64,000 nt of DNA from Leucoraja erinacea. Taxonomy: Eukaryota. The stretch is from the NCBI RefSeq assembly GCF_028641065.1, contig NC_073401.1, positions 22,630,001 to 22,694,000 of the forward strand, written 5' to 3'. Shown piece after piece: positions 1-64,000 of this stretch. Both the position numbers and the translations under genes were made by a program. The first letter of the stretch is position 1. Each line of letters begins with the position of its first letter. A model generated the notes under the pieces. It searched no databases and was not told the DNA's origin. It was given only the letters and a program-made list of their open reading frames with translations.

Positions 1-966
1 TTAAGTAAGAGTCAAGAAAGAGCCAAGAATATTTTATTCTCACATGTTCCGAAACAGAACAATGAAACTCCTTCTTGCAATCAAAGCCATCAGCATTTTG
101 GGTCACATAAACTGCTCAACCATTAAATTAACTGTGCCAAGGTGCTGGCAACTTCACTCTCTATTAAATGATCAACGCTGTGATTGGTCTGCTGAAAAGA
201 CAGTAGGAATGGAATTTACCAAATGCAAAGTAAAAATTATTGTTTTTAGCAAATGACAACAGTTTATTCACCTTTCAATGCAGATTATAATTCAGTGACG
301 AGGAGAGTATTAAAATAATACGATTCAGAAACTTCACATTCCCAATATAAATTTTCTTTCACAAGAACATTGTCAGCACAAGAGATATCAAGTATCTCTT
401 CGGGTATGGAACATCCGCCATTGGAACTCAAAATGTGGAGATAGATGCAAGAACTAAAACTGAAATGAGTATTGGCACACTTCACTTTCTTCTTCGCGAG
501 AAAGAACAGAACCCAAACAACCCAATGATTAGCACAAACGTGCCATAAATCACTTGGACAGTAACACAGAGAGATTTCCATGTGACAGACGTGGCAGTCA
601 TTCTGTCCACCTTGAAGAGCAATCTCATTCTTCCATTATTTTGTTCCTGTAACTATTCTAATTAATTCCACTCCCCAAAATTCCCTCACACACCTAAAGA
701 CCGGGGAAATTTATAGTAACCAATTAGCCTACCAACTCATATCTTGAGGAGGGACCTCAAGTTGTCACAGGGGATTGTACAAATCCAAGTTCACAGCACA
801 GAGGTTAGGATTGAACCGGAGTGCGTTTTTTTACTGGATTTAATTCAATTTGCCACAGCACTGTGCTATCCTGATATGGATGGTAAATGATGACCTTGAT
901 GGTGAAATTAACATAGATGCAGCAGAACAACTGACTAACAATCCATGCAGAGGGATCTTTCCAATA

Positions 967-1955
967 CAGGTGCACAACCTTTTATCCGGAGTTCCGGAAA
1001 CCGAAAAACTCCGAAAACCGGCCATTTTTTCCAGGATGTCGTCTGCACACCAAAGCTCGCGTTTTGCGCCAAACTTGACCCCAAACGACCCACGGTCAAC
1101 CCAGGTCTGTACTACTGTAGCGGCTGCCTCCGCCCCGGAGACCGGGGAGACACTTAAACATCTGTAAAACATTGCTTAAATGTTAGTCAGTTAGTTTGGA
1201 GGGCTTTTATGTGAAGGGGGGGTTGAAGGGGTAAACTTTAATTCTTAGTCCCCTACCTGGTCGGAGAGACGGGGAGCGGTCAATGCCTTACCGGGTCGCC
1301 GTGCAGTAAGCTCCGCAGCGCTGTGTGGCCGGTGGGGCTGCGGGCGGCGCCGGTTGTAGCTCCGACCCCGGCAACTCTACCCCTGGCTGCGAGGCGCTCC
1401 AAATCCAGCACCGCTCGCGGCCGGACGCCCCCCCACCCCCGCAAATGTTGGGAGGCGGCGGCGTCGCAGCGCTGGGATACCAGCGGGAAGCTGGTCGCTG
1501 TGCGGTAAGCTCCAGGCCGCGGAGGCCGCCTTCTCCCAACATTCGCGGAGCTGGGGTGGGGGGCGTCCGACCGCGGGCGGCGCTGGATTTGGAGCGCCTC
1601 GCAGCCAGGGGTAGAGTTGCCAGGGTCGGAGCTCCAACCGGCGCCGCCCGCAGCCGGACGGAGCCCCCAGCTCCGCGATGTTGGGAGTCGCCGACCAGGT
1701 AGGGAACTAAGAATTAAAGTTTCCCCCTTCACCCCCACCCCACCACCACCACATAAAATCCCTCCAAACTAACTGACTAACATTTATGCAATGATTCCCC
1801 GGTCTCCGGGGAGGAGGCAGTCGCTCCAGACTTTTCAAGCCGCCCGCGCTACCTACCTAATCTACGCTAAAAATCTTCCATTCGGAAATACGGAAATGTC
1901 CGAAATCTGACAAGTGTCTGGTCCCAAGGCTTTCGGATAAAAGGTTGTGCACCTG
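967..1955. mobile_element. Non-autonomous Tc1/mariner-pogo-like foldback DNA transposon
   Basis: TIRs CAGGTGCACAACCTTTTATCCG and CGGATAAAAGGTTGTGCACCTG, flanked by TA at 965-966 and 1956-1957. Long GC-rich internal inverted repeats and no transposase. Confidence 0.88.
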
Positions 1956-2074
1956 TATATCCATCAAACAAAGTTTCAGAATGCTCAACATTAAAACTTG
2001 CTCAAAAATGGAATTTGCTGAGAATCACCAATATAATGATAGAATGAGGATGTGGATAAACTACAACCACTTAC

Positions 2075-2204
2075 TTTTCCCTCCCTTCTCTACATCCGAT
2101 CGATCACTGCCTGCAAACATTGAGACAGAATAGCAGCGGTACTGTGTGGAGAACCGGTTCCGAAATGCTTGCGGAATTGCCTGGTCAAACATATTGAAGG
2201 CGAA
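2075..2204 (-). CDS. UFD1: UFD1 coding exon 2 (ubiquitin recognition factor in ERAD 1); gene continues left of the window
   Basis: Translates FAFNMFDQAIPQAFRNRFSTQYRCYSVSMFAGSDRSDVEKGGK plus 1 nt, matching the UFD1 N-terminus. CAG acceptor at 2207-2205 and GTAAGT donor at 2074-2069. Confidence 0.96.
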
Positions 2205-2930
2205 CTGTATTAAAAAAAGAGAACAAGGAAAAGAATGTCTCAGAGGGTGTCTGTTAAACAAGGTGTCATACTGAGGAAATACAAGTTTAGTTTAGAGATA
2301 TACAGCGCAGAAATAAGTTTAATCTTCTGTGGGTTTGCTAAAGAGACTTTGAATAAGACTGCATTATTTTAAACTGTACGCTGTCAGGAGACTGCCTTGG
2401 TATTTTTACCAGTTTTCTTTTCTTGTAATATTGAATAAGCTCCAATAATGGAGTAATAGCCTTCACATCTTATTTCACTTCCTCCCTCAGCAAATTCTGA
2501 GCTACCTCAGGATGAGCAGGTGGTCCCACAATGACAGTAGCTCGCATATTATCACATATCAGGATGTCACATTCCTTTGGAATTAAAGATTAAAAAAGGT
2601 GAAAATAGAGTCATTCAAATATTTCCTTTGCCAACAGAAATGCAGGCCAAGCGAGTACAATTTAATCACTAAACAATTTACAACACAAAATAGAGGATTA
2701 TTTATCTGCAGACAAGGTGGAAGAAATGCCAAATTCTCATCCCCAAAGAACTATGGATGTTATGTCACCATAAAAGTTTAAAATGGGAGAATGACATATT
2801 AAATAATTTCTAACGTTATGTAAACTTATGTCCTTTTCAAGAAGATATCCGTCAGTGGCAAGACACCACTGCCCAAAGCAACAATTTAGGGAGGTGCAAT
2901 TTCAATTTAAAAAGGACTCCAAATACTATC

Positions 2931-3030
2931 GAAGATAGACACAAAAAGCTGGAGTAACTCAGAGGGACAGGCAGCGTCTCTGGAGAGAAGGAATGGGTGA
3001 CGTTTCGACTCGAGACTCTTCTTCAGACCT
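2931..3030 (-). mobile_element. Penelope-like terminal (pLTR) fragment with hammerhead-like core
   Basis: Minus strand ggtCTGAAGAAgagtctcgagtcGAAAcgTCaccc followed by the family tail seen throughout the window. Confidence 0.75.
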
Positions 3031-4078
3031 ATCAAGATGTTACCAAATACTATCAGCAGAGAGACAGATGTAATACTTCTGCTTGTTATTATATAAAGTA
3101 AATGATGAAAACACATAGTACATTAATTTTCAAATAAACTAACAGTGAAATTTCAGGGAATAATTCAAGCATGCACCATAATAAGCAAAAGCAAATAAAA
3201 CATCCATGCAATGAAAATTCTCCTACACGACACTTAACTCATATTTCTTACACTAATGAGCAACTTTAGAGTGAAAGCAGGCAAGTGGAACCAGTATAGA
3301 TGGTGCATCTTGGTCGGCATGGACAAGTTGGGCCAAAGAACCTGTCTTTGTGCTATATAGCTCTGTGACTGTCTCACCTGGAGGGACTGTTGGGATCCCT
3401 GGATGGATGTGAGGGAGCTGGTCTAGCAACAATTAGGAAAATGTCCCCATGCCACTTCGCAACAAACAGGTGACACAATTTACAGGAACATTTACAGTGG
3501 GTTTTCAGTAACTGGTGAGTTTAGAATAAGGGACGGCAGACAAGAACAAAATGGGTCAAATATTCTTCCCAATGCCTTTGTGACAACTATATTGAGTATC
3601 TCACTTGGTACACTGTTCAGTGAATGGATTTGTCCTGTATAACCCAGCTCACCGAGTCCATTTCCCAACCTCCACCATCCTACCTGTTGGCTGGTGAACA
3701 GAGGCTTGTTAATTTATCCAAAGCTGGTGTTTATATTTGCCAAGATTAAAAATGGCGGACAACGCACAAAACAAAACCTAGAAGAATTTTTAACTCGCAT
3801 TATACGAGATGGCAACAATAGTATTTTTTTTTTTAATCAGGCTATCGCCTGCTCGTTTGACACCACAGACTATTGCCTCAATTGTCAATAAAGATGACTT
3901 GTAATACTTTAATACGCCGTTTTTATCTGTTCACCGAGGAATGACTCGGATGCCGGTTCGGGATCTCTAACGTCCCACAGTGACTGTGCAGTCTCTTCAC
4001 ATAACAACTCATCCCATCCCATTCTTCCCTTTCCCCACACGATACCAAGTCCCACCTTGATCACCCCGGCCACCTTAC

Positions 4079-4081
4079 CAT
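4079..4081 (-). CDS. UFD1: UFD1 exon 1 coding part (ATG only)
   Basis: Minus strand reads GGAAAC-ATG|GTAAGG in a CpG-rich region and splices in frame to exon 2 (M-FAFNMF). Human UFD1 has the same ATG-only first exon. Confidence 0.88.
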
Positions 4082-4214
4082 GTTTCCTCAGCCCAGGCTC
4101 CGATGAGACGGTAGACGGGTCGCTGCTCGGTTTCCCTAACGGTGAATCCACAGATCTCCCGGACAGACGATGACCAGCTCTGCCCCGGAAGCACTACACG
4201 GCGGAGAGTGACCC

Positions 4215-4335
4215 CCATTGGCCAGCACCTACACCGCACGCCTATCATTGGCTGCTTCCAACCGACCAATCACATGGCGGAATCGGATAACATCTCGGTT
4301 TCCATTGGTCTGTTGAAAGCGCCATTGACCAATCA
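4215..4335 (-). promoter_or_regulatory. UFD1 proximal promoter: five CCAAT/NF-Y boxes and a YY1-like motif
   Basis: ATTGG at 4217, 4247 and 4304; CCAAT at 4266 and 4329; ACATGGCGG at 4272-4280. CpG-rich, 135-250 bp upstream of the ATG. Confidence 0.7.
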
Positions 4336-5584
4336 GGGGGTGCTAGCATCCATGAATAATTGACTAAACATTCATTTCTAATTATGTACAAATATGTTAT
4401 AGGATCTTTGATTATGTATAAGTCCTCTCTGACATCAGGGCATGGAGGAATTATGGAGATATTGTAGAAGTACTCAGAGTTGGGAACTCTTTGGTGCACT
4501 TGGGTGGTAAATGCAGCAGAGTGCATGTACATTATCAGTTAGTGCATCTATATGATGCTTGGGTTAAATGGTTGCAATTGGTTAATGGACACAATATCAG
4601 CAAATATGTAGTATTTATTAAAAGTATGCAATTACTATTTTTACTGGAAATAGTCTATTGAATGTTTATATGCCTTTAAGAACCAATGTGTTGTGGATAC
4701 TTGGTATCCATGTTTCTTGTCCTACTGTTTACTAAGTAAGTAAATAGTAAGGCAACAATAGGCCATCAAATAAAATGCTACCCACCTGTCCTCTGTACAT
4801 CTTATCCAGAGATACAATAAATTTATCAGCCTCATAAGCAGTACACCCATATTCTGTTTAAAAAAAATCTAATTATATATTTTAAATGAATTTGCCTCAA
4901 TAATGCCTCAATTTAACATAGATCTGTTACAAAATATACCATATTATATAGTCAGTCATTGTGAAGAGTTATCTAATCATTCATCGCCCCTTTAATTCTT
5001 CATGCGCTCCTTTGTTACCATCTCTCAAAGCAATACAAACACTTTAGGAATATTTACCTCATCATAAATCTTCACAATCATGAAAAACCTTTAAATTAGG
5101 TCATCACTGAGGTTTGAGTCATCTGGGAAATATAGTGAATTCCTTTGTGATCTCATCATGCTGAGTGCTGCAGCTATATACATTGACAGTATGTAGTCAA
5201 CAAAAACAAAAGTGAAAATCAATGTGCCAATTAAAAGCAAACTTAAATTATCAAATTGTTTTTGAGCAGGGTCACTAACTTGGGATATGTGTAGGTGCCT
5301 CCTTTCACAGGGATGATGTTATAAAAATTTACAAATTTTAAGGTTTTTCATTACGGATCTTTGTTCAATTGAGGCATTAATGAGGGTTAGCCCAAATTAG
5401 ATTATGAATTGTTCCTTAAACATTGGCGTTGTCCGTCATTATACAAAATGCTTGCATTATTTAAAAATATATATTGCATGCAAGGAAAGCAGGATCTAAT
5501 TATGCCGTCAGACCAGGAAAACGCTCAAACGTCCCCCCTCCCCTCAAAAACAAAACAGTATTCAGAATAAAAATATATACCATC

Positions 5585-6380
5585 TTCCTCATCCAGCTTT
5601 CTTCTCACCCCCTCCCTCCCCTCATCAGTCTGAAGAAAGGTATTGGCTCGAAATGTCACCTATCAACGTACCCCAGAGAAGCTGCCTAACCTGGTGACTC
5701 CAACGGGATCCCACTACTGGCCATATCTTTCCATCCCCACCCCTTTCTGCTTTCCGCAGTGACAGTTCCCTCCAAAGATCTTAGAGCTCTAAGATTTTTG
5801 GTCCCCTCCGCAACTTTCTGGTCAACTGGTCCCTTCCCACCCAAACCACCCCCTCCACAGGTACTTTCCCCTGCATCCGCAGGAAATGCAAAATGCAACA
5901 AAAGGTCTCTTTACCTCCCCCCTCTACTGTTCCAGGGATCACCTTCTGTACATCGTTTCACTGAACACCTCTGTTAAATCCACCTTAACCTACCCGATCT
6001 CCTGGTTGCTCAGCACTTTAACTCCCCCTCGCATTACAAATCTGACCTTTCTGTCCTGGGCCTCCTCCATTGTCAGATCATTGGAAAACAGCACATATTT
6101 CGCTTGGGTACCTTACACCCCAGTGGTATGAACATTGACTTCTCTAACTTCAAATAGCCCTTGTTCTCCCTCTCTCCCCTTCCCAGTTCTCCCACCAATC
6201 TCACTGTCTCCGACCACCATCTATCTCTGTCCCGCCCACTCTCCTGACATCAGTCTGAAGCAAAGATCTTCGCTATAAGATCTTTGGTCTGAAGGGTCTC
6301 GACCCGAAACGTCACCCATTCCTTCTCTCCAGAGATGCTGCCTGTCCCGCTGAGTTACGTCAACATTTTGTGTCTACCTG
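5585..6380 (+). mobile_element. Penelope-like element 3' remnant between UFD1 and CDC45
   Basis: Homologous to the 3' part of the 13400-15120 element; terminal segments at about 5630 and 6250-6380. Confidence 0.75.
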
Positions 6381-6554
6381 CTGACTTCATTGTATACAAA
6401 AGTTGTGCAAAAAAAACTCTATACAAATGTCCTATACATGAATTGGTGTCTTGCTCAGAAGCTCAAACTTGTGAAATAATTCTCCTTCAATGAGAAATGG
6501 ATTACACCCTTCTACAAAAGATGCAAGCAATATTGATACGTGTGCAATGACCAG

Positions 6555-6900
6555 CCAATCATATAGTTATCATTTGAGCATTAGATCCAATAAGAGAATA
6601 ATTTTCTGTCCAATGGAAATAGGGGGAGGACGCATGTGTGTGATTTCTATCCAATCAGAGCATGTACGGTCGACTGGCCATCCAATCAGAGCATGTACGG
6701 TCGACTGGCCATCCAATCAGAGCATGTACGGTCGACTGGCCATCCAATCAGTTAACCAGGTTGCCTTCGCCGACGTCTGCGCTCATATCCAATCAGCTCT
6801 GGTATTACTCGGGTTCTTTTGGCGCCAACTTCGAGCCTCCAAGTTCACAGAGCCGGCTGTTTTTTTTTGTTGTTGTTGTCGTCAATTCGGGGCGAAATAC
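6555..6900 (+). promoter_or_regulatory. CDC45 promoter: CCAAT array plus E2F sites
   Basis: CCAAT at 6555, 6587, 6610, 6651, 6682, 6713, 6744 and 6789. Palindromic E2F site TTTTGGCGCCAA at 6817-6828 and GGGGCGAAA at 6889-6897. ATG at 6926. Confidence 0.8.
6649..6751 (+). repeat. 31-bp perfect tandem repeat, 3.3 copies
   Basis: Unit ATCCAATCAGAGCATGTACGGTCGACTGGCC at 6649, 6680 and 6711, with a partial copy at 6742. Confidence 0.97.
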
Positions 6901-6925
6901 TGGTTGAAGTTAATTGTTGCGAACT

Positions 6926-6976
6926 ATGTTCGTGTCGGATATACGGAAAGAGTTCTACGACGTGCTATTAAACCAG
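6926..6976 (+). CDS. CDC45: CDC45 exon 1
   Basis: [17 protein letters not shown]|GTAAG. Confidence 0.95.
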
Positions 6977-9900
6977 GTAAGGAGTGAGGTAGACGTGAGT
7001 CGCATGACGGACCTTGTTGAAGTAAAGGCCCGGCGTTTGTTGAAGCTGCTCAAGAAGGAACTGCAGATGCTGGAAAATCGAAGGTAGACAAAATTGCTGG
7101 AGATACTCGGCGGGTGCAGCAGCATCTATGGAGCGAAGCTGGTTCACTTATTCGCTCTTGTAGTCGAGGGCTTTATCTTCGGCGTTGGGTAGCATGATCA
7201 GTACGTGTTGATTATTTACAATCATCAGCTATCACTCCTGGAAATGTGTTTTATATTGTTACAAATAACAAACACATTACACTTGGGAGACGTATGTAAG
7301 GAACTTCGAATTATATTCACATTTGTTTATAAAGATCAATAAAACAAGATCGAGTAGAAACATTGAAGCATGATTTTGCTCTAGATCTCGAGGTTATTCA
7401 GTCATTCATTGATGTTATGGCTAACTTTTTGTCTAATTTCAGTCATTGTTTTGGCTTCCAATATTTTAATGCACTTGAGTAAAACAAAGGTATCAATATC
7501 TGAGCCTTTTGTTACAACTCATTACTGCTGGCACCCTTTGGGTGAAGGGGTGTTCTCTAATTTCTCTGGAATGTTACTGATTTTAAGATTATGACCTCTT
7601 GTTAGTAGAAAATAGTCTTCATATCTAATTATTTGCAATAAAACACTCGATTAACCTTTGATTCCATCAAATACAGACATTGTTCACATAGCTCTTAGGT
7701 TACATTATATGTTTACAGCTGGTCTAATACAAAATCAAACCTATTTCCAAATTATATAATGACTTCAACTATTGGGTCATAGGCGTTGTGTCATTGGTTT
7801 GAGTCCAGGCAACACTATGGCATGGATTTAAATGCAACCACTGCTAAAATTGGAACAAGGCATTGTGTGCTACTGTCATATGTATTCAGCAGTACAATGA
7901 AATTAGCAGGATATAAGGGAACTTCAAAACTGCATGTTATTGCTGCTGAATCATTGTGTCATTTATGTAAATCTGGAATTGTACAAAAATAAAAGCTGTA
8001 TGATGTTTAGTTTTGCTGAAACTTGTGTCTTATTTTTCAGAGGGTGTTATTACTTGTGGCCTTCGATGTTGATGCACTTTGTACCTGCAAAATCCTTCAA
8101 GTGAGTGGTACCTTGTGTCACATTCATTGATTCCAATGGTTTAAAAAAAATAATTATTTGTTCCCTGTAGTGTCGTGATATGGCAGCTGGAGATGCTGAC
8201 CCAACCACATACCAAACTAGAGGGATTTGTTATGTGGTTCTGACAGGAGAAGTAAAATATATTGTCCTTTGGCTTGTCCTATTCTGTTACCTGCACTTAT
8301 TTCCTTTTTTTTTTTTTTCAGTGGGTATCATTTGCTTTGCAATGAGTCTGAATTCAGTTTCATAGAGTTTCATGATTGCTGCAAAGCAAAATAAGAAATT
8401 ATGTTAAAATTGTTGCTCCTGAGATGGTAAAGGAAAGCGAGGAGAGGAGCTCGCAAAATAGAATAGAATAAGTTTATTGTCATTGCACAAAACTGAGCAA
8501 TGAAATTCCATTTGCTTCTCCTCCGTTAAAAGAAATACAACACGACACCAATGCACATATGTACATTATGATCACCATTTTCGATGAAATTCTGGAATGT
8601 CATGCCTGACAGCATTTGTCCGTTTCCTTTCAGTCCCTGTTCCACTGTGACCATATACAGTATACATTGGTTCCTGTGGCAGGATGGCAAGATCTGGAGA
8701 CTTCATTCCTTGAGCACAAAGAACAGGTGGGTGACGTTCCACTCAATGTGTCTAGGAGCAAAGTAAAAGCTAGCACAGACTTGTGTATGTTTTCTTTATT
8801 ATTGTCACATGTACTGAGGTACAGCAAAATTATATTTGTTGTGTGCTGTCCAGGCAAAGAAAAGACTATATACATTGTTACAATCAAGTTGTCCACCATG
8901 TACAGATAAACGGTCCAACATTTAGTGCCAGATAAAGTCCGATTAAAGATAGTTCAAAGGTCTCTAATGAGGTATTTGGGAGGTCAGGTCTGCACTCCAG
9001 CTGGTGAGAGGACTAGTTTATTTATATTTTATCATGTGTACAAAGGTACAGTGTAAAACTGTTTAGTTTGGGTTGCGTGCTATCCAGTCAGCGGAAAGAC
9101 TATACATGATTACAATCGAGCTGCCCACAATGTTCAGATACAGGATAAAGTGAATAATTTTTAGTGCAAGATAAAGTCCTGGAGGCATGAATTTTCAAAC
9201 TTCTGTACCTCTTACCTGATGGGGAAAAGAGGGAGTGAGATGTTGATTATGCAGGTGGCCTTGCCAAGTCAGTGTGAAGTGTAGATGGAGTCCATGCAAG
9301 AGAGGTTAATTTGCGTGATAGTTTGGGCTACGTGTACAATTTCCTGTGGTCTTGGATGGAGCGGTTCCCATACCATGCTGTGATGCATCCTGATAAAATG
9401 TTTTCTGCAGCACACCTGTGGAAGTTTGGTTTATTGGCACATGTGCTGAGGTGCCCTTAAAAGCATTTTTGTTGCATGCTATCCAGCCCATCGAGTCTGC
9501 ACTGACCAGCGATCACTGCTCGCTTACACGATCTTTATTTTACATTTATACCCAGCCAATTAACCTACGAACCTGTATGTCTTTGGAGTGTGGGAGGAAA
9601 TCGAAGATCTCTGATAAAACCCACGCAGGTCACAGGGAGAATGTACAAACTCCGTACAGACAGCACTCATAGTCAGGATTTAACCTGGGTCTCTGGTGTT
9701 ATAAGGCAGTAGTTCTACCTCAACACCACTGTGCTGCCTTTCTTTGATAATTCTTTAGTAAAGTACGGTATTTTATGCAGGTGGGTGAAAGCTGGCAACA
9801 TGAATAAGCTGTGCGGTTATTTATGTTGTCCCTAAATCTGTATCTTTCCTATTTGCAGTTCAAGTATCATGTGCTAATCAATTGTGGTGCTAACTTGGAC

Positions 9901-12900
9901 CTCCTGGAGGCACTGCAACCTGATGAGGACGCTGTTTTCTTTATCTGTGATTCCCACAGACCTGTTGATGTCATTAATGTATATAATGATACACAGGTAT
10001 GTCTGCCAGACATTGACAAAAGCTTGTGATAACTGGCCTTTTTATGTGTGAAATATTGGACTTTGTCTTATTTTTATTTCCTGTTCCTTTCATGTACAAC
10101 CTTCTTTGCCTTGAATGCATTTTTCAAAATTAAGCATGCTATTTTAGGGAATGAAATTATTTTACACTCGGTATGTTAAGAATTTTCAGTGGAATAGTTT
10201 GAACCAAACTAGAAGTCTCTCCTCTCTGAGGAGAAACTGGAGCTTCCCTCTCTTCTGCCTGGAAGTATATTCTAACCCCGTTCTTGGAAGGACCCCAACT
10301 GCATTGATGTTATGATTTACTGACCTGTCCACCTTTTGCAGTGAAGCTACCAATAATCCTCTCCATATGGTAATGACATTTCAGTTTGATGTTTTGTGGG
10401 AAAATACAACGTGTGAGGAACACTGCTGTTGGAAAGTGTTGATGCTCTACGTGATGTGTAAAGAATTATTTTTATCCACTATGCAATTACAGCAAGAAGA
10501 AAACATGGGGTTAATGTTCAAATTGGAATGGGAAATTCAGCAAAAATAATTGAGGGCTATAGTTGTGTGGTGTTCCCAACTAATTTTATCTTGTCATTGA
10601 AATTGGAGCAGATAGTGATAGGAGCCATTCGGCCTGTCAAGCCTACAGCCATTCAATCATGGCTGATCTGTCTTTCCTTCTTAACTCCATGCTCCTGCCT
10701 TCTCCCCATAACCCCTGACACCCGTACTAATTAAGAATCTGTCAATCTCTGCCTTAAAAAAAAAAAAATTGGATAATTTATTGCATCCATTCAAACTAAT
10801 TCCCAAGGGGTTGGATCAGCCGACGCATAATTGCCATTTAAAGTGCATGTAACCTGGATGTGATTTCCTACGGTATGTGCAATTCGTCTTCATCCTTCGC
10901 GAAATACCCAAGATGACTAAGAAATCCATTCGTTCTAGATATTGAGCACTCTGTGATTCCAAAGAACTGATGTTATCTGGGAGTTTTTGCTGAGACTAGA
11001 GCTAAGCTAAGGGGCTCCAGCTTTTGTCACTTGTCCCTTGATACAGATTGACGAAGTTCAGAAGAAAGTCGCAGCTGATTTATTTTTATGTAGGAACCAA
11101 ATGGCCCTCTCAACTCCGATATCCTGAGTCGGCCTTGTTCAAGCAACATCTATGTGGCAGGAGAGACGAAGGTGGTGTGTGTCTTTGGTAGAAAATCTGA
11201 AGCATCTTGGTTGTCAAAACCCATCACTCCAGTACGGTGTGGTAATATAATTGGGAGAGTATATCCACAAATCAGTTTAATTAGTAGTCTGTTCCAGTTG
11301 GTGCAGTTATGGCATCGTATTAGGATTTGTGTTTTCAGCAAATGGTGTTTAATTTCCCTTGTCCATGTGTTGTTAGTGATCATTGCATCTATAATGCTCT
11401 GCACCTGTTCATCCACATATGTGCAAATTAATATCCAAGTTCTGATCCTTTAACTGGCACCATGCCATTATTCGACAGCAATGCTGGAAATGTTTGTGGT
11501 GTGTATGCAGAGATGTCCAAAAAAGCACCACTGGAGAAGCTTTACACACATGGACAAGTGGTGAAGGGAAGATGTTGTATTTTTTACTATGAGGATAGCA
11601 ACATCTTTCTAACTACTAAGACCTGGCATGTACCCACTGCCAACTAACGCAGAGTAGTGTTGTCCTTTGAATACATGCATGCAGTACTTTGATCAAAAAG
11701 TGTGTAAATTATCAGAAACGTCTGAAAAACAGAGCAAGGAAGGTTTAGAAAATTACAAATTTCCAGAAAGCATAAATTTAAAGGGAAATTAATACAGCGA
11801 ACGGTGGGATGATGCCTTTTAGATGGAGAATTAAGATCTAATGTGAACTACATGGAGTTTTGCTAAATTTATAAGTTGTTGGGTGGATGTTAGTTGGTGC
11901 AACAGTTGTGGTGAGGAAGCAGATTTCCCTCACTAGAATGGAACAAAAGAATATAATTTACAATTATGTGAGATAAGAAAAAGCCATGATTGTGCTGTTG
12001 CTGTTTAAATGGTTAGGACACATTTGATCAAAATCTTTAACAGACAACATGCAATGAAATTCTTTTCATTGCTAGGAAGGCCGGCAATAAAGGAAAACTG
12101 ATTTAAAGTAACTTCTCAATATCCCCTTTTGGGTTATTTAAAAGCTATGTAATGCATTATCAAGAAAGGTGGTGAAAACAGGTTCAGCAGTCATTTTTGA
12201 AAGGATAAATACCTGAAAGAGAATTGTGCAAGGCTACAATGTACTCGGGGAATTAAAACTAATTGGTATAGCCCTTTTGAAAGGTTGGCATAGATAAATG
12301 GGCCGAGTGGTAGACATTGTAGAGATTCACTGTTTTTGTTTAATAACAATCACCTTTTCATAATTAGTAGCTTCCCTTGTGAAATTGAACAAATTGCTTT
12401 GTTTATTCAAAGATTTTCTCAAGATTTTAACATAACTGAAATTAATTTACGATGTTAGTAGCTCTTCTGGAATCTAATGTATCATTAAGTGTGGAACTGG
12501 TTGTTAAAAATGTGGCACTTAAATGGAAGGCAAAAGTGCATGTTGCCCATTCATTTACCTCCCTCTCGGGTCTAGAGTCTCCAACAATGGGTCGATTTCA
12601 TCAAAATAGTTTAGATATCGGCAATCACAAGACTTTAACGTCCCATAGAAATGTTAATTTACCTTACTTCAGAACTTTATAAAGCAGGTTAAAGCATGCT
12701 AAAAGTTAATAGTGTGGATAATATTTTATCTTCTAGATTAAACTGCTGATTAAACAGGATGATGATCTTGGTATCCCTGCATATGATGACATCTTCAGGG
12801 ATGATGAAGAAGATGAAGATTCAGAAGATACTGGAAATGAAAGTGAAGGATCAGAACCTACGGGGAAGCGCAGGCGCATGGATGAGGTGATGAATTGTGA

Positions 12901-15900
12901 CCACTGTGTGTAAAGGTTGTTCTGAATGTATTTTATGGGAGAGTTGACTTGACCTGAAGTATGAGTAGCGAACGAGAGAGAAGTAAATGGGTTGAGGAAC
13001 CTGTGAGTCTGTTGATTGAGGGGTCATGGGCATTAAGCCCCAGGGATGGAAGCTTATGGTCTGAAATTTGGATGTTTGGTTATCTGGTGTGAGATTAAGA
13101 CCTGAGACTTTAGCGCTTGTGAGGATGTGGTTCATGGTCAAAGACCTTATTTGGCAAGTTGAGACTCTGCCCATCACCACATCCCTGGCCGTTTCAAGGC
13201 CAGGCCCACCAATGGCGAAGCCACCACCAACCCATACCTTCACTCCGGCTGCCTGTGGGAGAGAGTCATTCACTCTACCAATCCTCACCCACCCCCTACT
13301 CGGCTGACGGCAGGCTGGGGTAGTCGATTCGTCTGAGTTCCAGGCCAAGTTCTAGGCTGGGGACCTCCACACTGACTGTACCAACTGTGTCGCGTTTATT
13401 GATTCATTCTGCCAGGAACCCCCTTCCAACAGGCAACGTTGATACCACTGTGTCCTACTGCTCTTCCCCCTATTCCAATAATGCCACTTCTCCTACCCTA
13501 CACCATGCCTACTTCTCTGCACCTTCATCCATCCTTTTGGCCCTCATTCTGATGCAAAACAGTCAGCCCTTCGCAGAGGCTTTGGCTTTGTTCCTCACGC
13601 CCTCACCTCAACTAGTTCCAAGATCACCATGATGTTGAGCTCATCTTCCTTCACCTCTGCCTCTGGGCCTTTTTCTCTGGTAAGGAGTCCTCCATGCCCA
13701 GTGACGGCCACTTCCCCCATCTCCATCTTTCCTCCTCTTCATGGACTGTCCCTGCCAGCCTTTTCTTACTTGTTTTATGTTAAAGATGTGGCCATGGACA
13801 CTCGCATGGTCCCCAGTTATATCTGTCTATTTGTCGGTTATATCAAACAGTCCTTGTTCCATAAGAACACTGGCACCATCACCCAACTCTATCTCAGCTA
13901 CTTCGCCGACTGCATCGAGGCTGCTCCTGCACCCTGTGCAGAACTCATCGATTTTATTAACTTTACCACTAACTTTAACCTGCCCCCAAATTCACTTGGA
14001 CTATCTCTGACACCTTACTCCCCTTTCTTGATCTCTCAGCCTGTCCCATATGATGGAGGCAATCAACTGTCTGTCACGTTGTCCCCCACCCCTGAGGGGG
14101 GAAACGAGGATAGAGATTCCCTGTTCTCTCCTTTCACCCCACTAGTCTCCACATTCAACACATCAGCGTATGACATCTCCACTCCTCCAGTATGATCCCT
14201 CCATCAGTCACACATTCTCATCCCCACCCCTTTCTGCCTTCCACAGAGACCACTCCCTATGCAACTCTTCAGTTTCTTCATTCATTCACACCCAAACCAC
14301 CCCTTCCCATAGTACTTTCCCATGCACCAAAGTAAATGTAACACCTGTCCCTGTACCTCCTCCCTCGCCTCCATCCAGGAACCCCAGCTGTCCTTCCAGG
14401 TGAAACGGAGATTTACATGCAGCTCCTCTAACCTTATCTACTGCATTTGGTGTTCCCGATGTGGACTGCTGTACATTGGTGAGACCGAGCATAGACTCGA
14501 TGACCATTTTGCTGACTACTGTACTGACCTTTCTGTTCTAGGTTGACTCCATTGCCAGAGTGAAGCCACATGCAGACTGGATGAACAGTGCCTCATATCC
14601 CGCTTTGGGTAGCTTACAACTCAACAGCATCTATAAATTATCCAATTTTAGATAGTCACAACACTCTCATTTCTTTCTCTCTTTTCTCCCCCCCCCCTCT
14701 CTCTCTCTTCCTTGTGCCCCACCTGGACTTGCACTTATTTCTCCCCTCCCCTTCAACTTGCATTGTTTTCTTGAGCTTCACAATTTGCAACTCTGAAATC
14801 ATTTTATTTCTCATTCTTCCTTCTGTCTTTTGATTTTTGGTCCTTCTCCAGCCATCTGGATATCAAAAAAAAAAAACCCTCACCTGTTACTTCCCATGCC
14901 TTGTCTTGCCCCTCTCTTCCAGCTCCCTATCCAATCCCCACAAAGTCTGACGAAGCTTCTCCACCCAAATCATCACCAATCCATGTTCTACGGAGAAGTT
15001 GCCTGACCCCTCAGTTACTCCAGCAGTCTGAAGAAGGGTCTCGACCCGAAACATCACCTATTCCTTCACTCAGTAGATGCTGCCTCACCCGCTGAGTTTC
15101 TCCAGCATTTTTGTCTACCAGCATTTTGTATCGTCTTTTTGTAATCCAGCACGTGTAGTTACTTGACTCTGCCCTGCATCCTATATATGGGGATCTGGGA
15201 TGGATATTAGTAGCATTGGGGGTGAGGTCGGTGTATAGTGTTAATGATGGACATTCATGTGATGGTTGGAAGTGATGTTGGTACTGTTTATGGGTGAAAA
15301 ATGATGCAGGGTAAAGTCGAGTTGTTGACTTTCCTTGATAGTGTTTTAATCTGGTACTACACCAAGTTAATAATGGGTGTTCCCATAACAAGTGGTTAAC
15401 GTTCCCCTATGATGCATTATATGTGGGATGATGAGAGTTGTACAAATTGCCAAGAGTAATTCATGTCTGGACATGCCTGGTCTATTTTCCAGAATGTTGC
15501 AAATTAATAAAAAATTATGACAATTGAGTTTATTTCACAGCAATCTGGTTTCTGTTCTGATCCAGTCGCAAAATAATTTGTAGAATTGAAATTCTGAGCA
15601 ACAATATCCAGAGTTTGTGTATTTTGTTTTATATGTAATCTTATCCATTTCCGCATAGTGTAGGGTGGTGGTGGGAGGGTAAAGAGATGTGGAGAGGTGG
15701 AAATGTTGCACAATCTGGTACTGAATCATGTAGGCCCAAGATATTTCCAGATTCAATCTGTCTCTGCTAATTACCCGGTCTGAATGTTTATATTGGAGCA
15801 GTCTTTTAGCTTTATAATTACTTAACATGAAGAACGTTAATTCATATGTGTGACTGTTAGCGATGATCATTTTTGCTTTCTTTTGATGTCATTAACAGTT

Positions 15901-18900
15901 TGGTGGCCCTTTGCCAAATACTGCTGTTTAACCCAAAAAGAAATGATAAAAAGCAGTTATGAACATTTAGTACCTAACCCGTGTTATTGCATCAAGGCAC
16001 ATTACTTTCAGGAGAATAGAACATTGGGAAACTTTGTTTCACTTGAATTCGTGTAAAGATATTATTAGAGAAAAATCCAGCCAAAGTAGCATGGAGAAAC
16101 TTAAATTTTTTAATTAAAAAAAAAATTTAAAATACTCAGTCAAAAATGAGTCGAAGGGAGATGAATCATTCTAGCTGACTTTGTCTTATTTTTATTGCAC
16201 CATGCTTGATGAAAAAGTTACTATCTAGTGCAATTCCAATTCCCAGCAGTGCTGGTGATGGTTTGTCATGTGTGAAAATAAATGTCAAAATAGATTTATT
16301 GATGGGCTATTATTACAATCTTTTAAAAAAATATTATTGTGTTCTAGGGGACCATGGAGAGGAGAATAGATCGAAGACGCCAGCGCCGTGAATGGGAGGA
16401 GCGCAGGTACTGGTTATTGCAATTAGCTTTCATAGGTGTCAAAATTTGTGCTGTTCTAGCCATAAACTGTACGTTTAAACAAAATGTTCTGTTCGGTATA
16501 AGTATGTGAGTTAAACAAAGAGTAGCTTGTTCTCAGCTGCCTCTTTGTGAATCAACAGGCTTGTTTGCTACTTTATATATTTCGCCACTCTCAATTATCC
16601 TGCACATATAACAATCCTCCCCATGCCAGACCCCAGCACATACCTGAAGTTGAGGTGCTTTCCAAATGAAGGTAAAATTGAGACCAATTCAGTCCATGCT
16701 ACTGTCACCTACCCTTCAGTTTGTGCCATTAAGTACCCATCTACATTGCGTGGGGTGTGGAGAATGCTTCATGCTCTCTATAGTGTTGTTGCGTATTTTG
16801 TATACATAATTCGCAGTCCCATTCGGCTCCTTGACTCAATAAACATGCTTGTCTATCCAGTCTCTCCTTGTTAATGGAGCATTCCTTCCCAGGCAATATC
16901 CTGCTAAATCTCCTTTCTATGTGTACTCTTAACTGGATTGCAATGCTTTGTTTTCCCATTGGCTCTTCATTTTTATTTGATTTTGCTTTGACAATGATGG
17001 TGAATGGTGGTTAAACATTGCTTTATATTACATCGATGCTGAGGGCATCTTGTAATTCTCATCATTTCCTCTTTGGCAGTATCTTGGTTCATCTTAAAAT
17101 AGATTACATTTTGCGCAGGTCATCTCATAAAATATTTTTAGTTGTCTGCACTTTTGTTTTTTTTAATGACAAAGTACCTTGTCCCTCCCATTCCTCACCA
17201 TCTACTCTTTTCTGGTCGAATTTATTCCTTGCTTTAATAATGCAACATACTTTTATGAAGTGCCTTAATACAAAATGTCCCAAAATTCCTAATGGTGCAG
17301 CATTGGTTAAAAAGCACTCTTGGCATAATGCAGAACTCAGTTTCCTTACACTTCCCATTTCACCTTAACTGCCCTGAACTCATCCCCACTGCCGTTGAAA
17401 CCCTCATCTACATTGAATATGCAAAAGCTCTCTGCTTGGCCTCTCCTTTTAGACTTTGCATAAATGTGCTTAGCTAAGAGTTTATTCAAAGATGTGGGTT
17501 GCAAGTGGCATCTTTAATGGCAGTTGTGGTATCTGAAACCCTGGCCATCGCTATTGCAACTGAAGTTAAAACTGGGAACCACAGATCTACATTGCTGGGC
17601 TAGAAAATGTTCAAGATGACAAAGGATAAGATTGTGCAGGGATTTACATTGGGATTGGAAAAAGTTTAGTTTTGCCTGACCAGGAGCCTGTGGTGTTTAG
17701 TAAGCTCGGGTGTGTTGTGCAAGTGGGACTTGGAGTAAAATAAAGGAGAGAGCAGCAGAATCAAGGAAGAATGTTTATGTGGATTAGAAAATGGAAACTT
17801 CAGAAGGACATTGGCCTCAAAATAACAGAGGCGTGTATAACTATTTTAGAAACTGAGTTGGTTAGGGGTAGTGTGTGATGTTGTGCTATGCAGGAGAATG
17901 TGGATACTTGGCAATTAAATGGCTGTTGTCAAAAGCTCACATAAGGGTCAAAGCAACACCTACAGGCACTTACCAAGAATGGAAGTGATGGGCAACAAAC
18001 TGACTTTGTAACAGAAGTAAACCCCGGGGCTTCTGCCTTCCAGATACTTAGTTGGCTTGTAGATTACGAGAATACGTCTAGCACATACCCTTGTGTGACA
18101 CATGCATTTTGCAAACTAAGTTGCAAATAAAGTTTTGTTTTTACATTACGAAGTGGGAACATTTGGCCTTGCCAGAATTATTTGTCAATAACTTTTCAAA
18201 ATAATGTTTATTTGTAAAGTTTAATGTTATGTAATGAAATCATTCGTGGGGACTGATTAGCATGAATATAAGAATGGATTCAATAATGGAATGAACGTAG
18301 TATTTTGAGTGACAGTTAGATTTGAATGTGATGTTCTGGGTAGAATGAGTGTCAGATTTTAGTTAAAGAAGTCGTGGCTAGATTGTTAACAATCAAACTT
18401 CTGTGTCTTTTACAGGCGAGAGATTTTATTTGAATATGAGCAATATGAATACCATGGGACTTCGGTATGTATTTGTAATCATTGGAAACTTACATGTACC
18501 GTTTAGCTGTTTATATTTTTCAACAAAAAAAATCTTTATTTTCTCTGAAATTATACTATTCTGTGTCATTATTCAGTGCCTCTTGAGGATGATAGAAATT
18601 ACTGTTTTGATCAATGCCCTCAAAATGGAACTGCATTCTCGTATGATTAAGTAATTTGCAGTGGTGAGGCTGAGAGATACAACATCGAAACAGGCCCTGG
18701 CTGACTAAGGGGCTTGTCCCAATTGGCGATCCCTTTTTATTATTTTATTTATTTATTTCCGATGACTGCCGGTGTCATATCAATGTCGCCAAAAGATTTT
18801 GAACATTTCAAAATCCAGCGGCGACATAAAAATGACACTTGAAAAAGTCAATACGTCATCACGCAGCGTCACCGTTGAATCACGGCGCAAATTTTTCGCT

Positions 18901-21900
18901 GACCTGATATGTCAGTCAAAGATGCCGGCATTCGCCGAAAAAAATTGCCAAGTGGGGCAAGTCCCTTAGTGATCATCAGTACATTAGTTCTATGTCCAAC
19001 ACACCTGGGACAATTTACAGAAGTCAATTAACCAACAAACTTTCATGTCTTGCAAGGAAACTGGAGCCACCAGAGAAAACCCATGCGGTCACAGGGAAAA
19101 CATGCAAACTCCACACACAGCATCCGTAGTCAGGATCAAACCCAGGTCTTGAGCTGTGAGGCAGCAACTCTATTGCTGAACCATTGTGCCACCCTTTTTC
19201 ATTTTTCTTTCCTCGCATGGTGGGATTTACTGCAGAATTCAGAAAATAGTTATATTTAGGAGATAGTACATTTGATTCATAAGCAAAGTACTTGCATCAC
19301 ACTGCTTCCCTTTTAAAAGGGGGAAATCAACCCTGTTGTATGCATTGGTACATTCTTCTCCCAACTTGTTCAATCTCATTTAAGTTCCATAATCAACAGC
19401 ATTTCAGTGTAACGTAAACATCTACTTGACAATTCTGAATGCCTTGATACGCATGCGCTGATGCTGATCCTACCTTGAGTGTCATGTATGACCAGAGTAA
19501 GCTTTGTTTTATACCTTGGGCCTCTAGGTATTCTCAACCTCCATTGGCACATTGTGGTTCCTGCATGTATTGTTCACTAAATTCACTGCTGCGTTTTGTC
19601 AAGGCAATTTTGGCACCTTTGAAATTTGCAACGTACCACCTAAAAGCACCAAGGAAGACTGGCCTTGAAAACACAACCATTTGCAGGTTCCTCACTGATT
19701 AGTGATGTAGAGATTCTATTAGTACTTCCTACCGTTCAACTTTCTGGAAATATCTTCAAAAATGTGGTTCAATTCTATTTCCCAAGGATTTTTTTTTGTG
19801 CGTTGGACACCAATTTTCTCTTACCAACATCGTGTAGGTTTTTTTTTTTAAATAATTATTTTGTTTAAATATATGGCAACCAGTATTTGCTTGAACATTT
19901 TCATTAATTTATATTTTCTTTACATACACTCCGTTTCGGTTTAGACAGGAAGACCAGCATATTTGCACTTCTGTATCCATTTTCCTTTCATGCCTCGGTT
20001 CTTGTACAATTTGTTCAGTCACTGCAGAGAAGCTTAGCATGACACTCAGATAACAAAGCACGGGAATAAATTGTGCTTTAGCCTTCATTGCTGACGTACA
20101 TCAGAGATCATGAGTGAATATCCATCAAGGAAGTAAATTCTTTAGCGCTAGATTGTTCTGGGGAGTTGCTAATCTTCAAATGCTTGATAGGCATGGCTTG
20201 CCATCCTTGTATATCACTCTTCATATAATTACAAACTGTTAACATTTACTCAAGCTGTCCGGAAAGCTATTTAATAGAACTCCGTATTGTTCCTTGGGGT
20301 GATAAAGGGCTCTTTATGAGGATTCCATTTTATTTGTTTTTGGTATGCATTGATTTTTGTTTTGTATATCTTTTATATATACACAACCATTTGCAGGTTG
20401 TAGTTCTATTAATTAGCTTTCCAGACAGCTTGAGTGAATGTTGACAGTTTGTAACTGTGAAGAGTGATATGCAAGGATGGCAAGCCATGCCTATCAAGCG
20501 TTTGAAGATTAACAACTCCCCAGAACAATCTAGTGGTAAAGAATTTACTTCCTTGATGGATCTTCACTTCTTAGCAACTGGAGTGTTGGTCCACAGCAAT
20601 TTCTCCAAAATGATGCAGTGCCAATTAATTCAAAAAAGCAAAGAAACCAATGAGGTAATGAAGACTGCCTACTCGTTTACAATCTTTCCCATCAAATAAT
20701 ATGATCCTTCAAATGAAATTTTGAAAGATTGTATGGAAAAGTATATTGTAATTAAATTGGCTTATAGTCATGGTTTCCTGTGTTCTCTTGCAATGAAAAC
20801 TTTCCGTCCTTTGCAGATGGAAGCAAATTTCCCTTTAAGCATAGTACCACATCCCTCTATTTTAGCATGCACAAACTGATTGCTTGCCTTAAGTTAGCTT
20901 TTTTTCTTTACTCTCTTTGTTTTGATTCCTTTTTTTCACTAAGGCATGTATCTCTATTAAACATGCTATTTGAAATATTTTTTTCACCATATTTGTTCTT
21001 TCCTTCATGTAATTTTCTGTCAATAATCAACGATAAATTTGTTTCTTTTTCTTTCTATTCTATTCAGTTTTATTTTCATACAAAATTGGATTGTTTTATC
21101 TGGAACATCACATGTTGGGGGCAGAACTGATAGAAGTATATAAAATTATAAATAGGCTAGACACTTGAAACCTTTACACTGGGCGGAAATGTCTAGAACT
21201 TGAGGGTATAATTTTAAGGTGTGAGGGGCAAACTTTAGAGTAGATATGTGGGGCAATTTTACATAGAATGGTAGGTGTCTGGAACACGCTGTCATTGGTG
21301 ATGTTGGAGGCAGATACGATAGTGGGATTTAAGAGGCTTTTGAATTGGGACATGGATGAACATGGAATGGAGGGATATAGATCACACGCAGGCAGATATG
21401 AGTTAATCTTGGTATCAAGTTTGGCATGGTCTTTGTTGGCCGAGAAGCTTGTGCTGCACTTTTCTATATTCTATTTGCATTTATTTGTACCAATGTTTTC
21501 CAGTATTTGTTTAACTGTGAAGATGGTATTCTAGATCTGGGTTCAGTAAATTTTGGGGATTCTCCATTGACGTTCTATCACAGAGGTTTTCATGTTCTTG
21601 CGTCATCCCAAACTGCTTTCAACATCAAACAATAGCTTCTGTAGTGCAATTGTTAATTTTATGTAGGTAAAGTTAAAGCAATTTTGTGTACAACAATGTC
21701 ACAGAGTAGTAGAATTGTTGCTGATGGCTGGATCCCAACAGGGCACTGCGAGAGCTCCCTATTCTTTTGACATTGCTTCATTGCCTCATCTGAAAGATGA
21801 CAGCTCTGATAGTACTGCTGTCCTTCTGCAGAATACCAAAATGTTGACTTGAGTGAAGTAATTCAATTAGGGAAATGAGGCAAGGAGCTACAGTTATATG

Positions 21901-24900
21901 TAAGGGTATAATTATTAGGCTGGTGTTTGTAAAGAATGCTGCATAGTTGGAAGCAACATTTTAACCCAAGGCTAATTAATTAATAATCCTGTTGTTTATT
22001 TGCAGTCTGGAATGGTAATATTTGAGCTAGCCTGGATTATGTCCAAGGACTCAAATGATATGTTGTGGTAAGTGCTTTCCATATGTAATAGAAACTTATA
22101 ATAATTACTTGCAGTTTTCTTGACCATATTGTTGTAAAACTTGCAATTTGCCCTAATTCTTGAAGCCGTATTTTGTCTACCTGGTTTTTTTTTTGTTTTG
22201 TTTTTTTAGGTGGGCTATTGTTGGTTTGACGGACCAATGGGTTCATGACAAAATCACACAGTACGTATTCTGAAATGCTTCTGCTTTTTTAGCCTGATAT
22301 CAGCAGGGAAGATTTCCAGATTAAATATGATGTTAATTAAATATTAGTCTGTGTCAATTTGCCTTAACTCAAAGCTGTGAAGAGAACATAAGACATGGAA
22401 GTTTCCATTTCATCAATTTTAAACCGCCCTTATGGCCTCATTTGCATAAATAGGGACCATGCTGACCATCAAACCTTTTAAGGTTGTTTGTGGATATCAG
22501 AATGAAACTTAATTCCAATTATGGTTTGTTCTGCAGCATGAAGTACGTGACAGATGTTGGCATTGTGCAACGTCACGTGTCGAGGCACAATCATCGTAAT
22601 GAAGATGAGGAGAATACACTTTCTATTGATTGCATGAGAATCTCCTTTGACTTTGAGTATCCTTTAATCGGAATGCAACAATCGGAGAAAGATGACCAGT
22701 GAATGTTATTGCTGAAGTTGTAGGTGAATTGCATGTGGATTTTGAAACAACCAGAATTAAACTTAATTCCAATTATGGTTTGTTTCAATTCATTTTCAAT
22801 TTGGTTGATAAATGCTTTTTTGGGTTGCAAATGTTAGCTCAACAGTTCAGGCCTACTCATCATGTTACATAAGTGGCTGTGAAGTTGGACTGTTTTTTAG
22901 CAAGCAGAAAGAAAAATTGGCTTTCAGTTGGTTGACGATCAAGGTTTTATTAGAAGATTTTGATCTAAAAAAATTAGCAGGGGTCAATCGGTAGGTTATG
23001 TTTTTCCTCTGGTTCAAATGATGCCACAGTTTGTACTTTGGAGCAGAAGGAAATAGAATGTTCAACTGAGCACAGAACCAAAGCTCTAAGCCATTATTCA
23101 GTGAAATAGGACAAAATGGCTAGTAATTATTGTTTCTTACCTTTTGGCAATCATAGTATCAATATCTAAAGATGAGATTCTTCAAATAGATCATGAATAG
23201 TTCTGATGTCATTAGTTGGAAGGCCTTTCAATAATCTGACCAGAGTGGGTCTTTGATCTTGGAGATGGATTAGATTTGACTGACAATCCTCAGGAAAACT
23301 ATCTGTAAATTTACATTGTATACATTTACAGTGATGTAATGACGTAAAAGCAATTTTTATCACTCTTTCCCTACCCCCCCTCCCCTCCCTGTTCATTTTA
23401 AGTCTTGTGCATTTTCACTTATTTTTAGTTTAGTGTTGATGTCATTATGTGTTGTAAATGTGAATGCTTTAGTTTTCTTTAACTACAAATCTTGTTCAGT
23501 CTCCGCCTTGCTTTGTATCACCATTGGTCATTGTATGAGAGCATGTGTAACTCCAACTATACCTATGCCAATCTCAAGCTATGGTCCATACAAGGTTTGA
23601 AGAGACTTCAGGAATTCTTAGCAGAAATGGGGTAGGTGAACCCTTTCAAGTTCCACCTTCTAATGATTCAAAACTGTTTTCAAAGGAGCCACTGTTAAAT
23701 TCAAACTGCAGTAAAACTGATAATTCAGCATCCTTGGGACTTTGGTGATTCTGGACTATTGGATGTTACTTCTGATGTTACACATATTGTGACACATTTC
23801 CAATTTACCTTTTTTGCATTGAGGGAATTGTATCTTTAGCCATACTGGTGGGGCTGATATTGTACTATTATTTAAATAATATAGACCAAGAACCTACAGG
23901 CAGGTGACCCTGACATCAGTGGTAGGAAAGTTGCTGAAGAGGATTTTTAGGGGCAGGACCTACCAGCACTCGGATAGGCACGATTTGATTAGGGATAGCT
24001 GGCAGGGCTTTTTGCGTGGGAAATTGTGTCTCACTAACCTGAGTTTTTTTGAGGAGGATTGATGAGGGCATGTTATCTACATCTTCAGCATGGACTTGCA
24101 TGGTAGGCTAGTCTGGAAGATTACATCGCATGAAATCCAAGATGAACGAGCCAATTGGATTTGATATTAACTTGGACGAAGGACTCTAAGGAGAGTGTGG
24201 AGGGTTGTTTTCTAATTTGAGGCCTGTAACCAGTGGTGTGCCGTAGGGGTCAGTGTTGGGTCCAGTGCCGTTTGTTACATGTATTAATGATTTGGGAAAT
24301 ATTGTTATTAACGTTGTTAGTTGATTTGCAGATAACACCTAAATTAGTGGCGTTGGTGATAGTGAGGATGGATATCTACGTTTGCAACGAGATCTAGATC
24401 AGTTGGGGAAATTAATCCAAGGCATGGGAAATGGACTTGAACTCTGACAAGTGTGTGGAGTTGCACTTTGGTTTGTCAAATAAGATCAGGACTTGCACGG
24501 TCAATGGTGGTGCCCTAGCGAATGTTGCAGAACACAGACATTGTAAGTACAAGTGTATGGTTCCCGAATATTGGAAAGTCAGACCGTCTGCTTGCCTGTG
24601 GATAAATGTGAGGTAAAACAGGAAGGCAGATTATTATCTAAATGGTGTAGTTGGGAAAAGGCTAAGTAAAACGGGATCCGGGGGTCTTTGTTCATCAGTA
24701 AATGAAAGTAAGCATGTGTAAAAGCGAATGGTATGTCGGCCTTCCTAACGAGGAGTTGAGTATAGGAGCAAAGAAGTCCTTTGGCAGTTGTACAGGGCCC
24801 TAGTGAGACCACACCTGGAGTATTGTGTGCAGTTTTGGTCTCCAAATTTGAGGAAGGACATTCTTGCTATTGAGGGAGTGCAGCAAAGGTTCACAAGGTT

Positions 24901-27900
24901 AATTCCCAGGATGGCAGGATTGCCATATGCTGAGAGAATGGAACGGCTGGGTTTGTATACTCTGGAATTTAGAGGGATGAGAGGGTATCTTATTGAAACA
25001 TATAAGATTATTAAGGGTCTGAGAACATATCCTGCCCTTGATGCAATTCATGACCTTGATGCAATTCATGACCTTGGATTTAGTTTGTGTAATATCTAAC
25101 CATCAATTTTCCTATTTATGTTGCAGACTCCCGCTGAACCAAGTCAGGCAAAAGTTTAACTCTATGGACATCTCATTGAAGGATAATCTACAAGAAATGA
25201 CTTGAGGAGTCTGCAAGTAAATTTGGGTAATTTTTTTTCTTTTAAATTGTGGTTTTATAATTGGTTTGTAGAAATTGCTGTGACTATGAAATAGCACAGG
25301 TGTTTTCTTGAAGGTAACTCCATGGCAAGATTTGAAGAAAGAACAAAAGTCCTGGTATTTTACCCAAAAAATACACCTTAAATCATCTCCAGGAGTAAAA
25401 TAGATTATGCAACAATAGTGCATCTAGCAGAAACACTGTCTCTGAGTGCCATAGATTGGGTTCAGTCCTGATCTCGGGTGCTATGTCTTTAGAGTGCAGG
25501 TTCTCCCTGGATTTTATCTCGCATCTGACTTTTTTTTAAATTTAACATTCCAAAAAAGCGTGGGTTGGTAAGCTAATTGGCCATTGTAAATTATAATCCT
25601 ATGTATAAGTGAGTGGTAGAATGTTGAGTGAATGAAGAAAAGATGGAAGTAGGATTAGTGTTAATGAACAGGTCATAGTCAGCGCAGACTTTGTGGGCTG
25701 AAGGGTTTATTTCACTCTGTCTATGACTCATCTGTTCAGTGGTTGTGAGATATTGGGTCCTACCATGTTTGGCATTATAAAAAAATTAATCGAAAGATTA
25801 ACACGTGCTATTGAATATCAGTACGTACAAATTCTTTACAACAGATCGTCCATCTACATTACATCACAAAAATAAAGGCAGCTTAATCATAGAAAATTGT
25901 GCTGGATAATAATTGATAATGAAATACTGATTCCTTCCTCACCTGCCTAACCTATTACAGAAACGTGTATTGATAGTTTTCAAGAGAGTTAGATTTCGGT
26001 CTTGGAGCTAAGAGAATCGAGGGATATGGGGACAAAGCCGGAACGGGGAACTTGTATTGGATGATCAGCCATGATCATATTGAATGGTGGTGCTGACTCG
26101 AAGGGCCGAATGGCCTACTTCTGCTCCTATTTTCTATGTTTCTTTGATCTCAAACTGAATAATCACCATCACCTGTGTTTCCCTTCTCACACGCCCACCC
26201 AACTTTCATTTCACCAACAGGCACTATGTTGCATTTGGTAGCAATGTCATAGTGCAACACTTTTTTTGTTATGGTGTTTACTCTGGTAGTCGTTGGTTGA
26301 TTCAAACTGTTCCTAATTATTGCTCTAAGAGTTTTTCTGTTTATTTTCAGAATGAAGGATATCCGAGTACAAACGTTCAATGTGCACTTTGGGTTTAAAA
26401 ACAAGTTTCTTGCCAGTGACATTGTTTATTCAGTAGCGTCTCTGCTTGAGAACATTGAGAGAGACGATGGGAACAAGAGCTTTATCGAAGCCTTGGACAG
26501 TCTTTCCAGGTATTGCTTGCTTTTGGCTGCTGCTTGGGGATCTGCGCTATACATACTGTAGATGTTGAGTTTGCAATGCTATGATTTGACTAGAAAATAT
26601 TGAAACAATATATAAATGAATGATTATAAACTTCTGCCGTGCTTCCTATTAAATTTCATTGCTTGTTCGCAAACACATAGTAATTTATAGAAGTGCAGAT
26701 GCTGGTTTAAACCGAAGATAGACACAAAATGCGGGAGTAACTCAGCGGGACAAGCAGCATCTCTGGAGAGAAGGAATGGGTGATGTTTCGGGTCGAGACC
26801 CTTCCTCAGACTTGCACTTACACAAATCAGTGTCCCTGTTCAAAAACAATTAAATAATTTAAGCTCTCTTTTATTTGGCACAATGATTTTCACTGACTGG
26901 GTGATATACTGTCAATGAACCAGCTTCAGTCTGAAGAAGGGGCTCGACCCGAAACGTCACCCATTCCTTCTCTCCAGAGATGTTGCCTGTCCCACCGAGT
27001 TATTCCAGCATTATGTGTCTATCTTCAGTACATAATAATTTGTTGAGTTCTTGTAGTTGGAGGAAATCTGCTGTCAAAGTAAATGTCAATAACGCTATCT
27101 AGTAGCGTTTCTCTGGTAGTTAGATTAATGCAGTAAAATTAAGCAGATTGTATTTGTCTGGGAACGACTCCCAGCTGATTTTTATTCACTGTTGAATTGG
27201 TTATTTCATATTTAATTTACCTGCTTCATTTGATTGTTTCTGTCTTGGAAAATAACTGAAAAGGTGGGTACTGCTTGATATTTGGAATTGATCACATAAC
27301 TATCCTGTAACATCTGGAGAATTATATCTCTAAAGCAATTTTTTTTTAATGTTTGCTTTGGAGATATTTTTAAAGAAGGCATGAGAGAAATTAACACATG
27401 GAAGAAATATGCTGTACTTTCCAAAAATCCTGATTATTTTTTTAATTGTAAAATCTGAAAATTTAAAAAATGTTAAAATTGACTGCTCAATCCATAAATT
27501 ACCTTACACTCCATCCCTTTGATCACACCTACCATGTATACATTTTCTGTGAGCTGCCCACGTGTTGCACATTCATGTCAGCTAACAATGGGGGGAAAAG
27601 TATTGTGTTTATTAATAATTTCACTGTGTTTACAACCAATCCTTTCATTGCGATAACAAAATCAAGTTAAGCCAGCTCTTGATCTCAAGCCACTTTATTG
27701 TCCACTTACCTTCTTTTCAGATCTGAAGAAATTGTATCATGTTGCATTATTAGTGAGTTCTGTGATTTTGTTTGGCTCAATATGTACAATGCAGTAGAAA
27801 TTGTGACGGTGAGTCGGCTTGTAGTGTCGTATATTATCCACTAGGTGCTCTCCGTGTACCTGTGCTTGTCCATAAATGCCAAGGCAAAATCCTCCCAGAT

Positions 27901-30900
27901 TCCAGAGAAATGCTGCATGCTCTTTTCTTACATTTTCAAATAACGTTAACAATTACAATGGATTCCTTAACCACCTCCCAAACGCCATCCTCAAATTGTG
28001 TATTATAATGCATAAAATATGTGGAAAATCATTATTAACAATGAAAAAACTAACTTTTTTTTGCCTTTCTGTAGAAGTAATTTAGATAAACTGCATCAGG
28101 GTCTGGAACTGGCCAAGCAACAGCTCCGAGCAATTCACCAAACAGTTGCCAGCTGTATTTGTACCAACCTTATCATCTCGCATGGACCCTTTCTTTACTG
28201 TTATTTGCAAGAGGTGAGGATCAGCCTTGGAAAGATATTATTACAGTGCTTTCCATAATGTTTGGGACAAAGACCCAGCATTTATTTATTTGCCTCTGTA
28301 CTCCACACTTTGAGAATTGTAATAGGAAAAAAAACACATGCGGTTAAAGTGCATATTGTCAGATTTTAATAAAGACCATTTTTATACATTTTGCTTTCAC
28401 CATGTAGAAATTACAGCAGTGTTTATACATAGCGCCCTCCCCCCCCCCCCCCCCCCCCCCCCCCCCCATTTCAGGGCACCATAATGTTTGGGACACAGCA
28501 ATGTCATGTGGATGAAAGTTGTCATGTTTAGTATTTTGTTGCATATACTTTGCATTCAATGACTGCTTGAAGTCTGTGAGTCATGGACATCACCAGTTGC
28601 TGGGTGTCTTCTCTGGTGATACTCTGCCAGGTCTGCATTGCAGCCATCTTTAGCTTATGCTTGTTTTGGGGGCTTCCCCTTCAGTTTTCTCTTCAGTTTG
28701 CTCAATTGGGTTCAGATCGGGTGATTGACGACCACTCAAGAATTGACCATTTTTTAGCTTTGAAAAACTCCTTTGTTGATTTAGCAGTATGCTTGGGATC
28801 AATGTCTTGCTGTAGAATGAACTGCCAGCCAATGAGTTTTGAGTCATTTATTTGAAATAGAGCAGGGGATGTGTCTATACACTTCAGAATTCATTACGCT
28901 TCTACCATCAGCAGTTGTATCATCAATGAAGATAAGTGAGCCCAGTACCTTCAACAGCCATACATGCCCAGGCCGTAACACCCCCACCACTGTGTTTCAC
29001 AGATGAGGTGGTATGCTTAGGATCTTGGGCAGTTCCTTCTCTCCTCTGTACTTTGCTCTTGCCATCATTTAGATTTAAGTTAACTTTTGTCTCATTTGTC
29101 CACAAGACCTTTTTTCCAGAACTGTGGTTGCTCTTTTAAGTACTTTCTGGCAAACCGTAACTAGGCCATCCTGTTTTTGTCACTAACCAGTGGTTTGCAT
29201 CTTGCAGTGTAGCCTCTGTATTTCTGTTCATGAAGTCTTCTGCAGACAGTGGTCATTGACAAATCCACACCTGACTCCTGAAGAGTGTTTCTGATCTGTT
29301 GGACAGGTGTTTGTTTTTTCTTTTCTTTATTATAGAGAGAATTCTTCTGTCATCAGCTGTGGAGGTCTTCCTTGGCCTCCCTTTGCGATTAGTAAACTCA
29401 TCAGTGCTCTCTTTCTACTTAATGATGTTCCAAACAGTTAATTTTGGTAAGCCTAAGGTTAGATACATCAATCTAACAGTGTTATTATTGCTTCTCGGTC
29501 TCATAATGGCTTATTTGACTTTCATTGGCACAACTTTGGTCCTCCCGTTGATAAACAGCAATAAAAGTTTCCAACAGTGATGGAAAGACTGGAGGAAAGA
29601 CAAGGTGCTGGGAGCTCTCTTATACCTGCATTAAGGAGGCAATTAAACACCTGGGCAATTGCAAACACCCGTGAAGCTATGTGTCCCAAAAATTATGGTG
29701 CCCTGAAATGGGGGGACTTGTGTATAAACTCTGCTGTAATTTTTACTTTGTGAAACCAAAATGTATAAAAATGGCCTTCATTAAAATCTGACAATGTGCG
29801 CTTTAACCACATGTGATTATTTTTCTATTACAGATCTCAAGTTGTGGATTACAGAGGCAAATAAATAAATGATGGGTCTTTGTCCCACACATTATGGAGG
29901 GCACTGTGCCCTTTTTGATTCCCACATACGAACTATTAATATATCAATGGCACTTCCTGTGAAATTAATAATCACAACTAGACCAGGAAATAAATGAGAC
30001 TAACAATTTCATTCAGACAACACCAGCAAGACAGTTAATTGGTCACCAAAGTATTTTCTCTATATGTGTCTTTGACTGCCTTTGTATCCTCCTTTCTCAA
30101 TTGTCTAATCTTTAAAAATCTTTTCGACTTTAAGAATAAGTAAGCCATTTAGAACGGAGACGAGGAAACACTTTTTCTTACAGAGAGTGATGAGTCCGTG
30201 GAATTCTCTGCCTCGGAGGGCGGTGGAGGAAAGTACTCTGGATGCTTTCAAGAGAGAGCTAGATAGGGCTCTTAAAAATAGCGGAGTCAGGGGATATGGG
30301 GAGAAGGCAGGAACGGGTTACTGATTGGAGATGATCAGCCATGATCACATTGAATGGCGGTGCTGGCTCGAAGGTCTGAATGGCCTACTCCTGCACCTAT
30401 TGTCTAATGACTCAAAATGGTGGAATAATTCAGTGGGTCAGGCAGCATCTCTGGAGGAAATGGATAGGTAATGTTTCAGGTCGGGACCCTTCTTCAGACT
30501 GTCTAATATTTTACATTCTCCAGCACCTGGATTATAAGAGGCTGAGGGGTGATCTTATTGAAGTATAAAATGACGAGGGGTCTGGATAAAGTTAACACTC
30601 AGTCTTTTTCCCAGTGTAGAGTATTCTATAACCAAAGGACATAGGTTTAATGTAAGAGAGGAGAGATTTTAGAGGTTTTTCTGTATCTGAAATAAGCTGC
30701 CAGAGGAAGCTGTAGACGTGCATATAATTATCATTCAAAAGACTTTTGGACAGATATATTGATAGAAAGGCTTTAGAAGATTATGAACCAAATGCAGGTA
30801 AATTCGACCACCCTAGAATACCAAGTTGGATAGCATGGATTTTGGGCTAAAGGGCCTGTTTCCATGCTGCATGGCTATCTGACTCATTGAATGATGGTAG

Positions 30901-33900
30901 ACACTAAATGCTGTAGTAACTCAGTGGGACAGGCAGCATCTCTGGAGAGAAGGAATGGAATTGAATGATGGAGCAGGCTCCTCCTAATTTGTAAATTTTG
31001 TATAATTTACAAATTGTCAGCCACGGTCCAATCTTTCCTCTGACATTAAAATTGTAGTAGAGCCCACATTCAGCCAAATTCTACATTTAAGTGCAAAGCA
31101 GTGCATCTCTGAAAAATGTGTAACTAGAATAACCATTGGGGAAAATAAACAATCATTCCTCATTAGTTGAAGGGTTAAAGTTCCCAGCCTCAAGTATAGA
31201 GTCATCCAGAACGTGAACACAAGAGACACAGTTGAAGTGTTTGTAATTGCCTTAAGCAAAATGTGCTGATTACACAATTGTACCCTACAAAGCTGTCTCC
31301 CTAGCAACCTCGCCGCCCTACATGTGTGGTGGCCGGTTTACGATGCAATAGTTGAAAAAAAAAGGGGGGGGGACAAAACAAAAGCCTGATGCCTTCCCAG
31401 CTGCAGTGCTGAACTTCACTGTGCCAAGGACTGCCCCTTCTATAGCAAAGCTGTTTGCAGGGCAACTCCACTGCAGCTTTCTATCCATGTGGCAAAAACA
31501 AAATGCTAGAAATACTCAGCAGACCAGGCCACGTCTGTGGGAAGAGAAACAGAATGTTTCAGGTTGAAGACCTTTCTCACAACTAAAAAGAGGAAGTAAG
31601 GACAGCACAGTCGTGCTGCAGTAGAGTTCCTGCCTTACAGCACCAGACACCCGGATGCGATCCTGACTGGGTGCTGTCCGTGTGGCGTTTGTACGTTCTC
31701 CCGTCACCGCATGGGTTTTCTCCGAGTGCTCCAGTTTCCTCCCACACTCCAAAGCCATACAGGTTTGTAGGGTTAATTGGCTTCGTTAAAATTATTTCTT
31801 GCCCCTAGAGTGTAGGATAATGTTGGTGTGCTGGGTGATTGCTGGTCGGTGCGGAATTGATGGTCTGAAGGGCATGTTTCCACATAGTATCTCTAAAGTC
31901 TAAAGAAGGTTGTAAAGTTGCAGAAAAATTAGGGGAGAATGTCCTTGTGTAAAACCAGCGTAATCAAGGGGATAAGATATAAATAAAAGGTCATCTGGTC
32001 AATGAGTGAATGGGAGCAGTTAGAGTGAGAACATGGACAAAAGAATGTAGGAGTTATGAAATGCAGAGCAGAAGAAACTGCCTGGCAGTTTAGACTGGTA
32101 ATATCCTTCATTCCCAGAGGGAAAAGGAAGCAAAAAGATTAAATTCAACTAATACTATAGATGACATGCAAGGACCCAACAGTTTTTCCAGGTAAAGCTG
32201 CGATTCGTTTGCACTTCTTCCAATCTAGTGCACTGTGTTTGATATTCACAACATGATGTCTGCAGCATTGGAAAAAACAACGCAGATTAGATGTCAACTT
32301 TGCAGAACATCTGCCTTCACTCAAAGGGAGTGACCCTGAGCCTCCCATTGCCAAACGACACTTCATTTTCCCCATGGACACATTGAAACTTTCTGGACCC
32401 GATATTAAATTTCACAATTTCATGTAACTTGCTTTCTTGGCCTGTATCAGTCATCTACCAGGAATAATAGCTTTTTATCCCTTCCTTTCTGCAAATGGAG
32501 GACATCCCGAGCCTGATCTGCTGGGCTTGTCCTGCTTGCCTATGTTCTTGGCCTCTAGTTCCGCTCATTTACTTTTTGACCAGAAACCTTGTTTGCAACT
32601 TAAACCCAATGTTACCTGCTTTTAACTTATCAGAGACGCCCTGCACGCCCATCCTCCCTGCAGCTGCACAAGACTCTTGTCTCCTTTCAGTTCTGACAAA
32701 GGATCTCTGACCTGAAATATCCCCATAGCTTGTGGCTTGACCTGCTAAGTATTCCCAGTAATTTTGATTTAGATTTCTAGCCTTTCAGTCTTTCTTATTT
32801 TCACAATTATGTGACACATTGCCCATGTAATCCTATGCATTAAAATAAATAGGCTGTCTACAATTTAAAATTATAATTTAAGATGGGTAAATAAACGCTG
32901 CCATGAATCTGTTGCAACTGAGGAATATATTTTTGTTTTAATGTTAAAAGCACAAGCATTATCAGGCTTCCTTGATATAAACTGATCTAATTGGTAAAGA
33001 TAAAAGCAACAGGAAAGAAAAGCAACAGATCAAGTGCTAAACACGAGGTGAACAAATAAGTTGTTTTTCAAATTTTCTTCATTCAAAACTTCAAAAACTA
33101 ACATCTTTAAATTGCCAGCTGTTTAAAATTCAAGCACTTTCTAGCAATGGTGACAAAGATGTTGGTTTATACAATAGATTCAGTACATGTGTTGTTTTGA
33201 GTAATTTATATATATATAAACTTTGTCTCCAGGGCACTCCAGATGTGAAGATCTATTCAAAACCCATTTGTCTGAAACTTTTGTGCAAACATCTGCTCAA
33301 GTGTTTTGTCCGATCGGTATGTATGTTTCCAAAATTGTAGGATAGCTTCAGTGAAATTCTGGACATTCCCTTGGTGCCAACTTGTATAAATAACACAATG
33401 TTTCAATGAATTTATTTAGTCTTCTCTGTATTAGATGATGTATCTCAGCCATGCGGACCTGATTAAGTTTTTGGTTTGCGTAAGTCGTCGACTTCACAGC
33501 AGGCAGTGAAGAAAGCGAATGGCATGTTGGCCTTTATAACAAGAGGAGTTGAGTATAGGAGCAAAGACGTCCTTCTGCAGTTGTATAGGGCCAGGTTAGA
33601 CCACACCTGGAGTATTGTGTGCAGTTTTAGTCCTCTAATTTGAGGAAGGGCATTCTTGCTATTGAGGGACTGCAGCGCAGGTTTACAAGGTTAATCCCTG
33701 GGATGGCGGGACTATCATATGCTGAGAGAATGGAGCGGCTGGGCTTGTATACTCTGGAGTTTAGAAGGATGAGAGGGCACCTTATTGAAACGTATAAGAT
33801 TATTAAGAGTTTGGACATGCTAGAGGCAGGAAACATGTTCCCGATGTTGGGGGATTCCAGAACCAGGGGCCACAGTTTAAGAATAAGTGGTAAGCCATTT

Positions 33901-36900
33901 AGAAAGGAGATGAGGAAACACGTTTTCTCACAGAGAGTTGATAGTCTGTGGAATTCTCTGCCTCGGAGGGCGGTAGAGGCCGGTTCTCTGGATACTTTCA
34001 AGAGGGCTAGATAGGGCTCTTAAAGATAACAGGGGATATGGGGAGAAGGCAGGAATTCGGGTACTGATTGTGGCATTGAATGGCAGTGCTGGCTCGCAGG
34101 GCCGAATGGCCTTCTCCTGCACCTATTGTCTATTCAGGCAAATAGCCATAGGGATATTTTAATTTATTACTGCTCGCAAGTTTGGGAGGCAAATATCAAC
34201 CTCTGGTTCCTATTGCTCCTAAAGCGTACTGTAAGATTGTTGGCAGTTTTGTATTATATTTACTTGTGTGCTACACACAGTGCTTGGGCACCTGCATAAC
34301 CATATAACCATATAACAATTACAGCACGGAAACATGCCATCTTGGCCCTACAAGTCCGTGCCGACACAACTTTTTTTTCCCTTAGTCCCACCTGCCTGCA
34401 CTCGTACCATAACCCTCCATTCTCTTATCATCCATATGCCTATCCAATTTATTTTTAAATGATACCAACGAACCTGCCTCCACCACTTCCACTGGAAGCT
34501 CATTCCACACCGCTACCACTCTCTGAGTAAAGAAGCTCCCCCTCATGTTACCCCTAAACTTCTGTCCCTTAATTCTGAAGTCATGTCCTCTTGTTTGAAT
34601 CTTCCCTATTCTCAAAGGGAAAAGCTTGTCCACATCAACTCTGTCTATCCCTCTCGTCATTTTAAAGACCTCTATCAAGTCCCCCCCCCCTTAACCTTCT
34701 GCGCTCCAGAGAATAAAGACCTAACTTATTCAACCTATCTCTGTAACTTAGTTGTTGAAACCCAGGCAACATTCTAGTAAATCTCTGTACTCTCTCTATT
34801 TTGTTGACATCCTTCCTATAATTGGGCGACCAAAATTGTACACCATACTCCAGATTTGGCTGCATGGTGTAATGGCTACTTGGGCGACTATATTTGGTGT
34901 ACCCAGATCTGTATATTAACTGAAAGACAATGTGTTGATGGTTGTTTTGGGAATCATATTTATGCACGTCATAAATATAAGTGCATGCATGTCGGAATGC
35001 AGGTCAATTTAATGTTTATATCATTAGATTTAACCAAGTGTGCCAGACCTTGTACATTAACTGTTTCTAATTCCGTGGATGCTTTCCTGATACATTTACA
35101 GTATTTCTAAACCTGCAGCAGAAAATAAAACTAGTACAACCATGTCAAGTTTAAAAAGTAATGTGACATTAAATGTTGCACCTCGCTCAATTATCTATTG
35201 TGAAATCAACGCAGCATAAGAATATATGTTCAACGATTCACCGGACGTTACTTGAGTTTGATGTATGTGTTCGCTGTCAGAATGGAATATTTAATATGAG
35301 ATGAGCTGTCCATCTTCAAACTTAAATCTGTCCTAATCTGTAGGGAAAGGGGAACTTTTTTTAGCCTTCCATCATAGTGAGGAATGTGTAGGAGTCACTG
35401 TGTTGGATGTTCGTTAAAATGTGTTTTTGAGTGATCTATTACTTTTAATTGTATGACTGACCTGGCCAATGAAATTCCTCGCATGTTGCAAAACATACTT
35501 GGCGAATAAAGTGTGATTCTGATTCTGATTTAGACCAAGAACAAACGGTGCAAGGTGCTCCCTCTGGTTATGGCGGCACCAATGGACCTGCAGAAGGGAA
35601 CTGTGATAGTAATTGGAATCCCACCAGAAACTGAAAGCTCGGACAAAAAAAAGTGAGTGTATATCCAAACGCCATTACATGATTGCTTATATGAATGATA
35701 ATGTGCTTTCCCCAAATTATTAGTGCTGTAACTGTGATGCTGAACCCTGCTAAGTTTGTTGCCTTCAGATGGAACACGCAGTATACGAAAGACTTGACTA
35801 CCTATAATTTTAAACATGATAACATTGGAAAATGAGTCACTCCCTCCGTCTTAATGTTTATCATTTTGTTTGCATTTGCTAGAAGACAGTGCAACTGATA
35901 AGAGCATATGGGTATCCTTCAGGTGCTCCAGTTTTCTCCCATATACCAAGCTCTGCATGCTGGTGGAATAATTGGCAGCTGTTGCTCTCTGAGATGGCAT
36001 TGACTAGATGGGCTGGAATAGCTTCCTATGCATGACACAAACAATCTCCCAGGTGTACTAATGGCCAGAGGAACTAGGGTGAAGGAGGAACTGAAGGAAA
36101 TTCACATTAGTCAGGAAATGGTGTTGGGTAGATTGATGGGACCAACGACTGATAAATCCTCAGGGCCTGATGGTCTTGCATCCCAGGGTACTTAAGAAGG
36201 TGGCTCTAGGTGAATTTTCCAATGTTCTGTAGATTCAGGATCAGTTCCTGTGGATTGGAGGGTAGCTAATGTTATCCCACTTTTTAAGAAAGGAGGGAGA
36301 GAGAAAACGGGGAATTATAGACCAGAGGATGCTATGAAGATGCAGGGTGACTTAGACAGGTTGGGTGAGTGGGCAGATGCATGGCAGATGCTGTTTAATG
36401 TGGATAAATGTGAGATTATTATCTGAATGGTGTCGTTAGGAAAAGGGGAAGTATAATGAGATCTGTGTGTCCTTGTACACTAGTCACTGAAAGCAAACAT
36501 GCAGGTACAGCAGGCAGTGAAGAAAGCTAAGGGGATGTTGGTATAACAAGAGGATATAGGAGCAAAGAGGTGTCCTTGTACAGGGCCCTAGTCACCTGAA
36601 AGCTAATATGAAACTATTAGATGAGCAGGAAGTGGGTACATCTGCAGACAGTACAGCAAGATTGGAAGCTCACAATGGCATTTGTTGGGCCTTCATGTCA
36701 TATTTCCAAGTTTGTTGAACAAAGCGAGGAGTAATAAGTATAGGGGGAGCAAAAGATGAGCCCATGGGGGAAGCTAAGGTTATCTACTTTGGTACAGCAG
36801 AATATTTGTTAAGCCCCTGGTGAGAGCTAATACTCCTGGCTAGTATTGTGTGCTAGGTATGTTTTTTTTTAGTCCAACTAATTTGAGGAATGGGCATTCT

Positions 36901-39248
36901 TGCAGAATATTGAGGGACCCTCTGCGACACTTTATTGTACCACGCTTTGTACAACAAATAAAGGCTTTGCACATGGTGCAAATTCTCCGTTAGCTATCAG
37001 TGAGGGAACATTGAATTGAACTGGCATGTTCTCCCTGTGACTGCATAAAAATGTTGTTTGCTTTTCCACTGACCCGTGTGTTTGGTGTTTCCTCCCACAT
37101 TCTAATCAGATATGTGGATTTGTAGTATTTCCTATATGTGGCCTAATTGGCCTCAGTATATTGCCCCTGATGGTTAGGGAGTGGATGCAAATATGGGATA
37201 ATATGAAACTACTGTAAATGGGCGATTAAAGGTCAGCATGGCTTTGATGGGTCGAAGGGCCTGTTTCCGTGCTGTATCTCTATATAAAATAAATAAATGT
37301 TGTGTGTCTGGAGCTCTGTTTGCTGTGTGTGGTAGATGGCAGTGGCTGGTTTCTGGACGCACTGCTCCATATAATGTGTGGAGTATGGTGCATCCCTCCA
37401 CCCCCCTGCAGGTTCTTGGGGGACAGTTCCCCACAACAAGACTACCTTCCCCTCCTTTTGCCTCAGTCTGCTTTGGCTCTCCTGCAGTAGGATCAATGGA
37501 CTAACTATTTTAAACAATGTTATTCAAAAGATACAAAACTCTTATAAACTACAGTAAAACTCTGCATTCTTAGCAGTGCCAAAGTTAAGCCCAGTTGAGT
37601 ATAACAAGCTCTCTATTTTAATTCCCAGGGAATCTGCAAATTAAGGAATTTTTTTAAAGCATGGTTTGCTTTACAAGCAATGTATGCTTATAATGTTGTA
37701 CACTCAATTTGTAATCAAAATTATACCCACATGGGAACTCCTAATACATAAATGGCATACATGATCAAGTTCTGAGCCAGTGTCACTGAAGCCATTTGGG
37801 TTGCATTCCTAGAGTGGAGTGATTGAACACTGAATAGTGATTAGAAAATGGACACTTTTAACAAAAACACAAAATATTGGCACAGTGAAAGAAATTTTAA
37901 TGGGGATTAAAATTGCAGCTGCAATGTAATCCAGAACCAGTTTGGTTGTCGGATTACCCTGTGTCAACTGTTCTAAACCAGCGCAATGCTTTGGATTCTG
38001 AAGTGGAGTGTAAAATGGTTGTGATGGAGATTCAGTAAATAATTGTCATTCTTTTCCAGTTTCTTTGGCAAAGCATTTGAAAAGGCAGCAGAAAGTACCA
38101 GCTCAAGGACTCTGCATGATCAATTTGATAGTTCCAGTAAGTAACACTTCAGGTCACTTTGCCACTATAAAATCAAGTTTAATAATCATGGTGTCAGTTA
38201 CTTTGGCAGTTTGAGGAAGTATCTTTCTTCATTTCCTTGCATAATTGTGATTGATTGCAGGGAGTATCCCTTTTTGAAGTGTTTGGGGAATATGTGTCAA
38301 AGATTTTGTGCCTCACTTCAAACAGAATTGTTTTAAGATTTCCTCCTAACAGACTAGAGGGAAATCATTCTATACTTAAATAAAACAGAATGGCATTTGT
38401 GTGCTAACAGGGAAAAAAGGTTGAAGTAATTTTAGAAATGCTTGATATATATATGCAGTCTGGGTTTTTGAAAACTGTTCATGTATCAAAAAAGCAAAGT
38501 CAGATGTGATATTTTTGAGAACATTGTTTTGCGCAGGAAATCTGTTTCATTGAACGTTTTCAATATACGTATTACATCAACATTCTGCAGTACTGGTGTT
38601 GAGAGTACACTTTTTTTTCTCTAAACTGCATATGGATTATTATGTTCCATTCCAAGCATTGAATTACAGTTTGTGCATATAGCTTTCTTCCGGTGGGGCG
38701 AAGAGCCCTTGCCTTGCCGCTCTTCTTCATTAATTTGGCATCTGACCGACCGGCACAATAGATTGCTAGTTAAGTGAATGCAGTCTTTAGAGTTAATAGA
38801 TACAGCGTGCAAATTGGCCTTTCAGTCCACCAAGTCCATGCTAACCAGCCATCTCCCCGTATACCAGCACTGTCCTACACTCACTAGGGACAATTTACAA
38901 ATAATAGAACCCAATTAACCTGTAAACCTTTACCTCTTTCGTGTGTGGGAGCAAGCCAGAGCACCCAGAGAAAAACCATGCATCCCAAGGGAGAACATAC
39001 AAAGTCCATATAGACAGCACCTGTAGTCGGGATTGAACCCAGGTCTCTGGGGCTGGAAGGCAAAGCTATACCGCCACACCACCGTGCCGTCCCTTAGTCT
39101 GAAGGTAGCTGAGAATATCGCCACCATTGAAAGGAGGCATATTGACAACTTTGACATATTGACAATTGTCTTTTTTTTTCCAGTAATAGAACTGAAAAGT
39201 GAGGATCGCAGCAAATTTCTGGATGCATTGATCTCTTTGCTGTCTTAA
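6926..39248 (+). CDS. CDC45: CDC45 (CMG helicase component), spliced CDS, 18 coding exons, about 568 aa
   Basis: join(6926-6976,8041-8100,8634-8726,9859-9996,12737-12886,16348-16406,18416-18464,22006-22067,22210-22260,22537-22656,23500-23631,25127-25226,26351-26509,28075-28213,33233-33316,35534-35652,38060-38136,39184-39248). All introns are GT-AG and phases agree except for +1 nt in exon 12. Runs [11 protein letters not shown] to [12 protein letters not shown]. Confidence 0.97.
8041..8100 (+). CDS. CDC45: CDC45 exon 2
   Basis: ttttcag|[20 protein letters not shown]|gtgagt. Confidence 0.96.
8634..8726 (+). CDS. CDC45: CDC45 exon 3
   Basis: tttcag|[31 protein letters not shown]|gtgg. Confidence 0.96.
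8790..9420 (-). mobile_element. Decayed non-LTR retrotransposon 3' fragments (Rex1/Babar-like)
   Basis: Two reverse-oriented tail copies (tttattgtcacatgtac...ggtacag); the same family occurs on the plus strand at about 44800-45030 and 50690-50810. Confidence 0.5.
9480..9740 (-). mobile_element. HE1-like V-SINE
   Basis: Reverse complement of the tRNA-like head and V-domain (gtacggagtttgtacattctccctgtgacctgcgtgggttt). Confidence 0.75.
9859..9996 (+). CDS. CDC45: CDC45 exon 4
   Basis: ttgcag|[46 protein letters not shown]|gtatg (INCG and DSHRP motifs). Confidence 0.97.
12737..12886 (+). CDS. CDC45: CDC45 exon 5 (acidic loop, NLS-like KRRR)
   Basis: ttctag|[50 protein letters not shown]|gtga. 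Confidence 0.95.
13400..15120 (+). mobile_element. Decayed Penelope-like retroelement (RT, GIY-YIG endonuclease, terminal segments)
   Basis: [26 protein letters not shown] resembles the PLE RT motif GxAMGTxMxPSYA; YLSYFADCI is a degenerate YIDD; [23 protein letters not shown] is GIY-YIG. Tandem terminal segments at about 14945 and 15025. Confidence 0.88.
16348..16406 (+). CDS. CDC45: CDC45 exon 6
   Basis: ttctag|[19 protein letters not shown](R)|gtac. Confidence 0.92.
18416..18464 (+). CDS. CDC45: CDC45 exon 7
   Basis: ttacag|[16 protein letters not shown]|gtatgt. Confidence 0.95.
18675..19195 (-). mobile_element. HE1-like V-SINE interrupted by a MITE
   Basis: SINE tail at about 18675-18705 and body at 18970-19195. 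Confidence 0.7.
18709..18965. mobile_element. PIF/Harbinger-like MITE nested in the SINE
   Basis: TIRs GGGGCTTGTCCCAATTGGC and GCCAAGTGGGGCAAGTCCC, flanked by TAA and TTA. Confidence 0.7.
20113..20568. repeat. Long inverted repeat in CDC45 intron 7
   Basis: Arms 20113-20281 and 20402-20568 are reverse complements at roughly 90% identity by eye, with a 120-nt spacer. Confidence 0.92.
22006..22067 (+). CDS. CDC45: CDC45 exon 8
   Basis: ttgcag|[20 protein letters not shown](W)|gtaagt. Confidence 0.95.
22210..22260 (+). CDS. CDC45: CDC45 exon 9
   Basis: ttttag|[16 protein letters not shown]|gtacgt. Confidence 0.95.
22537..22656 (+). CDS. CDC45: CDC45 exon 10
   Basis: ctgcag|[39 protein letters not shown]|GTATCCTTT. 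Confidence 0.95.
22657..23499 (+). other. CDC45: U12-type (minor spliceosome) GT-AG intron, CDC45 intron 10
   Basis: 5' splice site GTATCCTTT matches the U11 consensus. Branch-site-like TTTTCTTTAAC at 23473-23483 lies about 16 nt before the AG. Confidence 0.88.
23500..23631 (+). CDS. CDC45: CDC45 exon 11
   Basis: ttcag|[43 protein letters not shown](G)|gtagg. Confidence 0.96.
23890..25020 (+). mobile_element. CR1/HER1-like LINE RT fragments
   Basis: Degenerate SGVP*GSVLGP and FADNT motifs, plus [18 protein letters not shown]...[19 protein letters not shown]. Confidence 0.9.
25127..25226 (+). CDS. CDC45: CDC45 exon 12 (apparent 1-nt insertion near 25200)
   Basis: ttgcag|[24 protein letters not shown] [+1 nt] LEESASKF(G)|gtaa. 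Length is 100 nt where flanking phases require 99. Confidence 0.9.
26351..26509 (+). CDS. CDC45: CDC45 exon 13
   Basis: tttcag|[52 protein letters not shown](R)|gtat. Confidence 0.96.
26690..27027. mobile_element. Divergent pair of Penelope-like terminal segments with hammerhead-like cores
   Basis: Minus copy 26690-26812 and plus copy 26928-27027 (CTGAAGAaggggctcgacccGAAAcgTC). Confidence 0.8.
28075..28213 (+). CDS. CDC45: CDC45 exon 14
   Basis: ctgtag|[46 protein letters not shown]|gtgagg. Confidence 0.96.
28244..29906 (-). mobile_element. Full-length but inactivated Tc1-family transposon with IR/DR ends
   Basis: TA|CAGTGC...GCACTG|TG ends, long TIRs with inner direct repeats (cataatgtttgggaca). 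Frameshifted minus-strand transposase remnants [15 protein letters not shown] and QSPDLNPIE. Confidence 0.93.
30130..30890 (+). mobile_element. CR1-like LINE 3' ends interleaved with a minus-strand Penelope terminal segment (30410-30500)
   Basis: [14 protein letters not shown]-type remnant of the FSQRVV..WNSLP region and the 3' tail gaatggcctactcctgcacctattgtcta. Confidence 0.75.
31600..31905 (+). mobile_element. HE1-like V-SINE, near full length
   Basis: tRNA-like head, V-domain (tttgtacgttctcccgtcaccgcatgggttttctccgagtgctccagtttcctcccac), LINE-derived tail ending ctctaaagtctaaag. Further copies at about 670-825(-), 25430-25725(+), 37020-37280(+), 38795-39092(-) and 45645-45830(+). Confidence 0.82.
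33233..33316 (+). CDS. CDC45: CDC45 exon 15
   Basis: ctccag|[28 protein letters not shown]|gtatgt. Confidence 0.94.
33497..34133 (+). mobile_element. CR1/HER1-like LINE 3' fragment
   Basis: ORF 33640-34014 ends [21 protein letters not shown], followed by the 3' tail. Confidence 0.92.
34296..34857 (-). mobile_element. CR1-like LINE 3' fragment, second subfamily
   Basis: [15 protein letters not shown]...[14 protein letters not shown]; short-repeat tail (tatatggt)n. Confidence 0.9.
35344..35530 (+). mobile_element. Retroposon 3' end with (GATTCT)n tail abutting the exon 16 acceptor
   Basis: AATAAA followed by gtgtGATTCTGATTCTGATT. Internal gccttccatcatagtgagg resembles the element at about 42400-42745. 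Confidence 0.6.
35534..35652 (+). CDS. CDC45: CDC45 exon 16
   Basis: atttag|[39 protein letters not shown](N)|gtgagt. Confidence 0.95.
36048..36960 (+). mobile_element. CR1-like LINE fragments with a garbled distal part
   Basis: [30 protein letters not shown] and [17 protein letters not shown] remnants. Confidence 0.8.
38060..38136 (+). CDS. CDC45: CDC45 exon 17
   Basis: ttccag|[25 protein letters not shown]|gtaagt. Confidence 0.96.
39184..39248 (+). CDS. CDC45: CDC45 exon 18 (last coding exon)
   Basis: ttccag|(I)[23 protein letters not shown], then AG|GTGAGT donor at 39251. Confidence 0.96.
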
Positions 39249-39950
39249 AGGTGAGTACAACTTTATTTGCTGAAGGATGAACACTCAATTTTTGTTCTTG
39301 TAGCAGGACTGTCTATTTAGAAGTGTATTAACAGAATAATTGTTTTTACAAATCATTTTAAAGAGCTGTCTACATTTGGAATATGCAGGGGAAATGAAAA
39401 GCCAATGAATAAAGACTTGTGTAAATATAGCAATGTTACAGTAATTGGAGTAGATTCGAAAAGTCTGTTACCTGAAGTATAAGCAGATGCTTTTGATTCA
39501 ATGTCTTACAACTGGCCAGATAACTTTGAAAGCCACAGGAACTTAATGACAAATAGTGCTTCATTTTTATTGCAATCTATTATGGGTATTAATATAAAAC
39601 ACATTGTAAAGGTGTCAATAATGTTATGGTCCTGTTTATCCTCTTAGCATGTACACTATTGTCCATGGGTGTTTCTTGAATCCTATTGGAAACTATTGCA
39701 ATTGTTCAGCATTTGATAAACAATTTGCGAGCTGTTGAAGACTGATTTTATTACTCTTGTATAGAAGCAGTTTAAAAAAATAATAATTAATACCAAAATG
39801 ATGAATCTCTTGGCTCGATGTTTCATCTCGCCTTAGTGCAACAAGCTGGGGGGTTTTTTTGCCGCCCAGCTAGGTATCATAAACTTGAGTGTACTTTGAC
39901 TTCCTCTCTCTGCTGTGGTTCAATTGATATTTCCTGTTCTTGCTTTTTAG

Positions 39951-40180
39951 GTTCATGCCTGGTGATTTTTGTGATTCTCTGAGGATTGAAAGTTCTCTTC
40001 TATTTTGTCTTGTGATGTGGGAAAAAATATATAAATTATCTAACGGTCCTGGAGTTGTTGTTGTTTTACTGTCTCTTTTTATCTATACATTAGATTGTAA
40101 ATTATGTATTATTATAGGTATGCTGTTTACCAGATTTTACTTTTGTAAATTTAAAATAAAATCAGTACTGATTTTGTGTA
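39951..40180 (+). other. CDC45: Putative non-coding CDC45 exon 19 (3' UTR)
   Basis: Strong polypyrimidine tract and TAG acceptor ending at 39950; AATAAA at 40155-40160. Confidence 0.7.
40155..40160 (+). terminator. CDC45 polyadenylation signal
   Basis: AATAAA followed 15-45 nt later by GU/U-rich sequence (ttttgtgtatttgagttgttg). Confidence 0.65.
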
Positions 40181-43100
40181 TTTGAGTTGTTGCATGACTT
40201 GGTCTTGTATATTTGCTCTTATTTTTGGGAGTATTTACACAGTGCTATTCCTAACAGCCGTAAAACATCCTCTGTTTTGGCTGCTACTGGGACTGGAATG
40301 CTTTTATTCCCTTTGTTGTTTTTTCTCCTTTAATTGGCAAAACCAGCATTAGATTGAAAAATAAATTGACGACAAACGTGGGAGCTTAGAACAACTTGTA
40401 GTTTATTGTATGCTGATCATTTTTGCCTTGTTTCTGTTCCATCCCAACAGTTTAACTGATGATTATAGATCACCAAGTTTCCAAGAATGTGCTAAAATGG
40501 CCTTGTGATAGTGATAAGCTCTCAAATTTCTGGTTTAGAGAACCAGAACAAAGCTGTAATTCCTCTTGCATCACCAATAGAGAAAGCAACAAAGAATTTT
40601 GAAGCAGCATTAGTGACTGCCAGAAAGGCCTACCACTGTTTTGATGATAGGAAACAATGCTGGTCCCTTCCCGTTTCTCCCTCTCTCCCACCCCCCCCCC
40701 CCCCCCCCCCCCCCCCCCACCACCGGCAAGAGGCTTTCCAAAATGACATCCCCTTTTTTTTTTCCTTAAAGCCTTTTTTTGGATAAACAACCGCTGGCAT
40801 TGTCTCGGCACTGTTTGATTCTTCAGCCCAGGCTTTCTGCTTCTGTGTCCAAAAGGCCAATTAGTTATTCTATAAGAAATCACTGCTTGCCAAGTGCAGA
40901 TGCAGAAAATCTCAGTGCTTGTTAGAATATTGAACAATAACCAGAGGACAGGTTTAGCAAAGTTGTATTTGTATGAAGAAAATAACTTTTTCAATTGCTC
41001 TCCATAGTTATTCAGTAACTTTAAAGACACAATTGGATCTCCAGCTTAAAATAAAATAAATAATGGAGATTGATTGAATCGCAGTTTCAAAACGATCAGC
41101 ATTGGTAAAATAGGGTAAACATTATCTGTGCAGTACAGGTCCACCACTGATTTTTCCAGAACCCTTGGTTCCAGAGCCTTGCGGAATTATCTGTTTTGCC
41201 AGACCTAAAGAGGACCAAAATGATTATACAATACACCTCTGACCCACTAATTATACCCCTCCAATATGTCTAAAGCAGCATGGACTGCTAGAAAGTTAAA
41301 ACTAATCTTAAATGTAAATTACAGCAAAACTTGAATTTATTACATGGCTACCTGGTGGCCAGTTAACTAGTAGCCCTCTGAAGTCCAAATATGGGGTAGG
41401 ATCGGGGGCCGAGGTGCCGCTTTCCCGGTTATACTACCAGGCCGACCCCCACAGCCCACAAGTTGCCAAATCTGCCGAAATAGCGGCAAGTAGGCACGTG
41501 CAGCACAGGCCTCCGAGGAGTCCAACGGTACTGGATCGGACCGCTTGGGGCATCGGGGTGGGGGAGGAGAAACCGCCCTGCATAGCTGGCTATGGGAATG
41601 GATCCGCGCCTGAACATTAACAATGAGATTCTTATTTTAACCTGGAAAATGGTTTACAATTTGGGGTTTCGCAATTCGCAGATTTTAAGCCTTGAAGTAA
41701 AATATTCCAGTCCCCCTCTTCCTCCTCATTCCCCCGTCTGCCCGCACAAAATCATCCAATTCATCTATTTATTCAGAAGGGAAGCAGTCAACCCTGATCT
41801 TTGCAATTTACACGAGCCAACATTTTCTTAAGAACTTCAAAGAGGTGGGAGGATATTTGAGGACTTCAAGCAACATCAGGTTGTGCAGCTGTTTCCTGGC
41901 ATCCGGCAATACGGTAAGCTAATTCAATTCTATGCTTCATAGTTCACGTTCGGTGCTAAATGAATGTTGAGAAAAGAAGTTTGAATTCCATTATGAGCTG
42001 TAGGCATATAGTATGGAAAGAGCCTTATCTATGCCAACCAAGATGCTCTAAGTTGGTCTATTTGCCCAATTCTGGCCCATATCCTAAACCTAGCTGATCC
42101 ACATACCTTCCTCCAACAGCGTGTTCCATATTTTACTTTTTCGCCACCCTCTGAGTGGAAACAAAGTTGACTATTGAGCTCCTATTAATTGTTTCCCGTC
42201 TCAGTTTAAATCTGTCCTCTGGTTATTGATTCCCCGACCCTGGGTAAAAGATTCTGTGCGTTCACACTATCTATGGACCCGTCCCATAATTGTATGGTAA
42301 ACTTCTATAAGATCGCCCTGTGCCCAAGGAATAAAGTGCAAGCCTGTCCAATGTTATCCTGTAGCTCAGGTTCTCAAGTCCTCGCAACATCCAGCATGGC
42401 CTATCTGCTTCGGAATCGGAAGGCAAGGAAGCTGTCGTTCCAGGTTTCCCATGTCGCTGAGAGGATTCTCCCGATGCCGGAGCACCATCATCTGGCGAGA
42501 ATGGCCTGGGCCTCCGTAAAGGCGACTGCGGAGGCCTCAATAGGCCCGACTATGGGTGGACATGGGGATGGGGACTGGACTTTGTGCCTTCCCTCATAAT
42601 GGGAACCATTGTGGGGGGGGATGTTGTTTATGTTTAAATTTCTTTATTCCTGTTATGTTGTATTCTTTTTTTTATGTGCTGCAATGGCAATACGCATTTA
42701 ACTACACCAATTGGTGTATGTGACTAATAAAGAACCTTTGAATCTAAATCTACCAAGTGGATGCATTATGCAGTAGGAATATTCTTAAATACAATGAATT
42801 ATAAAAGGTTTAAAGTATGAGGTTTGGTTGTAATTGAGGTAAATATTAATGTTGTGACTGATTTCCAAAATGGGTGAGTAGCCAAATTAAACATGAGGTG
42901 ATGGTATCTGAAAGTGATGCGTGCAGGATAATAGAAAAACAATGGACCATTGCAACAGTTGAACATCGGTAAGAGACGCATGATTTTATTTTTCTCGCTG
43001 GAGAAAAAGTAAAGGATAGGGGAGCTGAACTGGCAGTAAGTTTAAACAAATTAAACACTAATATTATAGGCTCGTTTCCAGATTTCTGTTTGGTTATAGG

Positions 43101-46100
43101 AGGATTTAAGATTGTAAAAAAATAGTTACTGCCAAATTAAATCCAGTATCTTAATTGTTTGTGTTTATTTGCTAAATTGAAACCCAGGCTGGCTGCAAGA
43201 GACTTTTCTGTTACAATGGACTTTATCAGTGCTTGGAGAGATTTTGATAAAAATCTATGTTGAACATGTGAGGTTTTAATTGTTTTCAATAGTCCAGCAG
43301 TCTTCAAGGTTATAATTTAATTCATGGATATTTCTGATCCATTTCACTGAGCCAATCATTCGTTTTTGGCCCAAATGCAGAGGATAACTTCCTGTTACTC
43401 CACAGTGGCTGGCTCCAAAACTACTGAACCATATACACCAAGTAGACTTCTGATTTGAACCGTGGTCTGTGTTGAGAGCAATGGGACGTTGGGAGGTATC
43501 ACATGGCTCTTTGTTTTCAAGCTGCAGAGATGAAGAATCTGACTAATGCACCAGTAATGTCCAGTGATCCATGTTCGTAAAGACACATTATCAAGGATGT
43601 GGTCGAGCATCATTGAAAGTTCAGATTTTCTGCTTGCATTCCTAGTCCAAGCTTACACATAAACAATGAGTTCTTGAGAGTATGCCATGGAAACTGCTCT
43701 TCACTGTGAGCAGCCATCAACAGAAGAGGGCGTGCGGTGTGGGGGGGGGGGGGAGAGAGAGGGGGAGGGGGGGGGGAAGGAGAGGCGGAGGGAGGAAGGG
43801 AGGAGGAGGAAAGTTTAGTGAAATCCAATGATTTAAAAAAACTAGCAACCTGCTATAGATCATCATAATTGCTTTCGAGGGGACCTGCCTCTTGCTATCT
43901 GATGGCTTGAAAAACAAACAATTTCAAGCAAAATGCATGAAGTGTTTGAGGATAGATTCTTGGAAAAACATTACCTGGAAATCAACCTCATGCCGATTTA
44001 AAAAATGGTAATTTAGAAAGAGAATAGCGTTCTTTTCTCTGGTCTAGTACAATAATATTTGTGCAGTTGTAGTTTGTGAGGAAGTTTTTGTTTGTGTCTT
44101 GGTCTTATTTCCTTTACTTTTCATTTTGTCCGGTAACCCATGTTTCTCATCAGTCCCCTGTCAGGCTTTACTTTCCACTCTCTGAATCCTTGGTATTCCC
44201 TTCTTGTTTATTAAAACGTTAGCAGCAAGTCAGCAGAAAAGAAAGGAATCAAATCAATTCGGCAGTGAGCTGGAATTCAACACACCAGGGGAGGATTGAA
44301 CTACACTGGCCTGGAAAACAATGCTGCCTTCCACCAGAAAGGTTTTTGCTGGGTCCTAAAGACTTCCTTGCATGGGGCGAGGTTGCAGAGCACATGGCGG
44401 GGGATTTCTTCTGGATTCACACCTTGATATCAAAATTCCCAATTTCAGTATTGAAAAGTTTTGTAATTTCAGTATTGAGAAGAGCACCCAAGCCTTGATC
44501 TTTTTTTGCTGCCCTTCAAACCTTACTTTGTTGTGTTCTTGTTGGAGTAAGGTGAATTTCTGAAAGATCTTGGCGTTGAGCGTTGATGGGGATCTGCCAT
44601 AGAGGAGAATGTGTGGCCAGCATTGAGTGGCCTTGATCCTACTGACTGGTGGAGGAAGCTTGAGGAACTCGCTGGTCTACTCTTTTCTTGATGTCTTGGG
44701 AATATGTGTTTGCAAAACTCCCCATGTGTAGGAGAAACTTCAAATTGGAGTTTACTACCTTTGGACAGCATTGGAATGTTTCATCGCGCTGCTCTGACAT
44801 GTACATTTCTGAATCAAATGACTCCATCTACACTTTACGCTGCCTTGGCAAGGCCATCAGCACAATCAAGGATGCGTCTCACCCCGTCGCTCCCTCTTCT
44901 CCCCTCTCCCATCAGACAACAGGTACAGAAGTGTGACAACTCGTACCTCTAGATTCGCAGACTATTTCTTCCTAGCGGTTATAGGGTAACTGACCCATCC
45001 TACCAACCGAGCGGTCCTGAACTATTATCTACCGCATTGAAGACTCTAGCTATCTTTAATCCGACTTTATTGGACGTTAGAAATACGTTTCCTGCCTCTA
45101 GCGTGTACAAACCCTTAATAATCTTATACGTTTCAATAAGATACCCTCTCATCCTTCTAATTTCCAGAGTATACAAACCCAGACCCTCCATTCTCTCAGC
45201 ATATTACAGTCTATCTTTCAACCGGGCAATTGTACCCAAAGATCCATTTACGCCGCGAAATGGCTGCACGTCAACTGATTAAGAACTGGTGAAAGTGCCA
45301 TGCGGAAACCGCACCCGATTAGAATTCCTCAGATTCTTTCCCCATTATACATGGTGCGAGGAACGTGCCGGAGCAGAAATAGTGTTTTGTCGACACTTTG
45401 TGAATACTTCATGCATTTGTTTTTTTTTTTTACCGTTAAGACTGTATTTTAATGATACAGCATTAACCTTAACTTTAATCTGGAAGTCTAGTTGGTAGGA
45501 TTCTATTTTGGCTTAACGTAGAATTAATATGTGATGGATGACACATAGACCTCTACATAATCCTCTGGAAATTTGATGCACGTGTAATGGATGAATGGAC
45601 AAATTCAACTCCTTGGGCACAATGGTTGAGGAGAAGGCAAAATGGGGTGGTATAGTGGCCTAGCCGTTGAGCTGCTGCTACCTTGCAGCGCCAGAGACCC
45701 GGGTTCGATCCTGACGACTGGTGCTATATCACTACGGGCACGGAGTTTGTACTTTCTCCCAGTGACCGCGTGGGTTTTCCCCGGCTGCTCCGGATTCTTC
45801 CCACGCGAGTTAATTGGCTTTGGCAAAAATTGGTGACCTGCACTCGGTGGAGTGAAGAGTCTGTTTCCGCACTGGATCATGCCTAAAGTTAACTCGAAAT
45901 TATTCATTTTTAATGAAATGTCTGCAAAAGTAAAAAAGCAGCTGGTTTCACTGTTTAACCCTCATCAGGAGTGGGTTCATGGTAAAGAATTGATGTAACT
46001 TCTGGAATACTTCGTTAGTTTATGAAGATGGTGTCAGCCGTCTTGGGGGCGACGTGGTGTCAGTATAGAGTTACGTGCTCGTCTTCCTGCACTGACGGCA

Positions 46101-46539
46101 GGACTTTCACACACGGCCGAGAAGAGGCCGTTCATTTTTCACTTCAAAGTCTCCAATAAACGCTGTCAAAGTCTTCCATAATATGTGCGCGAACGTGTTG
46201 GGGGGAGTGAGTTGACTCGAGTTGCTCGTGAGGGCGAGTGTGCTGGGAGTGTGGTGTAAGATCACGGTGGTGATGGATGCCTGCAGACCCTGCAGTACTT
46301 GGCACAGCGGCGTGCCGTCACCTGGGGCAACCCGGGTTTTGCATGGCCACTGGAACACAGTGGTGGCCTTGTGATCGCAAGTCTAGGCCATTTATAAGAA
46401 TCTGTCTAGTCTTAAATCCGCCCATCGTTATATTGTTGCTCTCCCTCCGCCCCCAGTTTTTCTGTTTACTATCCAGGTGTCTGGTGGCCTTCGAGTGGCA
46501 GCTGTTTAAATCAGCAAGAACCCGCCATCAGTCCGTGTG

Positions 46540-47405
46540 GTAGACAAAAATGCTGGAGAAACTCAGCGGGTGAGGCAGCATCGATGGAGCGAAGGAAATA
46601 GGCGACGTTTCGGGTCGCGGCCCTTCTTCAGACTGCTTTGGCCTGCCTCTCCTCTCTTCCAGCTTTCTCCCACCCCCACCCGCACACAGTGACTCTGAGA
46701 TGGATCCCGACCCAAAACGTAACCTATCCTTAAGTTCCAGAGATGCTGCCTGACCCCTGAGTTACTCCAGCACGTTGTGTCTTTTGGCTGAAGTAACGCG
46801 CCGGGTCGGGTAGCATTTCTGGAGAACATGGATAAGAGTCAAGAGTCAATTTAATTGGACCCCTGGAGGTCCAAACGAAATGCCGTGCAGCCATACATTA
46901 CCACACAAATAGACCCCAGACACAACATAATTACATTTTGATCCATATAGCTGTGGGGAGGGACGTACTCCCCCCCCCCCCCCCATGTCAGACCCTAGCG
47001 GGTGCCCCCCCCCCCAATAGAAGTAATAAGAGATAAGAGAGACATGAAACCTGGTGGGGAGGGAGAGGCGGGTGGGGCTGCAATAGAAGGTGGGCATATT
47101 GACCTGGTAGGTGGATATAGGTGAGCGCGTGGGATATTGATTGGCAAGCGATTGGACGAAAACCAGAAATGAAGAGACAAGGCTGTGAGATAAAGAGAGG
47201 AATTCTGAGATGCGAAAGCAGAGGAAGGATAAATCTGGAAGGTGACGGGGTGAAGAGCAATGGGGTGGGATTTTGGGGTGTACAGATGGGGCACAGGGGA
47301 GGGGGGGTGTCTACAATTAATCTGAAGGAGGGTCCCGACCCGAAATATCGCCTATCCATTTCTTCAGAGATGCTGTCTGATCCGCTGAGGTACTGTAGTG
47401 CCTTG
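46540..47405. mobile_element. Cluster of Penelope-like terminal/3' segments in alternating orientation
   Basis: Minus copy 46540-46635, plus copy about 46695-46785, minus about 46790-46835 and 47000-47320, plus 47320-47405. Confidence 0.7.
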
Positions 47406-49829
47406 TGGTGGTGGGGGTGGGAGTGGGGGGGGGGTGTAAAGATTCAGATTCAGAATCAATTTTAATTGTCATTGTCAGTGTACAGTACAGAGACAACGAA
47501 ATGCATTAGCGTTTACTAACTAGCGTGTGCAGTGTATTGTGCTTGCGCTTCTTCCTTGAGTTTTTGATAAGATCCCTCTATCCTTATCCGCAGTCACTAC
47601 CCGCGTATTTCCCATTCTCCTTCCACAAATGGCCCCCATCCATCACCGACACGAGTGACGGCCATTTATCACTCGCTAAGTACAGGAAAAACACTCGGAA
47701 ACGTGAAGGCTCACTAGAGCGCCAAAGAGCGTGCGGATCATGTCGTGACCACTAAACACGGGGTAATTGGGTGTAGATTTGCTTTCGCTATTTTGCTCTT
47801 TTTGTGCAGGTTTGTATTATTGTTGACTCTTTGCCATCAACACTTTTTGTCGCCTTTCACATATGCCCTTTCGCTTCGTGCGTTAACGCCTTACTGCGAT
47901 GTTTTCCTTTCCCACCTCCCCGACCTCCTGTGCGTGTCTCTCCTTAACGTTGCCTCTTTAAATAATCGTCTCAGACTAAGCAGGTTCCCTTTGTTCTACT
48001 CAAGCCACTTCAAACCTTTCACTGGGCCTCCCCAAAGCCACAGGTCTGTGAACGGTTGCTGGCACCTCTCGTCCTTTTTAATTGACTTTCCTTCTTAATC
48101 TCTAATAATTCAAAAATAATTCGAAAAGGTTCGCCAAAACGAACTAATGCTCCGCTCCCGGCTCCAGAAACGAAGCCCTTGTTGCTAGCAGCAACTGACA
48201 TTTGAAGAAATGCATCTTTTACATTAAAAAAATATGACGAGCGCTCGGTATCCGAGCAACGGGAAAAGTATCCACTGTTGTCATGGCGTTTCTCTATCCT
48301 TTGTTTGAATTGAAGGGTTCTTTATCTTATTGAAGACTGGGAAGCTTTCAGAAATTAGGTTTCCGTCGCAACAAATCTGGACTAAACCTGGGAGAGCAAA
48401 CTTGCAGATTTCCCTCCCTACAACCCCCCCCCCCCTCCCAGGCCACTCCTCCCTCACCAACATTCAACAGTTCAAACTCCCCTCCCCGCGGCCACTCTTG
48501 CTTCCCCTCACTGGTATCGAAGTCTATTCTGTTTATCTGAAGCGTTCGGGCTGACACTAGTTGGCTAAAGTAACAGTTTATTTTGGGAAGAAAAGCAAAG
48601 ATCGTGGGATGCAAGCAAGTAGCAGTAACTAACAAAGCGGAACAAGCTATTCTATTACCCAGTGTGATTTAGGTGGAGGGTCATAGCTAAGAAAGTCTTG
48701 TTTGTTCCCGTTATGACCGTGTTCTTCACCCAGTGACCCACACTGACAACAACTTGAATCTCCCGTGTTTCTAAATTCAGTATTTCTTTTATTGTTCCAC
48801 AGCTGCAAATCGTCCTTATCACCACTCCCCCATCCCAACCTTATCTCTGGTTATCCTCTCTAAGCTCCGTTTCTCTGTTGCTGAAGGTGGTGACTCAGCA
48901 CGCACAGAGCTGTGGTTTTCAAGGTCTCATTGTGAATGTCATTTTCTCAATGATTCTGCGGAAGAAGCGAAACCGTGGATCGACAAATCCTATCACTAAT
49001 GTGAAATCTAGTGAAATAAAATATACTGAATGTTAAAATGTACTGAGTTGGCGGTGAGTTTCCCCACCCTCGGTGTATATAGACTGGCTTATGCAGTCAG
49101 GCATTTTGTTACATGCCTAAGCCACCACAACAAGTGATCAAGACCCATAAAACCGCAACTTGTATAATTAGAAAAGCTGATACATGATGGTCCCATGGAT
49201 GGTAAGGAGCATTAGTTCCTCTTCTCCCACGAACAGTGTATGTGAATGCAGATATTTTTTTACTTAATGTCAGCAACACATACATATATTTCTCCGAATA
49301 TTAATGTTGTAAAACTTCAGAAATAGTTCAATACATTAGTTTAATTCTCCTCACTTTTATGCCTCAACAGCTTTATGTAAGGCTCTCCCTTCAGTAGCGT
49401 CACACATATTTCTTAACCCCTTTGTTCTTCTAAATCGAAGGACTGAAAAGGTTTCTCCTGATCCTTTGTGCATCCTGTGGCGGATTCCTCCAATTGGTTC
49501 CCACTGTTTCATTACAATTGTCCCAGCAGTAAATGAAACAAACAGCCTTGTATATCATAAATCCAAATTCTTTATTTTTTTCAAACACGTATCCGGGTCC
49601 GTTGTGTTACTCATTGGTGCTTTCTCGCATTTGTTTCCCCCCCCCCCCCCCAAACCTTCAGGACTGACACCAATGCACCAAAGTAAATGTGGCGTTTTTA
49701 TCATCTCAATTCACCAACCATCGCCTCTCAGTTAGTTTAACACATTAACTTTGATAAGTTCAGAGGCTCATTTCTGTAAACATATTGTTATCGTTGATCC
49801 TTGAAACATGAACTAATTTGGGAACTTTA

Positions 49830-50255
49830 ATCTAAATTCTGAACACACTGGAGACTTGTTTTAGGTGATCCCCCATGACAGAGGCCAGAACTGATGGTGT
49901 TACAGAATGGATGTGTCAATGATGCACGGTACATACAAACAGAGCTCTTAATAATATGACCATTTCTTAGTACCATAATGACAATTTCCCCCCCATTTGT
50001 AAGTGTTTTAAACAGCAACTCGTATATAGGTATCTCATAATTCCTGCAACAAAAGACTTCGATGTTTGTTTTTGCGGAAACTTGTCGTTATTTTTTACAG
50101 GAACACCCACACTCTCCCCAACCAGCCAACGTCCCGTAATATATCCTGGTCTAGAATATGATGAATGATCCTGATTAGGTATAGCCTGAACCTTTGTTAT
50201 CTCCGCATTGACACCATAGATGATGGTGTCTTTAATGACACCAGTCAGCACTGAG
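49830..50255 (-). mobile_element. Old LINE APE-endonuclease remnant
   Basis: ...RPGYITGRWLVGESVGVPVKNN and SSVCMYRAS resemble the APE motifs PGY..R..GGGV..YVK and GVCYRPP. Confidence 0.4.
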
Positions 50256-51349
50256 GCTGGGTTTGTGCCACATGCTCGTTTGTTAGAATTGTGCTTTGCA
50301 TTCTGTAATGTACCAAGACTGGAGATGAATTTATGTGGGCAGTCAAGTTTGGAAATTATTTGTCACAATCTCTTTCAATTGTTGGAGTCAAACTGCAAGA
50401 AACGTCTACGTATAGAGTTGTCGTTGCTAACTGCGTTTCAGCTCCAGTGTCGCCTGATCGTTTGTCCTCGGTCGAAGTCATTATCAACCTTGATTTGGGA
50501 ACAGTTCAGCCACTCGGGAGAGTTCAACTTCAGTTCAGCCACTTAAAAGATATGATTCAGGGGAATCCTGGTATTCGGTTTCGCTGTAGCAGAAAGCACG
50601 GTGACCCCTCCCAAATGAAGAACTACATTTATAACAACTTGGACATGAATCTTGAAAAATTGCGCCAAAACATGGTGTGTACTGACTGTCTCAGATCTCG
50701 GTGCACTATTCTGAACTCAGACTGTGCCTATGTCTAGTAATACTTTTACTGAACAGCAAAAAAAGGAATTTCACTTTACCTCGGTACATGTGACAATAAA
50801 GTACCATTGAACCAGTGAACGTTCCTCAATGGAATTTGTCTTACTTGAAAGATGATCATTATTGCATATTCCCCGAGATCGTCCATAAAGTTATCCTCTG
50901 CCCGGGTGTGGGGGAGTTGAAGCTGTGAATTTCCATCCCAGGGTTTAGACCTGTAGCGGGGAGGCCGAACTAATTCAGAGTTTAGCTGTTTTTCAGTTTA
51001 CATATGTTCTTCTGAGCTGATGGGCCGGTGATAGGGACGAGCCTGTCCTATATAGAGTGCTGTGAGATGGTCAAAAATGCACCTTGCAGGCACTATTGGC
51101 TTGAGAGGTTATGTTGTTATCTTTCCAGTGTGTGTTGACTGCCGTGTGCATTTGTGTCTCCCTGAAAAGCGAAAGAAAAGTACATTTATATTACTGGAGT
51201 GAGTGACATTGACAGTTGTCATTGCACTTCCTTTGGTCTCATTCCTGCCACAGGACTCAATACATGTCTTTCCATGTTTCTGTCCGCAATCAATTCTCGC
51301 ACTTCTTCATGAGACGTTCTGAGACGTTCTTCGTGAGACGTCATGAGAC

Positions 51350-51700
51350 ATGAGAGGTTGGACAGGCTAGATGCAGGAAGATTGTTCCCGATGTTGGGGA
51401 AGTCCAGAACAAGGGGTCCCAGTTTAAGGATAAGGGGGAAAGTCTTTTAGGACCGAGATGGGAAAAAACTTGAATGTCTGGAACTCTCTGCCACAGAAGG
51501 TAGTTGAGGCCAGTTCGTTGTCTATATTTAAGAGGGAGTTAGATGTGGCCCTTGTGGCTAAAGGGATCAGGGGGTATGGAGAGAAGGCAGGTACAGGATA
51601 CTGAGTTGGATGACCAGCCATGATTATATTGAATGGCGGTGCAGGCTCGAAGGGCCGAATGGCCTACTCCTGCACCTATTTTCTATGTTTCTATGTTTCC
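51350..51700 (+). mobile_element. CR1-like LINE 3' end with (ttctatgt)n tail
   Basis: Near-identical copy at 62632-62935. Confidence 0.85.
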
Positions 51701-52282
51701 TGGTCCCTTAACTCTTCCCACAATTGTTAATTATTAATTTTCCTAATCCTTGCGTTAACTTATAAAGGGTCGGATCAAACTGAGAGTTCAAAATGTGGAC
51801 ACTGCAAAGCACCGGGGAGCGAGCAAGATACCTTGATACTTTATCCCGGAGACAGTCGCACCTCTTAGACTAAATAGAGTAGAGCTGGCCAGTCACGGTG
51901 GACATAATAGTGTGAGTACCAGTGAGGCCAGTATATGGATAGAGACAGTAGCGATGGAAGAACCTCAACACGTATGAGGTTGTTGTAGCCTGAGGGATGA
52001 GTCCAGGAGGATGAGCAATCCGGTTGCACGGAGCGCATTTAATTAGAGGGGACTGAAAATGACCGTGATTGTAATTGTGGCAGTGGCATCCCCAGCCCTC
52101 CCCTCTAGAGATACCACTCAACGCAGCTGTGAGACCCAAACATTATGCTGCCTACCCACAGGATATTTTCTTGTGTCTGGACTTGACAGGAGAGGAGGTT
52201 GGTGAAAGGGGTAAGCGCTATTTCTCATGGTCCGTGTGACACGGATAAGACAGAAAAGCAGGTTCTGCTGAAGGAATGTGCA

Positions 52283-53035
52283 TGAAGGAACTGCAGATAC
52301 TGGTTTAAACCGAAGATAGATATAAAGTGCTGGAGTAACATTTGGACAGCATCTCTGGAGGGAAATAATGGGTGACATTTCGGGTCGAGACCTTTCTTCA
52401 GATTGATGTTCGGGTAGAGGGAGAAACATATATAAGGAGGTGTTAGGTGTGAAAACAACAGGACATCAAGATCAAGGAAAAAGTAGAATGGATCAATGTT
52501 AGCTGGGAATAAGTAACAACAAAACAAACTGAGATGTCGGAGACAACAGGACTGGTCGGAGAACAGTGAAGGGGGAGGGATGGAGAGAGAACGAAAGCAA
52601 GGGTTATTTGAAGTTAGAGAAGTCAATGTTCATAGGGAAATATGAGGCGCTGTTCCTCCAATTTACACTGGGCCTCACTCTGTCAATGGAGGAGGCCCAG
52701 GTCAGTGTGGGAATGGGAGGGGGAGATAAAGTGTTTAGCAACCGGGAGATTGGGTAGGTTTAGGCGGACTGAGGGAGGTGTTCAGCGAAACGATCGCCGA
52801 GCCTGCGCTTGGTCTCGCCCACCTCGCCCAAGCGGCCCCGACAGTCATTTTCAGGTGAGGCAGAGGTTCACTTGCACCGCAGTGGATGCAACGCCTGTCT
52901 CTATACGTCCCTCCTCGACTCCGTCCACGGGACCCCGACAGTAGTTTCATGTGAGGCAGAGGTTCACCAGCACCTCCTCCAAACTCATCTACTGTATCCG
53001 CTGTTCCAGGTGTGGACTCCTGTATATCGGAGAGT
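52283..53035. mobile_element. Penelope-like 3' fragment (minus, 52283-52820) joined to inverted GIY-YIG fragments (plus, 52845-53035)
   Basis: Terminal segment with hammerhead-like core at 52371-52404; FQVRQRFTCT and [18 protein letters not shown] remnants. Confidence 0.8.
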
Positions 53036-53459
53036 CCCAAGACGTTTTTCTTTCAGAAGAAGCTGCTTAAGTTGCTGGATGCTTTCAGCATTTTCTATCC
53101 AGAATTGCGGAAATCTTACCGATGATGTTGCAATTAAGGGGCTTTATAGAAAAGTTATCATTGTAAGATTTAAAAAAAATATATATATATTTATATTGTT
53201 AGCGATTTTAGTTAAATTTGAAACCAGTAGTTTATATCTGTGAAAGAAAACGGCAAAGGCATGCGGTGCAATCATATTAAAGAGAGATACAGCATCAATA
53301 CGAGTTCCGAAACTCCATGGGGCAGTGTGAGTGGTGCCGGGTGCTGGGCTCCGGGATACATCCTGCCCGGTGTGGTAAGTGTGGCCATTGTTGAGGAATG
53401 TCAGCACCTGCTTTGTGTTGACGAACCACCTGGGTCCTATGGTCTCACTCTCCACTTCC

Positions 53460-53918
53460 TCTTTGATATGATGGGAGCTGCTGTCTACTCCTCTCCCCCT
53501 ACCAACCCTCACGGTCCCTCAGATCCACATCAGCCGGTCTCCTCTCCATCCACAAGCCCAACCTCCGCAGTTTTGGGGACAGAGCCTTCTCCAGGGCAAC
53601 TCCCAGGCTCTGGAACTCCCTCCCCCAACTGATCCGCAATTCCGTGTCCCTCACCATCTTCCAGTCCCGCCTCAAGACCCATCTCTTCACCTCTGCCTAT
53701 CCTTAGCCCCACGTCCCCCTCCCTTTTCATATGTGCATTAATTGCCTCATATTGTGTTTTGTATTGAATTCTGTCTTTACTTTGTGTACTAGTCTTGTCT
53801 CTACTATTTATTTCATTCCCCTTACATGTTTTTCCTCTACCTGCTAAATATTTGTAAGGTGTCCTTGAGACTCTTGAAAGGCGCCCATAAATAAAATGTA
53901 TTATTATTATTATTATTA
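53460..53918 (+). mobile_element. L2-clade LINE 3' end
   Basis: GDRAFSRATPRLWNSLP..SRLKTHLF C-terminus, AATAAA and an (ATT)n tail. Confidence 0.8.
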
Positions 53919-56900
53919 CTCCCTTTCTCTGTCCAACTCGTGTAATTAGAGCGTTGGGGTTGGGTTTTCTTTGGCCTGGCAGACCACCAATCTTAACATC
54001 TTCCAGATCCATGGCAGGATGAACACTCCAGTTTTAATGAAATGTCATATTTTAAGGGAAGATGTTGCCGATATCTCTGTTATACTCAATAGGCCGTAGT
54101 TCGCTTCTGCCAGGCGGACCACGAGGCGATATTGGGACTTGAGGTTTATATCTAAATGTCCAAACCTTGTTTCGTCAGACGGTTAATAGTTGCACCGGAT
54201 AATTTAAGCAATGGTAATTTTAATTGTCCATGAGAGGTGACTCCCTAGAAGTGGAGGGTAGTTCGCGGTTTCCAGGGTCGCTCTGCTGTCCTTCATTGTC
54301 AGATGTGGGGGCTGCAGAGATGGCTGGTTTGGGTAGGATGGTAGAGGACCTGTTCTGTCAAAGTTTAATTCAAGGTCCATCTCCTCACATTTTGGTGAAA
54401 GCCCCCCTAGTGATAGTGTAAAACGTGCCTCTGATGTGTACGTCTGTCTCGCTGGGTCAACGAAGTTGGACACGGTGGGTCGGGCAGCATCTCAGGAGAA
54501 AAGGAATAGGTGAAGCTGCGGATCGAGACCCTTCTTCGCTGGGTTAATGCACCTGCTGCTGGACTCATTTCCCCGTGATCTAGTTAATCCTAATTCCACG
54601 GATTAACGTTCACCCATCACGCCAATTGACTGAATCCTAGAATACTCTTCCCTGTTTACAAATCCATGCCCTCCCTCCCTACCCTGCTCTCTCCAATTTC
54701 CAGAAGCGCCCGAATTATCTACTGGCCTAACCTCTTTATCATCCCGAATCTAACATCGTCAGCATTGGCAGGACTGCCTTCAATCCCATCTGTTATAAAC
54801 TCTGGAATTCGTTCCCGAAACCTCTCTGCGCTTTAAATTTCACCTCTTCCCCCAAACGTTGTCCGTCTGTTCCAGCGGCGTGGGGATTTGAATTAGATAG
54901 ATCACGAAAAAATCAACCCGAACCACGCCCTTGCCAACCCAACCCGTGAGTTTCTATGTGGATTACTGTGAGAGTACTGCAGTGGATTGCTGAGTACTGC
55001 TTTGAAGTTCTATGTTACAAACCCCTCGCATGTTGCATGACCCCACAACCATCATTTCCCCCGAGCAAACATTTTAGGAAGTGGGGACTGAGCACTAATT
55101 TGGAGTATGAGTGCGTGGGTATAAAATGGAGATTCAGCCTGCTAGATAAAACAGGGCAAGATTTCACCGGTGAGGTGGAAAACGCTCGTGTTTTTTCTTG
55201 GTAAGGAAAACGAATTCCTACCGTCTTCTCTCATAGAAACCAAGGGGAAGAGAGGTCATTTGCAAGTTGAACACTTCATTAACAGAAATTATTGAGGTCG
55301 AGCAAATTAATTAACAGAGCACATAATCCCTTCGCCGAGCCTCCGTTGGAAGAGGAATAATGGAGTGGGGGCAGAAAATCTCCTCTATTGACGTGCCTGT
55401 TTCAAGATCGCTTGACATCTCAGCCAAATCCACATGCCTTGGCGGCTGCTAGGTGACGGCTCGATTAACAGCGCTCATCAAATTAAATAGAGAGGCTAAG
55501 AAATCGTTTTGTTTTAATATAGATAAATGTGAGATGATACACGGTAGCATCGAAAACATTGAACCTGCACACAATCAGTTTCCATTAGCGAAAATGCAGA
55601 GGACTGTGGTTATTAACCGTTCACTACAATTATCCAAACAGGCTTCTTAACTTCGGGGTTAGTTAAGCGCTGCGATGCATCTCACAATGTTGGAGCCCTG
55701 CCTTCGACAACCTGGATGGAGGGCGTTCTTTGGTTGGGGTGATGGGGTGGGAAGGGTGTTTACAGCTGGCTTCCCGTACTGGTTACGAACATGTAGAAGC
55801 ACGAATACTTGATGAACTTGCTGCCTGGTGCGACTCGCTTTTATCATATCTTCCGCTTGGGAAAAACACACCGTTAAAGGATTTGGCCAGGGATGCTGGT
55901 AAAGCCCCATCTTGTAAATTGAGGCTTGTACTCAAAATGGCAACGTCTGAAACACGTACTCTAACAGACGCCAATCTCCTGGCCAGGATTACGCCTTTGG
56001 AATAATAGCGGGAGCTTTGCTCGATTGTTATTGCGAACTGTGGGCGATTTTCCTATTTCATTATTGTTTTTTTATTTCTCCTACAGTCGGGAACTGCATC
56101 TCCATCGGAAAATTAAACGAAATGGCGCAAAGAACGCAATGGCCCGAGGGAATTGGTTACGCCGATGGTCTTTTACAGTCTAAACTAGGCTGTGCTACTT
56201 AGTATTCAAATGTCCCTTAAAAGGCAGTTTTGTTTCATTTGACGAGGATAGACAATGCAAAACCGTAACACAGCGCAGGAACGTTTGTCAGACCCCTCCC
56301 TATTGCGGCAGCGAACGGTTTCGTTTAAATAATGCCCTGGGGTACATTGTTGCAAAGATTATCCCGTGATGCTAAGTTTATGGTAGTTGGACAGATAGCG
56401 TTCAGAGATTGTGAAGGAAGGAACTGCAGATGCTGGTTTACACCGAAGATAGATACAAAAGGCTGGAGTAACTCAGCGGGACAGGCAGCATCTCTGGAGA
56501 TATTGAATGGGTGACGTTTGGGTGGCGAGATCCTTGACCCGAAACGTCACCCATTCCTTCTCTTCAGAGATTGAGAGATTGTGGCAACGGGGATCTGACT
56601 TTGAGTGGGAGTTGAGGCCGCGGAGCAAATCAGCCATGATTACATTGAAAAGCAGGGCAGGTTTGAAGGAGTAAGCAAGTGGCCGATCCCTAGTCGTATT
56701 TCCTTGCGCTCTGCAGTTTGGAAGGTGGGTTGGAGCGGTAAACTGGGATAAGTAGTGCCATTGGGGAAATTGCGCTGCTGCTGTGATGGGTTACTTTAAC
56801 GTTGCCTGCCTGCTTTCGGTTCCAGCTGTCGAGTATAAATAATGGACGGCTAATGCGATTCTCCCCCGTTGCCCAAAGTTGCCACCTCCCCACAGTCGAG

Positions 56901-57666
56901 TGTGCATTGGAATGTCTTCTGGTTGCAACATTGCTTTCCCCTCACTGGCAAGAGCAGATGAGTTGGTTAAGTCATTGTCAAGTCCTTGTGCGCTGCGGGG
57001 GTTTCTGATGATGCATTTAGCCAGAACACGTGAGGCGAGGCTTGTGGACAAGCAAGGGATCAGACTGGAAGGGGGCCAGCGTAGAATGGCTTGTTTCCTG
57101 GCTACCACCAGCATCTCCGGTAACCAGGGCGACGGGACGTCCTCTCACCAGCAATCCCGCGCAAGCCTCCCCCCCCTCGGAGAGCCACGTGACCGCTCAC
57201 ATTGTGCATTTATTACTTTCACATTCAAAGATAAAAGACCAAATGGAGAGGGGGGTGGGGGGGGGGGCGAGTCATGGGAACGGTTTGTTGGCGAGAGTTC
57301 TCACCACCAACTCACATAAATGATCCCAACGCCTCTCCAACGCTTCGCAGCGCAAGGTTGAGAGCAGCGCTGTCAGTGTGATATGAGGCAGTCACAGGAC
57401 TTTGGCAAATCTATGTAGAAAAACACATCTGACTAGATTACGATGCCGCTGCAGCAATTGACCTCAGTCATTGCCCCAACACTGTCCCAGGATGATACAG
57501 CGCCGTCTCCGCCACATTCATCCACCCCCCACATTGAAATCATAACATGCCGGGAAACCCCTGCAATTCAGGCAGCATCTGCGGGAAGAGAAGCCGTTAA
57601 CGTTTCGCGTCGACAGCACTTTTTAATTCCCATTGGTCACCATCCCTACTTTCACCGCTCCAGTAA

Positions 57667-57866
57667 CCCCTGCCCCACTTAGGAAACCTGAACGGAAACC
57701 TCTGGAGACTTTGCGCCCCACCCAAGGTTTCCGTGCGGTTCCCGGAGGTTGCAGGTGGTTGCAGGTAGTGGAAGCAGGTAGGGAGACTGACAAAAACCTC
57801 CGGGGACCGCACGGAAACCTTGGGTGGGGCGCAAAGTCTCCAGAGGTTTCCGTTCAGGTTTCTTAA
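57667..57866. mobile_element. Harbinger-like hairpin MITE
   Basis: 68-bp inverted arms at 57683-57750 and 57795-57862 with one mismatch. Left end cccctgccccactt resembles the TIR of the 18709 MITE. Confidence 0.75.
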
Positions 57867-58410
57867 AAACACACACACTCTCCAAATGTAACACTGCACG
57901 CTGAATTGTGTCTCTGCATCCTCCAAATAATATTGCCTGCATTACTATTTCCTACGTTAATATTATCTGCACTAATACTGTTTGCTTTAATACGGCCCCG
58001 GTCGTTATTAACACTGAGTGGCATCACTGCCCTGCCTCGTACATACTCAGGTATCAATATCCATCATTAATCTCACTATCTCCTCAGAGTTGCCTACTGC
58101 AGGCGCTAGATTTTTTGAACGGGACGAGAGGTGTCCGCGTTTCTGAACCATTGTTAGCAATGGGAGGGAGTGGATCAGCGCTCTGAAAATGGAGTCCGCC
58201 CTTCTTCTCTTCGACGCGAGAAAAGCGACCATCGCCTATTTGGGAAGAGTGGGGTCTCAAACCAGTCTGATGGGTTACGGAAAGTCTCGGCGCCCACTGA
58301 GTTCGCCATCGAGAACTTTAACAGGACGTAGGTGACAATAAACAGCCAAAAACAAAGTGATTCCACTCGCTGTTTAAGAAGGAACTGCAGATGCTGGAAA
58401 ATCGAAGGTA

Positions 58411-58553
58411 CACAAAAATGCTGGAGAAACTCAGCGGGTGCAGCAGCATCTATGGAGCGAAGGAAATAGGCAACGTTTCGGCACGAAACGTTGCCTATTT
58501 CCTTCGCTCCATAGATGCTGCTGCACCCGCTGAGTTTCTCCAGCATTTTTGTG
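58411..58553. repeat. Perfect 70-bp-arm palindrome made of two fused Penelope terminal segments
   Basis: 58411-58480 is the exact reverse complement of 58484-58553; loop GCA. Confidence 0.95.
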
Positions 58554-59246
58554 ATTCCAATCTCTGCCGGGCTCCAAATCTCATGCATAAAGCCAACTGC
58601 GCCTAAATAACTAATTTTAGTTTCATTAAATTATAAAAAAGAGCTAATGAATAATTATTGCACCATTAACGTCTGTGATCATCTACATTTTATAATCGAT
58701 AAAACAATCTGAAAAGAGTATTGACTAAAGCAAGTGAGTAAAGCGCCGTGTTACTTCTGGAGCAAAAGCACCGTTCTGCCCCCATCAAATTTTTCTAATG
58801 AATCAACATTTCTAATGAATTCTACAAGGCTCAGTCTACACTGACCACATAACAATGACCGGCGGGGTACTATAGAGGAAGTCCGGGCGTGAGACCGAGA
58901 TAGGGGGGAGAGTGCCCCCCCGCACTTTCACAACGCTCGCAGAAATGCCCATCGCAAACGCCATCGATCAATGTTCAAACGTTCCTCAACAATCGCTTGT
59001 GAAGTTACTTTCGGAGCGCGCTTCCAGCTCTCGATCGGTCCACTCAACGCTGTCAAACAGCTTTAGATATACAATGAACACCCCCTGTTTTCGTTTACAA
59101 TACAAATCCATTAAATAAAAAAAAAGGATTGCTTTGAATAAGCAGAATAGAAAGCTGGTGGGTTCTACGATTTCCTCGCTCCCTCCCCGTGTCCAATTCG
59201 GGTCTGTTCGGAGTAACGGGGGAGGGGGGGGGGGGGGGTACCCCGT

Positions 59247-59897
59247 TCACACGTAGTTCCTCTTGTCGTAGTCCCCGTTGGCCGAAGCTCTCCTCGGGGC
59301 CGTGTACTTGACGGCGAAGGACGACTGGTCTTGCTTCGGGGGACAGGAGCAGCAGAGCAGGGCTCCCCCGATGAAGAGGAGCGCGCTGGCGGTCCAGCCA
59401 ACGTACAGCGCCGCCCCCATCTCTCGCTTCTTGGAGACGGGGACCATGGGGTTGTAGAAGTCGCGGACGATGGTGTTGGCCGTCCAGCACACGGGGATGA
59501 GGGCGAGCAGACCGGATAGGATGAAGATGACACCTCCGCTGATGACGATCCGGGCTTTGGTTGTCACACCCTCCGTGCAGTTGGTGCACTGGGCTCCCAG
59601 GATGGTGACCAGAAGCCCGATGAGTCCCATGATGGAGGCGATGACTGTCAGCGCCCGGGCCGCCTGTTCGTCGTGTCTCAGCGACAGCAGGGAATTGTAG
59701 ACTTTGCATTGCATCTGCCCCGTGCTCTGGACCACGCAGTTCATCCACAATCCTTCCCAGAGCGTCTGGGCCACCACGATGTTACTCTCGATGAAAGCCG
59801 TTACTTTCCACATCGGCAGCCCGCAAGTCAGCATGACTCCCAGCCAACCTAGGACACACAGCCCCAGTCCCACGATCTCCAGACCAGCCGACGGCAT
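59247..59897 (-). CDS. CLDN5: Claudin-5, single coding exon, 216 aa
   Basis: W-GLW-C-C claudin signature and four hydrophobic segments. The C-tail [24 protein letters not shown] resembles CLDN5 and ends in the PDZ-binding YV. Convergent with CDC45, as at human 22q11. Confidence 0.93.
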
Positions 59898-60034
59898 CCC
59901 TCAACAGTTCAGTTTCTGTCTTCGGGCGAGTTTGATCAGCGAAAGCGTCGGTCGTCAGCTCCGGTGCTCCGCTTGTGCATAGCGTCTGCTCTCTCAGCCC
60001 GTTCCGTTCAAATTGAAAAAAAGAAGGCAGTAGA

Positions 60035-60305
60035 CAGCGGACAATAAAAGCCAGCGACGGGCGGGCTGTCCAATGGCAATTTACCCCGGCCGAAGCTGAT
60101 TGCACGCAACTGATCCAAGGGCGAGCCAATGAGAACAGAAACATGCGGTTCTCACATCAAAGAGTGTGGGTGGAGGGCATTGCACAAGCCTGTTGCCTCC
60201 GACTCAGCCTGACAAAGCATCGACTTATGTGCAGTCTAACGGTGGCAGACAGTTGGGAATATCCCGCCCCCCGCCCCCCCATCTGCCGCGCCTTGGCCAA
60301 TATAT
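60035..60305 (-). promoter_or_regulatory. Putative CLDN5 proximal promoter
   Basis: SOX-like ACAAT at 60041, CCAAT motifs near 60070, 60126 and 60297, GC boxes at about 60263-60280. CpG-rich. Confidence 0.4.
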
Positions 60306-61850
60306 GTGCTTATAATTAAATAACTGCTAACTTACTTGCACAATAAGAACTCAAAACATAGGGGAAAGCGCACTCCACTGTTTTAATGCTCACTCTGGCT
60401 CATGGGGTGATCGTCAACAGGAGTGCAGCTGGAACCAAATTTAAACGATTTTCTCACGTATGTCCCAATTTTATAGATATGTCCGATTTGCTGTAATATG
60501 CGGCGGCTGGTATACAGTAAACTTCAGGGTGGGTGCAGCAGGCGGCAACGGACAGGTTACATCTGTACAAACTAAAGCACCGGCATCCTGTGGCTGCTTA
60601 TACAATCGCGCACAAATGGAGTCAAAGAGTGTTATTCGGAGCGGGGTAGCCGACAGTTTGCTCATCGAATCTTATCCTTCTTTCATCACTATCGCTGCTG
60701 ATTGTCTATCACCTGAAGGAAGACCAAACGCTGGGAGAGCCGGCCATGAGGCGAGTCAGGGGGTCGGAACTCTGACCCCCCCTCCCCCCTCCCCTGCCAT
60801 CCTCGCCTCACAGACTCTTACAAAACAACTTGTTCAAGCGATTCAATGGTGTTTCTTTGTCACTTGGACCGGGACAATGAAAGCCTTAAAGCTGGGGCAG
60901 CGAAGAACGACGGACTGGGAATCTGAAAATTCAATGTAAAACAAAATGTACCGCCGCGAGGGCGTGGTTTTAGTGCTTTGAAAAATGGTTATGTTTCAGG
61001 ATTGAACGATCAGAAACAGCGGTGTATGAAAGGACACATAGTGGCGAGAATGTAGACGCAAACAGGCGCAAGATGAACAAGGAGACTCGCGTTTAAACAG
61101 CAAAACCTCCTAGAATCTTGAGCAAAAACACAAAGTGCTGGAGGAACTCTGTGGGTCAAGCAGTATCTGTGAAAGGAATGGACAGGGGATGTTTAAGACC
61201 CTTTGAGGGTACCGGCCCGAAACGTCGCCCATCCATGCCCTCCACAGATGCAGTTCCACCAACCCATTTTATTTTGCTCCCGGATTGTTCTCCAGTTTTG
61301 ACACAGGAAGGTCCCACAAAGCGATAATAACCAACCTGTTGCACTGATGCAGACTGTGGGATGTGTTTGTTCGCTAGAACACTGGCAACAACTATTCTGC
61401 GACCCCCCCTCTCAGTTTGAGCCTGGTGGTCTTTAATGTCCCGATTTAACATTTCACCCAAATAGACGGCGCAGAAATCCCCCAGTGACACGGTGGAAAA
61501 TAATCCCAGACCGTTTGAATGAATGTCCCGTTATTGAAAGGGAGAAGCAATTGTAAGATCTCACACTTGTTGAGAAGCGAGAACGTGCACAAAGCCACAG
61601 GATGGAGAGGGAGGGGAGAGTGTAGCCTTTCCGACGGGAGTGAATGACAATCATATACACACACTGGGGTGGGGTGGAAGTGGTGAGGCAGAGGTGCAGT
61701 CGCGAATATTGTAAGAGAAATAGGTTAAAATAGAAATTGTATCCATTTTAAAACGTCTACACGTCGATTATCAATCCCACACCAGAGGTGTGTCGTTACT
61801 TCTGTGCGCTGTCTTCAGCACTTCAACGGGGTCGCTTAAATTATTGTGTG

Positions 61851-62011
61851 NNNNNNNNNNNNNNNNNNNNNNNNNNNNNNNNNNNNNNNNNNNNNNNNNN
61901 NNNNNNNNNNNNNNNNNNNNNNNNNNNNNNNNNNNNNNNNNNNNNNNNNNNNNNNNNNNNNNNNNNNNNNNNNNNNNNNNNNNNNNNNNNNNNNNNNNNN
62001 NNNNNNNNNNN
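61851..62011. other. Assembly gap (161 N)
   Basis: Run of N. Confidence 1.
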
Positions 62012-62504
62012 GATAGGTGGAGCGAGAGAGAGAAAGAGAGGGAGGGGGGGGGGGGGGGGTGGAAGAGAGAGAGAGAGAGAGCTTACAAAACCCCTTTCCT
62101 GGGGAACGAAACCCAGAACAGAAACTGGAAACGCATCTGAACTTCCGGAGCAATTGAATGGAACTGAAGGAAATCGGCCGGCAGGGAAAACAGAAACAGA
62201 CAGGAAACATATAGCGAGAATGAAGGGAATATCCTCTCGTCGTCTGCCTCTCAGCTGCGGGCCTTTTATTCTGGTTCTGTGGGCACCTGCACCGAGGCCA
62301 GGCAGAATGGAGAATGCATCCAGACTCCTGTTTATCTATCCTGCAAGAGATCCAGTGGTTTAAATGCAATTGAAGGTGCGAGGAGGCCAAATACCAACCT
62401 GTGCCACACTGTGAAACTGAATACTAACATGCCAACTTGGAACAAACGGCCTGTTGCACCATTGTTGATCTGATTGTATCCTCGCCTCCGCGATTTCACC
62501 CCCC

Positions 62505-62535
<31 letters not shown>

Positions 62536-62631
62536 TTGCTTGCCATGTCTCTACCCAAAACATCCGTGACTACCACTCCTTGAGATAGGGAATTCCAAAG
62601 GCTCATCGCCTACTGAGAGAAAACAAAACAT

Positions 62632-62935
62632 TCCAGAACAAGGGGTCACAGTTTAAGGATAAGGGGGAAATCTTTTAGGACCGAGATGAGAAAAACTTTT
62701 TTCACACAGAGAGTGGTGAATCTGTGGAATTCTCTGCCACAGAAGGTAGTTGAGGTCATTGGCTATATTTAAGGGGGAGTTAGATGTGGCCCTTGTGGCT
62801 AAAGGTATCAGGGGGTATGGAGAGAAGGCAGGTACAGGATACTGAGTTGGATGATCAGCCATGATCATATCGAATGGCGGTGCAGGCTCGAAGGGCCGAA
62901 TGGCCTACTCCTGCACCTATTTTCTATGTTTCTAT
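62632..62935 (+). mobile_element. CR1-like LINE 3' end
   Basis: FFTQRVVNLWNSLPQ remnant and tail cctattttctatgtttcta. Confidence 0.85.
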
Positions 62936-63639
62936 TTCATCTCACTCTTCCGTAGACAAGTCTTTTCTTATTATTTTTTTTAAACCCTCGTTCTACCTTC
63001 TCCCACGCGAGGAAACATTATCTCCACGTGTAACTTCTCAAGAAATGAAATATGTTAAAGGTAGACACAAAGTAGAGGAACTCAGCGGGCCAGGCAGCAT
63101 ATGTGGAGAAAAATGATGGGTGAGTACCGAAGGATGTTCTCCTGTTCCGTCTATGCAACGCCGAACCTACTGAATGGCGCTTGTCCCACCAGTTACTGAA
63201 TTTTAAATTCTCATCTTGGTGTCCAAACTTCCCCACTGCTTTACCTCGCCCCCAGGATTCCAGGATTTTGTTCCTTGAGCTCTGGTCTCCTGAACTAACC
63301 CTGTCCCCGTCCTAAGCAATGGAATTCCTTTAGGAAAACAGTGTCTGCTTTAAAAGGGTGACCTTTTTTTTTCTCCGACAAAACATCTATTTCTCTGGCA
63401 AAACATGTCTTCATCTGCCCTATTGGCATCCCGTTAATTAGCGCCTGCTTGCATTCTTGTGAAGACCTTGAAAAGCTCAATAGGTTATGTTCATGTAACA
63501 CGGTCGCTCGCTCGCTGTGTAGGTTCGCCCTCTTCAAATGGTGGAACATTCCATAATATTAGGACATGGCATTACATTTGACATTATTGATCAATTTTAT
63601 TGATGCTGTAATCGGGAGGCAACGCAATGAAGGATCAAT

Positions 63640-64000
63640 ACCTCAGACGTGGTGGTCCTGGCCAGCTCAGACCTGGAATATCTAACGCAGAAATGCTGTC
63701 CCCTACTACCTGCGGCAAGAATTCACCTAAGCTATCTTTACCCTCTGTACAGTCTATTACCCTCCCACACTCATGCCAAGCTTGCTCTGAATGAACTGGA
63801 CTCTGCTGCCAATAGCCTTGAGCAAAAAACATTCCAAAGCCCTGGTCATTCTAGCCTGGAACTTCAGTCAAGCCAATCTCAAGAGCATGCTACCAAAAAT
63901 GCTATCAGCATGTCTCTTGTCTCATCAGGGGCCAGAACACCCTCGACCACCGCTACACATCCATAAAAAAAACGCCTACCGCTCCATTCCACGGCCACAT
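63640..64000 (+). mobile_element. Rex1/Babar-like LINE endonuclease remnant
   Basis: SSDLEYLTQKCCP...HAKLALNELDSAANSLE resembles the Rex1-type APE segment SPDLEYL.VKCRP...AL.EL..AI..LE. Confidence 0.55.

What the first reader, a model, noticed from the sequence alone, without database searches (positions are those of the whole stretch)
26928..26965. Dispersed family of minimal hammerhead ribozymes carried by short Penelope-derived segments
Seen: a segment of about 100-130 bp recurs more than 15 times, and about ten copies keep the core (a/g)gt-CTGAAGA-A-GGGTC-TC-GACCC-GAAA-CG-TC-accc. The best copy is here, with predicted cleavage after 26958. Others are at 2995-3030(-), 5630(+), 6289(+, disrupted), 15028(+), 26778-26812(-), 30466-30500(-), 46601-46635(-), 47322(+) and 52371-52404(-). 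Established: this is the type I hammerhead layout CUGANGA / stem II / GAAA / stem III / UH. An extra A after A9 is tolerated, and a loop-less palindromic stem III (ACGU) is typical of the minimal, dimer-dependent ribozymes of Penelope-like elements. Inference: most copies lack any RT ORF and could be a non-autonomous, retrozyme-like family. Sense copies inside CDC45 introns 5 and 13 could be latent pre-mRNA cleavage sites.
Basis: partly seen in the sequence, partly recalled or inferred. Interest (0 to 1): 0.7.

Follow-up and report, generated by a model that had tools for sequence, protein, structure and literature searches.

The report
Penelope run-off stubs with eroding hammerhead
These repeats are the short end pieces of a known kind of jumping gene (Penelope-like) that carries a known miniature self-cutting RNA motif; most young copies begin within a few bases in front of the motif, likely because copying ran off the start of the uncut parent RNA, and they are unlikely to cut host transcripts.

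Summary
The repeat is real: 25 hits in the window, about 8x10^5 genome-wide, 43,348 with an exact minimal-hammerhead pattern. Only 3 of 25 window hits keep every core base, and the named 'best' copy has a stem II mismatch. The segment is the pseudo-LTR end plus tail of a Neptune-type Penelope-like element (RT + GIY-YIG; a young partial tandem was recovered). Short copies are separate insertions with 7-16-bp duplications, two 3' ends about 35 nt apart, and 5' ends piled 1-8 nt before the core, not at the cut site. They share haplotypes with copies still attached to the upstream pLTR, and head-to-tail arrays are rare. So they are most likely run-off cDNAs from uncut element RNA starting at an initiator-like TCAGT, not a retrozyme family. 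Between subfamilies the motif changes only at tolerated positions, but stem I shrinks from 5 to 2 bp and GUC becomes GUU in the youngest. Dispersed copies decay roughly neutrally. CDC45 splices normally across both intronic sense copies. Known kind; this scan found the same pattern before on other DNA.

The parts
26928..26960 (+). Focal minimal hammerhead motif: AGT (stem I 5' arm, 2 bp usable), core 26931-37, extra A, stem II with one mismatch at 26942, GAAA, ACGU stem III, predicted cut after 26958, stem I 3' arm
26959..27029 (+). Element leader downstream of the cut site, ending at the proximal 3' end (about +65)
26690..26812 (-). Inverted partner copy, long form with the ~35-nt tail; stem III CpG decayed
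26813..26927 (.). 115-bp non-element spacer between the two heads; 85% match over 72 bp to window 5211-5282
26675..26686 (+). Left copy of a 12-bp target duplication (11/12) around the whole head-to-head unit
27030..27041 (+). Right copy of the 12-bp target duplication
2930..3028 (-). Solo copy, core intact, two stem II changes
5580..5699 (+). Older copy with pyrimidine-rich pLTR upstream; core decayed
5697..6381 (+). 5'-truncated PLE: endonuclease C-terminus (68% to L132 protein over 60 aa), 3' UTR/pLTR, hammerhead split by a 26-nt hairpin insertion, tail
13482..15025 (+). Decayed PLE remnant: RT piece (53% to L132 protein over 73 aa), EN piece, pLTR, decayed hammerhead at 14944
15026..15117 (+). 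Solo copy nested in the tail of the 14944 copy, in the CDC45 intron 12886-16345; stem III reads ACAU
30409..30500 (-). Solo copy with an exact 8-bp target duplication; core decayed
30898..30959 (-). 5'-truncated copy without the core, exact 12-bp target duplication
46538..46784 (.). Head-to-head pair: 46635- (core intact) and 46694+ (core decayed, short pLTR upstream)
47317..47407 (+). Solo copy, A9 and stem III lost
52274..52974 (-). Truncated PLE end: EN remnant, pLTR, hammerhead (stem III decayed), long tail
56407..56571 (.). Head-to-head unit joined inside stem II
58369..58553 (.). Near-perfect palindromic head-to-head unit of the youngest subfamily, 12-bp duplication (11/12)
12735..28214 (+). 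CDC45 exons mapped by spliced contigs (host gene; extends beyond this range)

Best explanation
The segment is the hammerhead-bearing end (pLTR end plus tail) of a Neptune-type Penelope-like retrotransposon, and the 95-135-bp copies are likely dead by-products made when the element's RT primes inside the RNA leader and runs off the 5' end of uncut RNA. Shown: identity with the element's ends, separate insertion with target duplications, two 3' ends about 35 nt apart, 5' ends piled 1-8 nt before C3, and head-to-head pairs inside one duplication. Inferred: the 5' end is the transcription start at an initiator-like TCA(+1)GT. The leader sits before the ORF's ATG, so priming at the 5'-proximal site gives a stub, while priming in a downstream tandem copy gives the longer, randomly truncated copies. 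Priming at both nicked strands gives the inverted pairs. The hammerhead is a real ribozyme motif selected in the active lineage, predicted to cut only as a dimer or with protein help, and weakened in the younger subfamilies. In dispersed copies, including those in CDC45, it is predicted to be inert.
For: L132 is a partial tandem with a 3,948-bp unit, 99.55% identical overlap, motif at both ends, ATG 165 nt after the upstream core, RVT_1 and GIY-YIG hits and a CX4CX2C linker. Closest named proteins are from bamboo and whale shark. Of 148 evenly sampled copies that reach C3, 51 are pLTR-attached, 41 solo, 40 inverted and 16 other. Exact duplications of >=8 bp flank 9 of 50 solos against 1.0% in shuffled pairs, and >=7 bp flank 24 of 26 young solos. 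Young 3' junctions: 15 of 24 at +61-69 and 7 of 24 at +98-103. 5'-end loss is 38 of 92 in the 10 nt before C3 against 18% in a constant-rate simulation (p=2e-7). Of 54 young copies, 36 end at -2 to -8 (-12 by gapped score) and 18 run on for >=55 nt, none between. Among 17,430 exact young cores, match is lost at -1 in 9.2%, -2 in 9.2% and -3 in 22.1%. No ends at the cut site: 0 of 79 at +28 and 0 at +26/27. Upstream pLTRs diverge but keep CAGT, with GC boxes in 4 of 6 groups and TATA-like words near -30 in 2. Precedents: internal priming at two sites, extension of both strands, uncut RNA as main substrate, protein-assisted hammerhead (PMC11167929); internal Inr/DPE promoter in the pLTR (PMC2377424); TATA plus Inr-like pLTR (PMC3846280).
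Against: The 5' ends are spread over about 8 nt and the commonest last templated base is G(-2), not the initiator A(-3). In the mixed-age sample 79 of 171 non-inverted copies end inside the segment, so plain truncation also contributes. RNA reads from three raw-read runs showed no start pile-up at TCAGT, though reads from thousands of copies swamp this test. Pfam hits are below the curated cut-offs. None of the 20 long loci fetched had one unbroken ORF from the ATG. One set of copies showed a small excess of core conservation (4.9% vs 6.6%, p=0.022). No cleavage assay was possible.
Confidence: 0.68

Rival explanations
1. Same element, but the 5' pile-up is not a transcription start. It marks 5'-to-3' trimming up to a folded or protein-bound leader, RT drop-off, or a 3' splice site (polypyrimidine tract plus CAG|).
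For: The predicted MFE of young leaders is a long hairpin that begins at G(-2)/U(-1), matching the modal end. The pLTR is pyrimidine-rich and ends in CAG. In D. virilis Penelope the intron ends at helix I (PMC4209133).
Against: Target duplications abut the core within 0-8 nt in most solos, with no shared upstream exon. No splice joint into this site was among the 15 of 84 joints displayed. G is over-represented just outside GT-ending copies (44 of the first 100 listed, hand count, against about 30% expected), which fits a cap-templated base.
Confidence: 0.2
2. The stubs are a self-propagating non-autonomous family (retrozyme- or SINE-like), transcribed from an internal promoter and mobilised by the PLE protein.
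For: Fixed ends, target duplications and very high copy number. An internal promoter would travel with the stub (PMC2377424). Retrozymes are reported as PLE-pLTR derivatives, including in one chondrichthyan (bioRxiv 2026.07.22.740005).
Against: No solo-only lineage: 4 of 4 major subfamilies are mixed, and haplotype distance does not separate short from long copies (p=0.90; 13 variable columns, so low power). Only 6 same-strand neighbours against 49 head-to-head among 292 hits, and none of the 6 has two intact cores. The unit is not bounded by cut sites. The hammerhead is minimal, not canonical.
Confidence: 0.1
3. In the young subfamilies the hammerhead no longer cleaves at all and is kept as promoter or protein-binding sequence (compatible with the best explanation's account of the stubs).
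For: Stem I falls from 5 bp (13-20 of 22 paired per position, old family, 16.5% diverged) to 2 bp (third and fourth pairs 1/29 and 0/29). The youngest subfamily has U.G pairs in stems I and II and a GUU site. The hammerhead fold lies 5.7-6.2 kcal/mol above the MFE in three young subfamilies against 2.2 in the old one. Tail blocks are also invariant across subfamilies.
Against: Changes hit only tolerated places (N7, H17, loop II, wobbles), and both remaining stem I pairs changed on both sides (C-G to U-A/U-G; U-A to G-C). A 2-bp helix I occurs in active D. virilis Penelope (PMC4209133), and the anole ribozyme cuts only with its protein (PMC11167929).
Confidence: 0.35
4. Sense copies in CDC45 introns act as latent pre-mRNA cleavage sites.
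For: Both copies are sense and intronic. The 26928 copy keeps all core bases.
Against: The intron-5 copy lacks ACGU. The neighbour of 26928 is antisense. The stem III duplex is only -3.1 kcal/mol, stem II probability in context is <=0.08, and the active dimer is about 21 kcal/mol above the dimer MFE. Two contigs show regular GT..AG splicing across both introns, and no read ends pile at 26958 (coverage there comes mostly from other copies). G12's CpG decays as fast as tail CpGs (27/93 vs 26/94).
Confidence: 0.03

Closest known systems
Minimal hammerheads (min-HHR) in pLTRs of metazoan Penelope-like elements (Cervera and De la Pena 2014, PMC4209133; parts 1-2 of 4 read, two supplement files searched, one file not searchable)
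   Same: Type I layout, extra nucleotide between 9 and 10.1, G10.1-C11.1, palindromic 15.2-16.2 without loop, location in the pLTR, thousands of dispersed single motifs attributed to truncated PLEs.
   Different: Stem II is 5 bp with a 2-nt loop (7-8 bp in Schistosoma). Stem I is 2 bp in young subfamilies. 43,348 exact motifs here against about 4,000 (coelacanth) and 9,000 (Xenopus) there, by a different descriptor. No shark or skate terms in the supplement files searched. Defined 5' ends were not described in the parts read.
EN+ Penelope-like elements, Neptune clade (Craig et al. 2021, PMC8557442, passages; Arkhipova et al. 2013, PMC3846280, passages)
   Same: RT + C-terminal GIY-YIG with CX2-5CXXC linker, partial tandems, inverted 5' copy, optional 30-40-bp tail, solo pLTRs, captured host DNA between pLTRs inside a target duplication.
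   Different: Here most copies are much shorter than a pLTR (leader only), carry their own duplications and start at one place. The rotifer solos often lacked duplications and were put down to recombination or deletion.
Poseidon of Anolis (PAc) in vitro (Frangieh et al. 2024, PMC11167929; parts 1-2 of 4 read)
   Same: Two internal RT start sites bounding the tail, both strands extended, unprocessed RNA used, no RNA-seq reads ending at the cut site.
   Different: Different clade. In PAc the ORF starts inside stem II; here the ATG lies beyond the tail. Run-off stubs are not discussed in the parts read.
Metazoan non-LTR retrozymes (Cervera and De la Pena 2020, PMC7229834, passages; bioRxiv 2026.07.22.740005, part 1 of 5 and passages)
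   Same: Type I hammerhead, non-coding, PLE-related, larger target duplications.
   Different: Retrozymes are 150-450-bp head-to-tail repeats with mostly canonical ribozymes and abundant circular RNAs. This family is dispersed or head-to-head, 95-135 bp, minimal, and colinear with the autonomous element.

Membership tests
min-HHR of metazoan PLEs | CUGANGA, GAAA, NUH core in type I order | tested here: met
   Invariant in 4 of 4 young subfamily majorities; 43,348 exact matches; 3 of 25 window hits intact
min-HHR of metazoan PLEs | Extra nucleotide after A9, G10.1-C11.1 pair, palindromic 15.2-16.2 | tested here: met
   feature list from PMC4209133
min-HHR of metazoan PLEs | Helix I of 4-5 bp (2 bp in the D. 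virilis variant) with compensatory change | tested here: inconclusive
   5 bp in the old family, 2 bp in the young, both pairs changed on both sides
min-HHR of metazoan PLEs | Located in the pLTRs of a PLE | tested here: met
   L132, L131 and further RT-bearing loci
min-HHR of metazoan PLEs | Self-cleavage as dimer or with protein | not testable with these tools
   Folding disfavours the active form; no RNA end pile-up
EN+ PLE, Neptune clade | RT followed by C-terminal GIY-YIG | tested here: met
   RVT_1 E 1.5e-6 and GIY-YIG E 0.006, both under the curated cut-offs; 2,105 homologues with the same domains
EN+ PLE, Neptune clade | CX2-5CXXC linker between RT and EN | tested here: met
   CX4CX2C in L132; shared with Nematis per PMC8557442
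EN+ PLE, Neptune clade | Phylogenetic placement with reference Neptune RTs | not tested
   No named reference set was on hand; the clade name rests on the linker and the host group
EN+ PLE, Neptune clade | Partial tandem, inverted 5' copy, 30-40-bp tail | tested here: met
Non-LTR retrozyme | Head-to-tail repeats with a hammerhead in each unit | tested here: not met
   6 same-strand neighbours among 292 hits in 800 kb, none with two intact cores; a genome-wide tandem count was not obtained
Non-LTR retrozyme | Lineage independent of the autonomous element | tested here: not met
Non-LTR retrozyme | Abundant unit-length linear and circular RNAs | not testable with these tools
   The runs laid were poly(A) or single-cell libraries and assembled contigs

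The most novel reading that the evidence does not exclude
Neptune PLEs start transcription three bases in front of their hammerhead and prime reverse transcription 95-135 nt downstream. Their commonest product is therefore a strong-stop-like cDNA that is itself integrated, about 70% of young core-bearing copies here. This would explain why PLEs need tandem copies to move an ORF. The subfamily series (5-bp to 2-bp stem I, GUC to GUU) would record a ribozyme being tuned down so that the capped leader stays uncut while the element expanded.
Probability: 0.4. Interest if true: 0.55.

Novelty: new member of a known kind. Interest (0 to 1): 0.3.

Why it matters
The motif class and its massive dispersal are published. 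What adds value is a very large fossil record of a poorly understood mechanism. The stub ends predict, to a few bases, the RNA start and the two priming sites, and the age series of subfamilies gives matched strong and weak ribozyme variants for testing what the PLE hammerhead is for, which is still open (PMC8557442). It also warns against reading the tens of thousands of intact motifs in such genomes as host regulators or as a retrozyme family.

Tried and rejected
Rfam scan: no hammerhead family at E<=10; the models do not cover this minimal form, so this is no evidence against. A first core-versus-tail test gave 3.6% vs 8.6% (p=6e-8, 88 copies). I rejected it because copies were chosen by alignment to the core and the tail included subfamily-diagnostic columns; the repeat on copies chosen without the core gave p=0.42 (48 random) and p=0.022 (130 in all). 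Cleaved RNA as template: no 5' ends at +26 to +28. Upstream UC|A as a permuted cut site: it cannot form stems I and III (by inspection). A Pol III B box in stem II: it mismatches and is not kept in the young subfamily (by inspection, consensus recalled). Run search: no RNA holder listed. Read laying could not show a start site, cut site or circle, because reads from many copies pile on any reference and only 1-6% of each raw run was read. A genome-wide count of head-to-tail dimers was not obtained; only the 800-kb sample speaks to it. Paper searches: hammerhead+ribozyme+Leucoraja gave 0. Searches listed nothing on defined-start PLE stubs, but subscription papers, Repbase/Dfam entries and bioRxiv supplements were not visible, and the chondrichthyan retrozymes of the 2026 preprint could overlap this family.

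Full report
1. Observation. The 26928 segment recurs 24 times by blastn and 25 times by a profile built from 42 genomic copies. At the focal copy C3 is 26931 and C17 is 26958, as stated, but stem II reads GGGGC/GACCC. Twelve of 25 window hits reach C3, and three keep all core bases and ACGU. Eighty evenly spaced 10-kb stretches gave 303 hits, about 8.3x10^5 in the 2.19-Gb genome (inverted pairs count twice). An exact pattern for the intact motif has 43,348 matches against 0 for the control. In the sample, 36 of 152 copies covering the core are intact and 23 also keep stems I and II. Rfam finds no hammerhead.

2. What it is. Window 5697-6157 and 13482-14655 are decayed endonuclease and RT pieces lying upstream of such segments. 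Searching the genome with the RT piece (150 matches listed) and fetching 20 long-frame loci gave L132, a partial tandem. Its unit is 3,948 bp, the overlap is 99.55% identical over 1,779 bp, and the motif sits at both ends. The ATG lies 165 nt after the upstream core, and a frameshift splits the ORF. The protein has RVT_1 and GIY-YIG hits below cut-off and a CX4CX2C linker, the Neptune/Nematis mark (PMC8557442, passages). Its closest named relatives are from Chiloscyllium and Rhincodon at 62-70%, so the host is inferred to be a cartilaginous fish. All but one or two of 30 loci picked by the EN-3'UTR region continue into the motif. The segment is thus the end of the pLTR plus tail, and at the same time the leader of the next tandem unit.

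3. Anatomy of the short copies. Of 148 sampled copies that reach C3: 51 pLTR-attached, 41 solo, 40 head-to-head, 9 next to another repeat, 4 nested or tandem, 3 at an edge. Solos are true insertions: exact duplications of 8 bp or more flank 9 of 50 (1.0% in shuffled pairs). For precision I fetched 54 of the 55 youngest-type matches among the first 100 listed; the pattern required GT at -2/-1. Twenty-four of 26 solos have a 7-16-bp duplication (two or three may be chance). Their 3' junctions fall at +61-69 (15) or +98-103 (7), with 2 elsewhere. Thirty-six of the 54 end 2-8 nt before C3, 18 run on for 55 nt or more, and none ends between (p about 1e-4 under a 1.2%/nt rate). Genome-wide, among 17,430 exact young cores the upstream match is lost at -1 in 1,595, at -2 in 1,461 and at -3 in 3,179, and 11,195 keep AGT. 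Combined with the sample, about 27% are long. In the mixed-age sample the loss rate per 10 nt is 6-16% inside the segment and 41% (38 of 92) just before C3, against 18% recovered in a constant-rate simulation. No ends lie at the cut site (0 of 79 at +26 to +28), and 11 lie at +20/21, the 3' foot of stem II. Neighbouring hits are head-to-head 49 times, head-to-tail 6 and tail-to-tail 5. 940 perfect palindromic junctions centre on the TCAG-N-CTGA dyad. The focal copy is one arm of such a unit: 26690-27029, with a 115-bp foreign spacer, inside an 11/12 duplication.

4. One family or two. Four main subfamilies (2.7, 6.3, 6.6 and 11.2% mean divergence) each hold solo, inverted and pLTR-attached copies. 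In the youngest, short and long copies share haplotypes (p=0.90; 13 columns, low power). A separate lineage is not needed.

5. Is it a ribozyme. At lineage level, likely yes. The four majorities differ at 21 columns, none in the conserved core: stem II changes keep pairing by wobble and H17 is C or U. An older family (16.5% diverged) has N7=U and a 5-bp stem I, while the young ones keep 2 bp with both pairs changed on both sides. Caveat: the old set was fetched with a U4A variant as query, and 22 of 35 loci entered the pair count. The series from 5 bp to 2 bp, and to U.G pairs with GUU, points to weakening (GUC and GUA are the fastest triplets, PMC3138052 passages). ViennaRNA puts the hammerhead fold 2.2 kcal/mol above the MFE in the old family, 2.6 in the oldest young subfamily and 5.7-6.2 in the other three; active dimers lie 15-24 above. 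The model ignores tertiary contacts and 2-nt loops. At copy level there is no clear selection: 8.1% vs 9.5% in 48 random copies chosen without the core (p=0.42), 4.9% vs 6.6% in all 130 (p=0.022), more gaps in the core, and the catalytic G12 CpG decays like tail CpGs.

6. CDC45. The gene is on +. Two contigs of about 1.86 kb show GT..AG joints that skip 15028 (intron 12886-16345) and 26928 (intron 26509-28072). No displayed joint uses either copy (15 of 33 shown), and no read ends pile at 26958. Coverage of the unique introns was near zero, so this shows normal mRNA exists, not that cleavage never happens.

7. Mechanism. Shown: the ends, duplications, orientations and shared haplotypes. From the literature: the anole PLE primes at two internal sites, needs sequence downstream of them, extends both strands and uses uncut RNA (PMC11167929, parts 1-2 of 4). 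Drosophila Penelope has an internal Inr/DPE promoter in the pLTR (PMC2377424, passages and section 15). A rotifer pLTR has TATA plus an Inr-like word (PMC3846280, passages). The human Inr is BBCA+1BW (PMC5287114, listing only). Inferred: RNA starts at TCA(+1)GT, three bases before C3, with GC boxes or TATA-like words upstream. The only priming site followed by ORF sequence in a monomer RNA is the 5'-proximal one, so the usual product is a 95- or 135-nt run-off cDNA. ORF-bearing copies need a tandem or circular template. Two primed ends joined at their heads give the inverted units. The weakest step is calling the end a start site; trimming to a folded leader fits the modal G(-2) as well.

8. 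Verdict. A new member of a published kind (PMC4209133), not a retrozyme family and not a likely host regulator. The defined-start stub model and the stem I erosion are useful, testable additions. I found neither in the searches, within the library's limits. I stated the run-off reading before seeing earlier notes. Searches show that the scan reached it many times on this and other genomes; those are unchecked AI notes and not independent support. One of them reports a pile-up at the cut site in another genome, which I do not see here. Interest 0.3.

Noticed in passing
window 6262-6287: A 26-nt hairpin insertion (10-bp inverted arms) splits the hammerhead core of this copy and duplicates 8 bp of it; it looks like a tiny DNA-transposon-type insertion or footprint.
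   Followed up: no
window 26813-26927 and 5211-5282: The spacer captured between the two heads matches a second place 21 kb away in the same gene region at 85% and nothing else among the loci then in the search file.
   Followed up: partly
window 57679-57866: 188-bp near-perfect palindrome unrelated to this family; gives a below-threshold MIR820 hit.
   Followed up: no
window 59247-59900 (-): Single-exon claudin-like ORF near CDC45; fits CLDN5-CDC45 synteny as recalled.
   Followed up: no
L132:2286-2322: RNA reads and contigs show 32-34-nt head-to-tail duplications of the core region that lack CUG.
   Followed up: no
L132:1900-2410: In both single-cell runs reads lie about 4-10 times more often on one strand over the EN-pLTR region; this may reflect internal oligo-dT priming or antisense bias in introns.
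   Followed up: no
sampled copies, +20/+21 from C3: Small excess of 5' ends at the 3' foot of stem II (11 of 79; the simulation inflates these positions 1.2-1.5-fold), a hint that stem II forms in the template RNA.
   Followed up: partly
L221, L223-L225: Old variant with CUGAUGC before the extra A, so the position of the extra nucleotide or A9 differs.
   Followed up: no
window 1115-1829: GC-rich inverted duplication of about 700 bp, unrelated to the finding.
   Followed up: no
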